Assembly: GCA_028817405.1 (NCBI GenBank)
Contig: JAPPPS010000105.1
Location: 6,757 to 70,756, forward strand
Reading direction: 5' to 3'
DNA length: 64,000 bases
From: Gammaproteobacteria bacterium
Lineage (GTDB): Bacteria; Pseudomonadota; Gammaproteobacteria; Arenicellales; Poriferihabitantaceae
Part shown: positions 1-64,000 of the stretch, piece after piece
Position numbering within the stretch: position 1 is the stretch's first letter
Layout of the letters: every line of letters starts with the position of its first letter
Notes under the pieces: model-generated
Seen by the model: only the letters and a program-made list of their open reading frames with translations
Told to the model about the DNA's origin: nothing
Database searches by the model: none
Position numbers and translations under genes: made by a program

Positions 1-33
1 TCGTCGAAGTCGGCCGGCGACAAACCGGTCTCG

Positions 34-846
34 TCATACATGTCCAGTAAATAAACATGCTGGATGATTTGTATTTGAATTTTCCGCGGCGATTCGGTAC
101 GCGTTTTTATCCAACCGTTCTTTGGCGAAAGCGTAGTACTCTTCGACAATCTCAAACCCCATGTACCGACGTTTGCGCATCTTGCTGACCACCGCCACCT
201 GGCCGGAGCCGAGGAACGGGTCGAGAACCAAGTCGCCTTCTTCGCTGGTATAAGCGAGAATCTTTTCCACCACCTCGGCCGGCAACTTGGTCGGCGTTTT
301 CTTGTCGCCGTGCCAGTATTCCCGTTTAATCGTCCATACATCTTCCATGTCACGGTAACGCAAACTGCCGCCGTTTTCCGCCTTCGCGCTTTTGTCGAAT
401 CGCGCGTTCGGGAAAAACTTGCGCTTGGCGTCGTCCTTGCATAAAAAAATGCAGTGGTAATGCGAGGTCACAAACCGGCGGCGGCAGGCGACGCCGAACT
501 GGTATTTCCAGACGATGTGGTTGACGGTGACAAATCCAATGTCATCCGCCGCAATCAAAATATCTTTCAGGTTGTTCCAGCCGGAAAAAACGAACACGCT
601 GCCGGTCGGTTTGACGACGCGGTACACTTCCCGCATCCACGCCTGCGTAAAGTCGGCGTATTGCGACGCGGGGATTTCGTTGTAGCCGTCCATCACCCGC
701 GACGCGGTTCGGTTGTAGTTGCTTCGCTGCGCTTTGAAGTCGATGGCGAAAGGCGGGTCGGTGATGACCAAGTCCACCGCGCCGTCGGGCAAACGCCGCA
801 TCCCCGCGACGCAGTCGGCGTTGTAAATTTTGTCGGTGAATTTCAT
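34..846 (-). CDS. DNA methyltransferase, beta-class N6-adenine/N4-cytosine (N6_N4_Mtase family)
   Basis: ORF 34..867. Motif IV 'VITDPPFAIDF' lies near the N-terminus and motif I 'LVLDPFLGSGQ' near the C-terminus. Start taken at MKFTDKIYNADC (846). Visibly less GC-rich than the adjacent der. Confidence 0.85.
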   Translation of the reverse strand: MKFTDKIYNADCVAGMRRLPDGAVDLVITDPPFAIDFKAQRSNYNRTASRVMDGYNEIPASQYADFTQAWMREVYRVVKPTGSVFVFSGWNNLKDILIAADDIGFVTVNHIVWKYQFGVACRRRFVTSHYHCIFLCKDDAKRKFFPNARFDKSAKAENGGSLRYRDMEDVWTIKREYWHGDKKTPTKLPAEVVEKILAYTSEEGDLVLDPFLGSGQVAVVSKMRKRRYMGFEIVEEYYAFAKERLDKNAYRIAAENSNTNHPACLFTGHV

Positions 847-876
847 CGCGCCAATCCCCGCGGCCATCCTACCACG

Positions 877-2385
877 CTACTTCTTCCCCCGGCCCGAGCG
901 TTTCTTGGCGCGGCGTGGCGGGGCGGGCGCGGGGGCGAACGGGTTGTCGGCGTTGCGGGGGATGATGCGCACCGGGGTGCCGGTGAGGCGGAAGGCGCGG
1001 GCGAAGTGACGCGCCAGGTATCGGCGGTAGCCGGCCGAGAGTTTGCCGGCGAGGTTGCCGTGCACCACGATGACCGGCGGGTTTTTGCCGGATTGATGCG
1101 CGAACTTGAGGCGCACCGGGCGGCGTTTGTGCATTGGCGGCGGCGCGCGCGTCACCGCTTCTTGCAATGCGCGGTTGACCGGCGCGGTGGGCAAGTCGGC
1201 GAATGCGCCGTCAAAAGCGCGCAGCGCGGCCGGCATGATGCGGCCGAGGTTGGAGCCGCGCAGCGCCGAGACGAACAAGATTTCCGGATCCGGCAAAAAC
1301 GGCAGTTTGCGCTCCAATTCGCTTTCGATTTTGCGCCGCTGCCGGGCTTCCAAGCGGTCCCACTTGTTCACCACCACCACCAGCGACCTCCCCAAGTCGC
1401 GGATGATGCCGGCGATGGCGGCGTCTTGAAACCCGATTTCGCAAGTCGCGTCTAACACTAACAGCGCGACATTCGCGGCCTCGACCGCCTGCAATGCTTT
1501 GATGACCGAGAATTTCTCGACCGTCTCGCCGGCGCGCACGCGCGATTTTTTGCGCACGCCCGCGGTGTCGATGAGGATGCAGCGCCGGCCGTCGAATTCC
1601 ACCGGCACGCGCACGCTGTCGCGGGTGGTGCCGGGCGTGGCGCTGACCAGCAAGCGCGGCGCGCGCAGCAGGCGGTTGGCGAGGGTGGATTTGCCGGCGT
1701 TCGGCCGCCCGGCCAGTACGATGACCGGCCGGCCGGCATCGGCATCGGCATCGCCATCGCCATCGGCGGCCGCGGCATCCGCGTCCGCGGCGAATTCCCC
1801 GTCGTCCATGCCGCAACGCGCCAGCGCGGCCGCGAGCATTTCCGCCACCCCATCGCCGCGTTTGGCTGAGATGGCGAACGGCGCGCCCAGGCCTAATTCC
1901 TGAAACTCGGCCGCAGCCAACTCGGCCTCCACGCCTTCGCTTTTGTTCACCACCACCAGCACCCGCGCGCCGCTCGCCCGCAACCGCGCGCCGATGTCGC
2001 GGTCCGGCGCGACCAAGCCGTCCGCGGCGTCGACCATGAACAGCGTCACCTGCGCTTCGTCGATGGCGACTTCCACCTGCTCGCGAATCAACGCCGCGAA
2101 GGGATTCACGGTATCGGCATCACCGGCGGCAAAACCGTCACCGTCGCGGCCGAGAACCCCGCCGTCGCGGCCGAGAACCCCGTCGTCGCCGCCGCGGATG
2201 TCCTCCAACCCCCCGGTATCCACCGCCAAAAATTTCCGGCCGCCGAGTTGCCCGCGGCCGTACAGCCGGTCGCGGGTCACGCCCGGCTGGTCGTCGACAA
2301 TCGCATCGCGCGAGGCGGTCAGGCGGTTGAACAGCGTCGACTTGCCGACATTCGGCCGACCGACCAGGGCGAGCACCGGGAGCAT
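877..2385 (-). CDS. der: ribosome-associated GTPase Der (EngA), two tandem G domains
   Basis: Two P-loops, 'GRPNVGKSTLFNRL' and 'GRPNAGKSTLANRL', plus DTGG/DTAG and NKxD motifs and a KH-like C-terminus. Start set at MLPVLALVGRPNVGKS (ATG 2385); the ORF-track upstream extension is rejected. Confidence 0.95.
   Translation of the reverse strand: MLPVLALVGRPNVGKSTLFNRLTASRDAIVDDQPGVTRDRLYGRGQLGGRKFLAVDTGGLEDIRGGDDGVLGRDGGVLGRDGDGFAAGDADTVNPFAALIREQVEVAIDEAQVTLFMVDAADGLVAPDRDIGARLRASGARVLVVVNKSEGVEAELAAAEFQELGLGAPFAISAKRGDGVAEMLAAALARCGMDDGEFAADADAAAADGDGDADADAGRPVIVLAGRPNAGKSTLANRLLRAPRLLVSATPGTTRDSVRVPVEFDGRRCILIDTAGVRKKSRVRAGETVEKFSVIKALQAVEAANVALLVLDATCEIGFQDAAIAGIIRDLGRSLVVVVNKWDRLEARQRRKIESELERKLPFLPDPEILFVSALRGSNLGRIMPAALRAFDGAFADLPTAPVNRALQEAVTRAPPPMHKRRPVRLKFAHQSGKNPPVIVVHGNLAGKLSAGYRRYLARHFARAFRLTGTPVRIIPRNADNPFAPAPAPPRRAKKRSGRGKK
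2141..2182. repeat. perfect 21-bp tandem duplication inside der (encodes GVLGRDG x2)
   Basis: The unit ccgtcgcggccgagaaccccg occurs at 2141-2161 and again at 2162-2182. Confidence 0.9.
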
Positions 2386-2497
2386 TGGATGAGACGGTTC
2401 AACGGCCGCGGATGCAAAAACGGTAGCGGCGACAACAGCGATGACGGTGACGGCAAACCCGGCGACGGTGGCGGCGCAATAATGCAAACCGCGACGG

Positions 2498-3742
2498 TCA
2501 CTCGGCCGCGTGCAACGCCCACACGCTGAGGCGGCCGCCGGCCGAGAACACCGCGAACTGGCCCGGCCCCGCGGCCAGCGCCACCACCGCGCCGCCGCCC
2601 AAGTTGCGTTTTTCCAGCAGTTGGCCGTCGGCCGCGTCCAGCGCATACAGATTGCCGGCCGCGTCGCCGACCACCACCCGCGCGCCCCCGCCGACCACCA
2701 ACGGGCGGCTCATGCCGTGGCCGCGAAACCCCTCCTGCGTCCACAACACCTCGCCGCTGCCGGCGTCCAGCGCCACCACCGCGCCGAGGTCGGCGGTGAC
2801 CAACAGCCGCCCGCCGCCCAACGCCATCGGCAGCCGCGACGACACTTCGGCCTTCCACTGCAGCGCCGCATCCTGCAGGCGCAGCGCCGCGACATGGCCC
2901 TGGTAAGTGGCGATAAACAGCGTCGCGGCCGAGACCAGCGGCGCGCTGTCGGTGTCGGTCAGGCGCTCCAACTCGTTGCGCCCGCTGGCGAACGACACTT
3001 CGGTCTCCCAATACTCGCGCCCGGTGACCACGCTGTTGGCGACCAATTTGCCGCTTGCCAGGCCGGTGAAAACCGCGTCGCCGCTAATCAGCGGCGGGGA
3101 ATCGCCGTGGATGCTGAGCGCCGGCATGTCGCGCTCAAACGACCACACCGACTCGCCGGTGGCGGCGTCCAAGCCGGCCACCAAGCCGTCCGCGGTGCGC
3201 GCCACCACGCGCGAGATGCCGACCGCGGGAATGGCGGAAATCTGGCGGCCGAGCGGCGCCGCCCACAAGGTTTCGCCGCTCGCCGCGTCCAAGGCGATGA
3301 CGCGGCCGTCGTCCAGCGCCACCGCGACCACGCCGCCTTCGTCAACCGCGACCGCGCCGGCCATGGCGATGCCGACCCCGGAGAACACCGCCGCGCCCAA
3401 CTCCGATTCCAAGTCGCGCCGCCATTGGATTGCGCCGTCGGCCGGCGCGAGTTTGAACACGCTGCTGCGGCTGGCGACGTAGAGCGCGCCGCCGGCACCG
3501 TCGCGAACAACGCCACCGTCGCCGCCACCCCCATCACTGTAGGCCGGTTGCAGCAGCGCGTAACCGTCCTCGGGGCCGTCGCCCAAGTCGCGCCGCCACA
3601 GCATTTTCAACTCCGACAGGCCCGCGGCCCGCGGCAATTCCTGCGGCGCGACCGGCTCCTGGTAGGTGTCCCAGCGCGCCGCGCGCTCGCCGGCCTGGCA
3701 ACCCGCGAGTAGCAACCCGGCGACCGCCAACCACCGCTTCAC
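2498..3742 (-). CDS. bamB: outer-membrane assembly lipoprotein BamB (PQQ-like beta-propeller)
   Basis: Lipobox 'LLLAGC' in the signal peptide, repeated beta-propeller blades, and the conserved position between yfgM and der. Confidence 0.9.
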   Translation of the reverse strand: MKRWLAVAGLLLAGCQAGERAARWDTYQEPVAPQELPRAAGLSELKMLWRRDLGDGPEDGYALLQPAYSDGGGGDGGVVRDGAGGALYVASRSSVFKLAPADGAIQWRRDLESELGAAVFSGVGIAMAGAVAVDEGGVVAVALDDGRVIALDAASGETLWAAPLGRQISAIPAVGISRVVARTADGLVAGLDAATGESVWSFERDMPALSIHGDSPPLISGDAVFTGLASGKLVANSVVTGREYWETEVSFASGRNELERLTDTDSAPLVSAATLFIATYQGHVAALRLQDAALQWKAEVSSRLPMALGGGRLLVTADLGAVVALDAGSGEVLWTQEGFRGHGMSRPLVVGGGARVVVGDAAGNLYALDAADGQLLEKRNLGGGAVVALAAGPGQFAVFSAGGRLSVWALHAAE

Positions 3743-3743
3743 T

Positions 3744-4655
3744 TCAGCCGCCCAAGTTGTCTAATTTCAATTTGAGCAGAAAATGCCCGATGGAGTCGGC
3801 GGACAACGCGTCGAGGCCGCGCCGGTAGGCGTCGCGGGCCGCGTCGCTGTCGCCGCTTTGCAGGTGCGCGTCGCCGCGCAGTTCGTCGTAGCGCGCGGTG
3901 AATCCGGTGGTGGCGTCAACCGGCCGGCGCAGCAGTTCGATGGCGCGCTCGGCTTCATTTTGCGCCAACAACACCGACGCCAACCGCAGGCGCGCGATGT
4001 GGCGCAGCACCGCATCGTCGCCGCCGGTGTGGTCGAGAATCCACTGCAACGACTGCGCGGCCGGCGCCAACTCGCCGCGCTCCACCGACAACTTGGCTAA
4101 CGCGAAAGCGGCGTGCACCGCGTACGGCGTGGCCGCGTAGTCGGCCATTAATTCTTCCGCGGTGTCGCGGATGGCGGCGGCGGTTTCGGATTCTTCCGGT
4201 TCGGTGGATTCGTCGGTTTCGACGGTTTCGGTGGATTCGTCCGCGGTTTCGGCCGCGGTTTCTTCGGCACCGTCAGATTCGGCGGTTTCGGTTTCATCGA
4301 CGGTGGAATCGTCGCCCGCGGTTTCCTCGTCTTCGCCGGCATCGTCCTCAGCGTTTTCTTCCGCTTCTTTGGCGGCCGCGGCCGCCTCCGCTTCGGCCTC
4401 GGCCGTCGCCACTTCGGTGGCGTGGGTGGCCAGCAACTCGTGCATGGTCTCGAACAAATCGGACGCGGACTCGGCGCGAGTTTGCTCACGGTGCTGCCAG
4501 TAGTTGAAGCCGACCACGGCCGACAGGCCGATGACCGCGCCGGCCACAATCGCGCGGCCGTAGTCGCGCCACCATTCGCGCGCGCGCTCCATATCCGAGT
4601 CGGCGACTCGGGTTTTGACTCGAGGTTCGGGTTGGGGTTGGTTTGGTTCTGCCAT
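3744..4655 (-). CDS. YfgM-like membrane-anchored TPR protein (UPF0070) with a long acidic insert
   Basis: N-terminal 'EWWRDYGRAIVAGAVIGLSAVVGFNYWQ' anchor typical of YfgM, with TPR-like helices at the C-terminus. Sits at the hisS-bamB synteny position. An E/T/A/D-rich tract of about 90 aa lies in the middle. Confidence 0.8.
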   Translation of the reverse strand: MAEPNQPQPEPRVKTRVADSDMERAREWWRDYGRAIVAGAVIGLSAVVGFNYWQHREQTRAESASDLFETMHELLATHATEVATAEAEAEAAAAAKEAEENAEDDAGEDEETAGDDSTVDETETAESDGAEETAAETADESTETVETDESTEPEESETAAAIRDTAEELMADYAATPYAVHAAFALAKLSVERGELAPAAQSLQWILDHTGGDDAVLRHIARLRLASVLLAQNEAERAIELLRRPVDATTGFTARYDELRGDAHLQSGDSDAARDAYRRGLDALSADSIGHFLLKLKLDNLGG

Positions 4656-4682
4656 TTTTCGATTGGGTTGATGGGGAAAAAA

Positions 4683-5984
4683 TTAAATGTGTTTGCGGCA
4701 CCACGCCGCCAACGCGTCGATGCCGATGCGCTGCTCGTCGCCTTGGCCGCGCAACGGTTTCGCTTGCACGGTCGCGCCGGTCGATTCGCCACCGTCGCCC
4801 GGCAAACCGGTGATGACCGCGACGCGCGCGCCGCTCTGCGCCGCGCGGCGCAACTGCTTGGCGAGTTTGCCGCCGCCGCAGTGCATGGCGACAGTCAAAC
4901 CGTCGCGCCGCAGCAACTCCGACACGGTGACGGCTTCCGCGGCCGCGTCCGCCGCATCGGCCGCATCCGCCGAATCGGCCGCGCATGCGACATAAATCTG
5001 CACCGCGCCATCCGCGGCATCGCCCGGCTGCACCAGTTCCACCAGCCGCTCCAAGCCGAGCGCGAAACCCACGGCCGGGCTGGGCCGGCCGCCGCGATTC
5101 TCGACCAATCGGTCGTATCGGCCGCCGGCGCACACCGCGTTTTGCGCGCCGAGTTGGTCGCCGGCGACCCACTCAAACACCGTGGCGGTGTAGTAGTCCA
5201 AGCCGCGCACCAACCGCGGATTGACCGCGTATTCTACACCGGCGCGGCGCAGCGAATCGCATAAACCGTCGAAATGCGCCGCGGCCGCGGCGTCGAAGAA
5301 ATCGCGGATGTCCGGCGCGCCGGCGATGACTTCCCGCGTCGCCGCGACTTTGCTGTCGAGAATCCGCAGCGGATTGGTGTCCAGCCGCCGCGCGCTGTCA
5401 GCATCCAACGCGTCGCGATGCGCGGCGAAATAATCGCGCAGCGCATCGCGGTACGCGTCGGCCACGGATGGCGAGCCGAGGGTGTTGATTTGCAACTCCA
5501 CATCGGCGATGCCCAAGCGCCGCCAAATCGCGGCGCTCAAGCGAATCACTTCCGCGTCGATGTCCGGGCCGGCCCAGCCGAAAGCCTCGACGCCGAACTG
5601 GTGGAACTGACGGTACCGCCCTTTTTGCGGGCGTTCACGGCGGAACATGGGGCCCAAATACCACAGGCGCTGCTGCTGGTTGTGCAGCAGGCCGTGCTGG
5701 TTGCAGGCGCGCACGGTGCTGGCGGTGGCCTCCGGGCGCAGCGCCAAGTCCTCGCCGCCGCCGTCGATGAAGGTGTACATTTCCTTCTGCACGATGTCGC
5801 TGGACGCGCCGATGGAATGCGTGAACAGCGCGGTTTTTTCCACCACCGGGGTGCGGATTTCTTGGTAGCCGTACGCCCACGCGGTGTCGCGCAGCGCGGC
5901 CTCGACCCGATGCCACACGCCGATGCCGGCCGGCAGCAGGTCGTTCATGCCGCGCACCGATTGCAGTTTGGCGGCCGCGGTCAT
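4683..5984 (-). CDS. hisS: histidine--tRNA ligase
   Basis: 'LQSVRGMNDLLP' and class II motifs such as 'RLWYLGPMFRRERPQKGRYRQFHQ' and 'GGRYD'. The ATG at 5984 overlaps the rodZ stop by 1 nt; an alternative GTG lies at 5987. Confidence 0.95.
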   Translation of the reverse strand: MTAAAKLQSVRGMNDLLPAGIGVWHRVEAALRDTAWAYGYQEIRTPVVEKTALFTHSIGASSDIVQKEMYTFIDGGGEDLALRPEATASTVRACNQHGLLHNQQQRLWYLGPMFRRERPQKGRYRQFHQFGVEAFGWAGPDIDAEVIRLSAAIWRRLGIADVELQINTLGSPSVADAYRDALRDYFAAHRDALDADSARRLDTNPLRILDSKVAATREVIAGAPDIRDFFDAAAAAHFDGLCDSLRRAGVEYAVNPRLVRGLDYYTATVFEWVAGDQLGAQNAVCAGGRYDRLVENRGGRPSPAVGFALGLERLVELVQPGDAADGAVQIYVACAADSADAADAADAAAEAVTVSELLRRDGLTVAMHCGGGKLAKQLRRAAQSGARVAVITGLPGDGGESTGATVQAKPLRGQGDEQRIGIDALAAWCRKHI

Positions 5985-6997
5985 CACGGCGCGCCGATGC
6001 TGAAACGCGCGAACAAGCCGTCGCGGCCGGCCGTGAACGCCACCGGCTGGCCGCGGTATTCCACGCTCACGCCCGCGGGATTGCCGATGAAAACCGAGAA
6101 CGGCAACGCGCCGCGCAAGGTCACGCGCGCGCCGCGGGCCACGCTGCGGTAAATCAACCGCCGGCCGTCGCCGTCGTGGACTTCAATCCACGATTCCTCG
6201 CGCACCGCGAGAATGATTTGCTCCGGTGGGGGGTTGGTGGGGATGGGGGTTGCCGCGGCCGCCGTGGTGTTGGTGGCCGCGGAATTATCGGCCGCGACGG
6301 CCGCGACGGTAATTTGCGCGGTGGATTGCGCGGCCGCGGCATTACCGGCCGAATTCGCCGGCGAATCCACCGCGGAATCCACCGCCGATTCCGCCGCCAA
6401 CGGCACCGTCGCCTCCGACTCCGGAAAATTCGGCTCCGGCAGCACCGTCGTATCGGCGACGCCGGGGCCCGCGCCGCCCGCGGCATCGAGCGCGCCGTTC
6501 CAGGCCGGCGCGGCCGGCGGCGACTCCTCCACCGCGCCGGGCCACTTCCGCCAATCCGCGCCCGGCGACAGCGACGGCAGCGCCAAAGAAAGCCCGTCGT
6601 CCGCGCCCTGCCAGACCCACAGCGCCGCCAAAAAAACCACCGCGGCCGCGCCGAACGCCAGCGCCCACCGCTGCCGCGCCTGCTCCAACACGCCGTGCGC
6701 CTGCCGCGACTCGGCGCGCAAGGCGATGCGCGCGCCGCGCGGCGGCAGGCCGGACTTGTGCGCGTCGATGGCGTGGTCGATGGAAACGCCGAGAAGATTG
6801 GCGTAGTTCCGCCAGTAGCCGAGGATGTAGGCGCGGCCCGGCAGGTTGGCGTAGTCGTCGGCTTCCAGCGCGCGCAACTGCCGCTCGGCGAGGCACAACG
6901 CCCACGCCACTTCGGCCCGCGACCAGCCGCTCAACTCGCGCTGTTCGCGCAGCAACTTGCCGGGCGTGGCCGACCGGGGCGGGCGTTTTTTTGCCAC
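5984..6997 (-). CDS. rodZ: cytoskeleton protein RodZ-like (XRE-type HTH, TM segment, DUF4115-like C-terminus)
   Basis: HTH 'LLREQRELSGWSRAEVAWALCL', a following 'YILGYWRNYANLLGV' segment, a TM segment, a low-complexity linker and a C-terminal beta domain 'ILAVREESWIEVHDGDGRRLIY'. GTG start at 6997. Lies at the rlmN-hisS synteny position. Confidence 0.8.
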   Translation of the reverse strand: MAKKRPPRSATPGKLLREQRELSGWSRAEVAWALCLAERQLRALEADDYANLPGRAYILGYWRNYANLLGVSIDHAIDAHKSGLPPRGARIALRAESRQAHGVLEQARQRWALAFGAAAVVFLAALWVWQGADDGLSLALPSLSPGADWRKWPGAVEESPPAAPAWNGALDAAGGAGPGVADTTVLPEPNFPESEATVPLAAESAVDSAVDSPANSAGNAAAAQSTAQITVAAVAADNSAATNTTAAAATPIPTNPPPEQIILAVREESWIEVHDGDGRRLIYRSVARGARVTLRGALPFSVFIGNPAGVSVEYRGQPVAFTAGRDGLFARFSIGAP

Positions 6998-7005
6998 CGG
7001 CGGAA

Positions 7006-8313
7006 TTAGCCGGCCGCGGCGGCCGCGGGCTCGGGCGCGGTTTCATCACGCGCGGCCGGCGACGGTGTCGACATTTTCGGCCGCGACGACGGCATTTCCG
7101 GCGACGGTGCCGGCACCGCCGGCGCCGACACCCAGCGTCGCGAACGCCGGGTGCGGTCGGTGAACTTCCCCGCCAATTGGCCGCAGGCCGCGTCGATGTC
7201 GTCGCCGCGGGTTTTGCGCGTTACCGTGAACAGATTGCGGCCAATGAGAATGTCGCGGAAGCGCTCGACCGCGGCCGGCGACGGGCGACGGTAGTCGATG
7301 TCCGGCGACGGGTTGAACGGAATCAGGTTGATTTTGGCCGGCATGTCGCCGAGTAATTTCGCCAGCGCGCGCGCCTGCGCCGAACTATCGTTGACCCCGG
7401 CTAACAGCACATATTCGAAAGTGATGCGGGTGCGCGGGCGCGCCGCCGCGTACCGGCGGCAGGCCGCGAGCAATTCGGCAATCGGATATTTTTTGTTGAG
7501 CGGCACCAGTTGCTCGCGCAGCGCGTCATCCGGCGCGTGCAACGACACCGCCAAACTGACCGGGCAGGCGGATGCCAAGCGGTCGATGGCCGGCACCAAC
7601 CCCGCGGTGCTGAGCGTGACCCGCCGCTTCGACAAACCGAACGCGCAGTCGTCCAGCATGAGGCGCAGCGCGGCCACCACGGCGTCGAAGTTCAACAGCG
7701 GCTCGCCCATGCCCATGAGGACGATGTTGGTGATGGCGGTTTTGGTTTTGGTTTCGCCGCGGCCGTGGTCACCGTCACCGTCGCCGGGGTCGCCGTCGAC
7801 ACCGTCACCATCGATGTCACGGTCACCGTGGTCGCCGTCGACACCGTCACCATCGATGTCACGGTCGCCCGCCAATTCCCCCGCGGCCACCCACACCTGG
7901 CCGATGATTTCGTCCACCGTCAGGTTGCGGTTGTAGCCGTGCCGGGCGGTGGCGCAGAAGGTGCAGTTCAAGCCGCAGCCGACCTGCGACGACACGCACA
8001 AAGTGCCGCGCCCGGCCTCGGGGATGAACACGGTCTCAACGGCGTTGCCGTCGGCCAGCCGCAGCAGCCATTTGCGCGTGCCGTCCGCGGCCCGCCGGCG
8101 CGCCGCGACCGCGGGGAATTCAATCGCCGCGTCGCGGTTCAGGCGCGCGCGCAGCGCCTTGCTTAAGTCGGTGAACGCGTCCGGCGCGGTGACCCGGCGC
8201 TGGTAAATCCACCGCAGCGCCTGGCCCGCGTGGAATCGCTTCTCGCCCATGCGCGCGAAGAAGTCCTCCAACGCCGCGCGGTCGAGGGCGGCCAAGTTGG
8301 CGGCGGGTTGCAT
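7006..8313 (-). CDS. rlmN: 23S rRNA/tRNA m2A radical-SAM methyltransferase RlmN
   Basis: '[13 protein letters not shown]', the radical SAM '[10 protein letters not shown]' motif, and 'MGMGEPLLN'. Start taken at [11 protein letters not shown] (ATG 8313). Contains a Gly/Asp-rich insert. Confidence 0.93.
7789..7872. repeat. 42-bp tandem duplication inside rlmN (encodes [14 protein letters not shown] x2) within a GTCACC-type tract
   Basis: Unit gtcgccgtcgacaccgtcaccatcgatgtcacggtcaccgtg at 7789-7830. It repeats from 7831 with divergence only at the end of the unit. Confidence 0.9.
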
Positions 8314-8359
8314 GGCGGCGGCGACGGTGGTGGCGGCGAAAACGCGGGCGGCGCGCCGG

Positions 8360-8794
8360 TTAACCTCGGGTGCGCGGGCAAATCTCGTGGTCAGCGAAGA
8401 AAAACGCGATTTCCACGGCCGCGGTCTCGGCCGCATCCGAACCATGCACCGCGTTTTGCTCGACATCCGTGGCGAAGTCGGCGCGAATCGTGCCGGCGGC
8501 CGCGGCCGCCGGGTCGGTCGCCCCCATCACCTCGCGGTTGCGCGCGATGGCGTCCTCGCCTTCCAGCACCTGCGCGACGATGGGGCCGGAGGTCATGAAT
8601 TCAACCAAGTCGGCGTAGAACGGCCGCTCGCGGTGCACCGCGTAAAACTGCTCGGCTTGCTCACGGCTCAGGCGCAGCATGCGCGCCGCGACGATGCGCA
8701 GGCCCGCGTCCTCGAAGCGACGGTAGATTTGGCCGATGACATTTTTCCCGACCGCGTCGGGCTTGATGAGGGACAGCGTGCGCTGGGTCGCCAT
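8360..8794 (-). CDS. ndk: nucleoside diphosphate kinase
   Basis: '[28 protein letters not shown]' and 'NAVHGSD'. ATG at 8794; the longer ORF-track start is rejected. Confidence 0.95.
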
Positions 8795-8884
8795 GGTGGG
8801 CTCCGGGGATGCGTGGATGGCGGCGCGGCGGCCCGCGTTGCCGGGCGGCCCGCGCCCGTGGTGGCGGACGGAACAGGGGCGGCG

Positions 8885-8914
8885 ATTATAACCGTCAGGC
8901 GCGCTGCCGGGCAA
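8885..8914 (-). promoter_or_regulatory. candidate sigma70 promoter for ndk (-35 TTGCCC, 18-nt spacer, -10 TATAAT)
   Basis: A perfect TATAAT on the minus strand (plus-strand attata 8885-8890) lies immediately after the mtaB stop. A weak -35 sits at 8909-8914. A perfect -10 hexamer is conspicuous against this GC background. Confidence 0.35.
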
Positions 8915-10433
8915 TCAGCACGCCGTCGCCGAGCGCGGTGACTTCGACCGCGGCAAACTGGCCGCTCGGCGCCGGCGCGCGCGCGTCGAACAGCACCGGA
9001 AAATAGTCGGCGGCGCGGGCGCGGGTGGGGTGGCGCATGGCGGTGATTTCGGGCGCGGCGGCCGTGGCGACGCGGCCCTCGACCAACACTTCCAGCCGCG
9101 CGCCGATGCGCCGCTTGGCGACCCTTTCCCACACCGCCCGGCCCATCGCGCGCACTGCCGCGGCGCGCCGCTTGCGCTCGGCCGGCGGCACTTGGCGCGG
9201 CGGCGGAATGCGCGCCGCCGGGGTGCCGCGCCGCGGCGAATACGCAAACACATGCGGCCAGGCGATTTCCAAGTCGTCGACCGCGGCCAGGGTGCGGCGA
9301 AACTGCGCATCGGTCTCGGTGGGGAAGCCGACCAAGATGTCCGCGCTCAAGGTTAAATGCGGCGCGGCGCGGCGCAAGGCGGCGATGCGTTCATAAATCA
9401 TGTCGCGGTTGGCGCGGCGCCTCATGCGCTTGAGAATCAGCGTGTCGGCGCTTTGCAGCGAGAGGTGCAGTTGCGGGCAGAGCGCGCCGGCGGCGATGAG
9501 GTCGATGAGGGAGTCGGTGATGTGGGCCGGGTCGATGGAACTCAGGCGCAGGCGGACATCGCCGGCGATGGTTGCCAGGCGGCGCAGCAATGCGGCCAAG
9601 GGTTCGCCGCTGTCGGTGGGGAAATCCGCGCCAAAATCGTCGCCAAAATCATCGCCGTACGAGCCGACATCGACGCCGCAAATCACCACCTCGCGGAAGC
9701 CGTTCGCCGCCAACTTTTCCACTTGCGCGCATACCCTATCCGGCGGAAACGAGCGACTCGGCCCGCGCGCTTGGTGGATGATGCAAAAGGTGCAGCCGCG
9801 GTCGCAGCCCTGCTGCACCTGCACGAAGGCGCGCGCGCGGCCGTCAAAACCGCCGAGCAATTCGGACGGCAAACTGAGGTCACGGTCGAGCGCGGCGAAA
9901 TCGTCGACCACAACTTTCGGCACGCTTGGCGGCAACTCGCCGGTCGATTCGCCGGACAATTCGCCGGCTGATTCACCGGCCAATTCACCGGCGCCGGCGA
10001 GCAACGGGCGCAATAACGCCGGGATATCGAGTTTGCGCGCGTTGCCGACGACCGCGTCGACGCCGGGAATGGCGGCGCAGGCGGCCGCGTCCATCTGCGC
10101 GTAGCAGCCGGTGACCACGATGCGCGCAGATGGATGGCGGCGAATCGCGCGGCGCACCAACTGCCGCGCCTGGCGGTCGGCGGCGGCGGTGACGGTGCAG
10201 GTGTTAATCAGGCAGAGGTCGGCCGCGGCATGCGCGTCGACGCGGCGGTGGCCCTGGCGGCTGAGTTGCTGCGCGAGATGCTCCGACTCGAAACTGTTGA
10301 CCTTGCAGCCGAGGGTGAAAATGGCGAACCGCTTGGGGGCGGCGACGGTGGTGGCAGTGGCATCGGCGGCGGCCGGCGCGACGGTTGATTCCGGCGACGG
10401 CCGCAACAGCGGATTAACGGCGACGGAAACCAT
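8895..10433 (-). CDS. mtaB: radical-SAM methylthiotransferase, MtaB-like (MiaB/RimO family)
   Basis: N-terminal '[13 protein letters not shown]' (MtaB-type UPF0004 domain), radical SAM 'CDRGCTFC' and a TRAM-like C-terminus. In-frame repeats [20 protein letters not shown] and [12 protein letters not shown]. Confidence 0.85.
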
Positions 10434-10549
10434 CGTCTCAAACGGTGGGTACGGCGGCGATGCGCACGGCGGCGGGCGCGACGGTGGCGACGGTGGCGGG
10501 CGCGACCGCCAGAGCCGCGGCGGTGAATGCGGCGACCGGGCGCGGTCCC

Positions 10550-10879
10550 TTAATTAACAGTGAAACTCTCGCCGCAGCCGCACTGCTCGGTCACATTCGG
10601 GTTTTTGAAGTGGAACGCCGCCGACAGGCCGTCCTCGATGTAGTCGATTTCGGTGCCGTCGATGAATTCCAAATCCGCGGCCGCGACGATGACTTGCACC
10701 CCGCGACTCTCAAACACGCGGTCGGCGTCGCCGGCCTCGCGCGCGTAGTCGAGGTGGTACGCCAGCCCCGAGCAGCCGGAATTCTTGACGCTCAAGCGCA
10801 ACCCGCGCAACCCCCCGCCGCGCGATTGCAAGTGAGATTTAACCCGCGCAGCCGCGGGCGGAGTGAGGGTGATGGACAT
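10550..10879 (-). CDS. iron-sulfur cluster insertion protein, IscA/ErpA (HesB) family
   Basis: 109 aa with 'GCSGLAY' and the C-terminal 'CGCGESF' cysteine ligands. Confidence 0.9.
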   Translation of the reverse strand: MSITLTPPAAARVKSHLQSRGGGLRGLRLSVKNSGCSGLAYHLDYAREAGDADRVFESRGVQVIVAAADLEFIDGTEIDYIEDGLSAAFHFKNPNVTEQCGCGESFTVN

Positions 10880-11016
10880 GGGATTCGTGGAATGGCGGTT
10901 AACGATGCGCGGAAGTTACCACACCGGCGCGCGGCTGTCATGCCGGTTTGCGGCGGGGGCGCGCATCGCTTATACTGCCGCGCAAATTTCTTTTGTCCGC
11001 TTGGGGGCGGAGCGCG

Positions 11017-11448
11017 ATGCCGTTTTATGAATACCGCTGCGAATCTTGCGGCCATGAGTTGGAGGCGCTGCAGAAAATCGCCGATGCGCCGCTGGTTTAT
11101 TGCCCGGAATGCGGCGAGGCGCGGCTGAAAAAGTTGGTGTCGAAGTCGGCGTTTCGCCTGAAAGGCGGCGGCTGGTATGCGACCGACTTCAAGCACAGCG
11201 GCGCGCGGCCGGGCAAGGATGGCGCGTCCAAAGACGACTCCAAGGACGGCGACTCGGCGCACGCCGGCGGTAAAGGCGGCGACGGTGATGGCGACGGTAA
11301 AAGCGGCGGTGGCGGCGACGGTAAAACCGGCGACGGTGGCGGCGACGGTCGCGGCGGTAAAACCGGCGGCGACGGTGGCAGCGACGGTGGTGGCGGCAAA
11401 ACCGCGGGGCAGTCGACGGCCGCGGAGAAGTTGCAAAAAAGCGCGTGA
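11017..11448 (+). CDS. FmdB-family zinc-ribbon protein with a Gly/Asp-rich C-terminal tail
   Basis: 'MPFYEYRCESCGHELEALQ...YCPECG' CxxC...CxxC ribbon. ATG at 11017. The tail GDGDGDGKSGGGGDGKTGDGGGDG is encoded by a GGCGAC/GGTGAC array. Confidence 0.85.
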   Translation: MPFYEYRCESCGHELEALQKIADAPLVYCPECGEARLKKLVSKSAFRLKGGGWYATDFKHSGARPGKDGASKDDSKDGDSAHAGGKGGDGDGDGKSGGGGDGKTGDGGGDGRGGKTGGDGGSDGGGGKTAGQSTAAEKLQKSA

Positions 11449-11570
11449 CGCGGCGCGCTGAATCGTCCAAATTACCGTCGCGCCACCGCTGAACCTTTAC
11501 CTTAGCTTTCGCCAACAGCCGCCACCGTCGCCATCAAGCGTCGCCGCCCTACCCTATTTCCGCCCCCGCC

Positions 11571-13373
11571 ATGCGCACCCATTTAAGCGGCCAATTGCGC
11601 CGCGCCGACATCGGCCAGCGCGTCTCGCTGGCCGGCTGGGTGTTGAACCGCCGCGACCACGGCGGGGTGATTTTCATCGACTTGCGCGACCGCAGCGGCG
11701 TGGTGCAGGTGGTCGCGGACCCGGACGCGCCGGGGCCGTTTGCGGTGGCCGACAAGGCGCGCGCCGAGTTCGTGCTGCGCGTGGAAGGCGCGGTGCGCGC
11801 GCGGCCGGACGGCACCGTCAACCCCGACTTGCCGAGCGGCGACATCGAGGTGGCGGCGCAAACCATCGAGTTGCTGAACCGCGCCGAGCCGCTGCCGTTT
11901 CAAATCGACGACGAGGATTTGAGCGAGGCGACGCGCCTGAAATACCGCTTCCTGGACCTGCGCCGCGCGCCGATGCAAACCGCGCTGCGCCTGCGCCACC
12001 GCGTGGTCAGCGCCATCCGCGGCTTCCTCGACGCGCGCGATTTTGTCGACATCGAAACGCCGGTTCTCACCCGCTCCACCCCCGAAGGCGCGCGCGATTA
12101 TTTGGTGCCGAGCCGCACCCATCCCGGCGCGTTTTTCGCGCTGCCGCAGTCGCCGCAGTTGTTCAAGCAACTCCTGATGGTCGGCGGCTTCGAGCGCTAT
12201 TACCAAATCGCGCGCTGCTTCCGCGACGAAGACTTGCGCGCCGACCGCCAGCCGGAATTCACCCAGTTGGATGTCGAGATGGCGTTCGTCGACGAGGCCG
12301 AAGTGATGGCGTTGATGGAGGAGATGCTGCGCGAGGTTTTTGAACTCGCGGCCGGCGTCGAGTTGCCTGCGCCGTTGCCGCGCATGACTTGCGCCGAGGC
12401 GCTGGCGCGATACGGCAGCGACCGCCCGGACTTGCGCGTGGATTTGGAATTGACCGAGTTGACCGACTTGATGACGACGGTGGAGTTCAAGGTGTTCTCG
12501 GGCCCGGCCAGCGACCCGACCGGGCGCGTGGCGGCGTTGCGCGTGCCGGGCGGCGGGGCTGACGGTGGCGACGGTGGCGCCGGCATCTCGCGCGCGCAAA
12601 TCGACCACTACACCGAATTCGTCGGCCGCTTCGGCGCCAAGGGCTTGGCGTATATCAAAGTGGGCGACGCATCGGCCGGGCGCGACGGCTTGCAATCGCC
12701 GATTCTGAAATTCCTGCCGGACCAAGTGCTGGCGCAAATCCTCGAGCGCAGCGGCGCGGCCAACGGCGATTTAATCTTCTTCGGCGCGGACAAAGCGGCG
12801 GTGGTGAACGCCGCGCTCGGCGCGTTGCGGGTGGAAATCGGCCGCGACTTGTCGCTCGCCGCGCCGGGCTGGCGGCCGCTGTGGGTGGTGGACTTCCCGC
12901 TGTTGGCGTGGAACGAAGATGCGAAGCGGTTTGAAGCGCAGCACCACCCGTTCACCGCGCCGCGCGCGGCCGACATCGAGGACTTGGAAAGCGCGCCCGA
13001 GCGGGTACTGTCGCGCGCCTACGACTTGGTTTTGAACGGCGTGGAAATCGGCGGCGGCTCGATTCGCATCCACCAAGCCGAGTTGCAGCAGCGCGTCCTG
13101 GCAACGCTCGGCATCGACGCGGCGCAGGCGCGCGCGCAGTTCGGCTTTCTGCTCGACGCGCTGCAATACGGCGCGCCGCCGCACGGCGGCATCGCTTTCG
13201 GCATCGACCGCATCGCCGCCATGTTGGCCGGCGCCGACTCCATCCGCGATGTCATCGCCTTCCCCAAAACCCAAAGCGCATCGTGCCTGCTCACCGAAGC
13301 CCCGGGCGCCGTCGACGCCGGGCAATTGCGGGAGTTGGGGTTGCGGGCGGCGAAAACGCGGACCGGGAAATGA
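11571..13373 (+). CDS. aspS: aspartate--tRNA ligase
   Basis: 600 aa. OB-fold N-terminus '[22 protein letters not shown]', '[18 protein letters not shown]' and the 'GGGSIRIH' class II motif 3 region. Confidence 0.97.
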
Positions 13374-14632
13374 ATACAATGGCGCGCAAACCTGTCCCCA
13401 AAAACAAACTGTATGTCGGCGACAATTTGGATGTGATGCACGGCATGAATAGTTGCACGGTGGATTTGATTTATCTCGACCCGCCGTTTAATTCCAAGCG
13501 CATGTATCGCGCCCCCATCGGCAGTTCGGCGGACAAAAAGGCCGCAAAGAAAGGCCGACAAGTCGGCTTCCACGACATTTGGGTGTGGGAGAAGGATGTC
13601 GACATTCGACTGCTGTCTTTTTACGAGAGTCATCCCGACTTGTTCACCTACATCGATTTGGTGGGCAAGATGAACGGCGCGTCAATGAAAACCTATTTGA
13701 CTTTTATGGCGCAGCGGTTGATTGAAATGCACCGCATTCTTAAGGACACCGGCAGCGTCTATTTGCACTGCGACCCTTATGCCAGTCACTATCTGAAACT
13801 TTTGATGGACGAGATTTTCGGCAAGCACAATTTTCTCAACGAAATGATTTGGTACTACACCAACGCGTCCCGCGGCAAAAAGAAACTGGCAAATTCCCAT
13901 GATGTGATTTTCTGGTATTGCAAAAACAACGCTCAATACACTTTCAACCGGGACCGCATCCTGCAGGAATTCGCCAGCGGCATGACCGAGTGGCGGTACA
14001 GCAAAGGCGGGCAGGCCGGGCAAAAAATGCCGAAAGGGAAAACCCCCGACGATGTGTTCATCTTGCCGTCGCTGAACGCGATGTCAAAAGAACGCACCGG
14101 TTACCCAACGCAAAAACCGCTGGCGTTGCTCGACCGCATTATTCAAGCGTCGAGCGTTGAGGGCGACATGGTGATGGACCCGTTCTGCGGCTGCGCGACC
14201 ACTTGCGTGTCGGCGCAAAATCACCACCGCAATTGGATTGGCATCGATTTGGAGGATGTGGCAATCGATTTGGTGGTTGACCGGCTGAGCGAAACCGACA
14301 ACGGTCAAACCACGATTCAGTTCAACGATTTCATCGCCAGCAAAACGCCGCCGGTGCGCACCGACCTTGAGACATTGACCTGGACCAAGAAACGCATTCA
14401 CGCGCACTGCTTCGACAAACAAAGCGGCCGTTGCAACGGCTGCAAGAAACCATTCGAGGCGTATCACTTGGAAATCGACCACATCTACCCTAAGTCGCTC
14501 GGCGGGGCGTGGCTGCTGGAAAACTTGCAACTGTTATGCGGCAACTGCAACCGCATCAAAGGCGACCGCCCGATGGAATACTTGCGCGCGCGACTGGCCG
14601 AACGCCGCGAACGGCAAAAAGCGGTTTTCTAA
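13370..14632 (+). CDS. DNA methyltransferase (beta-class, DPPF) fused to a C-terminal HNH nuclease domain
   Basis: Motif IV '[12 protein letters not shown]' and motif I '[12 protein letters not shown]'. C-terminal HNH: '[25 protein letters not shown]...[14 protein letters not shown]'. The ATG at 13370 overlaps the aspS TGA (ATGA); an alternative ATG lies at 13379. About 50% GC by eye. Confidence 0.85.
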
Positions 14633-14636
14633 ACGG

Positions 14637-15380
14637 TTAACCGTCGCCGCATTCCGCGCACTGTGGATTCTTCGGCAGTTGCATGCGTTGCCATTCCATG
14701 GCGCGGGCGTCGAACAGCCATACCACGCCGTGCAGTTGACCGTTGCCGAGCAGAATGTTGACGCCTTCCATGGCTTGCATCGCGCCGATGACGCCGACCA
14801 ACGGGGAAATCACGCCTTCCATTGCGCAGGTGGCGGTGTCGACCGAATCGTCCGGATACATGCACCTGTAGCACGGGCTGGCCGGCGCGCGCGGGTCGAA
14901 AGCGGTGACCTGGCCCTCCCAGCGAATCGCGGCCCCGGACACTAACGGCGTGCGGGTTTGCAGCGCCACCCGGTTCATCTCGAATCTGGTGGGGAAGTTG
15001 TCGGTGCAGTCAAGCAGCAGGTCGGCGGCGGCCGCGCCGTCGCGCAAGTCGCCGGCGTCCAGCGAGTAGTCGAGCGTGGCGATGTCGACTTGCGGGTTGA
15101 GCGCGCGCAGGGTGGCGGCGGCCGACGCGGCTTTGAGTTCGCCGATGTCGGCGTGGGCGTGGATGATTTGCCGCTGCAGGTTGGATTCGTCGACGCGGTC
15201 GAAGTCGGCAAGGGTCAAATGGCCGACCCCGGCCGCGGTTAAGTACATCGCGGCCGGCGCGCCGAGGCCGCCCATGCCGACGATGAAAACCCGCGCCTCG
15301 CGCAGTTTTAATTGCCCGGCCTCGCCCACCTGCGGCAGACGAATCTGGCGGCTGTACCGGGTGTGAAAATCGCTTGCCAT
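14637..15380 (-). CDS. MoeB/ThiF-family adenylyltransferase (molybdopterin-synthase adenylyltransferase-like)
   Basis: 'YSRQIRLPQVGEAGQLKL', Rossmann 'VGMGGLGAPAAMYL' and two CxxC pairs (CYRC, CAEC). ATG at 15380; an alternative GTG lies at 15398. Confidence 0.85.
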   Translation of the reverse strand: MASDFHTRYSRQIRLPQVGEAGQLKLREARVFIVGMGGLGAPAAMYLTAAGVGHLTLADFDRVDESNLQRQIIHAHADIGELKAASAAATLRALNPQVDIATLDYSLDAGDLRDGAAAADLLLDCTDNFPTRFEMNRVALQTRTPLVSGAAIRWEGQVTAFDPRAPASPCYRCMYPDDSVDTATCAMEGVISPLVGVIGAMQAMEGVNILLGNGQLHGVVWLFDARAMEWQRMQLPKNPQCAECGDG

Positions 15381-15414
15381 CGAAGCAGTATGCCACACGG
15401 CGCGGGCGCGGGCG

Positions 15415-15423
15415 TGGCATAAT
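15415..15423 (+). promoter_or_regulatory. candidate extended -10 element (TGgCATAAT) upstream of secA
   Basis: tggcataat at 15415-15423, about 47 nt upstream of the secA ATG. No convincing -35 was found. Confidence 0.3.
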
Positions 15424-15469
15424 GCGCGCCAATTAAGCGCGCCACCTAAGCGCGCCGCCCGACGCCTCC

Positions 15470-18223
15470 ATGTTTCAACACGCCCTCAAACGCCTGTTCG
15501 GCGACCGCAACCAGCGCCTGCTGAAAAACATCGGCAAAACCGTCGAGCGCATCAACGCGCTGGAAGCCGGCATGCAGCAGTTGGACGACGCGGCGTTGGC
15601 CGCCAAGAGCGTCGAGCTGCGCGCGCGCATCGCCGACGGCGCGAACAAAGACGACTTGTTGGTCGACGCTTTCGCGGTGGTGCGCGAGGCCTCGGTGCGC
15701 GCGTTGGGCCTGCGTCATTTCGATGTGCAGTTGGTCGGCGGCGTGGCGTTGAACAGCGGCAAAATCGCCGAGATGAAAACCGGCGAGGGCAAAACTTTGG
15801 TCGCGACGCTGCCGGCGTATTTGAACGCGGTGGCCGGGGTGCCGGTGCATATCGTCACCGTCAACGATTACCTGGCGCGCCGCGACGCCGAATGGATGGG
15901 CGCGATTTACCGTTTCCTGGGCTTAAGCGTCGGCGTTATCGTGCCGGGCCAGGACGCGGAGGAAAAACGCGCCGCATACCAATCCGACATCGTCTACGGC
16001 ACCAACAACGAATTCGGTTTCGACTACCTGCGCGACAACATGGCGTTCACCGCCGCGGAACGGTTTCAACAAGGCCTCGGTTTCGCCATCGTCGACGAAG
16101 TCGATTCCATTCTCATCGACGAAGCGCGCACACCGTTGATTATCTCCGGGCCGGCCGAAGAGAGCACCGGCTTATACACCCGCCTCGACAAAATCGCGCC
16201 GCGCCTAGCGCGCCAGCACGGCGAAGACCAGCCCGGCGACTTCACCGTCGATGAAAAAACCCGCCAAGTGTATTTAACCGAACAAGGTTATGAGAACGCC
16301 GAGAAGTTGTTGGTCGACGACGGTCTCCTTCCGCAGGGCGGGAGTTTGTATGAAATCGGCAACATCGGTTTGGTGCATCACTTGTATGCGGCGTTGCGCG
16401 CGCATCACTTGTTTAACAAAGATGTCGCATACATCGTGCGCGACGGCCAGGTGGTGATTATCGACGAATTCACCGGGCGCATGATGGCCGGGCGACGGTG
16501 GTCGGACGGTTTGCACCAAGCCATCGAGGCGAAGGAAGGCGTCGCCATTCAGCAGGAAAACCAAACCTTGGCGTCGATAACTTTCCAAAACTATTTTCGC
16601 TTGTATGACACGCTGTCCGGCATGACCGGCACCGCCGACACCGAGGCCCCGGAGTTTTTGCAAATCTACCGTTTGGAAGTGGTGATTATCCCGACCAACC
16701 GGCCGATGATTCGCCGCGACGACGCCGACTTGGTGTACCGCAGCGTCGATGAAAAGTTCGCCGCGATTATCGACGGCATCAAAGCATGCCGCGCGCGCAA
16801 CCAGCCGGTGTTGGTCGGCACCGCGTCGATTGAATCCTCCGAACGGCTGTCGTCGCTGCTGCGCGCCGCAAACATCGCTCACCAAGTGCTGAACGCCAAA
16901 CATCATGACCGCGAAGCGCAAATCATCGCCGAGGCCGGCCGGCCCGGCAGCGTGACCATCGCCACCAACATGGCCGGGCGCGGCACCGACATCGTGCTCG
17001 GCGGCAACCTCGAACTGGAACTGGCGGCGCTGGAAGACGACGCGCAACAAACCGCGGCGGCCGCGGCGAAGGCGGCGTGGGAAGAGCGCCACGCCCAAGT
17101 CATCGCCGGCGGCGGCCTGCATGTGCTCGGCACCGAGCGCAACGAATCGCGGCGCGTCGACAACCAGTTGCGCGGTAGGTGCGGCCGCCAAGGCGACCCC
17201 GGCTCGAGTCGATTTTATCTGTCGCTGGAAGACAACTTGATGCGCATCTTCGGCTCCGAGCGCATCGCGGGCTTGATGCAAAAACTCGGCATGGAAGAAG
17301 GCGAGGCCATCGAGCATCCGTGGGTGACGCGCGCCATCGAGAACGCGCAGACCAAAGTCGAGGGCCACAACTTCGACGCGCGCAAACAACTCCTTGAATA
17401 CGACGATGTCGCCAACGAACAGCGCAAAGTGATTTACCAGCAGCGCGACATGCTGATGGAAACCGACGACATCGCCGACACCGTCGCCGACATGCGCGGC
17501 GAAGTGTTGGGCGGCGTCATCGCGCGCGGCATTCCGCCCGGCAGCATGGCCGAGCAGTGGGATGTCGCGGCGCTGGAACGCGACTTGGAAACCGAGTTCG
17601 GCATGAAGTTGCCGTTAACCGACTGGCTCGACAACGACGATTCGCTGCACGAAGAAACATTGCGGCAAAAAATCGAGACCGAAGTCGACGCCATGTTCGC
17701 GGCAAAGGAATCGCAAGTCGGGGCCGCGGACATGCGGCATTTCGAAAAGGCGGTGATGCTGAAAGTGCTGGACGAGCAGTGGAAGGAGCATCTGTTTAAC
17801 ATGGACCACCTGCGCCAGGGCATTCACTTGCGCGGTTATGCGCAGAAGAATCCGAAGCAGGAATACAAGCGCGAGGCGTTCGAGATGTTCACCGCGTTGA
17901 TGGACAATGTGAAGTTTGAAGTGACTTCGCTGCTGGCGCGTTTGCATATCCCAAGCGAAGAAGAAATTCGCGCGCTCGAAGCGCGGCGGCGATTGCAGTC
18001 GATGCGTTTCATTCACGCCGACGCCGAAGCGCCGGCCGCGGATGCGGGGAACGCCGGCGCGTCGCCGCGCATGGCCCGGCCGGCCGGCGCGCGCGCCGCC
18101 ATGCCGTCACAAACCGCGCAGCCGGCGCAACCATTCGTGCGCGGCGGCAAAAAAATCGGCCGCAACGCGCCGTGTCCATGCGGCTCGGGGAAGAAGTACA
18201 AACAATGCCATGGGAAAATGTGA
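15470..18223 (+). CDS. secA: preprotein translocase ATPase SecA
   Basis: 917 aa. Walker A 'MKTGEGKTL', DEAD-like '[19 protein letters not shown]', and the C-terminal zinc motif '[14 protein letters not shown]'. Confidence 0.98.
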
Positions 18224-18263
18224 TGATGTTTTGTCAAGCGTTTTTTAACCGCCACTCCGGCGA

Positions 18264-18327
18264 CAGCCGGAGTCCAGCGTCTTTGCCTTCCATGGCGTCT
18301 GGATTCCCGCGTCCCAGCGGGAATGAC
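18264..18327 (+). repeat. REP/MITE-like palindromic element, short form
   Basis: cagccggagtccagcg ... cgtctggattcc form imperfect inverted arms. They are followed by a perfect 8-bp stem attcccgc (18303-18310) / gcgggaat (18317-18324) and then TGACGG. It shares its termini with the element at 48992-49103. Confidence 0.6.
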
Positions 18328-19603
18328 GGCGGGGGCAACCGTCGTGAATAAATCCCCGCTCGCGCCGGACGCGTTTCCCGACCTGCCGGCGGTTGCCGGG
18401 GTGCGCTTGGCGACGCTTGAGAGCGGCGTGAAATATCATGGCCGCGATGATTTGCTGCTGGCGGTGGTGGACCAAGGCGCGGCCGCGGCCGGGGTGTTGA
18501 CCAAGTCGAGCACGCCCGGCGCGCCGGTGGTGTGGTGTCGCGAGCGGCTGCAAGCCGGCAACGCGCCGCGCGCGCTGCTGGTGAACGCCGGCAACGCCAA
18601 CACTTTCACCGGCGCCAACGGCGCGCGCCATGTGTATGAGACTTGCGCGGCCGCGGCGAAACAATTGAACTGCAGCCCGGAGCAAGTGCTGGCGGCGTCG
18701 ACCGGCGTCATCGGCGAACCGTTGCCGGTAAAAAAAATCATCGACGCGATGCCGCGCTTGGCGAAGGCGCTCGCCGCCAATTCCGATTCCGCCGACTCGG
18801 CCGCCCCCGCCGACTCGGCCGCCTGGTCGCGCGCCGCCGCGGCGATTCTGACCACCGACACTTTCGCCAAAGGCGCGACCGCCACCGCCGCCATCGACGG
18901 TGTTAAGGTAACCATCAACGGCATCGCCAAAGGCTCCGGCATGATTGAGCCGAACATGGCAACCATGTTGGCGTTCGTTTTCACCGACGCGGCCGTTGAG
19001 CCGCCGGCGTTGGACGCTTGTTTGCGCGCGGCGGTGGCCCAATCATTTCACTGCATCACGGTCGACGGCGACACTTCCACCAGCGACACCGTGCTGCTGT
19101 TCGCCACCGGTGCGGCCGCCAACCAACTCGCGACCGGCGTCGCGCTTGACGATTTCCAACTCGCGTTGAATCGAGTATGCGCCGACCTCGCGGTGCAAGT
19201 GGTGCGCGACGGCGAAGGCGCGAGCAAGTTAATCACCGTGCAAGTGCGCGGCGGCGAAGACGATGCCGCGGCGCAGCGCATCGCCAAGTGCATCGCCAAC
19301 TCGCCGCTGGTGAAGACCGCCATCGCCGGCGGCGACGCCAACTGGGGGCGCGTGGTCATGGCGGCCGGCAAGTCCGGGCAGCGACTCGACCCGGCGCGCT
19401 TGCGCGTCGCCATCGGCGGCGTCACGGTGGCCGCGCATGGCGCGCGCGTCGATGACTACAACGAAGCGCCGCTGAACCAACACTTGCGCGGCGACGAAAT
19501 TCTCATCGAAGTCGATGCCGGGGTCGGCGACGGCCGCGCATGCGTTTGGACTTGCGACTTGACCCGCGGCTACATCGACATCAATGCCGACTACCGCTCC
19601 TGA
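18323..19603 (+). CDS. argJ: bifunctional ornithine acetyltransferase / N-acetylglutamate synthase ArgJ
   Basis: 'GMIEPNMATMLAFVFTDA' autoprocessing region and 'SCDLT.GYI.INA.YRS'-type C-terminus. The start is uncertain: the ATG at 18323 lies inside the repeat element, and an alternative GTG lies at 18344. Confidence 0.9.
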   Translation: MTAGATVVNKSPLAPDAFPDLPAVAGVRLATLESGVKYHGRDDLLLAVVDQGAAAAGVLTKSSTPGAPVVWCRERLQAGNAPRALLVNAGNANTFTGANGARHVYETCAAAAKQLNCSPEQVLAASTGVIGEPLPVKKIIDAMPRLAKALAANSDSADSAAPADSAAWSRAAAAILTTDTFAKGATATAAIDGVKVTINGIAKGSGMIEPNMATMLAFVFTDAAVEPPALDACLRAAVAQSFHCITVDGDTSTSDTVLLFATGAAANQLATGVALDDFQLALNRVCADLAVQVVRDGEGASKLITVQVRGGEDDAAAQRIAKCIANSPLVKTAIAGGDANWGRVVMAAGKSGQRLDPARLRVAIGGVTVAAHGARVDDYNEAPLNQHLRGDEILIEVDAGVGDGRACVWTCDLTRGYIDINADYRS

Positions 19604-20048
19604 TTCCCGGCTGCATGTCGCGGTCGGCGTGCTGCGGCGCGGCCGCCGTTATCTGGTCCAACGCCGCGCGCCCGGCACACCGTGCGCCGGGCAGTGGGAA
19701 TTCCCCGGCGGCAAGGTCGAGGCCGGCGAGTCGACGCGCGATGCATTGGCGCGCGAGTTGGCGGAGGAACTCGGCGTCGCTGCATCCCCGTTATGCGCGC
19801 GCCCGCTGCTCAAGTTGCCGTTTGACTACGCGCATGCGCGGGTGTGGCTGGAAGTTTTTGTGGTCGATGAATTCGCCGGCGAAGCGAGCGGCATGGAGGG
19901 CCAGCAAACGCGATGGCGAACCTTGGATGAAATCCGCGGCATGCATGTACTGGCCGCGGTGCCGGCGATTGTGGATGCACTGTCGAGCGATGCGGCCGCG
20001 CAAAACGATTCCCCGCCGGCGCGGAATCAGGAAAACATCGCGGTATAA
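19584..20048 (+). CDS. mutT: NUDIX hydrolase, MutT-like 8-oxo-dGTP diphosphatase
   Basis: Nudix box 'GQWEFPGGKVEAGESTRDALARELAEELGV'. Sits at the secA-(argJ)-mutT synteny position. Confidence 0.85.
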   Translation: MPTTAPDSRLHVAVGVLRRGRRYLVQRRAPGTPCAGQWEFPGGKVEAGESTRDALARELAEELGVAASPLCARPLLKLPFDYAHARVWLEVFVVDEFAGEASGMEGQQTRWRTLDEIRGMHVLAAVPAIVDALSSDAAAQNDSPPARNQENIAV

Positions 20049-20629
20049 GTTGCGTGCAGTCGCCGCACTTGCGGTTGCAGTTCGTCGATGCCGCGGTTGT
20101 TGTCGATAACATCATCGGCCGATTTCAAACGCGCGGCGTCGTTGACTTGGCTGTTCATCACGCGCTGGATGTCGGCGCGGCTCATGCGGTTGCCGGCGCG
20201 TTGTTCGATGCGGCGCACGCGCTCGTCGCGCGCGCAAGTGACGACTAACACCCGGCGCATGTCGAGATGCCAGCCGCTCTCGATGAGCAGCGGAATGTCG
20301 AGGATGCAATACGGCCGCGCATCATCGCGCGCGCGCGCATTCATCTCGGCGCGAATCGGCGGGTGCAAAATCGCCTCCAGTTGGCGGCGTTTTTGTTGCG
20401 AGGCGAATACCATGCGGCCGAGTCGGCGGCGGTCGATGCGGCCTTGCGCATCCAAAATCTCGGCGCCGAATTGCGCCGCGATGGCGTCGAAAGCCGCGCC
20501 GCCCGGTTGGCTGAGTCGCCGGGCGATGCGGTCGGCGTCGATGACCGTCACGCCAAGCGCGGCGAACGCTTCAGCCACGGCCGATTTGCCGCTGCCGATG
20601 CCGCCGGTGAGTCCGACCTTGGCCGCCAT
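20027..20629 (-). CDS. coaE: dephospho-CoA kinase
   Basis: 'VGLTGGIGSGKSAVAEAF' P-loop. ATG at 20629. Converges on mutT and overlaps it by 22 nt. Confidence 0.92.
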   Translation of the reverse strand: MAAKVGLTGGIGSGKSAVAEAFAALGVTVIDADRIARRLSQPGGAAFDAIAAQFGAEILDAQGRIDRRRLGRMVFASQQKRRQLEAILHPPIRAEMNARARDDARPYCILDIPLLIESGWHLDMRRVLVVTCARDERVRRIEQRAGNRMSRADIQRVMNSQVNDAARLKSADDVIDNNRGIDELQPQVRRLHATYTAMFS

Positions 20630-20819
20630 GGTTGTCTCCGAGTCGCGTGCGCGATTGCACAATTGCCGAGGCCCGATAATGCCAGAAATCCGGCCGCGCC
20701 AGTCGCGCAAAAGTACAGCGCGCGAAATGAATCGAACAACCGACCGCGGTTGGGGGTAAAATCGCGCCCACCGTCACCACCGCAACCGTCGCCAAACCGT
20801 TCCGCGCCGCCGCGCCCCG

Positions 20820-22631
20820 ATGCTCGCCGCTGACCAATCACACATCCGCAACTTCGCCATCATCGCGCATGTCGACCACGGCAAGTCGACCCTGGCCGAC
20901 CGTTTCATTCAGTTGTGCGGCGGCTTGGATGCGCGCGAGATGAAAGCGCAGGTTCTCGACTCCATGGACTTGGAGCGCGAGCGCGGCATCACCATCAAGG
21001 CGCAGAGCGTGATGCTGAACTACACCGCCGCGGACGGTCGCGCGTACCAATTGAATCTCATCGACACGCCGGGCCATGTGGATTTCTCGTACGAAGTGTC
21101 GCGCTCGCTGAACGCATGCGAGGGCGCGTTGTTGGTGGTCGACGCCACGCAGGGCGTCGAGGCGCAGACCGTCGCCAACTGTTACGCGGCGGTGGACTTG
21201 GGTCTCAGCGTGATTCCGGTGTTGAACAAAATCGACTTGGATGCGGCGCAGCCCGAGCGCGTGTTGAAGGAAATCGAAGATGTCATCGGCTTGGACTGCG
21301 GCGGCGCGCTGGCGGTCAGCGCGAAGACCGGGCAGGGCGTGGAAGCGGTGCTGGAATGCATCGTCGAGCGGTTGCCGGCGCCGGGCGGCGACCCGGACCG
21401 GCCGCTGCGCGCGTTGGTGCTCGACTCATGGTTCGACAACTACCTCGGCGTGATTTCATTGCTGCGCGTGGTCGACGGCGCGCTGCCGTCCGACAAAAGC
21501 AAAGTGCGCATGATGTCCACCGGCCGCGACGCGCAGGTTGAACGCGTCGGCGCGTTCACGCCCAAGGCCGTCGATGTGCCGCAACTGCCGGCCGGCAGCG
21601 TCGGCTTTATGGTCGCGGGTTTGAAGAATGTCGCGGCGGCGCGGGTCGGCGACACGGTGACATCGAGTCGCGAACCGGCCGCGGAACCTTTGCCCGGGTT
21701 TCAAGAAATCAAACCGACCGTGTTCGCCGGTTTGTATCCGGTCGACAACGCGCAGTTCGAAGCGTTTCGCGTGTCGCTCGATAAACTCGCGCTGAACGAC
21801 GCGGCGCTGGCGTTCGAGCCGGAATCCTCCGCGGCGCTGGGTTTCGGTTTCCGCTGCGGCTTTCTCGGCATGCTGCACATGGAAATCGTGTGCGAGCGTT
21901 TGGAGCGCGAATACGGTTTGAACCTCATCGCCACCGCGCCCACGGTGGTCTACGAAGTCCTTCTGAAAAACGGCGAGACGCGCCGCCTCGACAACCCCGC
22001 GCAGTTGCCGGAAGCGTCGGCCATCGAGGAAATCCGCGAGCCGCGCATCGCCGCGCGCATCCTCGCGCCGCATGACTTCGTCGGGCCGGTGCTGTCGTTG
22101 TGCGTGGAAAAGCGCGGCGCGCAGCGCAACATGCGCTATCATGGGCGGCAGGTGATGCTGGAATTTGACATGCCGCTGAACGAAGTGGTGCTGAATTTTT
22201 TCGACCGGTTGAAGTCGGTGAGCCGCGGCTACGCGTCGCTGGACTACGACTTCACCGGCTTCGCCGCCGCGCCGATGGTCAAGGTGGATGTGCTGATTAA
22301 CGGCGACCGGGTGGAGCCGCTGGCGGTGCTGGTGCACCGTGAGCAGAGTCAGTATCGCGCGCGCGAGTTGGTGAAGCGCATGCGCGAATTGATTCCGCGC
22401 CAACTGTTTGATGTCGCGATTCAAGCGGCCATCGGCGGGCGCATCATCGCGCGCGAGACGGTGCGCGCGCTGCGCAAGAATGTCACCGCCAAGTGCTACG
22501 GCGGCGACGTCTCGCGCAAGCGCAAGTTGCTGGAAAAGCAAAAGGCCGGCAAGAAGCGCATGAAACAAATCGGCGCGGTGTCGATTCCGCAAGAGGCGTT
22601 TCTGTCGGTGCTGCAGGTGGAGCGGGAGTAA
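20820..22631 (+). CDS. lepA: elongation factor 4 (LepA)
   Basis: '[20 protein letters not shown]', 'DTPGHVDF', 'NKID', and the LepA-specific C-terminal domain. Confidence 0.98.
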
Positions 22632-22731
22632 GCGGTCGCGCGGTTAATGATTCATCGATTCAGTATGCGTGGCCGATTTAAGCCGCGCCAAACTGAACCA
22701 TCGAAACCATCGAAATGAAAACGGAGGACGC

Positions 22732-23532
22732 GTGGATTTTTCCTTAGTGCTGTTCGTGTTCGTGGTCGTCACCGGCGTGATTTCGCTGGGCTACCGGTTC
22801 ATCGAGCGCCGCCGCATGGCAGCAGAGGCCGCGGCCGCATCGCCGGCCGCCGGCGACGCCCCGGCGATGCGCCGCCCGCCGACTTTGGTGGAGTATGCGC
22901 GCGCGCTGTTTCCGGTGGTGTTGGCGGTGTTTCTGCTCAGGTCATTCGTGGTCGAGCCGTTTCGCATTCCGTCCGGCTCGATGCTGCCGAGTTTGCACAT
23001 CGGCGATTTCATTTTGGTGAACAAGTTCTCATACGGCATTCGCTTGCCGGTGATTCACAGCAAAGTCGCATCGGTCGGCGGCCCGGCGCGCGGCGATGTC
23101 ATGGTGTTTCGCTACCCGAAGGACCCGGCCTTGAACTTCGTCAAGCGCGTGGTCGGCTTGCCCGGCGATGTCATCGAATACCAGGACAAGGAATTGTTCA
23201 TCAACGGCGCGATGGTGGCGCGCGCCGCGGCCGGCGAATTCCCGTTCAACGCGTACGGCCGCAAAGGCGAAAGTTACTTGGAGCGCATCGACGACGCCAC
23301 GCACGCCATCGTCATCGACCCGGCGGTGCGCGGGCGGGACATGCGGGTGACGGTGCCGGCCGAGAGTTATTTCGTCATGGGCGACAACCGCGACCACAGC
23401 AACGACAGTAGGTACTGGCGGTTCGTGCCGGAAGACCATGTGGTGGGGAGGGCGTTCTTCATCTGGTTCAGTTGGAAAGGCTGGGGCCAGGGCGGCGTGC
23501 ATTGGAGTCGCATCGGCAGTCGCATTCAGTGA
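22732..23532 (+). CDS. lepB: signal peptidase I
   Basis: 'PSGSMLPSL' catalytic Ser box, 'VKRVVGLPGD' Lys box and 'GDNRDHSNDSRYW'. GTG at 22732 follows a GGAGGA sequence (22723-22728); the ORF-track ATG at 22669 is the alternative. Confidence 0.9.
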   Translation: MDFSLVLFVFVVVTGVISLGYRFIERRRMAAEAAAASPAAGDAPAMRRPPTLVEYARALFPVVLAVFLLRSFVVEPFRIPSGSMLPSLHIGDFILVNKFSYGIRLPVIHSKVASVGGPARGDVMVFRYPKDPALNFVKRVVGLPGDVIEYQDKELFINGAMVARAAAGEFPFNAYGRKGESYLERIDDATHAIVIDPAVRGRDMRVTVPAESYFVMGDNRDHSNDSRYWRFVPEDHVVGRAFFIWFSWKGWGQGGVHWSRIGSRIQ

Positions 23533-23690
23533 GCGCCGACAACGACAACGCCAGCGCCAGCGACAACGCCGGTAGCGTCGACGCTACCGATGCCGGCGCC
23601 GCCGCGACGGTCGCCCACGGCCATGGCCACGGCCACGCTCACGGTGCCGCGCCGACAACCTACGGTGTCGCGCCGGCCGCGCGCGCCGCC

Positions 23691-24389
23691 ATGCCCGGCT
23701 CCACTTGGTCGTCGACCTTGGAATCAAAACTCGGCCACCGTTTCGATGACCGCCGTTTGTTGGCGCGCGCGCTGACCCACCGCAGTCGTTCGGCGGCGCA
23801 CAACGAGCGCCTCGAACATCTCGGCGACAGCGTGCTGGGTTTCATCATCACCGATGCGTTGTATGCGCGGTTTCCGGACTCCGCGGAAGGCGACTTGACC
23901 CGCATGCGCGCGCAGTTGGTGCGGCGCGAAGAGTTGGCGGCGCGCGCGCGCGAGTTGGAATTGCAGCCGTGCTTGCGACTCGGCGGCAGCGTGGCCGGCA
24001 ATGTCGCGCGCAACCAAGGCGGCGACGCCGGCGACGCCATGTTGGCCGACGCTTTCGAGGCGGTGCTCGGCGCGGTGTATTTGGACGGCGGTTTGGAGAC
24101 GGTGAAGCGCGTGATATTCGACTTGTTCGCGGCCGCGCTGGCGCATATCTCGCCGCACAGCCCGAAGGACGCCAAGACGCGCCTGCAGGAGTTGCTGCAA
24201 AAACGCGGCTGGCCGCTGCCGCAATACGAAGTCACCGACTGCGCCGGCAAGTCGCATGCGCCGGTGTTCACGGTGGCATGCACGGCGCGCGGTTTGGCGG
24301 AGCCGGTAACCGCCATCGGCGACAGCCGCCGCGCCGCCGAGCAGCGCGCCGCGCAGGGCGTATTGGAGCGCCTGGCCGGCGATGCCTGA
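23691..24389 (+). CDS. rnc: ribonuclease III
   Basis: 'ALTHRS', the 'NERLEHLGDSVLG' signature and a C-terminal dsRBD. ATG at 23691. A GTG at 23529 that overlaps the lepB stop would add a 54-aa low-complexity N-terminus. Confidence 0.9.
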   Translation: MPGSTWSSTLESKLGHRFDDRRLLARALTHRSRSAAHNERLEHLGDSVLGFIITDALYARFPDSAEGDLTRMRAQLVRREELAARARELELQPCLRLGGSVAGNVARNQGGDAGDAMLADAFEAVLGAVYLDGGLETVKRVIFDLFAAALAHISPHSPKDAKTRLQELLQKRGWPLPQYEVTDCAGKSHAPVFTVACTARGLAEPVTAIGDSRRAAEQRAAQGVLERLAGDA

Positions 24390-25371
24390 GCCGCACCGCT
24401 TCGGCGTCATCGCGCTGTCCGGTCCGCCCAACGCCGGCAAGTCGACGCTTCTCAACCGCATCATCGGCGAGAAGATTTCCATCATGTCGCGGCGCGCGCA
24501 GACCACCCGCCACCGCATTCTCGGCATTAAAACCCTGGCCGCGGCGCAACTGGTTTTTGTCGACACCCCGGGTTTGCAACGCCGGCCGCCGAAAGGTTTG
24601 AACCGCGTCATCAACCGCACCGCGCTCAACAGTTTGGCTGATGTGGATTTGATTTTGTTCATGATTGACGGCCGCGGCTGGACACCGGAACTGGAGCAAC
24701 TGTTCGCGCAAGTCGCGCGCGCCGGGCGCGCCGCCGGGGCCGGCGCGGCCGGTGGCGCCAACGCTAACGGCGACGGTGGCGCCAACGTCAACGCCGACTC
24801 AAACAGCGCGCCGGTGATTCTTCTCATCAACAAAATCGACCGGTTGAAAGACCGCGCGCGCCTGCTGCCGATTATCAAACACTCGGCCGAGTTGCATCCG
24901 TTCAAACAAATCATTCCGATTTCGGCGCGCAAGTTCAGCGATGTCGACAACTTCCTCAACCTCATCGCCGCGGAGTTGCCGGAAGGCGGGCCGGGTTTTC
25001 CCGCTGACCAGTTCACCGACCGCAGTCAGCGATTTTTGGCCGCGGAACTGGTGCGCGAACAAACGCTTAACTTGTTGGGCCATGAGTTGCCGTACGCCAG
25101 CGCGGTGGAAGTGACGCGGTTTGAATACCGCGGCGACAACCTGCTGCATGTCGCGGTGATTGTCTGGGTGGAAAAAACCAGTCAGAAGTCCATCGTCATC
25201 GGCCGCGGCGGCCGCCAACTCAAAGCCATCGGCCAGGCCGCGCGCAAGCAGATGGAAAAAGCGTTCGGCGTGCAGGTTTATCTCGAACCGTGGGTGAAAG
25301 TACAAAGCGGCTGGGCCGGCAACGCCGCGATGCTGCGCACGCTCGGCTACTTGGAAGAAGAACGCGCTTAG
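24382..25371 (+). CDS. era: GTPase Era
   Basis: 'GPPNAGKSTLLN', 'DTPG', 'NKID' and a KH domain C-terminus. Carries a low-complexity insert, ARAGRAAGAGAAGGANANGDGGANVNADSNS. Confidence 0.95.
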   Translation: MPEPHRFGVIALSGPPNAGKSTLLNRIIGEKISIMSRRAQTTRHRILGIKTLAAAQLVFVDTPGLQRRPPKGLNRVINRTALNSLADVDLILFMIDGRGWTPELEQLFAQVARAGRAAGAGAAGGANANGDGGANVNADSNSAPVILLINKIDRLKDRARLLPIIKHSAELHPFKQIIPISARKFSDVDNFLNLIAAELPEGGPGFPADQFTDRSQRFLAAELVREQTLNLLGHELPYASAVEVTRFEYRGDNLLHVAVIVWVEKTSQKSIVIGRGGRQLKAIGQAARKQMEKAFGVQVYLEPWVKVQSGWAGNAAMLRTLGYLEEERA

Positions 25372-25389
25372 AAACATGAAATCGCAACC

Positions 25390-26229
25390 ATGAAAGTGCA
25401 CCAACAACCGGCGTACTTGCTGCGCGCGCGGCCGTTCGCCGAGAGCAGTTTGATGGTGGATTTGTTCACGCGCGAACACGGCCGCCTGACGGTGCTCGCC
25501 AAAGGCGCGCGGCGCGGCAAGTCGCGGGTGCGCGGCGTGCTGCTGCCGTTCCTGCCGCTGTTAGTGAGTTGGAGCGGCAAGGGACAGTTGCCGACGCTGA
25601 CTTCGGTGGAAACTCGCGCGGCCGGCCCGGCCGGCGACGGCGCGACGGTGAACGGCGCGACGGTAAATAACTCGACGGTGAGCGGCGGCGCGATGAAAGG
25701 CGAAACCTTGGCCAGCGGTTTTTACCTGAATGAATTGCTGCTGCTGTTGCTGCACCGTCACGACGCGCATGAGGCGTTGTTCGAGCATTACCACGACGCG
25801 GTCGCGCAACTCGCGGCCGCGCCGTCGCCGCGCCAGGTGCTGCATGCGTTGCGCGTGTTCGAGAAACATTTTCTTCGCCACATCGGTTTCGGCGCGATGT
25901 TCGACCGCGACGCCGACACCGGCCAAGCCATCGACGCGCAAGGGCAATACCGTTATCTGCCGGAGCGCGGCCCGGTGCGCGCGCGCGCATCGCATGAGGC
26001 GGATGCGGTGGCTGAGACCGATGCGTTGCCGGTCAGCGGCCGCACTTTGCATGCGCTGCGCGACGAAGACTTCCGGTCCGATGTCGAGTTGCGCGAGGCG
26101 CAGCGGTTGACGCGCGCGCTGATTGAGCGTCAGTTAGGCGGCCGCCAGTTGCGCTCGCGGCGGGTGCTGCGGGAGATGAGTCGCTACGGTGGCGGCAACG
26201 GTGGCGGCGGCGGCAACGGTGGCGGTTGA
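25390..26229 (+). CDS. recO: DNA repair protein RecO
   Basis: 'AYLLRARPFAESSLMVDLFTREHGRLTVLAKGARR' OB-fold N-terminus at the era-recO synteny position. Carries internal GATVN-type repeats and a GGGNGGGGGNGGG tail. Confidence 0.9.
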   Translation: MKVHQQPAYLLRARPFAESSLMVDLFTREHGRLTVLAKGARRGKSRVRGVLLPFLPLLVSWSGKGQLPTLTSVETRAAGPAGDGATVNGATVNNSTVSGGAMKGETLASGFYLNELLLLLLHRHDAHEALFEHYHDAVAQLAAAPSPRQVLHALRVFEKHFLRHIGFGAMFDRDADTGQAIDAQGQYRYLPERGPVRARASHEADAVAETDALPVSGRTLHALRDEDFRSDVELREAQRLTRALIERQLGGRQLRSRRVLREMSRYGGGNGGGGGNGGG

Positions 26230-26272
26230 TTCCCGGCCGCGGACCGTCCATGATGGCGGCAACCGGAGAGCA

Positions 26273-26380
26273 ATGATGAACCTGAAACGATTCTGGTCCG
26301 ACTTGAGCGTCTGGAACAAGTTCGGCGTTTGTTTTGTGTTGGCGGTGGTGGCGTTGTTGTTGGCGTTGCTGGCGATTTAA
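26273..26380 (+). CDS. hypothetical 35-aa single-pass membrane peptide
   Basis: MMNLKRFWSDLSVWNKFGVCFVLAVVALLLALLAI. GGAGAG lies 3-8 nt upstream of the ATG, and there is a clear hydrophobic helix. It converges on the aceF stop. I recognised no homology. Confidence 0.3.
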   Translation: MMNLKRFWSDLSVWNKFGVCFVLAVVALLLALLAI

Positions 26381-26383
26381 CCG

Positions 26384-27814
26384 CTACAAAAACAACCGCC
26401 GCACATCGGCGAACGCGCGCGCCAGATACGCGGCGAAGCGCGCCGCCGCCGCGCCGTCGATGGCGCGGTGGTCGTACGACAAATCCAGCGGCAGCATCAA
26501 GCGCGGTTGAAACTTCTCGCCGTCCCACACCGGCGTCATGCGCGCGCGGGTGATGCCGAGGATGGCGACTTCCGGGGCGTTGACAATCGGCGTGAACGCG
26601 GCCCCGCCGATGCCGCCGATGCTGGAGATGGTCATGCAGCCGCCGCGCATCTCCTCGGCTTTCAGCCGCCCGGCGCGCGCGCGTTCGCTCAACTCGGCCA
26701 TCTCCGCGGCCAACTCGAACAGCCGCTTGCGCTCCGCATCCCGGATGACCGGCACCACCAAGCCGTGCGGGGTGTCCACGGCGATGCCGATGTTGCAGTA
26801 TTTTTTGACGATGAGATGCGCGCCGTCGGGGTGCAATGAGGCGTTGAAAGCGGGGAACTCGGCAAGCGCGCGCGCCAGGATTTTCACCGCGAAGCCGAGC
26901 ACGGTGACGCGCACCCCGGCCTTCTCGGCCTCGCCTTTCAGCGACCGGCGGAACGCCTCCAAGTCGGTGATGTCGGCGTCCTCGTGGTGCGTGACATGCG
27001 GGATGTTGAGCCACGCGCGCTGCAAGTGCGGGCCGGACAACTTGGCGATGCGCGACAACTTCTGCAGTTCCACCGCGCCGAACTGGCTGAAATCGACTTC
27101 CGGAATCGGCGGAATGCCGCCGCCGGCCGGCCCCGGCCCCGGCGCGCCCGGCGCGCCCGGCGCGCCGCCGAGCGACTCCCGCACCCACGATTTAACATCG
27201 TCCTCGACGATGCGCCCTTTGCCGCCGCTGCCGTGAATCTGCGCCAGCGGCGCGCCCAATTCGCGGGCGAAACGGCGCACCCCCGGGCTGGCATGCGGCG
27301 GCGCGACCCCGGCGCGCTCGACCGGCGGCGGTAGCGTCGGCGGCGGACGGTGGGAATCGGCGGACGATTTTTCCGGCGACGGTTGCGGTGACGGTGCCGC
27401 CGCCGACGGTGCTGGCGTCGATGCGGCATCGGCGGTCGGCAGTGATTCCGCCGCCGGCGATTCGGGTTGCGCCGGCGGCTGCGACGGTTGCGGCGACGGT
27501 GCCGCCGTGTCCTCAGCCGGCGCGGCCCCGGCATCGGTCGTGTCCTCAGCTGGCGCGGCCCCGGCATCGGCCGGCCCCGCCCCCTCCGCCAACACCGCCA
27601 CCGGCGTCCCCTGCGCCACCATTTCCCCGACCGCCACGCGCAACTCGGTGATGACGCCGGCGCACGGCGCGGGAATATCCATGGTCGCTTTGTCGCTTTC
27701 CAGCGTGACCAGCGGGTCTTCCGCGGCCACCGTCTGCCCGGCGCTGACCAGCACCTCGATGACTTCGACTGCGTCGAAATCACCGATGTCCGGCACTGTT
27801 ATTTCGGTCGGCAT
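26384..27814 (-). CDS. aceF: pyruvate dehydrogenase E2, dihydrolipoyllysine acetyltransferase (single lipoyl domain)
   Basis: Lipoyl site 'LESDKATMDIPAP', Ala/Pro linkers, an E3-binding domain and the catalytic 'DHRAIDGA' motif. Confidence 0.95.
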   Translation of the reverse strand: MPTEITVPDIGDFDAVEVIEVLVSAGQTVAAEDPLVTLESDKATMDIPAPCAGVITELRVAVGEMVAQGTPVAVLAEGAGPADAGAAPAEDTTDAGAAPAEDTAAPSPQPSQPPAQPESPAAESLPTADAASTPAPSAAAPSPQPSPEKSSADSHRPPPTLPPPVERAGVAPPHASPGVRRFARELGAPLAQIHGSGGKGRIVEDDVKSWVRESLGGAPGAPGAPGPGPAGGGIPPIPEVDFSQFGAVELQKLSRIAKLSGPHLQRAWLNIPHVTHHEDADITDLEAFRRSLKGEAEKAGVRVTVLGFAVKILARALAEFPAFNASLHPDGAHLIVKKYCNIGIAVDTPHGLVVPVIRDAERKRLFELAAEMAELSERARAGRLKAEEMRGGCMTISSIGGIGGAAFTPIVNAPEVAILGITRARMTPVWDGEKFQPRLMLPLDLSYDHRAIDGAAAARFAAYLARAFADVRRLFL

Positions 27815-27856
27815 GATATTGAACTTGCGGATTGTTAAAAATGCGTTTCGGCCATT

Positions 27857-29020
27857 CTACAACAATTTTTTCAGCAGTCCATATTGGTCAGCGTTCGCAT
27901 CGCTTGCATTAACGATGAATAGTCCAAACCCGTTCTTGTCGGCCTCGGCGACAATTTCCGAAATGAAAGTCCGGTCGGCGGCGCCGGCGTTGTTGTCGGC
28001 CAAGAATTGATTAATCTCGGCGTCGCTCATCGCGCTGTGCAAACTCCCCCGCACAACATCCGAAGTCAATCCAACGGCGGTTCGGTGCGGCATGCGTTTG
28101 CCGTTTATCATCAGCGTTTTAATGTTGCAAAACAGCGCTGATTTAATAAACGCGTCTTTGATGTCGATGCGCGACGGCAACCATTTATTTCGGGAGTGTT
28201 TTTTCTCAATCAAGAACACATGGCCAGACACAACGGTGCATTCATCGGCGGTCCAGTTATACAAACCGCCAATCAGGTTTTTCATGGTGACCGTGGCTTT
28301 GCGCGCCACGGTTTTCTCCTTGGGCTGGTCGGTTAAGCGCTCGCGGTTTTGCGCGTTTTCCGCCAACGCGCGCGACAATTGTTTAAATTTTGCGACATCG
28401 TCGGCGATGATTTGGATTCGCTTTTTAATGCCGCCTTCCCCGTGCAGGCGCACCCCGGTACGACGGGCAATATTACGATAGGAATCCAAAGTTAATCGGG
28501 CGATTTCGGACAATTGGTCCATCTGCAACAAATTCCAGTGCAAAGCGCTGGAATGATAATTGCTTAACTCACAAATTTTCTTGTGCACATGTTGGTAGTC
28601 CATGACTTGTTTGGTGATTTTATTTTTACGCGTCTGCCCGGGGCGCGTCGTTTTTTCCGCTTCCACATAATAGCAGGGGATTACATAAACATTCAGCACG
28701 CTCATCAGCGACACCGTGTCCCATTGCAAAAAATCACGGTCGCCGTCCGCGCCTTCATCTTTGCAGAACGGGATGAGAGTGACGCGGTTTTTCATGCGCA
28801 GCGTGTCGTAGACGCGCGCATAAGGAAAGGTGCGCGTCCTTTTAGGGGACAACCATTGGCTGACGGCAAATTTATTGCCGTTGCAATCAAGCAGAAACGC
28901 GCCTTTTGACTTCAGATTGCCCGCAAGCAAGTCGCCCGCCGTATATGATTCCAGTTCGACCGGAATGCGAGGTTCATATGTGACCTCTTGGAGTTCGGCA
29001 AAAATATTGACAAAATTCAT
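27857..29020 (-). CDS. putative restriction endonuclease (unassigned family; candidate PD-(D/E)xK site in the C-terminal half)
   Basis: 387 aa in low-GC sequence. It is the last gene of the M-M-R cassette, 9 nt after the Dam-like gene. Candidate catalytic motif 'WTADECTVVSGHVFLIEKKHS' (D259...E272-x-K274; nt about 28199-28246). I recognised no other family signature. Confidence 0.55.
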   Translation of the reverse strand: MNFVNIFAELQEVTYEPRIPVELESYTAGDLLAGNLKSKGAFLLDCNGNKFAVSQWLSPKRTRTFPYARVYDTLRMKNRVTLIPFCKDEGADGDRDFLQWDTVSLMSVLNVYVIPCYYVEAEKTTRPGQTRKNKITKQVMDYQHVHKKICELSNYHSSALHWNLLQMDQLSEIARLTLDSYRNIARRTGVRLHGEGGIKKRIQIIADDVAKFKQLSRALAENAQNRERLTDQPKEKTVARKATVTMKNLIGGLYNWTADECTVVSGHVFLIEKKHSRNKWLPSRIDIKDAFIKSALFCNIKTLMINGKRMPHRTAVGLTSDVVRGSLHSAMSDAEINQFLADNNAGAADRTFISEIVAEADKNGFGLFIVNASDANADQYGLLKKLL

Positions 29021-29029
29021 ATCGACCTC

Positions 29030-29884
29030 CTATGCGCTTGCAGGCGTTTGGTCCGCCTTTGTCGCATAGTCCCGACTCATGATGAGAACTTCGTTGGAAA
29101 CTTTGCTCGCATTCATGCCGTACGTCCATGTCGGCGTCTTAAACGGATAGCCGTTGTACAGTTCGCGCACCGTCTCGCAGTCGTTATACGACAGTAGCCA
29201 GTTGTCGTGTTGAGACAGCAGTTTGGCGAGGCCTTCATGGTCAAAATCCTGGTGATGGTCGCCGCGCGTGCCGTATAGTTTGGATGCGATGCAGTACGGC
29301 GGGTCCAGGTACAAAAAATCGGCGCGGTGGCGGGGAATGGATTCGCTGAAGTCGGCTTTGGCGACCTGCAGGTTCTGCAACTTAAAATCGCCCAGTCTGT
29401 TGATGCATGCGACGGTAAAACGCGGATGCCCTGGCGACATGCCCCCGGACAAAGTGGTGCCGGAAAAAGAGCAGCGGTTGAGGGCGAAGAACGCGGCCGC
29501 CGATTCGACGGGGTCGGCGATGTCGGAATGCCGTTTCTGCAGGGCGTAAAAGGCGTCCTTTTTCATCGGATAGTATCGCCGCACGGTGTCTGCCAAACCG
29601 GCCGCGTCTTCCAACAGCGTCCGCCAAAAATTAACCAGAGGTTGGAAGGCGTCGTAAGCGAAAACTTCAACGCCGCGCGCGGCCAGCGCCAACTCGACCG
29701 AGCCGCCGCCGATAAACGGCGAGCAGAGTCGCTCAATGCCGGGCGGCAACGCATCGAGAATGCAGTTGACGGCGCGAGATTTGCCGCCCGGATAACGCAA
29801 CGGCGATTTGGCTGTCGCGCGTTCCTGTTCGCCCCATGCAGGCGGCAGCATGGACGATTGTTTAAGCGGGGCGACGCTGTTCAT
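29030..29884 (-). CDS. Dam-like (D12-class, alpha) N6-adenine DNA methyltransferase
   Basis: 'PLRYPGGKSR', motif I 'SPFIGGGSVEL' and motif IV 'FLYLDPPY'. ATG at 29884, with 29851 as an alternative. The ORF-track N-terminal extension to 30058 overlaps the upstream gene and is rejected. Confidence 0.88.
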   Translation of the reverse strand: MNSVAPLKQSSMLPPAWGEQERATAKSPLRYPGGKSRAVNCILDALPPGIERLCSPFIGGGSVELALAARGVEVFAYDAFQPLVNFWRTLLEDAAGLADTVRRYYPMKKDAFYALQKRHSDIADPVESAAAFFALNRCSFSGTTLSGGMSPGHPRFTVACINRLGDFKLQNLQVAKADFSESIPRHRADFLYLDPPYCIASKLYGTRGDHHQDFDHEGLAKLLSQHDNWLLSYNDCETVRELYNGYPFKTPTWTYGMNASKVSNEVLIMSRDYATKADQTPASA

Positions 29885-31025
29885 CTTGTTGTCCGGTTGA
29901 CGGTTTTGTTTGGCCGGCGTGGTTCGCGCAGGAAATGATTTTTGCGGCGTAATCGATGTATTCTTTTTCGGTTTCCATGCCGATATGCCGGCGTCCAAGT
30001 TTTTCCGCCGCCAGATTGGTAACCCCGCTGCCGGCGAAGATATCCAAAACAACGTCATTCATGTAGGAATAATAACGGATGACGCGGCTGGCCAGTTCTT
30101 CAGGGAACGGGCATGGGTGGATATTTTCGCGCGGCGCCACCGGGCGAATATTCCACACATTCTTGCTCTGCTCTTGATAACCGGTCAAGTCCATCCGGTT
30201 CGCGCGCTTTTCAGCCGCCGTTCGGTCATGGTAGATGTTGTTTTTGGATTTTTCACCGGCCGGTTTTTGGAAGACGAAAACATACTCCACGGATAAACTC
30301 GGGTAGTAGTAGCCGGGATAAGGGTGTTGCATGAGAACGCCGCTGCGCTTGTCTTTGACAATGCCCTTTTCCCAGACAATATCTTCCTTGAACTGCCAGC
30401 CCAGTTCCTCCATCCAACAGACAAAATGAAACGGCAACGCCATGCGTTTTCCGCCCCAGGCCACCGGAGAAATGTTGACTACATTGTGTCCGCCGGGTTT
30501 GAGCACGCGATACAACTCTTTGAATCGGTCCACCAGGAACACTTTGTAAAATTGATATGATTGCTCTTTGCGCTCCCAATAGCGCACCTCGCCGCCGAGT
30601 TTTTTAATATGGTCGGCGTAGTTGATGGCGTTGTGGTAAGGCGGCGAAGTGAACGCCAGTATGATGCTGTTGTCGGCAAGCGTTTTTAGCCCGTCCAAAC
30701 AATCGCCGTGGATAAACTCCCCGCGCCCCGCCGAATACGTCTTCAGTTTTTCCCGGGTGGTTCTGAATCGCCCGCCCAACTCCAGCGCGGAAATGATTTG
30801 TAACGCCTTGTTTTTGCCGACTCCGTTAAATTTTGTCAAATCTCCCACGGTAACTTTCGTACCCAGGTTGGCGCGCAGATAATCCACCAACTCCCGGCTC
30901 AAGTTTTTGATGCTGTTATTTTTGGCCCCGGTGCCGAGCAAAACTGAAATCAACTCCTCCGTTGATAACTCGGACGGCGGATTTTCCAGCAGTTTCTCGC
31001 GGGGCTGTTGGGATGCGGAGGTCAT
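29862..31025 (-). CDS. beta-class DNA methyltransferase (SPPY, possibly N4-cytosine) with a RadC-N-terminal-like HhH domain
   Basis: The N-terminal 90 aa, 'PREKLLENPPSELSTEELISVLLGTGAKNNSIKNLSRELV...FNGVGKNKALQIISALELGGRF', resemble the RadC/UPF0758 N-terminal HhH region. Then come motif IV 'LAFTSPPYHNAINY' and motif I 'VVLDIFAGSGVT'. ATG at 31025; the ORF track uses a TTG at 31034. Confidence 0.85.
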   Translation of the reverse strand: MTSASQQPREKLLENPPSELSTEELISVLLGTGAKNNSIKNLSRELVDYLRANLGTKVTVGDLTKFNGVGKNKALQIISALELGGRFRTTREKLKTYSAGRGEFIHGDCLDGLKTLADNSIILAFTSPPYHNAINYADHIKKLGGEVRYWERKEQSYQFYKVFLVDRFKELYRVLKPGGHNVVNISPVAWGGKRMALPFHFVCWMEELGWQFKEDIVWEKGIVKDKRSGVLMQHPYPGYYYPSLSVEYVFVFQKPAGEKSKNNIYHDRTAAEKRANRMDLTGYQEQSKNVWNIRPVAPRENIHPCPFPEELASRVIRYYSYMNDVVLDIFAGSGVTNLAAEKLGRRHIGMETEKEYIDYAAKIISCANHAGQTKPSTGQQDEQRRPA

Positions 31026-31048
31026 GTTATCCAATGCAGTAGATGCGT

Positions 31049-33730
31049 TTATACCGTAACCGGATTTGGTTTATCCGGATTAATGCCGTATTTTTCCAGC
31101 GCCGTGCGGCAGGCGTCGGCCGGGAGCAGTTCGTCTTCGACCAATGCGTGCAGCGCTTGCGCCGTGACATGCGCGCTGTCGACTTCGAAGAATTTGCGCA
31201 GTTGCGCGCGGGTGTCGGAGCGGCCGAAGCCGTCGGTGCCGAGCACATAATACTTGCGCGGCACGAACGCGCGAATCTGCTCCGCATACAAACGGATGTA
31301 GTCGGTGGCGGCGATGACCGGGCCGGCGGCGTTTTCCAAACACATGCCGACGAACGATTGGCGCGGCGCAACATCTTTCGCGCCTTGATGCCGCGCGTTG
31401 TGACGGGCCGCGGCCTGGCCGTCGCGCGCCAGTTCGTTAAAACTGGTGACGCTCCAGATGTCCGAGGTGACTTGATATTCCGCGTCCAACATCTCGGCCG
31501 CGGCCTCCACTTCGCGCAAAATCGCGCCGCCGCCGAGCAGAGTGACTTTCAGACGGTTGTCCGGCTTGCCGACGCTGCGCAGCAGATACATGCCGCGCAC
31601 GATGCCTTCCTCGGCGCCGGCCGGCATGGCCGGATGCGGGTAGTTTTCGTTCATCACCGTGATGTAGTAGTAGATGCTCTCCTGCTCTTGGTACATGCGC
31701 CGCAAGCCGTCGTGAATGATGACCGCCAACTCGTAACCGTACGCCGGGTCGTATGAGACGCAGTTCGGCACCGTGGACGCTAACACTAAACTGTGACCGT
31801 CCTGATGCTGCAAGCCTTCGCCGGCCAAGGTGGTGCGCCCGGCGGTGCCGCCTAAGATAAACCCGCGCGCGCGGCTGTCGCCGGCCGCCCAGCACAAATC
31901 GCCGATGCGCTGGAAGCCGAACATGGAATACAAAATGTAGAACGGAATCGCGCACACATCGTGGTTGCTGTACGCGGTGGCCGCGGCAATCCATGACGAC
32001 ATCGCGCCGGCCTCGTTGATGCCTTCCTGCAGCACTTGGCCTTCGCGGCTCTCACGGTAGAACATCAACTGGTCGGCGTCTTCCGGCTCATAAAGTTGGC
32101 CCTTCGGCGAGTAGATGCCGAGTTGCCGGAACATGCCTTCCATGCCGAAAGTGCGCGACTCGTCCGGGATAATCGGCACGATGTGGCGCTTCAAATTCGG
32201 CTCGCGCACCAGCGCCGAGAGGATGCGCACGAACGCCATGGTGGTGGAGATGTTGCGCTTGCCGCTGCCGTCGAGTTGCGACTGGAACAGCGACAGCGGC
32301 GGTACTTCGAACGGCGGTTTGCTGAAAGTCCGGCGCGCCGGCAGAAAGCCGCCCAAGGCGCGCCGGCGCTCCAGCAAATACTGCGTCTCCGGCGAATCTT
32401 CCGGCGGACGGTAGAACGGCGCGCGCGCCACCTCCTCGTCGGTCAGCGGAATGTTGAACCGGTCGCGGAACGCCAACATCGCGTCCTCGCCCATTTTTTT
32501 CTGCTGGTGGGTGGTGTTCTGGCCCTCGCCGGCCTCGCCCATGCCGTAGCCCTTGACGGTCTTGGCGAGAATCGCGGTCGGCTGGCCGCGGTGCTGCACC
32601 GCGGCCGCGTAGGCTGCGTAAATTTTATGCGGGTCATGGCCGCCGCGGTTCAGCCGCCACACATCGGCGTCGGTCATGTTGGAGACCATCTCGCGCAGTT
32701 CCGGGTATTTGCCGAAGAACTTCTCGCGCACGAAGCCGCCGTCCTTGGCTTTGAACGCCTGGTATTCGCCGTCCACCGCTTCTTCCATGCGCTGCTTCAG
32801 CAAGCCCTTGTCGTCGCGCATGAGCAGCGGGTCCCAGTAGGAACCCCAGATGACTTTGATGACATTCCAGCCGGCGCCGCGGAACTCGCTCTCCAATTCT
32901 TGGATGATTTTGCCGTTGCCGCGCACCGGGCCGTCCAAGCGTTGCAGGTTGCAGTTGACCACGAAAATCAGGTTGTCGAGGTTCTCGCGCCCGGCCAGCG
33001 ACAGCGCGCCGATGGACTCCGGCTCGTCCATCTCGCCGTCGCCGGGGAACGCCCACACCTTGCGGTCGCCGGCGTCCACCAGGCCGCGGTGGTGCAGGTA
33101 TTTCATAAACCGCGCCTGGTAAATCGCCATGAGCGGCCCCAAGCCCATGGACACGGTCGGGAACTGCCAGAAGTCCGGCATCAGCCACGGATGCGGGTAC
33201 GACGAGACGCCGTCGCCGCCGACCTCCTGGCGGAAGTTGCGCAGATGCTCCTTGTTCAACCGCCGCTCCAGATACGCGCGCGCGTAGATGCCCGGCGCGG
33301 AGTGGCCCTGGATGAACAGCATGTCGCCGAGTTGCGCGTCGTTCGGCGCGCGCCAGAAGTGGTTGAAGCCGACATCGTACAGGGTCGCGGCCGAGGCGAA
33401 ACTGGCGATGTGGCCGCCCAACTCGCTGGAGACGCGGTTGGCGCGCACCACCATGGCCAGCGCGTTCCAGCGAATCAGCGCGCGGATGCGCCGTTCCAGC
33501 GCGTGGTCGCCGTCGCTGCGCTGCTCCAGATGCACCGGAATGGTGTTCAGATACGCGGTGTTGGCGCGGTACGGAATGTGCGCGCCGGAGCGCCGCGCGT
33601 GGTCGATGAGTTGCTCGATGAGGTAGTGCGCGCGCGCGTGGCCCTCGCGCTCGATGACCGCGCTCAGCGCGTCGAGCCATTCGCCGGTCTCGACGGCATC
33701 GACATCGGGCGGCGGCTGGTTTTCGGACAC
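31049..33730 (-). CDS. aceE: pyruvate dehydrogenase E1 component (homodimeric type)
   Basis: 'DVDAVETGEWLDALSAVIEREG' N-terminus like E. coli AceE, ThDP motif 'GDGEMDEPES' and length near 890 aa. GTG start at 33730 is preferred over the ORF-track start at 33850. Confidence 0.95.
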   Translation of the reverse strand: MSENQPPPDVDAVETGEWLDALSAVIEREGHARAHYLIEQLIDHARRSGAHIPYRANTAYLNTIPVHLEQRSDGDHALERRIRALIRWNALAMVVRANRVSSELGGHIASFASAATLYDVGFNHFWRAPNDAQLGDMLFIQGHSAPGIYARAYLERRLNKEHLRNFRQEVGGDGVSSYPHPWLMPDFWQFPTVSMGLGPLMAIYQARFMKYLHHRGLVDAGDRKVWAFPGDGEMDEPESIGALSLAGRENLDNLIFVVNCNLQRLDGPVRGNGKIIQELESEFRGAGWNVIKVIWGSYWDPLLMRDDKGLLKQRMEEAVDGEYQAFKAKDGGFVREKFFGKYPELREMVSNMTDADVWRLNRGGHDPHKIYAAYAAAVQHRGQPTAILAKTVKGYGMGEAGEGQNTTHQQKKMGEDAMLAFRDRFNIPLTDEEVARAPFYRPPEDSPETQYLLERRRALGGFLPARRTFSKPPFEVPPLSLFQSQLDGSGKRNISTTMAFVRILSALVREPNLKRHIVPIIPDESRTFGMEGMFRQLGIYSPKGQLYEPEDADQLMFYRESREGQVLQEGINEAGAMSSWIAAATAYSNHDVCAIPFYILYSMFGFQRIGDLCWAAGDSRARGFILGGTAGRTTLAGEGLQHQDGHSLVLASTVPNCVSYDPAYGYELAVIIHDGLRRMYQEQESIYYYITVMNENYPHPAMPAGAEEGIVRGMYLLRSVGKPDNRLKVTLLGGGAILREVEAAAEMLDAEYQVTSDIWSVTSFNELARDGQAAARHNARHQGAKDVAPRQSFVGMCLENAAGPVIAATDYIRLYAEQIRAFVPRKYYVLGTDGFGRSDTRAQLRKFFEVDSAHVTAQALHALVEDELLPADACRTALEKYGINPDKPNPVTV

Positions 33731-33917
33731 GGGCGGGACGGTGGCGGCGGGTTTGGCGTTCGGGGACGGCGGGGACGGTCGGGGAGCGACGGCCGGGATT
33801 GTAGCGGAATTTTTGGTCGCGGGGCCGGGGCGGCCGGGGGCCGGGGCCAACGGCGGTTACGGGGATGGCGGCGGGCCGGGGCCGCGGCCGGCCGCGCCGG
33901 GCCGTGGCCGGCCGTGG

Positions 33918-35366
33918 TTATGCGGCCGCGGTCGCGGTGATGGCCTCCATGGCGCGCAGAAAAACCGCGACTTCATCGGCCGAGTTGTAGTGCGCCAGCG
34001 ACACGCGCACGCAGGTTTCCAAGCCCAGCGGGTCCAGGATGTTGGCGGAAAAATAGTCGTTTTTGCGGGTGTGGACGCGCACCCCGCGGTCGCCGAGTTG
34101 GCGCACCACTGTCGCCGCCGGCGCGCCGTCCACCGCCAGCGACACCAAGCCCTCGCGGCGCGGATTGGCGGCGCCGCCGATGACGGTGACGCCGGGCATG
34201 GTCGCCAAACCGCGCCGCCCGCCGCCGCCGTTCAGCATGCAGTCCACCAGGTGTTTTTCATGCGCGGCGATGGCGCGGCCGGCGGCGACGATGCGCGCGC
34301 GGCGGCTCGCCGCGGCGGCGTCGACTTGCCCGCCCAACCAGTCGAGGTAATCCACCACCGCGCTGAAACTGGCGTACGCCGCGGCGTCGCGGGTGCCGAG
34401 TTCCCAGAAGTCGTCCGCGGTGCCGTCGAGATGCTCGTGCGGCGCGCGACTCAAGCGCGGCGACAACCACGCGAAACCGTAGTTGTGGCGCGAAAAAACC
34501 TTGTAGCCGGAGACCGCGTACGCGTCCGCGTCGATGCCGGCGGCCGCGACCCCGCCGTGCGGCGCGTGCTGGATGCCGTCGACGATGATGAAACACTCCG
34601 GCGATGCCGCGCGAATTTCCGCCGCCACCGCCGCGACATCCACCGCCATGCCGCTCACCGGGCTGGTGTGGATGACGGTGGCGACCCGGGTGTCGGCGAA
34701 ACCGTCGCCCAAGCGCGCGCGGTAGGCGGCGGCGTCGACGCTGCCGGTGCGCGGGTCGTGGGCGACGGCGGTGTAGCGCGCGCCGACATGCGCGGCCCAG
34801 CGGCGGGCCGCGCTGGCGGTGGCCGGGTGTTCCAGGGTGGAGCCGAGGACTTGCCATTTTTTGCCGTGCTCACCGTCGCGGCCCCGGCCCCGGTCGCGGG
34901 CGGCGGCGGCCAACACCGCGGCGCGGATGACCCGGAACAAACATTCGGTGCCGGATTCGCCGACGAAGATGACACCGTCGCCGGGGTCACCGTCACCGCC
35001 CCCGCTTAACGGACTGCGGGGGTGACGAGGGGGGGCATCACCGCCCCCGCTTAACGGACTGCGGGGGTGACGAGGGGGAGCATCACCGTCACCATCACCG
35101 TCACCGTCGCCGCCGACACCGAGGAAAGTCGCCATATCGGCCCGCCCGCGCGCAATCAACCGCCCCATTTCGGCCGAGGCCGGGTTGTCGCGCCCTTGGT
35201 TATCCGGAATCGCCGCCAACTTTGCCGCGACCTCGACCACCGATTTCAGCGTCAGCGAGCCGCCGGCGTTCTCGAAGAAAATCCGCGGGCCCTGGTACGG
35301 ACAACGCTCGACATGATGAAACCGCGCGCGAATTTCCTGCAGCAACTGGGCGTCGAACGCGCTCAT
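33918..35366 (-). CDS. class-V aminotransferase-fold PLP enzyme, cysteine desulfurase/desulfinase-like
   Basis: 'FFENAGGSLTLKSVVE' and the PLP-lysine region 'SGYKVF'. The ATG at 35366 overlaps the tctA TGA (ATGA). Interrupted in frame by the palindromic element at 34981-35110. Confidence 0.8.
   Translation of the reverse strand: MSAFDAQLLQEIRARFHHVERCPYQGPRIFFENAGGSLTLKSVVEVAAKLAAIPDNQGRDNPASAEMGRLIARGRADMATFLGVGGDGDGDGDGDAPPRHPRSPLSGGGDAPPRHPRSPLSGGGDGDPGDGVIFVGESGTECLFRVIRAAVLAAAARDRGRGRDGEHGKKWQVLGSTLEHPATASAARRWAAHVGARYTAVAHDPRTGSVDAAAYRARLGDGFADTRVATVIHTSPVSGMAVDVAAVAAEIRAASPECFIIVDGIQHAPHGGVAAAGIDADAYAVSGYKVFSRHNYGFAWLSPRLSRAPHEHLDGTADDFWELGTRDAAAYASFSAVVDYLDWLGGQVDAAAASRRARIVAAGRAIAAHEKHLVDCMLNGGGGRRGLATMPGVTVIGGAANPRREGLVSLAVDGAPAATVVRQLGDRGVRVHTRKNDYFSANILDPLGLETCVRVSLAHYNSADEVAVFLRAMEAITATAAA
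34999..35078 (+). repeat. two tandem 45-bp copies of the palindromic element CCCCCGCTTAACGGACTGCGGGGG-TGACGAGGGGG
   Basis: Identical hairpins at 34999-35022 and 35044-35067 (7-bp GC stems, 10-nt loop). Each is followed by TGACGAGGGGG and flanked by GTCACC arrays. Read in frame on the minus strand as DAPPRHPRSPLSGGG x2. Confidence 0.9.
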
Positions 35367-36871
35367 GCGGGGCCGGCCCCGCCCGCGGATTTTTTGAAGA
35401 ACGCGCGGTAGATGCTGGCGAACAATGTGATGAAGCCGGCGATGAGAAGAACCAACGCAATCGGCCGGCCGATGAATCCGCTCCATTCAAAATGCAACAT
35501 CTGCATCGCCTGGGCGAAGGTTTGCTCGCCGATTTTGCCGAGAATTAAACCGAGCACGATGCCGGCCACCGAGTAACCGGAGCGGCGCAAAAAGAATCCG
35601 ACCACGCCGGCCACGAACATGGCGATGATGTCGACGGTCAGGCCGCGCACCGCGTACGCGCCGACCGTCGCCAACAACAAAATCAACGGCGCGAGAAACT
35701 GAAACGGCACCCGAAGGAGGTTGATGATGGTGCGCGTCTCCAAATAGCCGATGAGGAGAATCGACAGGTTGGCGAAGAACATCGCGGCGAACACCACCCA
35801 CACCAAGTCGGCGCTGTTGAGGAACACCAGCGGGCCCGGCTCCATGTCGTGCATCTGAAACACGCCGACCATCATCGCGGTCAGCGCGCCGCCGGGCAAG
35901 CCCAGCGCGAGAAGCGGAATCATGGCCGCGCCGGTGGCCGCGTTGTTGGCGGTCTCGGAGGCGATGACGCCTTCCATTTTGCCGCGCCCGAACTCGCGGC
36001 GGTTGCGCGACCAACGCACCGCTTCGTTGTAGCCCATGAACGCGGCCAAAGTGGCGCCGATGCCGGGCAGGATGCCGCAGAAAAAACCGATGAAGATGGA
36101 GCGGATGATGGCGATTTTGTGCGCGACCAACTCGGCAAGCGTGGGGAAGTCGACGCTCATCTTCGGCGCGCGGTAGACGCCGCGCGCTTTCTTTTCCGCC
36201 TGAATGAAAATCTCCGAGACCGCGAAGAAGCCGAGGATGGTGGGGATGAAATGAATCCCCGCGAGCAGATACGGCATGTTGAAATCATACCGCGCGATGC
36301 CGCCGACCGGGTCCAAGCCGACCACGGCGATGGTTAGCCCCGCGAGAATCGACAGCCAGCCTTTCCAAAAAGTCTTCGCGCCCACCGACGCCGCCACCGC
36401 CAAGCCGAAGAACACCAGCGCGAAAATCTCCGGCGGGCCGAACGCGGAAATCGCCCACGCGGCAATCGGCGCGGTCGCGGCCATCATCACCACGGCCGAC
36501 AAACAGCCGCCGATGGCCGAGCACATGACCGCGGCCCCGACCGCTTTGCCGGCGCGGCCGTTCTGCGTCATCGGATAACCGTCGAACGCGGTCGGGGCGT
36601 TTTCCGGCGCGCCGGGAATGTTGAACAAAATCGCGGTGATGGCGCCGCCGTAGACGCCGGTGCAGTAAATCACCGAGAACAGCATAATGCCGTGCTCGGC
36701 CGACAGATGCGCGGTGAACGGAAGGAGAATCGCGGCCAAGGTGAGCATGCTCACCCCGGGAATCGCGCCGAACAGCATGCCGCCGATGACGCCGCCGAGG
36801 AACACCAACACGCCGACCGGGTCGCTGAACAACGCGACCGTGCCGCCGATGAAGTTGGAGAAGGTTTCCAT
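35363..36871 (-). CDS. tctA: tripartite tricarboxylate transporter large permease TctA
   Basis: 502 aa, polytopic. 'FGAIPGVSMLTLAAILLP' and 'FNIPGAPENAPTAFDGYPM', typical of the TctA/DUF112 family. Confidence 0.9.
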   Translation of the reverse strand: METFSNFIGGTVALFSDPVGVLVFLGGVIGGMLFGAIPGVSMLTLAAILLPFTAHLSAEHGIMLFSVIYCTGVYGGAITAILFNIPGAPENAPTAFDGYPMTQNGRAGKAVGAAVMCSAIGGCLSAVVMMAATAPIAAWAISAFGPPEIFALVFFGLAVAASVGAKTFWKGWLSILAGLTIAVVGLDPVGGIARYDFNMPYLLAGIHFIPTILGFFAVSEIFIQAEKKARGVYRAPKMSVDFPTLAELVAHKIAIIRSIFIGFFCGILPGIGATLAAFMGYNEAVRWSRNRREFGRGKMEGVIASETANNAATGAAMIPLLALGLPGGALTAMMVGVFQMHDMEPGPLVFLNSADLVWVVFAAMFFANLSILLIGYLETRTIINLLRVPFQFLAPLILLLATVGAYAVRGLTVDIIAMFVAGVVGFFLRRSGYSVAGIVLGLILGKIGEQTFAQAMQMLHFEWSGFIGRPIALVLLIAGFITLFASIYRAFFKKSAGGAGPA

Positions 36872-36887
36872 GTTTTTGCGCGCGCGA

Positions 36888-37661
36888 TTATTGCAGAATC
36901 GTTACCAAGCCGGTACCGATTTCATAAAACGGACTCACATTGCCGGTCGGCAAGCCGACATACAACACGCTGACGAACAGCAGCAGCAGCACGCCGAGAA
37001 TCACCGCGGCCACCAACGCCATCGGGCCGCCGCGCCGCTCGCCCAACAAAAACATCACCGCCAGAATAAAAAACGGCGCCAGCGCATAAAAGCCGAAGTC
37101 CTGCATGAACGCGGCGAACAACACCGGCAACGCCAACATCGCGCCGACGCGGTTGGCGCGCGCGCCGAGCAAGTAAAGCGCGATGACGGCGGCGGCGGTG
37201 GTTAACTTGACGGTGTGCAGCGCGCCGCTTTGCTCGGCCGTCAACCAACCCGGCAGCAACAGATACAAAAACGGTAGCGCGAGAATGCCGAAGGTCGAGG
37301 CGTACCATTTAACGCCGGCCATGCCGTCCGCGCCGGTGTGATGCGATTCACGCGCCGCGGTCTCGGCGCCGTCATCCGAGGCCGCCGCCAACATATCGCG
37401 CGCGCGCGCGGCGGTTTCACCGTCGCCACCGTCACCGTCACCGTCACCATCGCCGCCGCGCCGGTCGACTTTCCAGTGATAAAGCAGTTGCCCGACCGCG
37501 GCCACGGCAATCAACAGCAGCACCGCGCGCGGCCACGCCGAGGCGCCGAACCGGTAGATTTCGATTGCCTTGTCGAAACGAAACGAATAGGCGTACAACA
37601 ACCCGGCCAACGCCAGCCACAGCGCGGCCTCGACCAGATGACCGGTTTTTAAGTTGCCCAT
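36888..37661 (-). CDS. tctB: TctB-like small permease, enlarged by a hydrophilic Gly/Asp-rich insert
   Basis: Lies between tctC and tctA and has multiple TM helices. ATG at 37661. Insert '[24 protein letters not shown]...HHTGADG' at nt about 37325-37469. Confidence 0.7.
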   Translation of the reverse strand: MGNLKTGHLVEAALWLALAGLLYAYSFRFDKAIEIYRFGASAWPRAVLLLIAVAAVGQLLYHWKVDRRGGDGDGDGDGGDGETAARARDMLAAASDDGAETAARESHHTGADGMAGVKWYASTFGILALPFLYLLLPGWLTAEQSGALHTVKLTTAAAVIALYLLGARANRVGAMLALPVLFAAFMQDFGFYALAPFFILAVMFLLGERRGGPMALVAAVILGVLLLLFVSVLYVGLPTGNVSPFYEIGTGLVTILQ

Positions 37662-37749
37662 GGTGTTGATGCGGCGAGTATCGCAACGCCACCGCCGCGG
37701 TTGCAATAACAACGCGCGGCGATGGCGGGATTCAATTCAAACGACGCTG

Positions 37750-37778
37750 TTGCGCGACGCGCGTTGCTTGTCGCGCAA
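37750..37778 (-). terminator. intercistronic stem-loop after tctC (9-bp perfect stem); attenuator or mRNA stabiliser rather than a strong terminator
   Basis: ttgcgcgac (37750-37758) pairs with gtcgcgcaa (37770-37778) around an 11-nt loop. Only a weak U tract (GUUUGAAUU) follows on the minus strand. Confidence 0.4.
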
Positions 37779-37786
37779 AACAACCG

Positions 37787-38818
37787 TCACTTCACATCCA
37801 AACCCATCTGTTGATACACCGCGCGGTATTGGCCGATGGTGTTGGCGATTAACTCGCGACTGCCGGCGGTGTCGCGGAAACTTTCGATGAGCGTCATGTA
37901 TTTGCTCTCGTTGAAGTCCTGATAACTGTCCTCGCAGTACGCTTTTTGGAACGCCCACTGCAGCCACGCCACGCGCTCGGCCGGCACGCCCTTATGCACG
38001 AAGAATCCGCGGAAGCGGTACAGCGGCTCGAAGTCCAGCCCGGCGTCGAGCAAACTCGGCGTCGCGGCGAACGCGCTCGGCCGTTCTTTCAAGATGGTGA
38101 GAATCGGCTTGAACAAACCGGAGTCGAGAAACTTGCGCACATCGCCCGGCTGCTCGAACAACGCATCGACTTGGCCGCCGGCCAATGAGCCGTACCGCGG
38201 CGCGCCTTTGTCGAAAGAAATCTGCTGGATTTTCATGCCGGTGGCGTCGGTGATGAACTTCATCAACACGCGCTCCATCGAACCTTCTTTGGACACATTG
38301 GCGATGGTCGCTTTGCCGTTCTGCGCTTTAACCCAGGCGACAAACGAATCCCAGTCGGTGTAACGCGTCTCGTTGGCGCGGATGTAAATCTGGTTGAAGG
38401 TGATTTGCGAAGTGACCAGCGGGATTAAATCCTGCGCCGGGTTGGGGCGCGACGAGTCGAGCGCGTGCGCGCTGGAAGCGTCGTCGATGTGCTCCAGCAC
38501 GCTGTAACCGTCGGCCGGGGTGGCCATATACGCGGTCATGCCGACGGTGCCGGAGCCGCCCGGTTTGTGGTCGCGGTTGATGGCCACGCCGGTCAGGTCG
38601 GTGACCGCCTGCGCCATCGCCTGCGCCACCTGGCCGGAGCCGCCGGCCGGGCCGTACGGCACGACCATGGTCAGCGCGCGGGCCGGGAATCCGCCCGGAC
38701 GGTTGACCGCGCCGGGCAAGTCATCGGTGGCGCAAGCGGCATGCGCGGCCGCGCCGGACAACAACATGACGGCGGCGGTGGCGGCCGCGACGGTGGCGGT
38801 GAAGTTGCGGAGTTTCAT
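37787..38818 (-). CDS. tctC: tripartite tricarboxylate transporter substrate-binding protein TctC (Bug family)
   Basis: Signal peptide 'MKLRNFTATVAAATAAVMLLSGAAAHA' and 'LTMVVPYGPAGGSGQVAQAMA'. ATG at 38818 with GAGGA upstream. Confidence 0.88.
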   Translation of the reverse strand: MKLRNFTATVAAATAAVMLLSGAAAHAACATDDLPGAVNRPGGFPARALTMVVPYGPAGGSGQVAQAMAQAVTDLTGVAINRDHKPGGSGTVGMTAYMATPADGYSVLEHIDDASSAHALDSSRPNPAQDLIPLVTSQITFNQIYIRANETRYTDWDSFVAWVKAQNGKATIANVSKEGSMERVLMKFITDATGMKIQQISFDKGAPRYGSLAGGQVDALFEQPGDVRKFLDSGLFKPILTILKERPSAFAATPSLLDAGLDFEPLYRFRGFFVHKGVPAERVAWLQWAFQKAYCEDSYQDFNESKYMTLIESFRDTAGSRELIANTIGQYRAVYQQMGLDVK

Positions 38819-38918
38819 CGGTGGTTCCTCGGTGGGTGTTGTTGGGTTGCGTGTACACAGTGTACGCGTTGGGCGGGTCGGCGGCGCGGCCGTGCAACCT
38901 GCGGCGACGGCGGCGCGC

Positions 38919-39755
38919 TCAGCCCCACGCCCGCGCCAGTATAACACCGCCGGAGCAGACCAGAACCGCCAAAATCAAGCGGCGGAAGCGATGCTCGCTG
39001 ACGAACCGGCGCAGCGCCGTGCCGGCCGCCATGCCGAGCGCCACCGGCAGCACCGCGGCGGTGGAATACAGCAGCAGTTGGTTGTCCATGATGCCGTGGT
39101 AATACAGCAGGATTGCCCACGGAATCACCGCGCCGGCGTACAAAAAACCAATCGCGCCGATGAACTGCTCCTTGCGCAAATCGGTGAGCGAAATCAAATA
39201 AATAATCAGCATCGGCCCGAAGAACGAGCACACCCCGCCGATGACGCCGGCGGCGAAACCGAAGCCCAGGCCGGCCGGTTTTTCCCACGCCGCCGGAATG
39301 CGCAGCCGCCAGCCCAAGCCGTGCGCCAGCGCGAACACGATGGCGGCCGCGCCGACCACCGCCATCAGCGCCTTCTCGTCGATGCGCGTGAGAATGCCGA
39401 CGCCCAGATACATGCCGGCCAACAACGCCGCGAACGCGGGCAAGAACCGCCCGGTCAGCCGGTCGGCGCGCGGCGCGCGCAGCGTCTGCCACACATTGGC
39501 CGCCACCACCGGCATCGCCATCAGCACAATCGCGGTCTGCGGCGGCAGCGCCAGCGCCATCAACGGCACCGGCAACAACGGCGTGCCGACCCCCAGCGCG
39601 CCCTTCAGCAACCCGCCGCAAGCCAGCGCAAACGCGCACCAGAGAACAAGAGGAAGGTCGAATTCGTTGATGGGGAACTCCTGGGAATGGGGTTTCAAGC
39701 GGGCCGATACCGGAGTATGGCAAGTTGAGTCGGGTTTATCCACTTGCGGATTCAT
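38919..39755 (-). CDS. TauE/SafE-family (DUF81) anion/sulfite exporter
   Basis: Polytopic, with 'GGLLKGALGVGTPLLPVPLM' and a second 'G.GGG' half. The start is uncertain: the first 40 aa are non-hydrophobic, and an AGGAG lies before the codon for I29. Confidence 0.75.
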   Translation of the reverse strand: MNPQVDKPDSTCHTPVSARLKPHSQEFPINEFDLPLVLWCAFALACGGLLKGALGVGTPLLPVPLMALALPPQTAIVLMAMPVVAANVWQTLRAPRADRLTGRFLPAFAALLAGMYLGVGILTRIDEKALMAVVGAAAIVFALAHGLGWRLRIPAAWEKPAGLGFGFAAGVIGGVCSFFGPMLIIYLISLTDLRKEQFIGAIGFLYAGAVIPWAILLYYHGIMDNQLLLYSTAAVLPVALGMAAGTALRRFVSEHRFRRLILAVLVCSGGVILARAWG

Positions 39756-39879
39756 GCGCTTCGCCCCGGACGGAATCTTGCCGGAAACCGGCGGACGGAG
39801 GCGGTAATAAAGGCGGAGGTTTGCAAAGATGGTAGCATTCAGGTTATCAACTTAATCGGTTGTTGGACCGAGGGGCAAC

Positions 39880-41457
39880 ATGAATCTCAAGCGAAACATG
39901 CGCGCCGCGCGCATTGGCAAAGCGTGGGCCGTATTCCCCGTCATCTTTTTCCTCGCCCTCGCCGGTTGCGCGACCAATCCGGTGACCGGCAAGAGCGAAA
40001 TTATGCTGTATTCCACCGCGGATGAGATTGCGCTCGGCGCGCGACATTATCCGGCATCGCAGCAAGCCGGCGGCGGGTTGTATACGGCGGATGCGGCGCT
40101 TGGCGAATATGTCGCTGCGGTCGGGCGGCGGGTGGCGGCGGTCAGCGACCGGGCGTTGCCGTACGAATTTGTCATCGTCAACAACGGCACGCCCAACGCG
40201 TGGGCGTTGCCCGGCGGGAAAATCGCGGTCAGCCGCGGATTGCTGGTGGCGCTGGAAAACGAAGCCGAACTGGCCGCCGTGCTCGGCCATGAAATCGTGC
40301 ATGCCGCGGCGAAACACGGCGCGCACGCGCAGCAGCGCGGCGCGTTGTTCAACCTCGTGCTACTCGGCGTGGCGCATGCCGGCCGCGACTCGGAGCATCG
40401 CAACCGAGTGGTCGGCGGCGCCGAGGTGGCGCTGCAGTTGACCGGGCAAAAATACGGCCGCGACGCCGAGCGCGCGGCGGATTACCACGGCATCAAATAT
40501 ATGCACGCCGCGGGCTACGACACGGCGGCGGCGGTGACGCTGCAGGAAAAGTTCGTGGCGTTGTCCGAGGGCCGCAAAAGCAACTGGCTCGACGGGTTGT
40601 TCGCCAGCCATCCGCCGTCAACCGAGCGCGTCGACAACAACCGGGACGCGCTCGCCGCATTTCCGGCCGGCGGCGACCTCGGTCGGGCGCGTTATCAAGA
40701 ACGCCTCGCGTATCTGCGCGCGCGCAACGACGCGTACGAGCGGGCGGACCGCGCTCAACGGTTGCTCGACACCGACCCCGCCGCCGCCCTGCGCGACATC
40801 GACGCCGCCATCAAACGCGAGCCGCGCGAGTCGCTGTTTTACGGAATCAAGGGCGACATCCTTTTCGCCCAGGCGCGCTACGCGCAAGCCGCGCGCGAAT
40901 ACGATGCGGCGATTGCGCGCGGCCCAAATTATTACGCGCACTTCCTCGGCCGCGGCCGCGCCCATAATCTCCTCGGGCAACCGGCGCAGGCGAGGCGCGA
41001 CCTCGAGCGCAGCAACCAACTGCTGCCCAACGCGGTCGCGTCATACATCCTCGGCGGCATCGTGCTGGCGGACGGCGAGCGCGCCTACGCCAAGCGACTG
41101 TTCAAGGAAGCGGGCGCAGCCGGCGGTGAAATCGGCGGCGCGGCCGCCAAGGCTTACGCCCGGCTGGACATCGCCGATGCGCCGCACGACTATGTGCGCG
41201 TCGCGCCGTCGTTCAAAAACGACGGCAACGGCGACGGTGAAATCGTCGTCAAGGTGGAAAATCCGACCGGTTATGCGTTGCGCGGCATCGTCATCCGCGT
41301 CAGCGCCAACATCAACGCGCAACCGGTCCGCCGCCGACTGGCGGTCGACCGTCTTGCCCCCGGCGCGGCCAAAGTCGTGTCCAGCCGCATCCGCTACCGG
41401 GCGGAAGATGAAGCGGATGTCAAAGCGAGCGTTATCCAAGCGGCGGTCGACAGTTAG
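39880..41457 (+). CDS. M48-family zinc metalloprotease lipoprotein with TPR repeats (BepA/YfgC-like)
   Basis: Lipobox 'LALAGC', 'HEIVHAAAKHG' HExxH motif, and TPR-like C-terminal half. Confidence 0.85.
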   Translation: MNLKRNMRAARIGKAWAVFPVIFFLALAGCATNPVTGKSEIMLYSTADEIALGARHYPASQQAGGGLYTADAALGEYVAAVGRRVAAVSDRALPYEFVIVNNGTPNAWALPGGKIAVSRGLLVALENEAELAAVLGHEIVHAAAKHGAHAQQRGALFNLVLLGVAHAGRDSEHRNRVVGGAEVALQLTGQKYGRDAERAADYHGIKYMHAAGYDTAAAVTLQEKFVALSEGRKSNWLDGLFASHPPSTERVDNNRDALAAFPAGGDLGRARYQERLAYLRARNDAYERADRAQRLLDTDPAAALRDIDAAIKREPRESLFYGIKGDILFAQARYAQAAREYDAAIARGPNYYAHFLGRGRAHNLLGQPAQARRDLERSNQLLPNAVASYILGGIVLADGERAYAKRLFKEAGAAGGEIGGAAAKAYARLDIADAPHDYVRVAPSFKNDGNGDGEIVVKVENPTGYALRGIVIRVSANINAQPVRRRLAVDRLAPGAAKVVSSRIRYRAEDEADVKASVIQAAVDS

Positions 41458-41480
41458 CGCAAACTAACCGCCGGTGACCG

Positions 41481-42935
41481 TCACTGCCCGGCCACGGTCA
41501 TGCGTTCAATTAAGATGGAGCCGGCGCGGAGGTTGCTGCGGTGGTCGGTGTCAGCGCCGGTGGCGGTTAGGCGTTGGAACATGTCGGATAAGTTGCCGGC
41601 GATGGTGAATTCTTGCACCGGGTGGCGAATCGCGCCGCCTTCCACCCAGAAGCCGAAGGCGCCGCGCGAGTAGTCGCCGGTGACGGTGTTGACACCGAAG
41701 CCGATGAGTTCGGTCACCACCAAGCCGCGTTCCATGCCGGCGATGAATTCCGCCAAGCCATCCGAGGTGGTCGGCGCGATTTCCAAGTTATGCACGCCGC
41801 CGGCGTTGGCGGTGGTTTGCAAGTTGAGTTTGCGCGCCGCGTAACTGTCGAGGACATAGCCGCGCAACACGCCGTCGGCGACCAAGTCGCGCGCCGCGGT
41901 GCGCACGCCCTCGCCGTCGAAAACCGCGCCGCCGGCCGACTTGCGTAAGTGCGGTTGTTCGTGGATGCGGATGTTGTCGGGGAAGAGTTGCGCGCCGGCT
42001 TTGTCCAACAAAAACGACGCGCGCCGGTACAAGTTGCCGCCGCTGACGGCGCTGACCAAGTGCGACAAGATGCTGCGCGCGACGGTCGGGTGGAACAGCA
42101 CCGGATACTCGCCGGTGCGCGCTTTTTGCGCGCCGAGTCGCTGCACGGTGCGCCGCCCGGCTTCGGCGCCGATGGCGCGCGGCGGCGCCAAGTCGGCGGC
42201 GTCGCGCGCCGTGTCGTACCAGAAGTCGCGCTGCATGGCGTCGCCTTCGCCGGCGATGACCTGGCAGGAGACGCTGTGGCGGGAACTGCGGTGGAAGCCG
42301 CGGAAGTCGTTGGAGTTGGCGTATAAATCGACGCCTTGGTGGCTGGCCACGGTCGCGCCCTCGGTGTTGCTGATGCGCGGGTCGAACGCCAGCGCCGCGG
42401 CCTCGCAACCGGTCGCGATGGCCATGGCTTCCTCCATGCCGAGCGGCCACGGATGATACAAGTCGAGGTCGGGGAATTCGGCCGCCAACAGCGCCGGGTC
42501 AGCCAAACCGTTGCAGTCGTCTTCCTCGGTGAGTTTGGCGATGGCGCAGGCCGATTCCACGCTGCGGCGAATCGCGTCCGGCGCGAAGTCGGTGGTGCGC
42601 GCGCTGCCGCTGCGCTTGCCGAAATACACCGTCACCGACAAGCCCTTGTCGCGGTTGTGCTCGACGGTCTCGACCGCGGCGTTGCGCACCGTGACCGACA
42701 TGCCCTGCTCCTGGCCGACTTCCACCTCGGCCGCGGACGCGCCGGATGCGCGCGCCTGCTTCAGCGCGATGTCCGCGACTGCGGCGATGCGGCGTTGCAG
42801 TTCTTCCGCGGCCTCCGTCGTTGATTGGCCGGTGTCGGCGTTGGCGATGGTGCCGGCGGCCGCGGTCGCCGCAACGGGTTCCGCGGTCGCCGCAATGTGT
42901 TCCGCCGCCGCAGTTTCCGCGCGCCTTGCGCTCAT
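41481..42935 (-). CDS. pmbA: metalloprotease PmbA (TldE)
   Basis: PmbA/TldD fold with 'GGVHNLEIAP' and a 'TGDYSRGAFGFWVEGG' C-terminus. The ATG at 42935 shares 1 nt with the tldD stop. Confidence 0.9.
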   Translation of the reverse strand: MSARRAETAAAEHIAATAEPVAATAAAGTIANADTGQSTTEAAEELQRRIAAVADIALKQARASGASAAEVEVGQEQGMSVTVRNAAVETVEHNRDKGLSVTVYFGKRSGSARTTDFAPDAIRRSVESACAIAKLTEEDDCNGLADPALLAAEFPDLDLYHPWPLGMEEAMAIATGCEAAALAFDPRISNTEGATVASHQGVDLYANSNDFRGFHRSSRHSVSCQVIAGEGDAMQRDFWYDTARDAADLAPPRAIGAEAGRRTVQRLGAQKARTGEYPVLFHPTVARSILSHLVSAVSGGNLYRRASFLLDKAGAQLFPDNIRIHEQPHLRKSAGGAVFDGEGVRTAARDLVADGVLRGYVLDSYAARKLNLQTTANAGGVHNLEIAPTTSDGLAEFIAGMERGLVVTELIGFGVNTVTGDYSRGAFGFWVEGGAIRHPVQEFTIAGNLSDMFQRLTATGADTDHRSNLRAGSILIERMTVAGQ

Positions 42936-44416
42936 CAAACCGCCACGCCGCCGACCGTCAGGCGGTCGATTTTCATGGTCGGCTGGCCGACGCCGACCGG
43001 CACGCTCTGGCCGTCCTTGCCGCACACGCCGACGCCGCTGTCCAACTCGAGGTCGTCGCCGAGCATCGACACCCGGGTCAGCACTTCCGGCCCGTTGCCG
43101 ATGAGGGTCGCGCCCTTGACCGGATGCGCGACTTTGCCGCCCTTGATGCGGTACGCCTCGGCCGCGGAGAACACGAACTTGCCGGAGGTGATGTCGACTT
43201 GCCCGCCGCTGAAATTGACCGCGTATAAACCGTCGTCGACCGAGGCGATGATGTCGCCGGGGTGGTGCTTGCCGGCGAGCATAAAAGTGTTGGTCATGCG
43301 CGGCATCGGCAAGTGCGCGAACGATTCCCGGCGGCCGTTGCCGGTCGGCGGCATGTTCATCAGGCGGGCGTTGAGTTGGTCTTGCATGTAACCTTTCAGG
43401 ATGCCGTTCTCGATGAGCACGGTGCGGCCGGTCGCTTCGCCTTCGTCGTCGATGGACAGCGAGCCGCGACGGTTTTCCAAACTGCCGTCGTCGACCACGG
43501 TGCAGAGTTCGGACGCCACTTGGTCGCCGATGCGACCGCTGAACGCGGAAGTCTTTTTGCGGTTGAAGTCGCCTTCCAGGCCATGGCCGATGGCTTCGTG
43601 CAGCAAAATGCCGGGCCAGCCGGGGCCCAGCACCACGGTCATCTCGCCGGCCGGCGCGTCCTGCGCTTCCAACTGCACCAGCGCCTGCGCCACCGCCTGG
43701 CGCGCGTAGTCGGCGGCGCGGTCGGAGTCGCGGTCGGTCAAATACGGGTAACCGTATCGGCCGCCGCCGCCCCAGAATCCCTGCTCGCGCTTGCCGTTTT
43801 CCTCGACGATGACCGAGACATTGAGGCGCACCAGCGGACGGATGTCGGCCGCCAAGTGACCGTCCGAGCGCGCCACCAGAATCACATCGTGCGCCGCCGC
43901 CAAACTGACCATCACTTCGCTGACGCGCGGGTCGGCGTCGCGGGCGACTTGTTCCACGCGGCGCAGCAACTGCACTTTTTCCGCGTCGGCGAGCGACGCC
44001 AACGGGTCGAGCGGCGCGTAGCGGGCCGGGGCGACGCTGTCGCCGCCACCGTTGCCGGCGCCGGCGCGTTTGACCGCCACCCCGCGGGCCGCAGAGTCGG
44101 ACGGATGCCGGGCGATGGCGCGCGCCGCGTCGGCCGCGTCGGTCAACGCCGGCAGGCGCAATTCATCCGAGTAGGCGAAGCCGGTTTTGTCGCCGCTGAC
44201 CGCGCGCACGCCCGCGCCCTGCTCGATGCCGTAACTGCCGGACTTGACCGTGCCTTCCTCCAACGCCCACGACTCGCGGCGCGCATACTGGAAATACAAA
44301 TCGGCGTAGTCGACGCGCGCGGTGAGCAGCCGGCCGAGTACGCGGTCGATTTCCGGCGCGCCGATGCCGGCCGGCTCCAGCAGGGTTTCGCGGGCGTTTT
44401 GCAGGGCGTTGGTCAT
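42935..44416 (-). CDS. tldD: metalloprotease TldD
   Basis: '[15 protein letters not shown]' motif and the C-terminal '[18 protein letters not shown]'. Confidence 0.95.
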
Positions 44417-44500
44417 GGCGACGGTGATGGTGACGGTGACGGTGGCGGTGACGGCGATGCCCCCCTCGTCACCCCCGCAGTCAGTTAAGCGGGGGCGGGG
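44417..44500 (-). repeat. intergenic composite: GGTGAC/GGCGAT array plus one inverted copy of the palindromic element
   Basis: Array at 44417-44460. CCCCCTCGTCA follows at 44461-44471, then the hairpin cccccgcagtcagttaagcggggg at 44472-44495. This matches the reverse complement of the 34999 copy with 1 loop mismatch. Confidence 0.9.
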
Positions 44501-44502
44501 AT

Positions 44503-45435
44503 TTAAGCGGGAACGCCGGCGCGGCTATCGACGGTGTCGACGCTGCCGGCGTGGTGGTGTTCGGCGCCGGCACGGTTGTGTTCGGCGACGGTGGCGGCGC
44601 AATCATCGACAAAAACATCGGCGAAAACATCCGGGCGACGGTGCGACAAACTCGGCAACTGCGCGCGGATGTTGGCCACGCGGCGGTCGTCGATGTCGGC
44701 GAAAACCACGCCGGGGCCAGCCGCGCGCTCGGCAAGCACCTCGCCCCACGGGTCGATGACGACGCTGTGGCCGTAGGTGACGCGCCCGTTGGAATGCGCG
44801 CCGACTTGCGCCGGCGCGATGACATAACAGGCGTTTTCAATCGCGCGCGCGCGCAACAGCGTCTCCCAATGCGCGCGCCCGGTCAGCGCCGTGAACGCCG
44901 ACGGTACCAACAGTACGGTCGCGCCGGCCGCGGCCAAGCGGCGGTACAGTTCCGGGAATCGCAGGTCGTAGCAGACGCTCAAACCCAACACCCCGGCCGG
45001 GCTGGCTTGGGTCACGCAGGCGCGGCCCGGCATGGTGTAGTCGGATTCGTGGTGCTGTTCGCCGTCCTTCAAGTCGATGTCGAACAGGTGGATTTTGTCG
45101 TATCGGGCGCGGCAGTCACCGTGGTCGTCAAACACCAACAGCGCGTTGCACACTCGCGACGCATCGGCGCTGCGCAGCGGCACGCTGCCGGCGATGAGCC
45201 ACAAGCCGGACTCGCGCGCTAACCGCCGCATGAAATCTTGAATCGCGCCGCCGCCGAAGTCCTCCGCGCAGGCGCGCAGTTGGCGTTTGTCGCGCGCCAT
45301 TAGCGCGAAGCATTCCGGCAACGCCGCCAGCGTCGCGCCGCCGGTTTTGGCGGCATCGACCAACTCGGCGGCCGCGTCCAGGTTGCGCGCGATGTCATCG
45401 CCGGAGGTGGTTTGCAGCGCGGCGATGCGGGTCAT
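44503..45435 (-). CDS. carbon-nitrogen hydrolase (nitrilase superfamily, Nit/omega-amidase-like)
   Basis: 'RIAALQ', 'LPECF' Glu, 'YDKIHLFD' Lys region and '[12 protein letters not shown]' Cys. Confidence 0.88.
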
Positions 45436-45537
45436 GCGAAGATCCCCGGTTGCGCCGCCGGCTGCCGCGCCGGCCGCCCCGGCCGCCCCTGCCGCCCCCG
45501 TCGCGCCGGCCGCACCCGCCGCATCAACCGTCGCGAC

Positions 45538-46137
45538 TCAAAGCGCATAAAACACATGCTTGCCAATCATCACCAGCGCCGGGATGTTCTTGCTCCAAAA
45601 CGGCTGCACATCGACCGTGTGGTAGTGCGTCGCCTCGCTGACCAGCGCCAGGCGCGCGCCGCCCAAAAACAACTGGGCGATGTTCATGGCGCGCCGCCAC
45701 GCCTGCGCGTCGTCGATGACATGGTGGCGCGAGTGCAGCAGCGTCCAACTGAACTGCTTGCGCTGCCACACCACCTGGCACACGCTGTTCGGATACCGCG
45801 GACTGCGCAGACGGTTCATGGTCACGGCCGCAATCGCGGCCTGGCCGCGCGCCGATTCGCCGCGGCCCTCGTGGTAGATATTCATCGCCAGGCAGACCAA
45901 ATCGCGCTGCTGCGAGAGGATGAGAGAGGCCGGGGCGGCGACGGCCGAGACTCTCGAATTGCTCGCGGCCGCGGTGGATGCGGTGACGGTGGCGGCGCTG
46001 CCGGCCGCGTGGGCGGTCACGGTCAAACCGCTCCCCGAGGCGAAAATCAGCGCGCCGGCCGCGCCGATGAGAGCCGCCTGCGCGGCCGAACGCAAGCGTC
46101 GGCGGCGCAGTGACGGCGCGGTTCGTGGGAATGTCAT
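45538..46137 (-). CDS. SleB/CwlJ-family cell wall hydrolase, secreted
   Basis: 'NIYHEGRGESARGQAAIAAVTMNRL..YPNSVCQVVWQRKQFSW'. Arg-rich signal 'RRRRLRSAAQAALIGAAGALIFA'. ATG at 46137. Confidence 0.85.
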   Translation of the reverse strand: MTFPRTAPSLRRRRLRSAAQAALIGAAGALIFASGSGLTVTAHAAGSAATVTASTAAASNSRVSAVAAPASLILSQQRDLVCLAMNIYHEGRGESARGQAAIAAVTMNRLRSPRYPNSVCQVVWQRKQFSWTLLHSRHHVIDDAQAWRRAMNIAQLFLGGARLALVSEATHYHTVDVQPFWSKNIPALVMIGKHVFYAL

Positions 46138-46240
46138 GATGAAACGTCTCGTTGGTGGGCGCGCAAGGTGAAGCGAATCGCGGTTGCGCCGGTTGGAAAA
46201 CGCGCACCATACCCGCAACCGGCGCGCAATGCAAATCCGA

Positions 46241-46343
46241 TGGCGATGGCGGTGACGGTGATGACGGTGGTGACGGTGATGACGGTGGTGACGGTGATGA
46301 CGGTGCTGGCGGCGATGACGGTGATGACGGTGCTGGCGGCGAC
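46241..46343 (+). repeat. intergenic nested tandem array of GGTGAC/GGTGAT units
   Basis: gtgacggtgatgacggtg (18 bp) occurs three times at 46252-46305. It is followed by ctggcggcgatgacggtgatgacggtg (27 bp) and a partial second copy. Confidence 0.9.
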
Positions 46344-46401
46344 CAAATCCGGAATCCGCCGCGCCGACGGTGACCCGCGGCCGCGCGCGCGGAATCGAGA
46401 A

Positions 46402-46620
46402 TTATCGCGCCCGGAAAGTGATTCGGCCTTTGGATAAATCGTACGGCGTGAGTTGCACGGTCACCTGGTCGCCGCGCAGAATGCGGATGTAGTGCTTGCG
46501 CATCTTGCCGGAGATATGCGCGATAACCTCGTGGCCGTTTTCCAGTTTCACGCGGAAACGGGTGTTCGGCAGGGTCTCGATAATCGTCCCCGTCATTTCG
46601 ATGCTCTCTTCTTTTGCCAT
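46402..46620 (-). CDS. infA: translation initiation factor IF-1
   Basis: 72 aa: '[70 protein letters not shown]'. Confidence 0.98.
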
Positions 46621-46670
46621 GCGTCGGTTGCGGTCGGTTGCGCGCTGGCGCGCGGTGATGGAAATCTCGG

Positions 46671-46730
46671 ACTCTACGCGCAATCTGCGCGCATTGCAAA
46701 CCCGCGGCGCGCATTGCAAACCCGCGGCGC
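46671..46730 (-). promoter_or_regulatory. candidate infA promoter (-35 TTGCAA, 17-nt spacer, -10 TAGAGT) embedded in a 20-bp tandem duplication
   Basis: On the minus strand, TAGAGT is plus-strand actcta at 46671-46676 and TTGCAA lies at 46694-46699. The unit gcgcgcattgcaaacccgcg occurs at 46687-46706 and 46707-46726, which creates a second TTGCAA at 46714-46719. Confidence 0.4.
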
Positions 46731-46745
46731 GCGATGGGGCCGCGG

Positions 46746-47798
<1,053 letters not shown>

Positions 47799-47805
47799 AA
47801 CTCAC

Positions 47806-48477
47806 ATGCGAAAAAACGGGCAAGTGCGAATCATCGGCGGGCGGTGGCGCAGCCGCCGGTTGCGTTGCGCGGCGGTGCGCGGTTTGCGCCCGTCGCCGGA
47901 CGCGCTGCGCGAAACCTTGTTTAACTGGTTGGCGGCGCGCTTGCCCGGCGCAGCCTGCCTTGACTTGTTCGCCGGCAGCGGCGCGCTGGGTTTTGAAGCG
48001 GCCTCGCGCGGCGCCGCGCATGTCGCGCTGGTGGAATCGCATCCGCGCGCGGTGGCGGCGTTGCGCGCCAACCGCGCCGCGCTGCAAGCCGAGGGGCAGG
48101 TCGATATTTTCCCCGGCCGGGCGATGCGGTTTTTGCGTGGTGGCGGCGACGGTAATGGCGGCGACGGTGACGGTCGCGGCGAGTCCGGCGAAAGCAATCA
48201 AACCGGCGACGACGGTGACGGTCACAGCGCGCGCAACCAAACCGACAAAAGCAACGACACCCCCGGCCGCCGCTTCGACATCATCTTCCTCGACCCGCCG
48301 TTCGCCGCGCCCGGCCTGCTGGCGGCGGCGTGCCAAAACTTGCGCCCGCATCTGAATCCGCGCGCGCTGATTTACATCGAATCGCCGCCCGCGGCCGCGT
48401 TACCGTTGGCCGCGGATTGGCGTATCATTCGCCGCAAACGCCGCGGCGCGGCGCAATCCACGCTGATTCAGACATGA
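47806..48477 (+). CDS. rsmD: 16S rRNA m2G966 methyltransferase RsmD with a 43-aa low-complexity insert
   Basis: '[12 protein letters not shown]', '[18 protein letters not shown]', 'IIFLDPPF'. Divergent from ftsY as in E. coli. Insert at nt 48139-48267. Confidence 0.9.
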
Positions 48478-48965
48478 AAAAAACCGCCGTTTATCCCGGC
48501 ACCTTCGACCCGGTCACCAACGGCCACAGCGACTTGGTGTTCCGCGCCGCGCGCATGTTCGACCGCATCATTCTCGCGGTCGCCGACAACCCGGAAAAGC
48601 AGCCGCTGTTCTCGTTGGACGAGCGCATCGAGTTGGCGGCCAAGGCGCTGCACGGCGCGGCCAATGTCGAGGTGGTGGGCTTCTCCGGCTTGCTCACCGA
48701 CTTCGCCCGGCAGCGCGGCGCCGCGGTCATTCTGCGCGGACTGCGCGCGGTGTCCGACTTCGAATACGAGTTCCAATTGGCGTCCATGAACCGCCGCCTG
48801 CAGCCGCAGTTGGAGACCGTATTCCTCGCCCCGGCCGAGCAATACACCTTCGTCTCCGCGTCCCTGGTCAAAGAAATCGCCCGCCACGCCGGCGATGTCA
48901 GCGCCTTCGTCCACCCCGACACCCTGCGCGCATTAAGCAAAAAATTCAGCCACGCCGGCGGCTGA
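48474..48965 (+). CDS. coaD: phosphopantetheine adenylyltransferase
   Basis: '[18 protein letters not shown]'. ATGA overlap with the rsmD stop. Confidence 0.96.
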
Positions 48966-48991
48966 CTGAACGCAAAAGACAGACAACACAA

Positions 48992-49103
48992 CAGCCGGAG
49001 TCCAGAGTTTTTTTACTTCTGGCCGGGCCAATTAAAGCCAAAGCCTGCCCGCCCACGAGCGGGGACTCTGGATGCCCGCTCAACAGACTGCGAGCGTGAC
49101 GGC
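48992..49103 (+). repeat. REP/MITE-like palindromic element, long form (about 110 bp)
   Basis: Terminal arms ggagtccagagt (48997-49008) and actctggatgcc (49065-49076), with an internal cccgc/gcggg stem. The 3' module cccgctcaacagactgcgagcgTGACGG has a loop matching 8/10 with the loop of the CCCCCGC...GCGGGGG element. Confidence 0.6.
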
Positions 49104-49114
49104 GCGTAGCGTGG

Positions 49115-50671
49115 TTACCGCATCCAGTCGGCGGCGCGTTTGACGGCTTGGGTGAAGCGGGCGGTGTGGCCGGTCAAATCTTCGGTCGGTTCGTAGATGT
49201 GGTCGGCGGTTGCGTTGGGCGGCATGGCCACCGCCAATTCCCCGTCGCCGCCGGTCGCCAGGTCGCGGCCGTGCGCCGCCAATTGCGCTGCGCCTAATGC
49301 GGTCAGTTCGGCGAAGTTGCGCGCCACGATGCGGCGCGCCAACACATTGGCGAGGAATTGGCAGAAATAGCGGTTGGCGGACACGCCGCCGTCGATGGAT
49401 AGGGCGTCGGTCAACGACGCGCCGCCGGCCCCATCAGCCCCACCGGCCCCGGCGGCCGCGGCAATTCCATCGGCCCCAGTCGCGCCGGCAATTCCACCGG
49501 CCCCGACCACCCCCGCCATCGCGTTGATGACTTCCGCGGTGCGGAAGGCGATGCCTTCGAGCAGCGCTTGCATGAGGTCGGGCGCGCGCGTGTCCAGCGA
49601 CAGGCCGAGCCACATGCCGCGGGCGCGCGCGTCCCAGTGCGGGCAGGCGAGGCCGGTCAGCGCCGGCACGAACACCAAGTCGCGGGCAATCGCCGGTGGG
49701 CGCGTGAAGGCATCGATGTCGGCGAATGACTTGAACAAGCCCAATTCCCGCGCCCAATTGACCGCCGCGCCGGCGCAATGCACGCCGCCTTCCAGCGCGT
49801 AGATTGGCGCGCGCCCAGCCAACTGCCAGGCCACGGTCGGCGTTAGCCCGCACAGCGGCGCGACCGCTGGCGCGGGGCCGCTGACCGCCAACGCAAAAGC
49901 GCCGGTGCCGAAGGTGATTTTGGTGTCGCCGGGGGCGCGGCAGCCGTGGCCGACCAACGACGCTTGCTGGTCGACCACGGACGCGGTCACCGGTATTTTT
50001 CGCCGGCCCCGGCCCGGCCCGCCGCCTGGCGCGACCGCGCCGAAATCGCCGGTGGTGGCGGTGATTTCCGGCAGCGCCTGCAGCGGCACGCCGAACAATT
50101 CGCACAAATCGGTGTCCCACTTGCCGGCGCGCAAATTGAGCAGCGAAGTGCGCGAGGCGGTGCTGAGGTCGGTGACAAAACGCCCGGTCAGGCGGTCGAG
50201 AAAGAACGCGTCGGTGGTGCCGAGGCGGAGTTTGCCGCGGCGGTGCAGGGCTTTCGCTTCCGGCAAGCGCGCCAGCCACGCCAACTTCGATGCCGAAAAA
50301 TACGGGTCCAGCGGCAGGCCCGCGCGCTCGGCAACCAACGCTTCCGCGCCGTCCTGCCGCAGTTGCTCGACCGCCGCGCGGCTACGGTCATCCTGCCAGG
50401 TAATCACCGGCGACACCGGCTGGCCGTTGTCCGCGCTCCACGCCACACAACTCTCGCCTTGGTTGGCGATGCCGAGCGCGGCCGCGCCGACGCAGGCGTC
50501 GATGCAGGCGCGGACATTGCGCAGCAATTCCTCGGCGTCCTGCTCGACCCAGCCGGGCCGCGGGTAAAACTGACGGTGTTCGATGGCGCGGACGATGCGC
50601 GCGCGCCCGCCGCTGACCACCAGCGCGCGGCTGCTGGTGGTGCCTTGGTCGATGGCGGCGACGGCGGGCAT
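49115..50671 (-). CDS. glpK: glycerol kinase (FGGY family)
   Basis: 'VAAIDQGTTSSRALV' and 'GDQQASLVGHGC'-like 'VDQQASLVGHGC'. ATG at 50671. Gly/Ala-rich insert near nt 49430-49520. Confidence 0.88.
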   Translation of the reverse strand: MPAVAAIDQGTTSSRALVVSGGRARIVRAIEHRQFYPRPGWVEQDAEELLRNVRACIDACVGAAALGIANQGESCVAWSADNGQPVSPVITWQDDRSRAAVEQLRQDGAEALVAERAGLPLDPYFSASKLAWLARLPEAKALHRRGKLRLGTTDAFFLDRLTGRFVTDLSTASRTSLLNLRAGKWDTDLCELFGVPLQALPEITATTGDFGAVAPGGGPGRGRRKIPVTASVVDQQASLVGHGCRAPGDTKITFGTGAFALAVSGPAPAVAPLCGLTPTVAWQLAGRAPIYALEGGVHCAGAAVNWARELGLFKSFADIDAFTRPPAIARDLVFVPALTGLACPHWDARARGMWLGLSLDTRAPDLMQALLEGIAFRTAEVINAMAGVVGAGGIAGATGADGIAAAAGAGGADGAGGASLTDALSIDGGVSANRYFCQFLANVLARRIVARNFAELTALGAAQLAAHGRDLATGGDGELAVAMPPNATADHIYEPTEDLTGHTARFTQAVKRAADWMR

Positions 50672-50684
50672 CGGCGACGGCGGT

Positions 50685-51644
50685 TCAGGCGGCCGGCAAC
50701 CGGCCGGCCAAGTCCAACTGTACATGGCGCGCGACCGCAACACCGTCGCGCCAGCACTGGCCGGCGGTTTTCAGCGGCGGGCGGGCGTTGCCGGCGGCGA
50801 AATAGGCCGGGTCCGAGCATCGCCCGAAGCGGTCAACCGCCGGCCCGCCGCCGCGCCGGTCGATTTGGAGATGGCCGCTTTGCGCCAACGCCGACTCCGG
50901 GGTGAACTGGCCGGTGAACAGCACACCGTCGCAGTCCAGCCGCCGGACCGCGCCGGCCGCGTCGGCGACGCATACGCCGGTCACGCGCGCCGCGCCTCGG
51001 ATGTCGAGCAGGCGGGTGCGCCGGTACAACGGTACGCCGAGCATTCTGGGCAGGAGCGCCGCGCCGCGCCAGGCGGTGATGCGCGCGCCGGATTCGATGA
51101 GCGCGACCGGGCGGATGCCGGCGTGCCGGCAGGTGAGAAGCGCCGAGAACGCGACTAATTCGCTGCCGACGATGAGCGGGCGGGTGAAGGGGATTTGCAG
51201 TTGCAGATAGACCAACGCCTGCAGCGCGCCGGTGGTGAGCACGCCCAACGGCCGCGCGCCGGACACCAGCCGCGCGCCGCGCGGGGTCTCGCGCGCGCCG
51301 GTGCAGAGGATGACTCGGTTGGCGCGCAGTTGGGTTGCGCCGGCGGCGGTGGCGACAGTTAAGATGCCGCGGGGCGCGGCCGCGGCGACGGTGGTGCCGG
51401 CGCGGATGTCGACCCCGGCCTGGCGCGCGCGGGATGCCAATTTCGCCGCGTATGTTGGCCCGCGGTGGACGCGCCGCAACTCGCGCATGCCGAACCGTGA
51501 ATGCCCGCAGTGGCGCGGGATGCCGCCGGCCTCGGCCTCGCGCTCCAGCAGCACCACGCCGCGCACGCCGGCGCGCGCCAACGCGGTGGCCGCCGCAAGG
51601 CCGGCCGGCCCGCCGCCGATGACGGCGACGCGGCAGGTTTCCAT
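50685..51644 (-). CDS. NAD(P)/FAD-dependent oxidoreductase (pyridine nucleotide-disulfide oxidoreductase family)
   Basis: 'RVAVIGGGPAGLAAATALARAG' dinucleotide fold directly after the ATG at 51644, plus a second Rossmann-like 'VGSELVAFSA'. Lies between the glpD-like gene and glpK. Confidence 0.75.
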   Translation of the reverse strand: METCRVAVIGGGPAGLAAATALARAGVRGVVLLEREAEAGGIPRHCGHSRFGMRELRRVHRGPTYAAKLASRARQAGVDIRAGTTVAAAAPRGILTVATAAGATQLRANRVILCTGARETPRGARLVSGARPLGVLTTGALQALVYLQLQIPFTRPLIVGSELVAFSALLTCRHAGIRPVALIESGARITAWRGAALLPRMLGVPLYRRTRLLDIRGAARVTGVCVADAAGAVRRLDCDGVLFTGQFTPESALAQSGHLQIDRRGGGPAVDRFGRCSDPAYFAAGNARPPLKTAGQCWRDGVAVARHVQLDLAGRLPAA

Positions 51645-51687
51645 GCGGCCGGGGACGGTGGCCGCGGGAGCGGCCGGCGCGGCGAAA

Positions 51688-53184
51688 TCAACCACGGTCG
51701 GCGGGCCAGGCGAGCGGCGCGGCGAAATGCCCGCGGGTCAATTCAGCCAACGCCGCGGCGCAGTAAAAACCTTGGCATCTCCCCATGCCGGCGCGGGTGC
51801 GGCGTTTCAGCGCGCCGAGACCGGCGGCGCGCAGGGGGCCGTCCAGCGCGCGCAGGATTTCGCGGCGGGTGACCCGTTCGCAGTGGCAGACGATGCCGCC
51901 GTTGCCGGGGGTCTGCCAGTCGCGGGTTTGGTTTTCCGCCAAGGCGCTGGTTTGCGGCCAGGATGGCGGGGGCGGGCGGCCGCGGCCGGCGCGGTCGCGG
52001 TCGCCGCCATCGAAATCAGCGCAGGCATTAAAAACATGCCCGGCGATGCCGAGCGCGGCGCTCAGGCCGGTCGAGCGAATGCCGCCGACGCTGACATAAC
52101 GGCGCGCCGGGTGCGCGGCGATGCGGTAGTCGGCGGATTCGGTGGCCGGGCGGATGCCCGCGTAGGCGGCGGTGACGGCGTGGCTTGCCAACGCCGGCAG
52201 CCGCCGCTCGCCGATGGCGCGCAGTTCGCGCAGCATGGCGGCGGTGGTCGCGGCGTCGTCGCGGCTGTTTTGCGGCTCGGAGGACGGCCCGACCAACACA
52301 TTGCCGAACACCGTGCGGCAGATGATGACGCCCTTGCTCGCCGCGCCCGGCGGCGGGTAGAGCGCCGCGCGCAGCAGGCGGTAGGCGGATTTGTCATAGA
52401 CCAAAAACTGCCCCTTGCGCGGGCGGATGCGGAACGCGGCGCGGCCGAGCAACGCGGCGTCTACGCGGTCGCCGTACAAGCCCGCGCAGTTGATAACGCA
52501 AGCGGCGCGCAACCGGCCGCGGGAGGTGCGCAGCGTCCAGTCGCCGTCGAAGCGTCCGCCGGTCACCGCGCAGTCGCGCAGCAATTTCGCGCCGTTGCCG
52601 AGCGCCTGCAGCAGATAGGCGTGCGGCGCGCTCCACGGGTCGATGACGGCCTCGCCGGGGATGTCGAGCGCGGCCCGGACATCGGCGGCGAGGCGCGGTT
52701 CGCGGGCGCGGACTTGCTTGGCGGTGAGCAGTTTGGCGCCGGCGATGCGGTTGGCGCGCGCGCGTTGCAGCGCCGGGTCGAGGCGCGCCGATTCGTCGCC
52801 GTTCCACGCCAACACCAGCGCGCCGGTTGCCAGCAGCGGCAGGTTGAGGCGGGCGCGGATGCGCAAATATTCTTCGCGCCCGGCGACGATGCAACGGTGC
52901 TCCAGCGAGTCGGGCCGGGCGTCGAAGCCGGTGTGCAAAATCGCGGTGTTGGCTTTACTCGCGCCGTCGAGGATGTCCGCGGCTTTCTCGACGCACAACA
53001 CCTTCGCGCCTTCCAACGCAAACCGCCGCGTCACCGCGCAACCGACCACGCCGGCGCCGATGACGATGACATCGAATGCCTCGGATGACGGCGCGGCCGG
53101 CGCATCGGACGGTGAAGCGGCGGCCGATGGCGCAACAAACGCCGGCGCGGCCGGCGGCGGTGAATGAGAATCGCGAGTTGGCAT
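51688..53184 (-). CDS. FAD-dependent glycerol-3-phosphate dehydrogenase/oxidase-like enzyme with a C-terminal BFD-like [2Fe-2S] domain
   Basis: 'DVIVIGAGVVGCAVTRRFALEG' and 'ASKANTAILHTGFD'. C-terminal 'CHCERVTRREI...GMGRCQGFYC'. Confidence 0.8.
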   Translation of the reverse strand: MPTRDSHSPPPAAPAFVAPSAAASPSDAPAAPSSEAFDVIVIGAGVVGCAVTRRFALEGAKVLCVEKAADILDGASKANTAILHTGFDARPDSLEHRCIVAGREEYLRIRARLNLPLLATGALVLAWNGDESARLDPALQRARANRIAGAKLLTAKQVRAREPRLAADVRAALDIPGEAVIDPWSAPHAYLLQALGNGAKLLRDCAVTGGRFDGDWTLRTSRGRLRAACVINCAGLYGDRVDAALLGRAAFRIRPRKGQFLVYDKSAYRLLRAALYPPPGAASKGVIICRTVFGNVLVGPSSEPQNSRDDAATTAAMLRELRAIGERRLPALASHAVTAAYAGIRPATESADYRIAAHPARRYVSVGGIRSTGLSAALGIAGHVFNACADFDGGDRDRAGRGRPPPPSWPQTSALAENQTRDWQTPGNGGIVCHCERVTRREILRALDGPLRAAGLGALKRRTRAGMGRCQGFYCAAALAELTRGHFAAPLAWPADRG

Positions 53185-53336
53185 GGCGCGGGCGGGCGCA
53201 TGAAGTGCGGCGGCGTTTGCGATGATAGCATTTAGGGTATATTCGCGGCGTAGATTTTGTTGTTCTGCCGTTTTACATTTTGCCGCCGCCGAATTCACCG
53301 CGCGCCGCGCGCATCGACGCCGGCCGGAATCATCGC

Positions 53337-53873
53337 ATGCCCAAGTTCATCCGCGTTTATGTCAAGACCGTCGATGCCGCGTCGACTGCAGTCGGGCGGC
53401 TGGCGATGCTGGCGATATTTTTGATGATTGGCACGCTGCTGCTCGGCGCCGTCACGCGCAACATACTTAACCTGCCGCTGTCGTGGACGGTGGAGATGGC
53501 GCAGTTCACCATGACCGCTTACTACATCGTCGGCGGCGCGTATTCCATGCAACTGAACAGCCATGTGCGCATGGACTTGTTCTACGACCGGTTGTCGGAC
53601 AAAACCAAAGCGCGGTTGGACAGTTTCACCAGCGTGTTCCTGGTCGTTTATTTGGTCTGCCTGCTCATCGGTTCGATTTCCAGCACGCTGTACGCGATTG
53701 AATACGGCCAGCGCAAGTTCTCGCAGTGGAATCCGTCGCTGGTGCCGATTAAAGTGATGATGGTCGCGGGCATCGTGTTGATGCTGCTGCAGGCGGTGTC
53801 CACGATGTTCAAGGACTACGCCAAATCCAAAGGCGTCGATTTGCAACAAGACAACGACAACGCGCGCGCATGA
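53337..53873 (+). CDS. TRAP transporter small permease (DctQ-like)
   Basis: 178 aa with 4 TM helices. ATGA overlap with the following DctM gene. ATG at 53337. Confidence 0.8.
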   Translation: MPKFIRVYVKTVDAASTAVGRLAMLAIFLMIGTLLLGAVTRNILNLPLSWTVEMAQFTMTAYYIVGGAYSMQLNSHVRMDLFYDRLSDKTKARLDSFTSVFLVVYLVCLLIGSISSTLYAIEYGQRKFSQWNPSLVPIKVMMVAGIVLMLLQAVSTMFKDYAKSKGVDLQQDNDNARA

Positions 53874-55195
53874 GTTACGAAGCCATCGCCATCTTGATGT
53901 TCGCGTCGATGCTGCTGTTGCTGCTGACCGGGCAGCGCGTGTTCGCCGCCATCGGTTTTGTGTCCGCGGCCGCGGCGCTGTTGTTGTACGGCGAAGGCGC
54001 GGTGGAGATGCCGTTCAACGCCGCGTTCAAACTGTTCAACTGGTATCCGGTGCTGACCCTGCCGCTGTTTATTTACATGGGTTACATCCTGTCCGAGTCC
54101 GGCATCGCCAACGATTTATACCGCATGTTTCATGTGTGGTTCGGCGGACTCAAAGGCGGCTTGGCGGTCGGCACCATCGGATTGATGGTGGTCATCTCGG
54201 CGATGAACGGTTTGAGCGTCGCCGGCATGGCCATCGGCGCCACCATCGCGCTGCCGGAAATGCTGCGGCGCGGTTATGACAAGGTGATGATTACCGGCGT
54301 GGTGCAGGCCGGCAGTTCGCTGGGGATTCTGGTGCCGCCCAGCGTGGTGCTGGTTTTATACGGCATGATTGCGCGCCAGCCGGTCGGCCAACTGTGGCTG
54401 GCCGGCGCGCTGCCCGGTTTGATGATGGCGCTGCTGTTCATCATTTATATCGTGGTGCGATGCAAAGCGCAGCCGCATCTCGGACCCACGGTGGCGCGCG
54501 AAGAATTAACCATGCCGCTCGGCGAGAAACTGAAACTGCTGCGCGCCGGCATCATTCCGTTTTTGATTTTCTTCTTCATGACCGGCTTGTTCGTCATGGG
54601 CATCACCAGTTTGGTCGAGAGTTCCGCGGTCGGCGCCACCGCGGCCACGCTCGCGGCGCTGGCGAAGCGCCGGCTGACGCGCAAAGTCATGGAAGAGACC
54701 ATGCGCAAGACGCTCGGCATCTCGTGCATGTTCATGTGGATTATCCTCGCCGCGCTGTGTTTCGGCGCGGTGTTCGACGGCATCGGCGCGGTGCGCGCGA
54801 TTGAGTCGCTGTTCATCACCAAGTGGGATTTGAGTCCGTGGGAAGTGCTGATTATGATGCAGTTGTCGTATCTGTTCATGGGCATGTTCCTTGACGACAC
54901 CGCGATGTTGGTCATCGTCGCGCCGTTGTATGTGCCGCTGGTGATTACGCTCGGATTCGACCCGATTTGGTACGGCGTGTTGTATACCATCACCTGCCAA
55001 ATCGCGTATATGACGCCGCCGTTCGGCTATAATCTGTTCTTGATGCGCGCGATGGCGCCGAAGGAAATTCAGTTGGCGGACATCTACCGCTCGATTATAC
55101 CGTTCGTGTTGGTCATGGTATGCGCGCTGATTTTGGTCATGGCGTTCCCGCCCATCGCGTTGTGGTTGCCGGAGTTGGTTTACAGCAAAGGTTGA
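53870..55195 (+). CDS. TRAP transporter large permease (DctM family)
   Basis: 441 aa, polytopic, with typical DctM segments 'GLSVAGMAIGATIALPEM' and 'VIVAPLYVP'. Confidence 0.9.
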   Translation: MSYEAIAILMFASMLLLLLTGQRVFAAIGFVSAAAALLLYGEGAVEMPFNAAFKLFNWYPVLTLPLFIYMGYILSESGIANDLYRMFHVWFGGLKGGLAVGTIGLMVVISAMNGLSVAGMAIGATIALPEMLRRGYDKVMITGVVQAGSSLGILVPPSVVLVLYGMIARQPVGQLWLAGALPGLMMALLFIIYIVVRCKAQPHLGPTVAREELTMPLGEKLKLLRAGIIPFLIFFFMTGLFVMGITSLVESSAVGATAATLAALAKRRLTRKVMEETMRKTLGISCMFMWIILAALCFGAVFDGIGAVRAIESLFITKWDLSPWEVLIMMQLSYLFMGMFLDDTAMLVIVAPLYVPLVITLGFDPIWYGVLYTITCQIAYMTPPFGYNLFLMRAMAPKEIQLADIYRSIIPFVLVMVCALILVMAFPPIALWLPELVYSKG

Positions 55196-55200
55196 ACGCC

Positions 55201-55262
55201 GTCACCGTCACTTTCACCGTCACCGTCACTTTCACCGTCGCCGTCGCCGCCATCATCGTCAT
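55201..55262 (+). repeat. intergenic GTCACC-type array between the TRAP permease and binding-protein genes
   Basis: gtcaccgtcactttcacc (18 bp) occurs at 55201-55218 and 55219-55236. A degenerate gtcgccgtcgccgccatcatcgtcatc follows. Confidence 0.9.
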
Positions 55263-55304
55263 CGAACAGTTCAACTTTGTCTCACCATTCACCGGAGAAT
55301 CGTC

Positions 55305-56384
55305 ATGAAACCCAATCGAAGCAACGCCGATGCGGTCGCAAACCAGCGCCGCGACTTCATCAAAAAAGCCGGCGCCGGCAGCGCCGGCATCCTCGCGGCC
55401 GCGACCGCGCCGTACGCGTATTCCGCGACCAATCCCATCCGATGGCGGCTGCAAACTTACTCCGGCGCGCCGCTCGGCGCGCATGTCATCAAGCCGCAAA
55501 TCGAGGCCTTCAACCGCGCCGCGCACGGTCAGATGGAAATCGATTTGTACTACGCCGACCAATTGGTGCCGACCGATGAGTTGTTCCGCGCCATGCAAAA
55601 CGGCACCATCGATGCGGTGCAGAGCGACGATGCGACCATGGCGTCGCCGGTCGACATCAATGTGTTCGGCGGCTACTTTCCGTTCTCGACCCGATACAGC
55701 CTCGACCTGCCGGTGCTGTTCAAGTATTACGGCATGGACGAAATCTGGGCCGAAGCGTACGGCGAAGTCAGGGGCGTGGAATGGTTGGGCGCCGGCGCCT
55801 GGGACCCGTGTCACATCTTCACCAAGAAACCCATTCGCAGCATCAAAGACATGAGCGGCAAGCGCGTGTTCGGCGTGCCGACCGCCGGGCGGTTCTTGTC
55901 GCGGTACGGTTTGGTACCGGTGACGCTGCCGTGGGATGATGTCGAAGTCGCGCTGCAAACCGGCGAGTTGGACGGCGTCGCGTGGTGCGGATTCACCGAA
56001 GCGTACGAAGTCGGCTGGGCCGATGTATGCGACTACGCGCTTCTCAACAATGTCACCGGCGCATGGTGCGGTTCGTATTTCGCCAACACCCGCAGTTGGG
56101 AGGCGGTGCCGCCGCACTTGCAGGAGTTGTTCAAGTTGTCGATGGACAGTTCGCACTACTACCGCCAAGTGTGGTATTGGGGCGGCGAAGCCAAACTGCG
56201 CGCCGAGGGCAAGAAGATGGAACTGACCACGATTCCCGCCAACGAGTGGGAGCAAGTGGTCAAGGACGCGGAAGCGTTCTGGGATGAAATCGCCTCCATC
56301 AGCCCGCGCGCGGCCCGCGTGGTGCAGATTTTTAAGGACTACACCGCGGTGATGGAACAAGTCGGCGTGCCGTATCGATATTGA
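55305..56384 (+). CDS. TRAP transporter substrate-binding protein with a Tat signal
   Basis: 'RRDFIKKAGAGSAGILAAATAPYAYS' twin-arginine signal. DctP-type fold adjacent to the Q and M genes. Confidence 0.85.
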   Translation: MKPNRSNADAVANQRRDFIKKAGAGSAGILAAATAPYAYSATNPIRWRLQTYSGAPLGAHVIKPQIEAFNRAAHGQMEIDLYYADQLVPTDELFRAMQNGTIDAVQSDDATMASPVDINVFGGYFPFSTRYSLDLPVLFKYYGMDEIWAEAYGEVRGVEWLGAGAWDPCHIFTKKPIRSIKDMSGKRVFGVPTAGRFLSRYGLVPVTLPWDDVEVALQTGELDGVAWCGFTEAYEVGWADVCDYALLNNVTGAWCGSYFANTRSWEAVPPHLQELFKLSMDSSHYYRQVWYWGGEAKLRAEGKKMELTTIPANEWEQVVKDAEAFWDEIASISPRAARVVQIFKDYTAVMEQVGVPYRY

Positions 56385-56415
56385 CGGTGGTTATGGCGCG
56401 CGGCACACCGCGGTT

Positions 56416-57171
56416 TTACAACCGTCGCAGTCGGTACACTTTTTCGTTCAACGAATCCAGGCCGCGGTCGGCGAGGTTGCCGACGATGTCGGGGCCGGAT
56501 GACTGGGTGATGATGTCGATGGCGAAGTCGGCGGCGAACAACCGTCGCACTTCCGCTTCCGGCACCGAGAACGGGGGGCCTTTCATTTGGCGCTCATCGT
56601 AGTCCATGCTGATGAGAAAGACTTGCGCGCGCGGTTGCAGCAGCGCGGCGAGATGCGCGGCGTAGTCGCCGCGCATCGGTTGCGGCAGCGCAATCAACGC
56701 GGCGCGGTCGTAAACCAAGCGCGCGCGCTCCAAGTCGCCGGGTCGCAAGTCAAACCAATCGCCGCACCATAACTCGATGTCGATGCCGGTGCTTTCGATG
56801 TTGCCGTCACCGTCGTCACCGTCGCCCCCGCTTAACAGAACGCGGGGGTGACGGGGATGAGTGTCGTCGCCACCGTCGCCAACATAACGCGCAAACCGCG
56901 CACCGTCGATAACTTCATAACGCAACCCGTTCTCGGCGAAGAAGTCGCGGCAGGCGACGGCGCTGACTTCCACGCCGATGACATGGTGGCCGGCACGCGC
57001 CAACCACAGCAGGTCCAGCGACTTGCCGCATAACGGCGCCAACACCGTCGCGCCTGGTTCCGCCTCCGCCGCAAACGCGCGCCAGAATTTCTTCAGCCGC
57101 GAGTTAACCTTGACTTGATGAAACCCCAGCCGCCGCTCGGCCCACCGTTGATGCCAGAAGTCGATGTCCAT
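56416..57171 (-). CDS. tpm: thiopurine S-methyltransferase (Tpm) carrying an in-frame palindromic-element insert
   Basis: 'FWHQRWAERRLGFHQ', 'VLAPLCGKSLDLLWLARAGHHVIGVEVS'. Insert 'DDTHPRHPRVLLSGGDGDDGDG'. Confidence 0.88.
   Translation of the reverse strand: MDIDFWHQRWAERRLGFHQVKVNSRLKKFWRAFAAEAEPGATVLAPLCGKSLDLLWLARAGHHVIGVEVSAVACRDFFAENGLRYEVIDGARFARYVGDGGDDTHPRHPRVLLSGGDGDDGDGNIESTGIDIELWCGDWFDLRPGDLERARLVYDRAALIALPQPMRGDYAAHLAALLQPRAQVFLISMDYDERQMKGPPFSVPEAEVRRLFAADFAIDIITQSSGPDIVGNLADRGLDSLNEKVYRLRRL
56801..56880 (+). repeat. palindromic element copy (cccccgcttaacagaacgcggggg-TGACGGGGA) with a flanking GTCACC array, inside tpm
   Basis: Hairpin at 56825-56848 with the same 7-bp stems as the 34999 copy; the loop differs at 3 positions. 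Preceded by gtcaccgtcgtcaccgtcg. Confidence 0.9.
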
Positions 57172-57199
57172 GCGATTACGTCGCTGCGGCGGCGATAAC

Positions 57200-58048
57200 T
57201 TACGGTTTGTCGCCGCGCTTCAAACGCGCTTCGATGTCGTCCAAGCACGGCATCAAATCGGCGATGCTGTCGATGACATAGTGCGCGCCGCGCTGGTACA
57301 TGCTGGGATAGATTCGGTCGCGGTGTTTTTGTTTTGCCGCATCGGACAGCGCGTTCCATTGGTCCAGTTGCATGCCGACTTCGTTGCCGGAAATCGCCAA
57401 GCCGATGGCCCAGCAGCCGGCGTTCAAGCCTTCCTCGATGCCGGTCAGCGTGTCGTCGATTTTGACCGCCGACTGCACCGGCGAGATGTCGAGTTCGACC
57501 AAGTTGCGCAGCACCATGTGCGGGAACGGCCGGCCGCGCGCGACATCGCCGGCGCCGAAAGTGGCGTCCGGAACATAGCCTTGCTTCTCGGCGTCGGCTT
57601 GGTTAATCGCCAACATGCCCGGCAAGTAGCCGGAGGTGGAGCCGATTTTATAACCGCGGTTGCGGCATTCGGCGATGGTCTCAAGCGTGCCGGGAATGAG
57701 TTGCGAATAATCCGACAAACACGCCTCCTGCATCGGCACGAAGTCCTCGAACATGCGACTGACATCATCGTCGGTCGGCTCGGCGCCGTGCGCTTCCACC
57801 CACCGTCGGCGCACGCTGGGAATCTCGCAAATCAAACCGATGTGCACTTTCTTGTGCGCGCCCATCGGAACGCGCGCTTCCTCGACGCTGATGGGGACGC
57901 CGGCCTTCTCGAACACCTGGCAGAACACCACGGCCGGCGCAAGGCAGCCGAAGTCCATGGTGGTGCCGGCCCAGTCGAGAATGACGCAGCGCAGCGGGCC
58001 GCGGTATGCGCGACTGTAGGTAAACTCTCTCTCATGTGTGAATTGCAT
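57200..58048 (-). CDS. phnX: phosphonoacetaldehyde hydrolase (HAD superfamily)
   Basis: 'VILDWAGTTMDFGCLAPAVVFCQVFEKAGVPISVEEARVPMG' matches the PhnX N-terminal catalytic region. ATG at 58048. Confidence 0.85.
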   Translation of the reverse strand: MQFTHEREFTYSRAYRGPLRCVILDWAGTTMDFGCLAPAVVFCQVFEKAGVPISVEEARVPMGAHKKVHIGLICEIPSVRRRWVEAHGAEPTDDDVSRMFEDFVPMQEACLSDYSQLIPGTLETIAECRNRGYKIGSTSGYLPGMLAINQADAEKQGYVPDATFGAGDVARGRPFPHMVLRNLVELDISPVQSAVKIDDTLTGIEEGLNAGCWAIGLAISGNEVGMQLDQWNALSDAAKQKHRDRIYPSMYQRGAHYVIDSIADLMPCLDDIEARLKRGDKP

Positions 58049-58085
58049 CGTGAACACCTGTCGGTTGAAGGTTGGATGGGAAGTT

Positions 58086-58127
58086 AACGAATCGAAATAA
58101 AACAAATCGAAGTCAACGAATCGAAAT
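58086..58127. promoter_or_regulatory. direct repeats AACGAATCGAAAT x2 (AATCGAA x3) in the AT-rich phnX upstream region
   Basis: The 13-mer occurs at 58086-58098 and 58115-58127, and the AATCGAA core also at 58105-58111. The repeats lie 38-79 nt upstream of the phnX ATG. An A7 run at 58130-58136 next to a GC-rich palindrome (cggccg) may serve as the queG terminator on the minus strand. Confidence 0.35.
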
Positions 58128-58236
58128 TTAAAAAAAGCGGCCGGGCAACGGCGCATCCGCGCGCGGCCGGCGGAAACGCAAAGTAGCGCAAAACCGCGCC
58201 GGCCGCAAATGGATATTTCGCGCGTTTGATATTGCC

Positions 58237-59478
58237 TTAATCAATACCGGCCGGCGGCGAGCGGTCACACGGCGGGCGGCGGGCGGCGACCGCGGTGCGT
58301 GGCGGCGCAATCATGCGCGTTGTTGCCGCGCAATCATCCGCTATCGTCGCCGCCGCCCGGCCGGCATGCTGCGCCAACGCCCAGTCGACATGCTCGCGCA
58401 CCAGTTCGCTTGGATGCGTTTGGCGGCTGCGCAGCGCGTCGATGATTGCGCCGTCACCGCGCGCATCGTCTTCGTCGCGCGCATTTTGGTCGTGTGCTTT
58501 TTGGTCGCGCGCATTCCCCAACGCCACCGCGATGTTGCGCAGCCATCTGACATGGCCGATGCGGCGAATCGCCGAGCCTTCGGTGTACCGTTCGAAGTCG
58601 CGTTCATCCCAAGCGAACAACGCGGTTAACGCGCGCGCATCGAGTCCATGGCGAATGACGAAGTCCGGTTGCGCGGTAACTTGCGCGTAACGATTCCACG
58701 GGCAGACCAGTTGACAGTCATCGCAGCCGAAGATGCGGTTGCCGACATGTTTGCGCAGATGCGTTGGAATGCTGCCGTGCAGTTCGATGGTGAGATACGA
58801 GATGCACCGTCGCGCGTCGAGTTGGTACGGCGCGACGATGGCGCGGGTCGGGCAGATGTCGATGCAGGCCGCACAACTGCCGCAGTGCGCGGCGACCGGC
58901 GCGTCCACCGGCAGCGGCAAGTCGGTGTACAGTTCGCCGAGGAAGAACCACGAGCCGCTTTCCCGGTTCAACAAGTTGGTGTGTTTGCCAATCCAACCGT
59001 GGCCGGATTTTTGCGCCAGCGCTTTTTCCATCACCGGCGCGCTGTCGCAGAACGCGCGATAACCGAAGTCGCCGACTTCGCCGCTGATTCGCGTCGCCAA
59101 CTGTTGCAGTTTGCGGCGCATGACTTTGTGGTAGTCGCGCCCCAACGCATAGCGCGAGATGTATCCGATGCGCGAATCATTCAACGCCGCCTGCGCCGCG
59201 TCCATGCGCTGCGGCAAGTAGTCCATGCGCGCGGTGATGACGCGCAGCGTGCCGTCCACCAACGCGGCCGGCCGCGTACGCTTGCGGCCGTGCTTCGACA
59301 TATACGCCATCTCACCGTGAAACCCGCGCGCCAGCCAGTCGCCAAGATGCCGCTCGGCCTCAGCCAAGTCGACATCGCTGACCTTGATGCGCGCAAACCC
59401 CAACTGCGCGCCCCAGGCTTTAATCAACTCGGCCAGCGCGCGGTGGTCGATGGAATGACGGGTTGCCGGTTGATGCAT
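58237..59478 (-). CDS. queG: epoxyqueuosine reductase QueG
   Basis: Two 4Fe-4S motifs 'CGSCAACIDICP' and 'CDDCQLVCPWN', plus 'CISYLTIE'. ATG at 59478. Divergent from nnr as in E. coli. Long low-complexity C-terminus. Confidence 0.9.
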   Translation of the reverse strand: MHQPATRHSIDHRALAELIKAWGAQLGFARIKVSDVDLAEAERHLGDWLARGFHGEMAYMSKHGRKRTRPAALVDGTLRVITARMDYLPQRMDAAQAALNDSRIGYISRYALGRDYHKVMRRKLQQLATRISGEVGDFGYRAFCDSAPVMEKALAQKSGHGWIGKHTNLLNRESGSWFFLGELYTDLPLPVDAPVAAHCGSCAACIDICPTRAIVAPYQLDARRCISYLTIELHGSIPTHLRKHVGNRIFGCDDCQLVCPWNRYAQVTAQPDFVIRHGLDARALTALFAWDERDFERYTEGSAIRRIGHVRWLRNIAVALGNARDQKAHDQNARDEDDARGDGAIIDALRSRQTHPSELVREHVDWALAQHAGRAAATIADDCAATTRMIAPPRTAVAARRPPCDRSPPAGID

Positions 59479-59607
59479 GAGATGCGTTGATGTTTTGTAA
59501 CCGTGCGGCCGCTTTTTGAGTTGTTGCAATTTTTGCAACAACTGGTCGCCCGGTCGCCGTTTGATTCCATGGTAGTGTAAAGTAAAACGCGCGCGAACTT
59601 AACCACC

Positions 59608-61101
59608 ATGCTCCCCGCGGAAATTTACCAAGCGCATCAGACGCGCGAACTGGACCGCTTTGTCATCGAACAATGCGGCGTGCCGGGGCTCGAGTTAATG
59701 CGCCGCGCCGGCGAGGCCGCGTTTGCGCGCATGATGGAACGGTACAGCGGCGCCGGTTGCATGGTCGTGGTGTGCGGGCCGGGCAACAACGGCGGCGACG
59801 GTTATGTGGTCGCCGAATGCGCGCGGCGAATCGGCATGCGCGTGACCGTGTTGGCCGCGGCCGCGCCGGCCACCGCCGATGCCGCGGCCGCGGCCCGCGG
59901 TTACCGCGGCGCCGGCGGCGACATCATCGCAATCAAAAACACAAACGATTGTGCCGCGCTCGACGATGCGGACCTAATTGTCGACGCGCTGTTCGGCACC
60001 GGCTTGAGTCGCGCGCCGCAGGGCCTCGCCGCGGACTTGATTCGGCGCATCGAAAACGCGCCCGGCGCGGTGCTCGCGCTCGACATGCCGTCCGGTTTGC
60101 ACAGCGACACCGGCGCGGCGTTTGAGCCGTGCGTCGCCGCCGACCTGACGGTCACCTTCATCGGCGTAAAACTCGGCTTGCTGACCGGGCGGGGGCGGGC
60201 GCGCGCCGGCGAAATCGTGTTTGAAGACTTGCGCATCCCCGTGGAGGCGCGCAACGCGGTGCCGCCGGCCGCGCGTCTCATCGCGCCGCCGAAGTTGCCG
60301 CCGCGCGCGATGGATGCGCACAAAGGCGACGCCGGCCGGGTGTTGGTGGTCGGCGGCGAAAGCGGCATGTTGGGCGCGACGCTGCTGGCCGGGGAAGCGG
60401 CGCTGCGCTGCGGCAGCGGCTTGGTGACGGTCGCCGGCCCCGAGGCGCACCTCGACTTGCCGGCGTTGCGCTGCGCTGAGTTGATGAGCGCCGATGCGGT
60501 GGTACTGGGGCCCGGCCTCGGCCAGTCCGACTGGAGCGCGCAAGTATTCGCGCGTTTTATCGACAGCAAATCGCCGCTCGTGGTCGATGCCGACGCCCTC
60601 AATCACCTGGCTCACCCGGCGCGCGCGCCGCGCGATGCCAGCCGCGGCCCGGACCGGATTCTCACCCCGCATCCCGGCGAGGCCGCGCGCCTGCTACAAC
60701 TCGCGCCGGCCGACATCGAGGCCGACCGGCCCGCGGCCGCGCGCGCCATCGCCGAACAATTCGGCGGCGTCTGCGTCCTCAAAGGCGCGGGGACGCTGGT
60801 CGCGGCGGCCGAAGAGTCGGGGGCGGGGGCGGCGTTGTTGGTCTGCGACCGCGGCAATCCGGGCATGGCGAGCGCGGGCATGGGCGATGTGTTGTCGGGC
60901 ATCGCCGGCGCGTTGTTGGGCCAGGGAATGCCGGCCCTCGACGCGGCCGCGGCCGCGGTGTGGCTGCACTCAACCGCGGCCGATGTCGCGGCGGAAACAA
61001 CCGGCCAGCGCGGCTTGTTGGCGCGGGATGTCATCGCCGGCCTGCCGCGGTTGCTGCGGCACATCGAGACCGCCGGGCGGCGCGAACGACGCGCACGGTA
61101 G
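59608..61101 (+). CDS. nnr: bifunctional NAD(P)H-hydrate repair enzyme Nnr (epimerase + ADP-dependent dehydratase)
   Basis: YjeF-N 'GPGNNGGDGYVVA' and YjeF-C 'KGDAGRVLVVGG', 'GMASAGMGDVLSG'. Confidence 0.92.
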   Translation: MLPAEIYQAHQTRELDRFVIEQCGVPGLELMRRAGEAAFARMMERYSGAGCMVVVCGPGNNGGDGYVVAECARRIGMRVTVLAAAAPATADAAAAARGYRGAGGDIIAIKNTNDCAALDDADLIVDALFGTGLSRAPQGLAADLIRRIENAPGAVLALDMPSGLHSDTGAAFEPCVAADLTVTFIGVKLGLLTGRGRARAGEIVFEDLRIPVEARNAVPPAARLIAPPKLPPRAMDAHKGDAGRVLVVGGESGMLGATLLAGEAALRCGSGLVTVAGPEAHLDLPALRCAELMSADAVVLGPGLGQSDWSAQVFARFIDSKSPLVVDADALNHLAHPARAPRDASRGPDRILTPHPGEAARLLQLAPADIEADRPAAARAIAEQFGGVCVLKGAGTLVAAAEESGAGAALLVCDRGNPGMASAGMGDVLSGIAGALLGQGMPALDAAAAAVWLHSTAADVAAETTGQRGLLARDVIAGLPRLLRHIETAGRRERRAR

Positions 61102-61170
61102 CGGCGGCCGCCGACAAAAACGCCCGCGCCCCCCGGCGAAAACAATCCCCGCCGCAGCGCCAAAACCCCG

Positions 61171-61899
61171 TCAGTTTAAACTCGCCCTGAGCGCCGCGAC
61201 TATGGTCAGCGGCGCGAACGCCAGCGCCAACAGCAGCAACGCGCCGAGCCACAACAGCGGCGCGGCGACCAAATCCCCGCCGTCGCCGATGCCTCCGGCC
61301 GCGGCCGCCGCATTCACCGCGCCCGCGCCGAAAATCAAAACCGGCAGCGTCAGCGGCAGCACCAACAACGCCAGCAGCGCGCCGCCGCCGCGCGCCGCCA
61401 ACGTCAGCGCCGCGCCGACCGCCCCGACCAAACTCAGCGCCGGCGTGCCGAGCAATAAACTCGCCAACAGCGCCGGCCAGGCGTGGCGCGGCAGGCCCAA
61501 CATTTCCGCCAACAGCGGCGCGCTCAACACCAGCGGCGCGCCGCTCAGCAGCCAGTGCAGCAGGGTTTTGGTCAGCGCCAACACGGTCGGCGGATGCGGG
61601 CTGAGCAGGAGTTGTTCGAGCGCGCCGTCGCGGTAGTCATCCGCGAACACGCGCGGTAACGCCAGCAGCGTCGCCAGTAGCGCGCCGACCCAAATCACCG
61701 CCGCCGCGACCTCCGCTAACAACGCCGCATCCGGCCCCGCGGCGAACGCGAACAACGCCGCGACGATGACGAAGAACAGTAGCGGCTGCAGGATTTCGCC
61801 GCGCCGCCGCCAGGCGACGCTCAAGTCGCGGCGCAGTAGCGCGGCGCAGGCGGCGCAGGCGGCGGACGCGCCCGGAGAAAACGATGCCGGCGCGCTCAT
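61171..61899 (-). CDS. ccmB: heme exporter protein CcmB
   Basis: 'LLRRDLSVAWRRRGEILQPLLFFVIV', six TM helices, and an ATGA overlap with ccmA. Confidence 0.9.
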   Translation of the reverse strand: MSAPASFSPGASAACAACAALLRRDLSVAWRRRGEILQPLLFFVIVAALFAFAAGPDAALLAEVAAAVIWVGALLATLLALPRVFADDYRDGALEQLLLSPHPPTVLALTKTLLHWLLSGAPLVLSAPLLAEMLGLPRHAWPALLASLLLGTPALSLVGAVGAALTLAARGGGALLALLVLPLTLPVLIFGAGAVNAAAAAGGIGDGGDLVAAPLLWLGALLLLALAFAPLTIVAALRASLN

Positions 61900-62513
61900 G
61901 TGAAATCCGCCAAGCGCAGTTGCCGCGCCCGCCCGGCCGCCAACTCGCGGTGGCTGGTGAAAACCGCCATGCCGCCGCTTGCGGCCTGCGCGGCGAGGAT
62001 TTCATCCAGTTGCCGCAGCGCGGAGTCGTCCAGCGCGGCGGCCGGCTCGTCCAGCAGCCAAACGCCGCCGGGCCGCAGCAACAGCCCGGCGATGGCGGCG
62101 CGCCGGCGCTGCCCGGCCGACAACGCGCGGCACGGCAAATGCAGGCAGCCGCCCAACCCCATGCGCCGCAACGCCGCGCGCGCGTCCAAGTCCGGCGCGG
62201 CGCGGCCGGCCAACGCGCAGGCCGCGCGCAAGTTTTCCAGCGCGCTCAAGTCGCCGTTCAACGCGTCGCGGTGGCCGATGTAGACGAGCGCGCGGTGGAA
62301 GTCGGCGCGGTTTTTGCCAATCGGCGCGCCGCCCCACCGCACCTCGCCGGCCTCCGGCAAACTCAAGCCGCACAAGAGTCGCAGCAGCGAAGTTTTGCCG
62401 CTGCCGTTTTCGCCGCGGATGTGCAGCAAATCGCCGCCTTCCAATTTGCAACTCAGGCCGCTAAACAACCGCCGCTGGCCGCGCACGCATTCCAGACCGC
62501 TGGCTTCAAGCAT
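61896..62513 (-). CDS. ccmA: heme ABC exporter ATP-binding protein CcmA
   Basis: Walker A 'GENGSGKTSLLR', signature 'LSAGQRRR', Walker B 'LWLLDEP'. ATG at 62513; the ORF-track TTG at 62531 is the alternative. Confidence 0.92.
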   Translation of the reverse strand: MLEASGLECVRGQRRLFSGLSCKLEGGDLLHIRGENGSGKTSLLRLLCGLSLPEAGEVRWGGAPIGKNRADFHRALVYIGHRDALNGDLSALENLRAACALAGRAAPDLDARAALRRMGLGGCLHLPCRALSAGQRRRAAIAGLLLRPGGVWLLDEPAAALDDSALRQLDEILAAQAASGGMAVFTSHRELAAGRARQLRLADFT

Positions 62514-62692
62514 GAGTTGGATGCGGCGCAAGCGCGCCGGATGACGGCGACAAGATTCGACAACGGCGCCCGGCGGGCCCCCAGAACCGCATAGTGTAGG
62601 GCGGCCACCGGCGTCGATTCAAGCGCCCGGCGCTGAACTCCGGGCGATGCCTTTGTTGCAATTCAAGCCGCGTGTTTGGCGCGGTGTTGGGG

Positions 62693-63727
62693 TCAATCCA
62701 ACTTCAAATTATCAATCAGCCGCACTTTGCCGATGGTGGCGGCGATTAGGGCGCGGGCTTGGGGGGGCGGGGCCGGCGGGGGGTGTTCGCTCCAGTTGGC
62801 GGGGTCGCGGACGGTGGCGTAGTCGAGGGCGATTTGCGGGTGTTGCAGGCGGGCGCGCATGACGGATTCGAGGGCGGCGGGGGCGCGCGCGCCGGATTGC
62901 CATGCCGCTTTCGCCGCGAGTAGCGCTTGATAAATTTGCGCCGCGGCGTCGCGCCCGGCGGCGTTCAGGCGGCGGTTGCGCGACGACAATGCCAGGCCGG
63001 AGGCGTCGCGCACGGTCGGGCAGACGCGCACTTCGATGCCGCTGAAGCGCCGCGCGAGGTGCGCGACCACGAGGGTTTGCTGGAAGTCCTTCTCGCCGAA
63101 ATAGGCGCGGCAGGGGCCGACCGTGGCGAACAACCGCGCGACGATGCGGCACACGCCTTGCAGGTGGCCGGGGCGGAATTCGCCTTCCAAGCCGCGCGCG
63201 CCGGGGCCGGGGTCGATGGCGGCGGCGGAGTCCAGCGCGCCGGGGGCGGGGTCGATGGCGGCGCTTGCGTCAGCGCCGGAGTCCAGCGCGCCGGGGCCGG
63301 GGTCGATGGTGGCGGCGGAGTCCAGCGCGCCGGGGCCCACGCCAGAATCCGGGCCGGGGTCGACGCTACCGTCGATGTCGCCACCGCCGCCACCGTCGCC
63401 ACCGTCGCCGCCTGCGCCATCCGCGTCCGGGAAAAATTCCGCCGGCGTGCCGGTGAAAACCATCGCGCAGCCGGCGCGGTTGAGCAGGGCGGTGTCGCGT
63501 TGCCAGTCGCGCGGGTAGTCGCGCAGGTCGGCGCGGTCGTTGAACTGCAAGGGGTTGACGAAAATGCTGGCGCAGGCGGCGGCGTTCTCGCGCACCGCGC
63601 GCTCCACCAGCGATAGGTGGCCGGCGTGCAGCGCGCCCATGGTGGGGACATAGCCGAGCGTCACGCCGCGCGCGCGTTGTTCAGCGCACCATTTCGATGC
63701 GCGTTGCGGCGACGGCAGTTCAATCAT
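62693..63727 (-). CDS. panC: pantoate--beta-alanine ligase with an insert of about 85 aa built from tandem repeats
   Basis: 'GYVPTMGALHAGHLSL', 'SIFVNPLQF', 'FRPGHLQGV'. Insert spans nt about 63150-63420. Confidence 0.92.
   Translation of the reverse strand: MIELPSPQRASKWCAEQRARGVTLGYVPTMGALHAGHLSLVERAVRENAAACASIFVNPLQFNDRADLRDYPRDWQRDTALLNRAGCAMVFTGTPAEFFPDADGAGGDGGDGGGGGDIDGSVDPGPDSGVGPGALDSAATIDPGPGALDSGADASAAIDPAPGALDSAAAIDPGPGARGLEGEFRPGHLQGVCRIVARLFATVGPCRAYFGEKDFQQTLVVAHLARRFSGIEVRVCPTVRDASGLALSSRNRRLNAAGRDAAAQIYQALLAAKAAWQSGARAPAALESVMRARLQHPQIALDYATVRDPANWSEHPPPAPPPQARALIAATIGKVRLIDNLKLD
63197..63340. repeat. 39/51/39-bp tandem repeats inside panC (encode IDPGPGALDSxA units)
   Basis: Units at 63197-63235, 63236-63286 (with 12 extra nt) and 63287-63325, then a partial fourth copy. 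Each contains ggagtccagcg, an 11-mer also present in the left arm of the 18264 element. Confidence 0.85.
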
Positions 63728-64000
63728 CGAGTCACGGTGTTGCGGCCGGTACCGTCACGGTCACGGTCACGGTCACCGTCACCGGCATCGTCACCGGCAC
63801 CGCGGTCACCACCGTCACCACCGTCACCGACATCGCCACCGTCACCGGCATCGACATCGCCGGCGACACCGTCACCGTCATCACAACCATCGCCGCGGCC
63901 GGCATCTTCGCCGAGTCCACCGTCACCGTCGCCCCCACCCGCATCCAACCACCGCCCGATATCCTCGACGCTGCCGACCACCGCGCTCGCGCCCCAGTCG
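63724..64000 (-). CDS. 3' end of an unidentified upstream gene (panB/folK position) with a Gly/Asp-rich tail of about 75 aa
   Basis: The frame stays open to the window edge (...DWGASAVVGSVEDIGRWLDAGGGDGDG...). Its TGA overlaps the panC ATG (ATGA at 63724-63727). The tail is encoded by a GTCACC array at 63735-63960. Confidence 0.5.
   Translation of the reverse strand, partial: DWGASAVVGSVEDIGRWLDAGGGDGDGGLGEDAGRGDGCDDGDGVAGDVDAGDGGDVGDGGDGGDRGAGDDAGDGDRDRDRDGTGRNTVTR

Follow-up and report, generated by a model that had tools for sequence, protein, structure and literature searches.

A REP-like palindromic repeat translated in frame and tandemly repeated within a PLP enzyme gene of an uncultured bacterium

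How does the gene of a conserved enzyme come to encode two tandem copies of a palindromic DNA sequence, and what kind of element is this sequence? The question arises from a window of 64,000 nucleotides (the whole stretch of DNA that was analysed), in which a minus-strand gene codes for a class-V aminotransferase/cysteine-desulfurase-like PLP enzyme. This enzyme matches the Pfam family Aminotran_5 (PF00266, E = 9e-19), has 4861 homologues, and carries a motif, S-x-Y-K-V-F-S, that is invariant in the alignment. It is encoded in a minus-strand ORF covering 33918..35486, in which translation probably starts from the Met at 35366 and which is read across both units without interruption, as a stretch of 50 aa. 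A preliminary description of the locus reported two identical 24-nt hairpins with a period of 45 bp, bracketed by GTCACC arrays and read through by the minus-strand gene, and the sequence is exactly so: the 24-mer CCCCCGCTTAACGGACTGCGGGGG occurs at 34999-35022 and 35044-35067, each copy consisting of the hairpin CCCCCGC-TTAACGGACT-GCGGGGG and being followed by the tail TGACGAGGGGG. The two units differ by a single base (G/A), synonymous in the gene frame, and Tandem Repeats Finder delimits the repeat to 34993-35088 (unit of 45 bp, 2.1 copies, 98% matches, score of 185). GTCACC-type hexamers border the pair at 34986-34997 and 35082-35111. The right flanking array overlaps unit 2, whose terminal 6 bp are its first hexamer, and the length of this array is polymorphic among strains. 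These features, together with those of the two other loci of the window, are listed in Table 1.

Table 1. Coordinates of the host genes, repeat units and hexamer arrays in the window.
Feature	Position	Strand	Remarks
Class-V aminotransferase/cysteine-desulfurase-like PLP enzyme gene	33918..35366	-	482 aa; ORF list and Pfam PF00266
Second variable repeat site of the PLP gene, hairpin-free	34871..34900 (approximate)	+	RDRGRGRDGE
Left flanking hexamer run ACCGTCGCCGGGGTCACCGTCACC	34974..34997	+	GDGDPGDG on the gene strand; hexamer number strain-dependent
Unit 1, 45 bp	34998..35042	+	GC-CCCCGC / TTAACGGACT / GCGGGG-G, TGACGAGGGGGGGC, hexamer ATCACC; gene-strand translation of the hairpin unit DAPPRHPRSPLSGGG
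Unit 2, 45-bp tandem copy	35043..35087	+	Hairpin 35044-35067; A replaces G in the G-run
Right flanking hexamer array	35082..35111	+	ATCACC GTCACC ATCACC GTCACC GTCGCC; 10 aa on the gene strand
Hexamer array, 6 units	44417..44452	-	From the third unit to the tldD ATG at 44416
Third unit of the family	44456..44500	-	Hairpin 44472-44495, 1 mismatch; intergenic, flanked by the C-N hydrolase gene and tldD
Partial copy (suggestive) CCCGCTTAA	44503..44511	-	8 nt upstream of the third unit
Thiopurine S-methyltransferase (TPMT), second host gene	56416..57171	-	251 aa; Pfam PF05724
Hexamer run left of the TPMT unit	56805..56824	+	More GTCGCC/ACCGTC hexamers after the unit, ~56863-56880
Fourth unit, subfamily B	56824..56868	+	Hairpin 56825-56848, loop CAGAAC, tail GGGGATGAGTGT; in frame in TPMT

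The segment had been proposed to be a palindromic insertion, a proposal that would have to be abandoned if orthologues from unrelated taxa carried the same peptide. The alignment contradicts such an ancestral origin: in orthologues of no more than 80% identity the segment is missing, ..FLG(V/A) being joined directly to G.G(V/I)..VGESGTE, and these insert-free proteins typically count 416-425 aa. In L012, the empty site reads GGC GAT GGC, i.e. native G-D-G codons, and in the relative L007 (78% identity) it is occupied by hexamer arrays of both orientations from which the hairpin is absent. The comparison of sequences therefore supports the view that the PLP segment is an insertion. That there would be no element at all, the segment being an original portion of the enzyme that other lineages have lost, or else the product of misassembly or chimera formation, is hardly credible: although short-read metagenomes are prone to tandem-repeat misassembly, the element DNA is shared by two unrelated genes and an intergenic region of the window, is found in ENA, JGI, Logan, and NCBI assemblies from different samples, and is missing from the orthologues.

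The AlphaFold model of the PLP enzyme is confident for most of the fold (pTM 0.80), while residues 88-128, between a helix (62-82) and a strand (132-136), are modelled as coil with a pLDDT below 50, so that the insert sits in a predicted disordered loop. The second variable repeat site of the same gene is absent in more distant orthologues (alignment columns 240-270) and likewise shows a pLDDT below 50 (residues 162-167). In the TPMT gene, the Pfam match (PF05724, E = 9e-62) is split in two stretches with the insert between them, orthologues of about 220 aa are devoid of it, and its position falls between the contiguous residues 81 and 82 of the Pseudomonas syringae TPMT (PDB 1pjz). Both genic insertions lie in variable or disordered protein loops. 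Besides, the PLP gene is intact in the seven strains examined (7/7), with a dN/dS of 0.29-0.31 against relatives at 78-80% identity. Among close strains this ratio is high (0.4-0.9), thereby pointing to a relaxed selection on the host gene.

The units share a canonical organization, GC-CCCCGC / TTAA(C/A)NGANN / GCGGGG-GTGACG(R)GG followed by about 8 variable bases, with a core of about 39 bp. The 24-nt hairpin comprises a 7-bp stem of pure G/C and a 10-nt loop; beyond a 3-nt bulge, a further 5 bp can form with the flanking hexamer, which brings the stem to 12 bp. Folding, suggested earlier as a check, gives the hairpin with its 7-bp stem, at energies only modestly better than those of shuffled sequences (z from -1.2 to -3.0, or from -0.3 to -3.0 when all folds are counted), as is expected at a G+C content of about 68%, so that the case for the hairpin does not lean on energy. 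In the 20 distinct units that were aligned, all stem cells are paired (140/140), the changes being one compensatory C-G to G-C and one C-to-T that keeps a wobble pair. No unit departs from the loop TTAA, and GTGACG is almost as constant, with a single base change among the 20 units, variation being found in the 3' half of the loop and in the tail. The conserved stem may be a mark of recent common ancestry and not of selection, as 22 of 500 shuffles reach the observed covariation. Read in the other direction, the unit carries a CGTC tag, the reverse complement of GCGGGGGTGACG being CGTCACCCCCGC; the tag occurs in all but one of the 20 aligned units (19/20), the exception having a CGACAC variant, and it can pair with a flanking GTCACC hexamer. 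As for other candidate identities, GCTTAAC fits the RYYYAAC inverse core of an integron attC site, yet this identity was rejected since inspection reveals no separate GTTRRRY partner; an intrinsic terminator was rejected since no T-run follows the hairpin; and a phase-variation (contingency) locus was rejected since all periods are multiples of 3, which makes frameshift switching impossible.

The preliminary description had further taken the element for a dispersed and apparently undescribed family, an idea that would not have survived a lack of copies outside the window. The survey covered the 64 kb of the window and, in addition, some 100 kb from related contigs. In the window, the 24-mer CCCCCGCTTAACGGACTGCGGGGG has 4 matches within 3 mismatches compared to 0.00 expected from 100 shuffles, which gives 4 units at 3 loci, two of them (hairpins at 44472-44495 and 56825-56848) being distinct from the PLP gene; the 12-mer GTCACCGTCACC has 40 matches within 1 mismatch versus 0.27 expected. 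Outside the window, related contigs provided further unrelated loci, namely L001, L009, L010, and the PLP gene 3' end in L012. The window and 10 related loci yielded 24 distinct units, and the repeat occupies at least 8 distinct loci. The 35-bp core of subfamily B is identical at the TPMT copy and at the non-homologous locus L010, although their flanks differ, and the identity between dispersed copies ends at the core edges. Larger searches returned few members. An exact-pattern scan of 185,579 species-representative genomes gave one match, L001, and two exact patterns gave none in the JGI metagenome contig collection, which evidently does not include short contigs such as L009-L011. With HMMER, the 50-aa window peptide retrieved 5 matches among 1.84 billion cluster representatives, of which P0124, P0125, and P0121 are real, P0123 and P0126 being rejected as unrelated repeat proteins. 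A peptide profile built from synthetic two-unit rows retrieved only P0121 and P0122 from a 5.8-billion-protein database and thereby pointed to L009 and L010, but this search missed the window's own protein, probably owing to low-complexity filtering, and has no census value. Finally, no Rfam match was obtained across the window at gathering thresholds, with chance-level matches only around the element, and full-text literature searches returned no description of it. The dispersed family is thus borne out: it is real and lineage-specific, apparently undescribed, and belongs to the known class of intragenic palindromic repeats.

In the window, two of the three loci are intragenic, a proportion that comes from a small sample. 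The third unit lies between two genes, and the adjacent 9-mer CCCGCTTAA contains the TAA that terminates the C-N hydrolase reading frame (..GVPA*). Alone, this 9-mer could be a chance occurrence, but its adjacency to a full unit is suggestive of a partial copy of the element. In the related contigs, the L009 and L010 copies are intergenic, the former as a cluster of at least 5 units within 400 bp, and the PLP gene of L012 as well as, with the element in reverse orientation, the FGGY kinase gene of L001 end at a stop codon that belongs to the element; the partial copy of the window included, this makes three stop-supplying cases. In this small sample, the element mostly adjoins gene ends or lies between genes, and its palindromic TTAA can act as a stop.

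Such positions raise the possibility of a selected functional module, acting either as an RNA 3'-end stabilizer or terminator in the manner of REPs, or through its translation, the Pro/Arg-rich peptide (PxxPxxP within PRHPRSP) and the Gly-Asp linkers being selected, e.g. for flexibility as linkers or as interaction motifs, in a bacterium living with a host. The occurrence of several copies right at gene 3' ends, a typical position of REPs (PMC3733652), is in line with this possibility, as are the full conservation of the stem and the retention of the peptide core RHPR..LSGG in all translated variants. However, the conservation of the peptide follows automatically from that of the hairpin at the DNA level, no T-run follows the hairpin, Rfam gives no match, the hosts are cytoplasmic housekeeping enzymes in which the insert is predicted to be disordered, and the copy number varies freely among near-identical strains. 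A selected function is consequently considered quite improbable. Concerning the reading frame, two of the six frames of the unit are open, and both genic loci (PLP and TPMT, i.e. n=2 independent insertion sites for this argument) use the one that gives (Gly-Asp)n for the arrays and ..PPRHPRSPLSGG.. for the core, the TPMT unit being translated as THPRHPRVLLSGG in the same Gly-Asp frame as in the PLP gene.

Local duplication of the element, which had also been anticipated together with a comparison of strains as a way to see it, is supported by copy numbers that range from 1 to 5 units between close strains. In the PLP gene, a single unit is present in L004, L005, L006, and L008, against two in the window, L002, and L003, with a dS of 0.017-0.055. 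Since the single-unit strains are 95-97% identical, the second PLP unit is a recent tandem duplication. The TPMT gene likewise varies, from a single unit in the window to 2 in L011 and 5 in L013, and P0125, a protein that could not be linked to a contig, displays 3 tandem units. Tandem copies are more alike mutually than to copies located elsewhere, and private point mutations are present. The copy numbers of 2-5 were read from assemblies of short-read metagenomes, where tandem repeats can be miscounted; nevertheless, the two-unit state of the PLP gene recurs base for base, over the region extracted, in L002 and L003, assemblies of different samples, and a single faulty assembly is therefore not its origin. 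Once inserted, the 45-bp unit of 15 codons, made up of the core (39 bp) and one hexamer (6 bp), behaves as a coding minisatellite present in 1-5 copies. The arrays themselves differ in hexamer number between near-identical strains.

While local amplification is documented by these alleles, the way in which a first unit reaches a new locus is a separate matter. One model is that of an active non-autonomous transposon, whose 39-bp unit would be inserted at GTCACC/GGTGAC by a trans-acting RAYT/IS200-like Y1 transposase or another nuclease, the hexamer arrays being accumulated target duplications or excision footprints. It can be put forward that the unit is always embedded in arrays within the window lineage, unit-free arrays being commoner, that the native empty site is already G-D-G, that the 35-bp core is shared by non-homologous loci with different flanks, that the loop TTAA and the stem-adjacent GTGACG suggest a sequence-specific recognition, and that, in reverse orientation, all units but one start with a CGTC that immediately precedes the stem on its 5' side, as in CGTC-tagged REPs (PMC3733652). 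Nevertheless, no transposase, RAYT or Y1 gene was detected in the 39 scanned ORFs of the window nor among the Pfam-annotated gene calls flanking the PLP gene in L002, and CGTC REPs have no known dedicated transposase (PMC3733652). No target-site duplication is definable, the hexamers being the only consistent duplication beside the core. In addition, the units of L001 and L012 have no flanking hexamers, tandems at the same locus share a subfamily, which points to local duplication rather than repeated insertion, and the variation of hexamer number in near-identical strains is what ordinary microsatellite slippage would produce. This transposon model is regarded as unlikely. Its extension to a mobile element that is active by a novel kind of mechanism, and which would target GGTGAC/GTCACC (Gly-Asp codons), leave or seed arrays, and so build expandable, translated minisatellites within the housekeeping enzymes of a host-associated bacterium, is equally doubtful; if true, a selfish hairpin element would systematically enlarge and diversify protein loops proteome-wide.

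Alternatively, the arrays may have come first, by slippage at Gly-Asp codons, and the core may then have been copied between them by homologous recombination or gene conversion, the arrays acting as homology arms so that no transposase would be needed. The abundance of arrays fits this model (the 40 matches to the 12-mer mentioned above), and so do the hairpin-free arrays found in many genes, e.g. TctB, RlmN, and PanC, as well as those of both orientations at the PLP site of L007. The genic loci of the window are flanked by arrays on both sides; the tldD copy has one on one side only. However, the flanking arrays are short (12-36 bp) and imperfect, which makes them poor substrates for RecA-dependent exchange, array-free units exist in L001 and L012, and the identity between dispersed copies stops at the core edges. 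Spread by array recombination is therefore regarded as unlikely, though a little less so than transposition.

The explanation that is considered probable, when taken as a whole, is that of a REP-like palindromic repeat, selfish or neutral, which is tolerated in disordered surface loops and locally amplified. In this lineage, the unit is set within (GTCACC)n hexamer microsatellites. Its first arrival at a new locus could be due to an unknown trans-acting enzyme or to recombination between hexamer arrays. Copies falling in other frames or in structured regions would be purged by selection, and the surviving genic copies would be neutral or slightly deleterious passengers. Amplification would then result from slipped-strand mispairing or unequal recombination between flanking hexamers, probably assisted by the hairpin, the hexamer arrays also seeming to grow and shrink by themselves.

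How does this repeat relate to known systems? Rickettsia palindromic elements (RPEs) had been invoked as the classic analogue. The likeness is real: both are interspersed hairpin repeats that are found in intergenic regions and in frame in housekeeping genes, at positions tolerated by the fold, and Rickettsia elements also occur in a host-associated bacterium. RPE-1 has a length of about 100-150 bp, and the present element (39-45 bp) is set apart from it by length as well as by lineage, Rickettsia belonging to the alphaproteobacteria whereas the MAG studied here is labelled Gammaproteobacteria. Moreover, RPEs are not reported in hexamer microsatellites or as strain-variable head-to-tail 45-bp arrays of 1-5 copies. 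While the analogy holds, its framing has to be amended, as in-frame palindromes are not confined to Rickettsia and the unit of ~39 bp is rather REP-like: intragenic REPs are known in several phyla, in Thauera and R. conorii they form clusters coding for 43-82 aa, the short RPE-4 and RPE-6 have been equated with CGTC-tagged REPs, and RPE-1-bearing proteins are expressed (PMC3733652). The element is therefore treated here as an analogue of RPEs and not as a member.

REPs are G+C-rich palindromes of 20-40 bp, mostly located near ORF 3' ends and sometimes stop-supplying or intragenic (PMC3733652), and the 24-nt hairpin and the core of about 39 bp fall in this size range. The resemblance extends to CGTC REPs, the reversed unit starting with CGTC-A-CCCCCGC.., so that a CGTC motif immediately precedes the stem. 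However, the tag is unpaired in the published families, while here it can pair with the flanking hexamer. In CGTC families 1-4, the stem counts 8-9 bp and opens with two A/T positions, the loop has 4-5 nt, and the tail is CCA; these REPs form mainly head-to-head dimers, head-to-tail ones being negligible, and an associated RAYT transposase has been shown for GTAG REPs only (PMC3733652). The present unit has a 7-bp G/C stem, a 10-nt loop with the invariant TTAA, and a tail made of GTGACG and a G-run with no CCA, and it is predominantly arranged in head-to-tail tandems, inverted pairs being found only in L009 and L010. While analogous to RPEs and to intragenic REPs (Di Nocera, De Gregorio and Rocco 2013, PMC3733652), it fits none of their defined families. 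MITEs, some of which contain or generate minisatellites or are inserted in frame, offer another parallel, since a small non-autonomous repeat may be combined with a strain-variable tandem repeat, as in a MITE of P. gingivalis that carries a minisatellite inside (PMC4596501). Nevertheless, the present unit is shorter than typical MITEs, the whole element is here the repeat unit and is translated, and no terminal inverted repeats (TIRs) beyond the hairpin, target-site duplication, or related IS were identified at the loci. Finally, the head-to-tail copies, the 45-bp period, and the copy-number polymorphism are those of a coding minisatellite, and coding VNTRs share with this locus periods divisible by three (45 and 6 bp), in-frame variation between strains, and a low-complexity disordered segment; the difference lies in a repeat unit that is foreign to the host gene, being an interspersed palindrome common to unrelated loci.

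For the biology of this uncultured bacterium, which is probably host-associated, the element is part of a broader phenomenon in its lineage, where Gly/Asp-coding repeats are carried in frame genome-wide. The link between hairpin and hexamers and the load of Gly/Asp repeats in housekeeping genes suggest unusual replication or repair, or relaxed selection. In practical terms, such inserts lengthen proteins and can mislead the annotation of MAGs and the typing of strains. More generally, the locus provides a polymorphism-backed case of a palindromic repeat translated in conserved enzymes outside Rickettsia, and the existence of empty, single-copy, and multi-copy natural alleles makes the spread of REP/RPE-like elements, their tolerance by proteins, and their co-option approachable.

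The two 24-nt hairpins in the PLP gene, their 45-bp period and the bracketing GTCACC arrays are exactly as the preliminary description gave them, and the minus-strand gene does read straight through the pair (Table). A single G/A difference separates the two 45-bp units (Tandem Repeats Finder score 185, 98% identity). The host ORF, whose true start is probably at 35366, encodes a class-V aminotransferase / cysteine-desulfurase-like PLP enzyme (Pfam PF00266). Within the window, the 24-mer hairpin occurs four times at up to 3 mismatches against 0.00 expected, and the 12-mer GTCACCGTCACC 40 times at up to 1 mismatch against 0.27 expected.

Table. Positions of the hairpin units, associated repeats and host genes in the window
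Feature	Position	Strand or orientation	Remark
Hairpin copy 1, CCCCCGC-TTAACGGACT-GCGGGGG	34999-35022		Followed by TGACGAGGGGG
Hairpin copy 2, CCCCCGC-TTAACGGACT-GCGGGGG	35044-35067		Followed by TGACGAGGGGG
45-bp repeat units in PLP gene	34998-35042 and 35043-35087		
GTCACC-type hexamers	34986-34997 and 35082-35111		On both sides of the hairpin pair
PLP-gene host ORF	33918..35486	minus	Read through the hairpin region (61 residues)
TPMT unit	56825-56848	As in PLP gene, relative to host gene	Reading frame as in PLP gene
TPMT host gene	56416..57171	minus	
Intergenic unit, C-N hydrolase gene/tldD	44472-44495	opposite	
PanC repeats	63196-63335 and 63370-63421		In minus-strand gene

The proposal that the segment had been inserted, rather than inherited from an ancestral enzyme, is borne out by an alignment of 23 orthologues, in which all those at or below 80% identity lack it, ..FLG(V/A) being followed at once by G-x-G-(V/I)-x-(V/I)-GE(S/T)GTE. 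Two exceptions hold other short inserts in the same loop, which is thus permissive. Orthologues of the enzyme typically measure 416-425 aa (4861 homologues), and in five proteins that carry the hairpin unit and show 95-97% identity over aligned positions, the lengths are 456, 464, 464, 468 and 477 aa against 482 in the window. The nearest empty site, in the related contig L012 (80% identity), reads GGC GTG GGC GAT GGC ATC and therefore natively encodes Gly-Asp-Gly. In an AlphaFold model (pTM 0.80), the insert falls in a coil (residues 88-128, pLDDT under 50) that has a helix (62-82) on one side and a strand (132-136) on the other. The gene is free of stop codons in 7 of 7 strains, with a dN/dS of about 0.3 against relatives of 78-80% identity and higher values, 0.4-0.9, among the closest strains. 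An artefact or an ancestral segment can be excluded for practical purposes. At the same site in a 78% identity relative (L007, 5060-5178), arrays in both orientations occur without the CCCCGCTTAA core, and hexamer units only make up a perfect 10-bp hairpin, GTGACGGTGA-GCG-TCACCGTCAC; since it combines hexamers of opposite orientations, the arrays can themselves invert.

Among 24 distinct units, 20 align gap-free through the core, and the following conservation figures refer to these 20. From 5' to 3', the unit comprises a flanking hexamer, GC, the stem CCCCGC, the loop TTAA(C/A)NGANN, the stem GCGGGG, GTGACG, (A/G)GG, about 8 variable bases and the next hexamer. The seven stem pairs are formed in 140 of 140 cells, the stem changes being one compensatory C-G to G-C replacement (in the related contig L010) and one C-to-T substitution after which a wobble pair remains. 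The loop TTAA is invariant, and GTGACG nearly so (one altered base in the 20 units). A left-hand GTCACC hexamer that is in phase lengthens the stem by CGTCA/TGACG, with a 3-nt bulge in between. Subfamilies are distinguished by the tail and by the 3' half of the loop: in A, which occurs in the PLP gene and close to tldD, the loop is CGGACT and the tail GAGGGGGGGCAT; in B, which occurs in TPMT and L010, the loop is C(A/G)GAAC and the tail GGGGATG... When the unit was translated by hand from the window sequence, a stop appeared in four of the six frames, either a TGA or the TAA that the palindromic TTAA offers on both strands. Of the two frames that remain open, the reverse-strand one reads (Gly-Asp)n..APPRHPRSPLSGG.. 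and the forward-strand one (His-Arg)n.. plus 14 further residues; both genic insertions (PLP and TPMT) use the Gly-Asp frame.

The unit also belongs to a dispersed family, as the preliminary description had supposed, since a search of the window and its relatives disclosed two further window loci and more in related contigs. In the thiopurine S-methyltransferase (TPMT) gene, the unit is translated as ..GDGGDDTHPRHPRVLLSGGDGDDGDG.. and splits the Pfam match into two stretches; the insert falls between residues 81 and 82, contiguous in P. syringae TPMT (1pjz), and orthologues some 220 aa long, two of them 78% identical over aligned positions, do without it. Ahead of the tldD-side unit stands a partial copy, CCCGCTTAA, whose TAA is the C-N hydrolase stop codon, and after it a 6-unit hexamer array extends to the tldD ATG (44416), which it directly abuts. 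The 40 nt preceding this ATG contain no Shine-Dalgarno-like sequence; the purine-rich run closest to it, some 45 nt upstream, is GAGGGGGG and belongs to the element itself. At its 3' end (44545-44631), the C-N hydrolase gene carries tandem repeats of 21-bp and 12-bp periods, and its Pfam domain stops at residue 257 of 310; the C-terminal tail thus seems to be built from repeat DNA, closing with an element-derived stop codon.

Outside the window, a reverse-orientation element without flanking hexamers provides the FGGY kinase stop codon in a Gammaproteobacteria MAG (L001, RKSH01000015.1); the record title 'PNGst' suggests that this MAG may be sponge-associated. In L012 a unit lies exactly at the PLP-gene stop codon, in L010 an inverted pair stands upstream of a gene, and in L009 at least five units occupy 400 bp of intergenic DNA with GTCACC/ATCACC arrays between them. 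Inside the L009 cluster, a second motif, GTCACAGTTAATTAGACGCGTCACC, occurs twice (~920-945 and ~1100-1125, reverse strand), with no window copy within 2 mismatches. A 35-bp core is shared at 100% identity by the TPMT and L010 copies, whose flanks are unrelated; this shows that a defined sequence has dispersed, as opposed to a convergent origin. How the unit reaches new loci admits two main alternatives: gene conversion mediated by the arrays, which is unlikely, and transposition targeted to the arrays, which is distinctly unlikely. The 39 window ORFs scanned are all housekeeping genes, with no transposase found among them.

The 39-bp core and one hexamer together make 45 bp, or 15 codons. Comparison of close strains supports the claim of local duplication, the PLP gene holding a single unit in L004, L005, L006 and L008, with varying hexamer numbers, and an identical two-unit allele in the window, L002 and L003 (two different samples). 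With synonymous sites diverged by no more than 0.017-0.055 among these strains, the duplication is recent, and so are the changes in hexamer number. At TPMT the 45-bp period has arisen independently, with one unit in the window, two in L011 (94-97% DNA identity) and five in L013, whose copies bear private point mutations, one of them turning a canonical stem pair into a weaker T-G wobble. Among related proteins, P0129 (78% identity) has at least four units interspersed with arrays and P0125 three in tandem, all of a third variant. Every set of tandem copies stays within the subfamily of its locus, which speaks against repeated insertion and for amplification by slipped-strand mispairing, or by unequal exchange, involving the hexamers on either side; such a route would accord with the established role in replication slippage of direct repeats that flank hairpins. 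A selected RNA or peptide function of the unit is highly improbable, copy number varying freely between near-identical strains.

Hexamer arrays are characteristic of this genome. Apart from those at the three hairpin loci, they are found in TctB, RlmN, BamB and elsewhere, for the most part in the Gly-Asp frame; RlmN and PanC are interrupted by other Asp/Gly-rich tandem repeats. In the TctB-like membrane protein gene (36888-37712, minus), a (GTCACC)4 array (37425-37448) encodes 12 residues, and the called TctB length varies with the strain, at 257 (L002), 255 (L004), 257 (L006), 239 (L007) and 235 aa (L012). The RlmN-like gene (7006-8526, minus) carries, in its radical-SAM domain and adjoining a GTCACC array, a 42-bp tandem repeat (7774-7866; 2.2 copies, 94% identity) encoding a 14-residue segment twice, then GDGDGD. 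The pantoate-beta-alanine ligase (PanC) gene (62693-63754, minus) holds an in-frame, Asp/Gly/Pro-rich insert of about 75 aa (..GGDGGDGGGGGDIDGSVDPGPDSGVGPGALDSAATIDPGPGALDS..), made of direct repeats about 90 bp apart (family D7) and GCCACC/GTCGCC arrays; the Pfam profile has 268 positions, and the match to it extends over 334 residues. The window edge carries, immediately upstream of the panC region, an imperfect GTCACC/GTCACG/ATCGCC array some 180 bp long (63754-63935). An 8-hexamer GTCACC/TTCACC array (55201-55248) at the 5' end of a DctP-like solute-binding protein ORF (55131-56384, plus) reads in the other open frame (RHRHFHRHRHFHRRRR); the true start codon may be downstream of it. Tandem repeats of 9-bp (8.9 copies) and 27-bp periods (TGACGGTGA; 46253-46342) are found at the 5' end of a cell-wall hydrolase gene (45538-46401, minus) or upstream of it.

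A low-G+C cassette (~27857-31025; 0.54-0.57 against ~0.67 in the flanks) separates the pyruvate dehydrogenase E1 gene from that for E2 and is probably a mobile insertion of restriction-modification-like type. It encodes two DNA methyltransferases (N6_N4_Mtase, MethyltransfD12) and a 387-aa ORF without Pfam match; it is present in L002, L003 and L004 and not in L005, where E2 directly follows E1. Upstream of the TauE/Tct genes, a block that in the window and in L002 consists of tldD, pmbA and an M48 peptidase gene is replaced at strain level in L004 (1-5496) by a CRISPR-Cas locus with Cas1 and two Csx12-family ORFs, of 1356 and 268 aa.

The suggested analogy with Rickettsia palindromic elements holds, the behaviour matching theirs and, more generally, that of the intragenic REPs of Di Nocera et al. 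(PMC3733652). These authors described REPs near ORF 3' ends, REP termini giving stop codons and, in several species, REPs entirely inside ORFs, with clusters encoding 43-82 aa. In reverse orientation the present unit starts CGTC-A-CCCCCGC, the CGTC motif of their second superfamily (PMC3733652). Its architecture departs from that of the four CGTC families, which have 8-9 bp stems starting with A/T pairs, 4-5 nt loops, a CCA tail and head-to-head dimers (PMC3733652), so the unit is an analogue, possibly a distant relative, and not a demonstrated member; nor does it qualify as a MITE. The family's distribution is narrow: the exact pattern gave one match in 185,579 species-representative genomes, three true matches were obtained among 1.84 billion protein-cluster representatives, and two patterns tried on the JGI contig collection found none. 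No Rfam family matched. What sets the unit apart is that it is embedded in a hexamer microsatellite, that it is amplified head to tail in 45-bp steps to 1-5 translated copies, depending on the strain, and that its host is an uncultured, G+C-rich gammaproteobacterium. We read the element as a REP-like selfish or neutral palindromic repeat, whose usual niche would be gene ends and intergenic DNA; inside genes, survival would require both an open frame and a disordered loop, and the unit then behaves as a coding minisatellite.

Follow-up and report, generated by a model that had tools for sequence, protein, structure and literature searches.

REP sequences and REPINs are imperfect palindromes of about 20–65 bp, rich in GC and repeated many times, typically extragenic and 3' of genes, which RAYT transposases mobilize; they are characterized by a GTAG or GGAG head and an arrangement in inverted doublets. 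Intragenic tandem repeats whose unit is a multiple of three let low-complexity loops vary in length by slippage while the reading frame is kept. In MIRU typing, strains are distinguished by differences in array copy number. In the account given in PMC3184786, MIRUs (Supply et al., 1997) are dispersed units of 40–100 bp that form tandem arrays and serve for strain genotyping; they are described there as intercistronic, with the ends of the unit's open reading frame overlapping the adjacent genes. The same account describes RPE (Ogata et al., 2000) and BRE (Hot et al., 2011) as dispersed palindromes that occur both between genes and in frame within functional genes, RPE being ~105–146 bp long, found in Rickettsia and present as single insertions (PMC3184786).

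Here, we describe a GC-rich repeat unit of 45 bp (15 codons) that is nested within (GGTGAC)n hexamer arrays encoding Gly-Asp. It was found in a window of 64,000 nt, the whole stretch of DNA analysed, from an uncultured gammaproteobacterium known as a metagenome-assembled genome (MAG) of 65.5% G+C. Like RPE and BRE, it is a dispersed palindromic repeat, intergenic as well as in frame in working genes, where it adds a peptide and spares the fold; some copies lengthen the 3' ends of genes. Unlike RPE and BRE, it is nested in a hexanucleotide microsatellite, tandemly amplified and variable in copy number between strains, and from RPE it is set apart by its size (45 bp) and its host (a gammaproteobacterium of ~65% G+C). 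As with MIRU, one unit recurs at several sites (tpm, a class-V aminotransferase gene, QueG, CitB, the hypothetical protein P0121 and intergenic sites), its tandem copy number at a single locus differs among strains as in MIRU-VNTR typing (Tpm and the aminotransferase), and in three cases a TAA in the loop is the stop codon of the neighbouring gene, which resembles the overlap of the MIRU reading frame. In contrast to the intercistronic MIRU of Mycobacterium, however, the repeat is mainly intragenic and belongs to an unrelated taxon; it expands within enzyme coding sequences, forms a strong GC hairpin of 7–12 bp and is tied to GGTGAC arrays.

With REP and REPIN the repeat shares a short GC-rich stem-loop, many copies and a stem conserved at the nucleotide level. 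As to position, some copies lie 0–13 nt from stop codons and the best-preserved copies are intragenic. Multiple copies form direct tandems with a 45-bp period instead of inverted doublets. The GTAG/GGAG head was not seen in an alignment of 17 units, and no RAYT (Y1 transposase) was found among the genes of the window. Coding mini- and microsatellites differ in that the complex 45-bp unit described here appears at several loci unrelated to one another as well as outside coding DNA, which marks it as a dispersed family instead of a local expansion. The repeat works like RPE, BRE, REP and MIRU and appears to be a member of none of them. It is akin to in-frame repeats known from other bacteria, but its unit is smaller and expands in tandem, and it has not been described before.

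The features of the window are collected in Table 1. An earlier note on this DNA had placed the hairpin in tpm at 56825–56848, followed by TGACGGGGA, and both position and sequence were confirmed. The stem can be extended to CGTCACC..GGTGACG across a 3-nt bulge, from 7 to 12 bp. The 33-mer core of tpm occurs once in the window, with an expectation of 0 from 100 dinucleotide shuffles. On the tpm mRNA strand the conserved core is CGTCACCCCCGC-N5-GTTAAGCGGGGGC; on the strand opposite to the coding copies it is CCCCCGCTTAAC-N5-GCGGGGGTGACG, present at three loci in the window. As a pattern for locating copies, with mismatches allowed, it was also written CCCCCGCTYAAC-N5-GCGGGSGTGACG. Within the window (~64 kb) and ~95 kb of related loci, 23 hairpin copies were counted. 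Unit-to-unit spacings were 45, 48, 54, and 138 bp, each divisible by three, and the phase of the unit relative to the flanking hexamer arrays is fixed. The arrays make up ~1% of the sequence, and all hairpin copies in the lineage of the window are embedded in them; the copies in L003 and L008 stand without hexamer arrays. A GTCACC array does precede the hairpin in tpm, as the note had stated, but it is short and imperfect rather than regular: positions 56801–56824 read GCC GTC ACC GTC GTC ACC GTC GCC, for which Tandem Repeats Finder gave a period of 9 and 2.2 copies. A CRISPR-like array (no spacers) and an intein (no intein features) were ruled out.

Table 1. Repeat units, hexamer arrays and host gene in the window
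Feature	Position	Strand	Description
RlmN array without hairpin, with 42-bp higher-order repeat	7768..7866	-	in frame, GD-rich peptide
Zn-ribbon (FmdB-type) protein tail	11268..11407	+	GD-frame array and derived 27/39-bp repeats
Class-V aminotransferase insert, 129 bp	34983..35111	-	GD array, two 45-bp units (34993-35082), GD array; gene 33918..35366
TctB-like protein array without hairpin	37425..37454	-	coding
Hexamer array	44417..44458	-	GTCACC on mRNA strand; links non-coding unit to tldD ATG
Non-coding unit between CN-hydrolase stop and tldD start	44454..44503	-	opposite chromosomal orientation; mRNA reads CCCCCGCUUAAC
Partial left arm GTT CCC GCT TAA	44503..44514	-	supplies final codons and stop of CN-hydrolase
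Intergenic hexamer/27-bp array, infA / cell-wall hydrolase gene	46251..46342	-	GUCACC on mRNA strand
Diverged sub-family B copy	49073..49103	+	TGCCCGC TCAACAGACT GCGAGCG TGACGG; nhmmer E = 1e-3
Intergenic hexamer/18-bp array, dctM / dctP	55199..55249	+	GUCACC on mRNA strand
tpm (thiopurine S-methyltransferase)	56416..57171	-	intact, 251 aa; Pfam, PDB, AF2, dN/dS
tpm insert, 93 bp / 31 aa	56785..56877	-	DGGDDTHPRHPRVLLSGGDGDDGDGNIESTG; Gly-Asp hexamer remnants, one hairpin unit, further Gly-Asp hexamers
Hairpin core in tpm	56825..56857	+	stem CCCCCGC/GCGGGGG, 7 bp (left arm 56825-56831, right arm 56842-56848); loop TTAACAGAAC, 10 nt (56832-56841); then TGACGGGGA (56849-56857)
GD/RD-frame arrays, C-terminal tail of gene crossing window end	63754..63938	-	HAD hydrolase per L040 annotation

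The host gene tpm was compared with sequence and structure databases. Its product matched Pfam TPMT PF05724 (E = 9e-62, profile positions 1–217) in two stretches split at the insert, and PDB entry 1pjz with E = 6e-39. Residues 16–98 of Tpm correspond to residues 1–81 of 1pjz and residues 130–250 to residues 82–202; since the two halves align to consecutive residues (81|82), the insertion is pure and zero host residues were lost. The best Foldseek matches of the AF2 model were the TPMT structures 2gb4, 3bgd, and 2bzg (TM 0.78). In this model, pLDDT was below 50 at residues 103–127, between the strands formed by residues 94–98 and 132–136, and ~90 in the remainder. The insert is therefore predicted to form a disordered surface loop at the tip of a beta-hairpin, in agreement with the surface loop that the note had expected from orthologue alignment and structure. 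Across the element, the minus-strand reading frame gives ..GDGGDDTHPRHPRVLLSGGDGDDGDGNIES... The insert is missing in the nearest orthologues (P0005 and P0006, 78% identity), and the empty tpm site in L007 holds the native Gly-Asp codons GGC GGC GAT. The dN/dS of tpm was 0.19 versus L005 and 0.20 versus L004 (dS 0.61), and the reading frame is intact in more than ten alleles. With a dN/dS of ~0.2, tpm is under purifying selection; the possibility of a tpm pseudogene, which the note had raised itself, was ruled out because the gene is intact and constrained and its product has a TPMT fold.

In the aminotransferase gene, the units at 34993–35082 read ..DAPPRHPRSPLSGGGDAPPRHPRSPLSGGG.. in the same frame as in Tpm (..PRHPRxxLSGG..). 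Its empty alleles (P0140–P0163) are devoid of the unit and read FLGV|GDGILF, and the empty site in L008 again consists of native Gly-Asp codons (GGC GAT GGC). The AF2 model of this enzyme was poor, with a mean pLDDT of 62, and the PDB sequence alignment leaves the insert region uncovered; this insert may likewise occupy a loop.

Copy number differs between alleles. Tpm alleles that are otherwise at least 93% identical carry one unit (P0001 and P0124), two units (P0003, P0128, P0130, P0131, and P0132) or five units (P0002/L005), and a more distant Tpm (P0004/L004, 78% identity) contains ~3.5 units. For the aminotransferase, two units were found in the window and one in P0134–P0138. Together, the several loci and the copy-number alleles bear out the view of the note that the repeat is a dispersed, expanding sequence. 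As units of 45 and 6 bp preserve the frame automatically, in-frame copy-number alleles are by themselves no evidence of selection; a phase-variable contingency locus, with a unit that is not a multiple of three, was ruled out by the same unit lengths. Partial proteins terminate at the repeat, which indicates that assemblies break there.

Nucleotide-level constraint was measured on the alignment of 17 units. Variant cells were nearly absent from the stem (1/238), TTAAC (0/85), and TGACG (1/85), and were frequent in the 3' half of the loop (20/85) and in the flanks (26–28%). In CGT CAC CCC CGC..TTA AGC GGG GGC the synonymous positions are fixed, including the rare codons TTA and GGG, while codons outside the stem vary in the encoded amino acid (V/S, P/L, T/A, and H/P). 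The core of the coding units recurs in the non-coding copies. In the diverged, intergenic sub-family B the stem is kept by a C-G to G-C swap, with 98.7% of cells paired; this covariation represents one substitution event common to three copies.

The frame and orientation of the copies had been central to the earlier note. Both coding copies, in Tpm and in the aminotransferase, are indeed antisense to the CCCCCGCTTAAC strand and share the frame PRHPR-xx-LSGG. Stop codons on the CCCCCGCTTAAC strand (TAA or TGA) were claimed for several frames; they occur in two, and the third frame is open. The conclusion that only one strand and frame is tolerated is not supported in this form, because two of the six frames are stop-free over the unit and its arrays; the number of frames closed by stop codons is four and not five. 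All internal coding copies found, i.e. those of Tpm, the aminotransferase, QueG (L004), CitB (L006), and the hypothetical protein P0121, are in the PRHPR..LSGG frame. Frames that expose a stop codon are found only between genes or at the extreme 3' end of a gene, where the TAA of the loop is the stop codon (L003, L008, and the CN-hydrolase gene of the window); the arrangement in L008 (GCC CCC GCT TAA) resembles that at the CN-hydrolase end. The open His-Arg frame was never seen; internal coding loci that had been found without conditioning on the frame numbered only three. If two frames were equally tolerated, all three loci would fall in the observed frame with P = 1/8, and avoidance of the His-Arg frame is not demonstrable from three such loci.

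The hexamer arrays follow a similar rule. All genic arrays of at least two hexamers in the window (8/8) read Gly-Asp, and arrays between co-directional genes (3/3) read GUCACC on the mRNA. Isolated in-frame hexamers read GTC ACC (Val-Thr) in 22 cases versus GGT GAC (Gly-Asp) in 4, and Val-Thr was never found in arrays. The N-terminal extension of CitB (L006) contains hexamers of T-V-T phase in frame, so that arrays may not follow the Gly-Asp rule without exception. Since the phase of the unit is fixed to the hexamers and the genic arrays read Gly-Asp in 8/8 cases, the shared frame is mostly inherited from the arrays. The note had taken the pattern as a signature of purifying selection on insertions of the element; the level at which selection operates, or at which native Gly-Asp codons act as seeds, is that of the arrays.

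These observations bear on the possible origins of the repeat. A mobile hairpin might insert at random, with purifying selection on the peptide leaving only the PRHPR..LSGG frame in genes. Such a process would be in line with four to five different proteins whose internal copies are all in one frame, with the restriction of stop-containing frames to intergenic positions and gene ends, and with the presence of both chromosomal orientations. We regard it as rather unlikely, however: the copies of the lineage all fall within arrays that occupy ~1% of the sequence, which speaks against random insertion; hairpin-free arrays are more numerous and already obey the same frame rule; given the fixed phase, the frame of the hairpin adds no independent evidence; there is a second open frame; and P0121 and P0123, retrieved by a search with a peptide of this very frame, are not independent either. 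Even less probable is a contingency or regulatory device, in which loop copy number would tune the enzyme or an RNA hairpin would affect translation or mRNA stability, at gene 3' ends possibly as a REP-like 3'-end protector or a ribosome-stalling signal. The nucleotide-level conservation of the core with its compensatory stem change, the extragenic copies 0–13 nt from stop codons and the variation of alleles among samples could be read in this sense, but the hosts are unrelated housekeeping enzymes, units divisible by three allow no on/off switching, and an intrinsic terminator was ruled out because no copy is followed by a T-run.

That several proteins carry one 15-aa motif in loops that are disordered and exposed might also suggest that D-x-x-P-R-H-P-R-x-x-L-S-G-G is a functional module, under selection as a peptide and copied from one protein to another, for example a host-interaction motif of a sponge symbiont. 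This is very improbable, as synonymous positions in the core do not vary and include rare codons while non-stem codons change the amino acid, the identical core is present outside coding DNA and, at gene ends, in different reading frames, copy number is unstable, and the proteins concerned are housekeeping enzymes of the cytoplasm. In a metagenome assembly whose contigs break at repeats and yield partial proteins, one might suspect an artefact of assembly or annotation, or a decaying tpm pseudogene; the chance of this is negligible in view of the tpm data given above and of the identical sequence in assemblies made independently, with different pipelines and from different samples (ENA k141 contigs, SHAF22 scaffolds, an NCBI MAG, JGI, and Logan).

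We consider it probable that the repeat is a lineage-restricted, REP-like family of GC hairpins that behaves as a 45-bp minisatellite within hexamer arrays and takes its frame from them. Older, more diverged copies would be those between genes or precisely at gene 3' ends, and a young, near-identical sub-family nested inside the (GGTGAC)n arrays would have arisen in the lineage of the window, which suggests a history from extragenic to genic positions. Units may be gained and lost through replication slippage or unequal exchange, possibly assisted by stalling at the hairpin, and may owe their spread between arrays to copying guided by homology, through ectopic conversion or template switching, instead of to a transposase. 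In genes, the repeat would be tolerated because unit lengths of 45 and 6 bp leave the frame unchanged, because the arrays occupy loops with pre-existing Gly-Asp codons, and because a peptide rich in Gly, Asp, Pro, and Arg would form a disordered loop. Both genes would share one frame because the phase of the unit is fixed and genic arrays occur in the Gly-Asp phase only, and because orientations or frames exposing the TAA of the loop or a TGA are retained only in intergenic DNA or at gene ends, where the TAA becomes the stop codon. A more specific version, possible rather than probable, is that the (GGTGAC)n arrays act as homologous landing pads into which the module is copied by template switching or ectopic conversion and then amplified in place. 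If true, this would represent a recombinational 'array-hopping' proliferation without a transposase, able to remodel surface loops in essential enzymes of a host-associated bacterium. The DNA examined yielded no transposase, no target-site duplication and no donor-recipient pair. The arrays may have come first, as landing pads, or may have been spawned by the hairpin; the copies of L003 and L008 are array-free.

A structured, selfish-looking DNA repeat can hence persist and expand within working enzymes, and a compact, tandemly expanding case is added to the few known examples, RPE and BRE. The copy-number alleles within a population provide a natural experiment on the tolerance of the methyltransferase fold to loop insertions and may serve as strain markers for an uncultured bacterium. 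As a practical warning, metagenome assemblies break at the repeat, which also makes proteins longer. The link of the microsatellite with the hairpin suggests a testable, transposase-free route of dispersal.

Searches of larger collections returned few copies. A scan of the GTDB species genomes (185,579) gave one match, in L003, and the species of the window has no assembled copies in that set. The exact pattern had no match in the JGI metagenome contig set; as the JGI contig L004 fits the pattern, the set lacks these samples. A looser pattern gave 30 matches in JGI contigs, all of them unrelated hairpins. Among 1.84 billion protein cluster representatives, only three were true host proteins. 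No Rfam family was detected at the gathering threshold in 34000–58000, a synthetic 4-unit peptide yielded no candidates in a word-indexed search of proteins, and nothing relevant was found in the literature on the peptide motif or on Gly-Asp hexanucleotide repeats. Going by the name of the L003 MAG, the bacterium may be associated with sponges. The sponge origin of L003 (PNGst_C_binSS3) was not confirmed in PMC6742649.

Variation was also seen at further sites of the window. The sub-family B copy lies 12 nt 3' of the stop codon of an FGGY kinase gene, and copies of this sub-family are better preserved in L040. The L008 orthologue of the TctB-like protein reads GGRGGTD at the array site, and the dctM/dctP array comprises eight hexamers in the window and seven in strain L040.

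The hairpin in tpm was found where the earlier note had placed it, and sequence and translation of the ORF agree that it lies in frame, which confirms the observation. The product of the 251-aa ORF reads ..GDGGDDTHPRHPRVLLSGGDGDDGDGNIES.. across the element and is a full-length TPMT (Pfam, E = 9e-62), with the match split in two stretches at the insert. The 33-mer of the hairpin occurs once in the window (0 expected from shuffles). A GTCACC array does precede it, but this array is short and imperfect.

The core of the unit, CCCCCGCTTAAC-N5-GCGGGGGTGACG, is present at three loci in the window: tpm, a class-V aminotransferase, and the gap between a CN-hydrolase gene and tldD. As claimed earlier, the tpm and aminotransferase copies share frame and orientation, both being antisense to the CCCCCGCTTAAC strand. 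Every copy in the lineage of the window is surrounded by arrays whose repeat unit is the hexamer GTCACC, or GGTGAC when read from the opposite strand. The stem reaches into these arrays, as CGTCACC(GC)CCCCGC is paired with GCGGGGGTGACG; thus, the right arm holds one inverted hexamer. The double hexamer GTCACCGTCRCC was found 11 times in the window (0.06 expected). Hairpin-free arrays outnumber the hairpin-bearing ones and were located in RlmN, a TctB-like protein, the tails of a Zn-ribbon protein and a HAD hydrolase, and three intergenic regions. Coordinates are summarized in the table.

Coordinates of the hairpin units, arrays, and other features (window positions unless a locus is named)
Feature	Coordinates	Setting
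tpm ORF	56416..57171	minus strand
tpm hairpin, CCCCCGC	56825-56831	in tpm
tpm hairpin, loop TTAACAGAAC	56832-56841	in tpm
tpm hairpin, GCGGGGG	56842-56848	in tpm
TGACGGGGA	56849-56857	directly after the tpm hairpin
Two perfect tandem 45-bp units	34993-35082	inside class-V aminotransferase; read DAPPRHPRSPLSGGG twice
One unit, opposite orientation	44454-44503	between CN-hydrolase stop codon and tldD ATG
Intergenic array, GUCACC on mRNA	44417-44452	abuts tldD ATG
Intergenic array, GUCACC on mRNA	46251-46342	
Intergenic array, GUCACC on mRNA	55199-55249	
Diverged copy (nhmmer)	49073-49103	12 nt 3' of FGGY kinase stop codon
Sub-family B hairpins	48996-49103; L040:2440-2870	3' intergenic regions
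In-frame repeat	2141-2194	Der/EngA
In-frame repeat	7774-7866	RlmN
In-frame repeat	11268-11407	Zn-ribbon protein tail
In-frame repeat	63731-63940	HAD hydrolase tail
QueG of the window	58237-59541	
CitB/TcuB-like N-terminal extension	L006:690-950	
Low-GC3 genes	27857-29020; 29862-31034	between aceE and aceF
M48 peptidase and unannotated ORF	~39880-42456	near tauE
Perfect 20-bp tandem duplication, 2.3 copies	46687-46732	upstream of infA
Perfect 20-bp tandem duplication, 2 copies	47736-47775	in ORF 46746..47798 (SRP54-type, FtsY-like)

Alignment with Tpm orthologues and mapping onto a TPMT structure, both proposed in the earlier note, revealed a clean insertion that is predicted to be disordered between two strands. 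Residues 16-98 correspond to residues 1-81 of Pseudomonas syringae Tpm (1pjz) and residues 130-250 to 82-202; 31 aa were inserted and no host residue was lost. The nearest orthologues, P0005 and P0006 (78% identity), lack the insert and read ..FVRFIG-NAGGDIELWCGD.. In an AF2 model based on 20 orthologues, pLDDT fell below 50 only at the N-terminus and at residues 103-127, between strands 94-98 and 132-136, while the remainder reached ~90 and a TM of 0.78 to TPMT crystal structures. Judging from the Rossmann-like topology, the insert would be situated at the N-terminal end of the strand with the CGDxF motif, and probably away from the cofactor site. The ORF is intact and dN/dS of the tpm core is 0.20 against L004 (dS 0.61) and 0.19 against L005, two related loci from other assemblies; these ratios indicate a gene under constraint and speak against a pseudogene, which the earlier note had named as an outcome that would refute its claim.

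Tpm alleles from other samples are near-identical outside the insert and differ in unit number. One unit was found in P0001 and P0124, two in P0003, P0128, P0130, P0131, and P0132 (the last with a Gly-Asp (GD) array between them), and five in P0002/L005 with an exact 45-bp period. The more distant relative P0004/L004 carries ~3.5 units and long GD arrays. Partial Tpm proteins terminate at the repeat, so assemblies break there. Similarly, the aminotransferase has two units in the window, one in P0134-P0138 (95-97% identity), only a GD/His-rich array in P0139, and no insert in P0140-P0163 (FLGV|GDGILFVGE). Its AF2 model is poor (mean pLDDT 62), with the insert, between a helix and a strand, as the lowest-confidence stretch.

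Among 17 units, variant cells were found in 1/238 for the stem, 0/85 for TTAAC, and 1/85 for TGACG, compared to 20/85 for the 3' half of the loop and 26-28% for the flanks. CGT CAC CCC CGC..TTA AGC GGG GGC is invariant including synonymous positions and the rare codons TTA and GGG, whereas non-stem codons vary in amino acid (V/S, P/L, T/A, H/P). This pattern argues for a constraint on the nucleic acid, or for homogenization of copies, and not for a constraint on the peptide. Overall, 98.7% of cells are paired; stem pair 2 is C-G in family A and G-C in the diverged sub-family B, a swap that probably reflects one substitution event.

According to the earlier note, only one strand and frame of the element is tolerated in genes. 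Both coding copies do share a frame, but six-frame translation of unit and arrays gave two stop-free frames, GD..APPRHPRSPLSGGG..GD and one on the other strand. Furthermore, the phase of the hairpin relative to the hexamers is fixed; hence the frame common to tpm and the aminotransferase is set by the arrays and adds no independent evidence, which leaves the proposed purifying selection on insertions of a mobile or expanding sequence partly supported. In the window, all eight genic loci with at least two hexamers carry GGTGAC in the mRNA and encode Gly-Asp, and the three arrays between co-directional genes have the opposite orientation. No Shine-Dalgarno sequence is visible at the array next to tldD. 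A pure array leaves 5/6 frames open, isolated in-frame GTC ACC (Val-Thr, 22) and GTG ACx (12) hexamers are commoner than GGT GAC (4), and no expansion of native VTV motifs was seen; selection or biased seeding is thus required to explain why genic arrays read only Gly-Asp. The empty sites contain native Gly-Asp codons (GGC GGC GAT in tpm, GGC GAT GGC in the aminotransferase). The only observed translation of the opposite array orientation is the ~85-aa CitB/TcuB-like extension, where GGC GAC (G-D) and ACC GTC ACC (T-V-T) are mixed in one frame, a possible exception to the Gly-Asp rule.

The unit is rare in public data. HMMER, run with a two-unit peptide query against 1.84 billion cluster representatives, matched only Tpm, the CitB/TcuB-like protein (P0123, L006), a 117-aa hypothetical protein (P0121), and one false match. 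P0121 probably stems from the same MAG series as the window, as its accession number is near that of the window's Tpm. L004 has further units in the C-terminal part of QueG; they were detected independently of frame and use the same frame as in Tpm. Aligned with L004:1-435, the QueG of the window has another low-complexity insert at this site, ARDQKAHDQNARDEDDARGDGA, which may be a decayed array. When 185,579 species genomes were scanned for the pattern, one copy was returned, L003, where an FGGY kinase uses the loop TAA as its stop codon (..ACC CCC GCA GTC TGT TAA). With an nhmmer profile built from the 17 units, a copy was found in L008 at the 3' end of an aminotransferase orthologue without internal insert, the loop TAA again being the stop codon (GCC CCC GCT TAA). 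The CN-hydrolase of the window ends in a partial left arm (GTT CCC GCT TAA), which lies 7 nt ahead of the complete intergenic copy. Two better-preserved members of sub-family B lie just past the right end of the window (L040:2547 and L040:2777). An inverted repeat, GGAGTCCAGAGT..GACTCTGGAT, lies ahead of the hairpins of this sub-family (TGCCCGC TCAAC..... GCGGGCG TGACGG), and in L040 three tandem right-arm copies (GCGGGCGTGACGG-N-GGGGG) follow them.

In-frame palindromic repeats are already known. The review PMC3184786 describes RPEs (~105-146 bp) as such repeats, BREs with internal inserts in ~9 genes, repeats that lengthen gene 3' ends, and MIRUs, with units of 40-100 bp and ORFs overlapping neighbouring genes, used to genotype clinical isolates. 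The present element behaves as a blend of these types. It differs from RPEs in size and taxon, from REP/REPIN elements in head and doublet, and from MIRUs in being mainly intragenic; as for the extragenic position of REP/REPINs, copies lie partly outside genes or at gene ends and partly inside genes. No Rfam family matches it, and a literature search on the motif found nothing relevant.

We propose a REP-like hairpin family with a young sub-family nested in GGTGAC arrays. Copy number would shift by slippage or unequal exchange, the 45- and 6-bp unit lengths would keep the frame, and the Gly/Asp/Pro/Arg-rich peptide would be tolerated as a disordered loop, while stop-exposing orientations would be kept only between genes or at the ends of genes. 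As there is no transposase gene in the window, no target-site duplication was seen at the copies, and the copies lie inside arrays covering ~1% of the DNA, we infer spread between loci via array homology. Its history may have run from extragenic to genic.

Tandem repeats that keep the frame (unit lengths of 21, 27/39, and 42 bp) were also observed in several housekeeping proteins; RlmN (486 aa) and Der (589 aa) are presumably longer than usual for their families. This organism seems prone to the expansion of in-frame repeats throughout its genome. The two genes between aceE and aceF have a GC3 of 0.62-0.64 (~0.83 elsewhere) and their syntenic counterparts in L039, from a sister strain, are annotated as N6/N4 and D12-class DNA methyltransferases; the pair probably represents a methylase or restriction-modification island that was acquired within the pyruvate dehydrogenase cluster. 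In the same strain, Cas1 and Csx12 lie beside tauE (L039:1-5496) in place of the M48 peptidase and unannotated ORF, a strain-specific difference in gene content. Finally, two perfect 20-bp tandem duplications were noted, as listed in the table.
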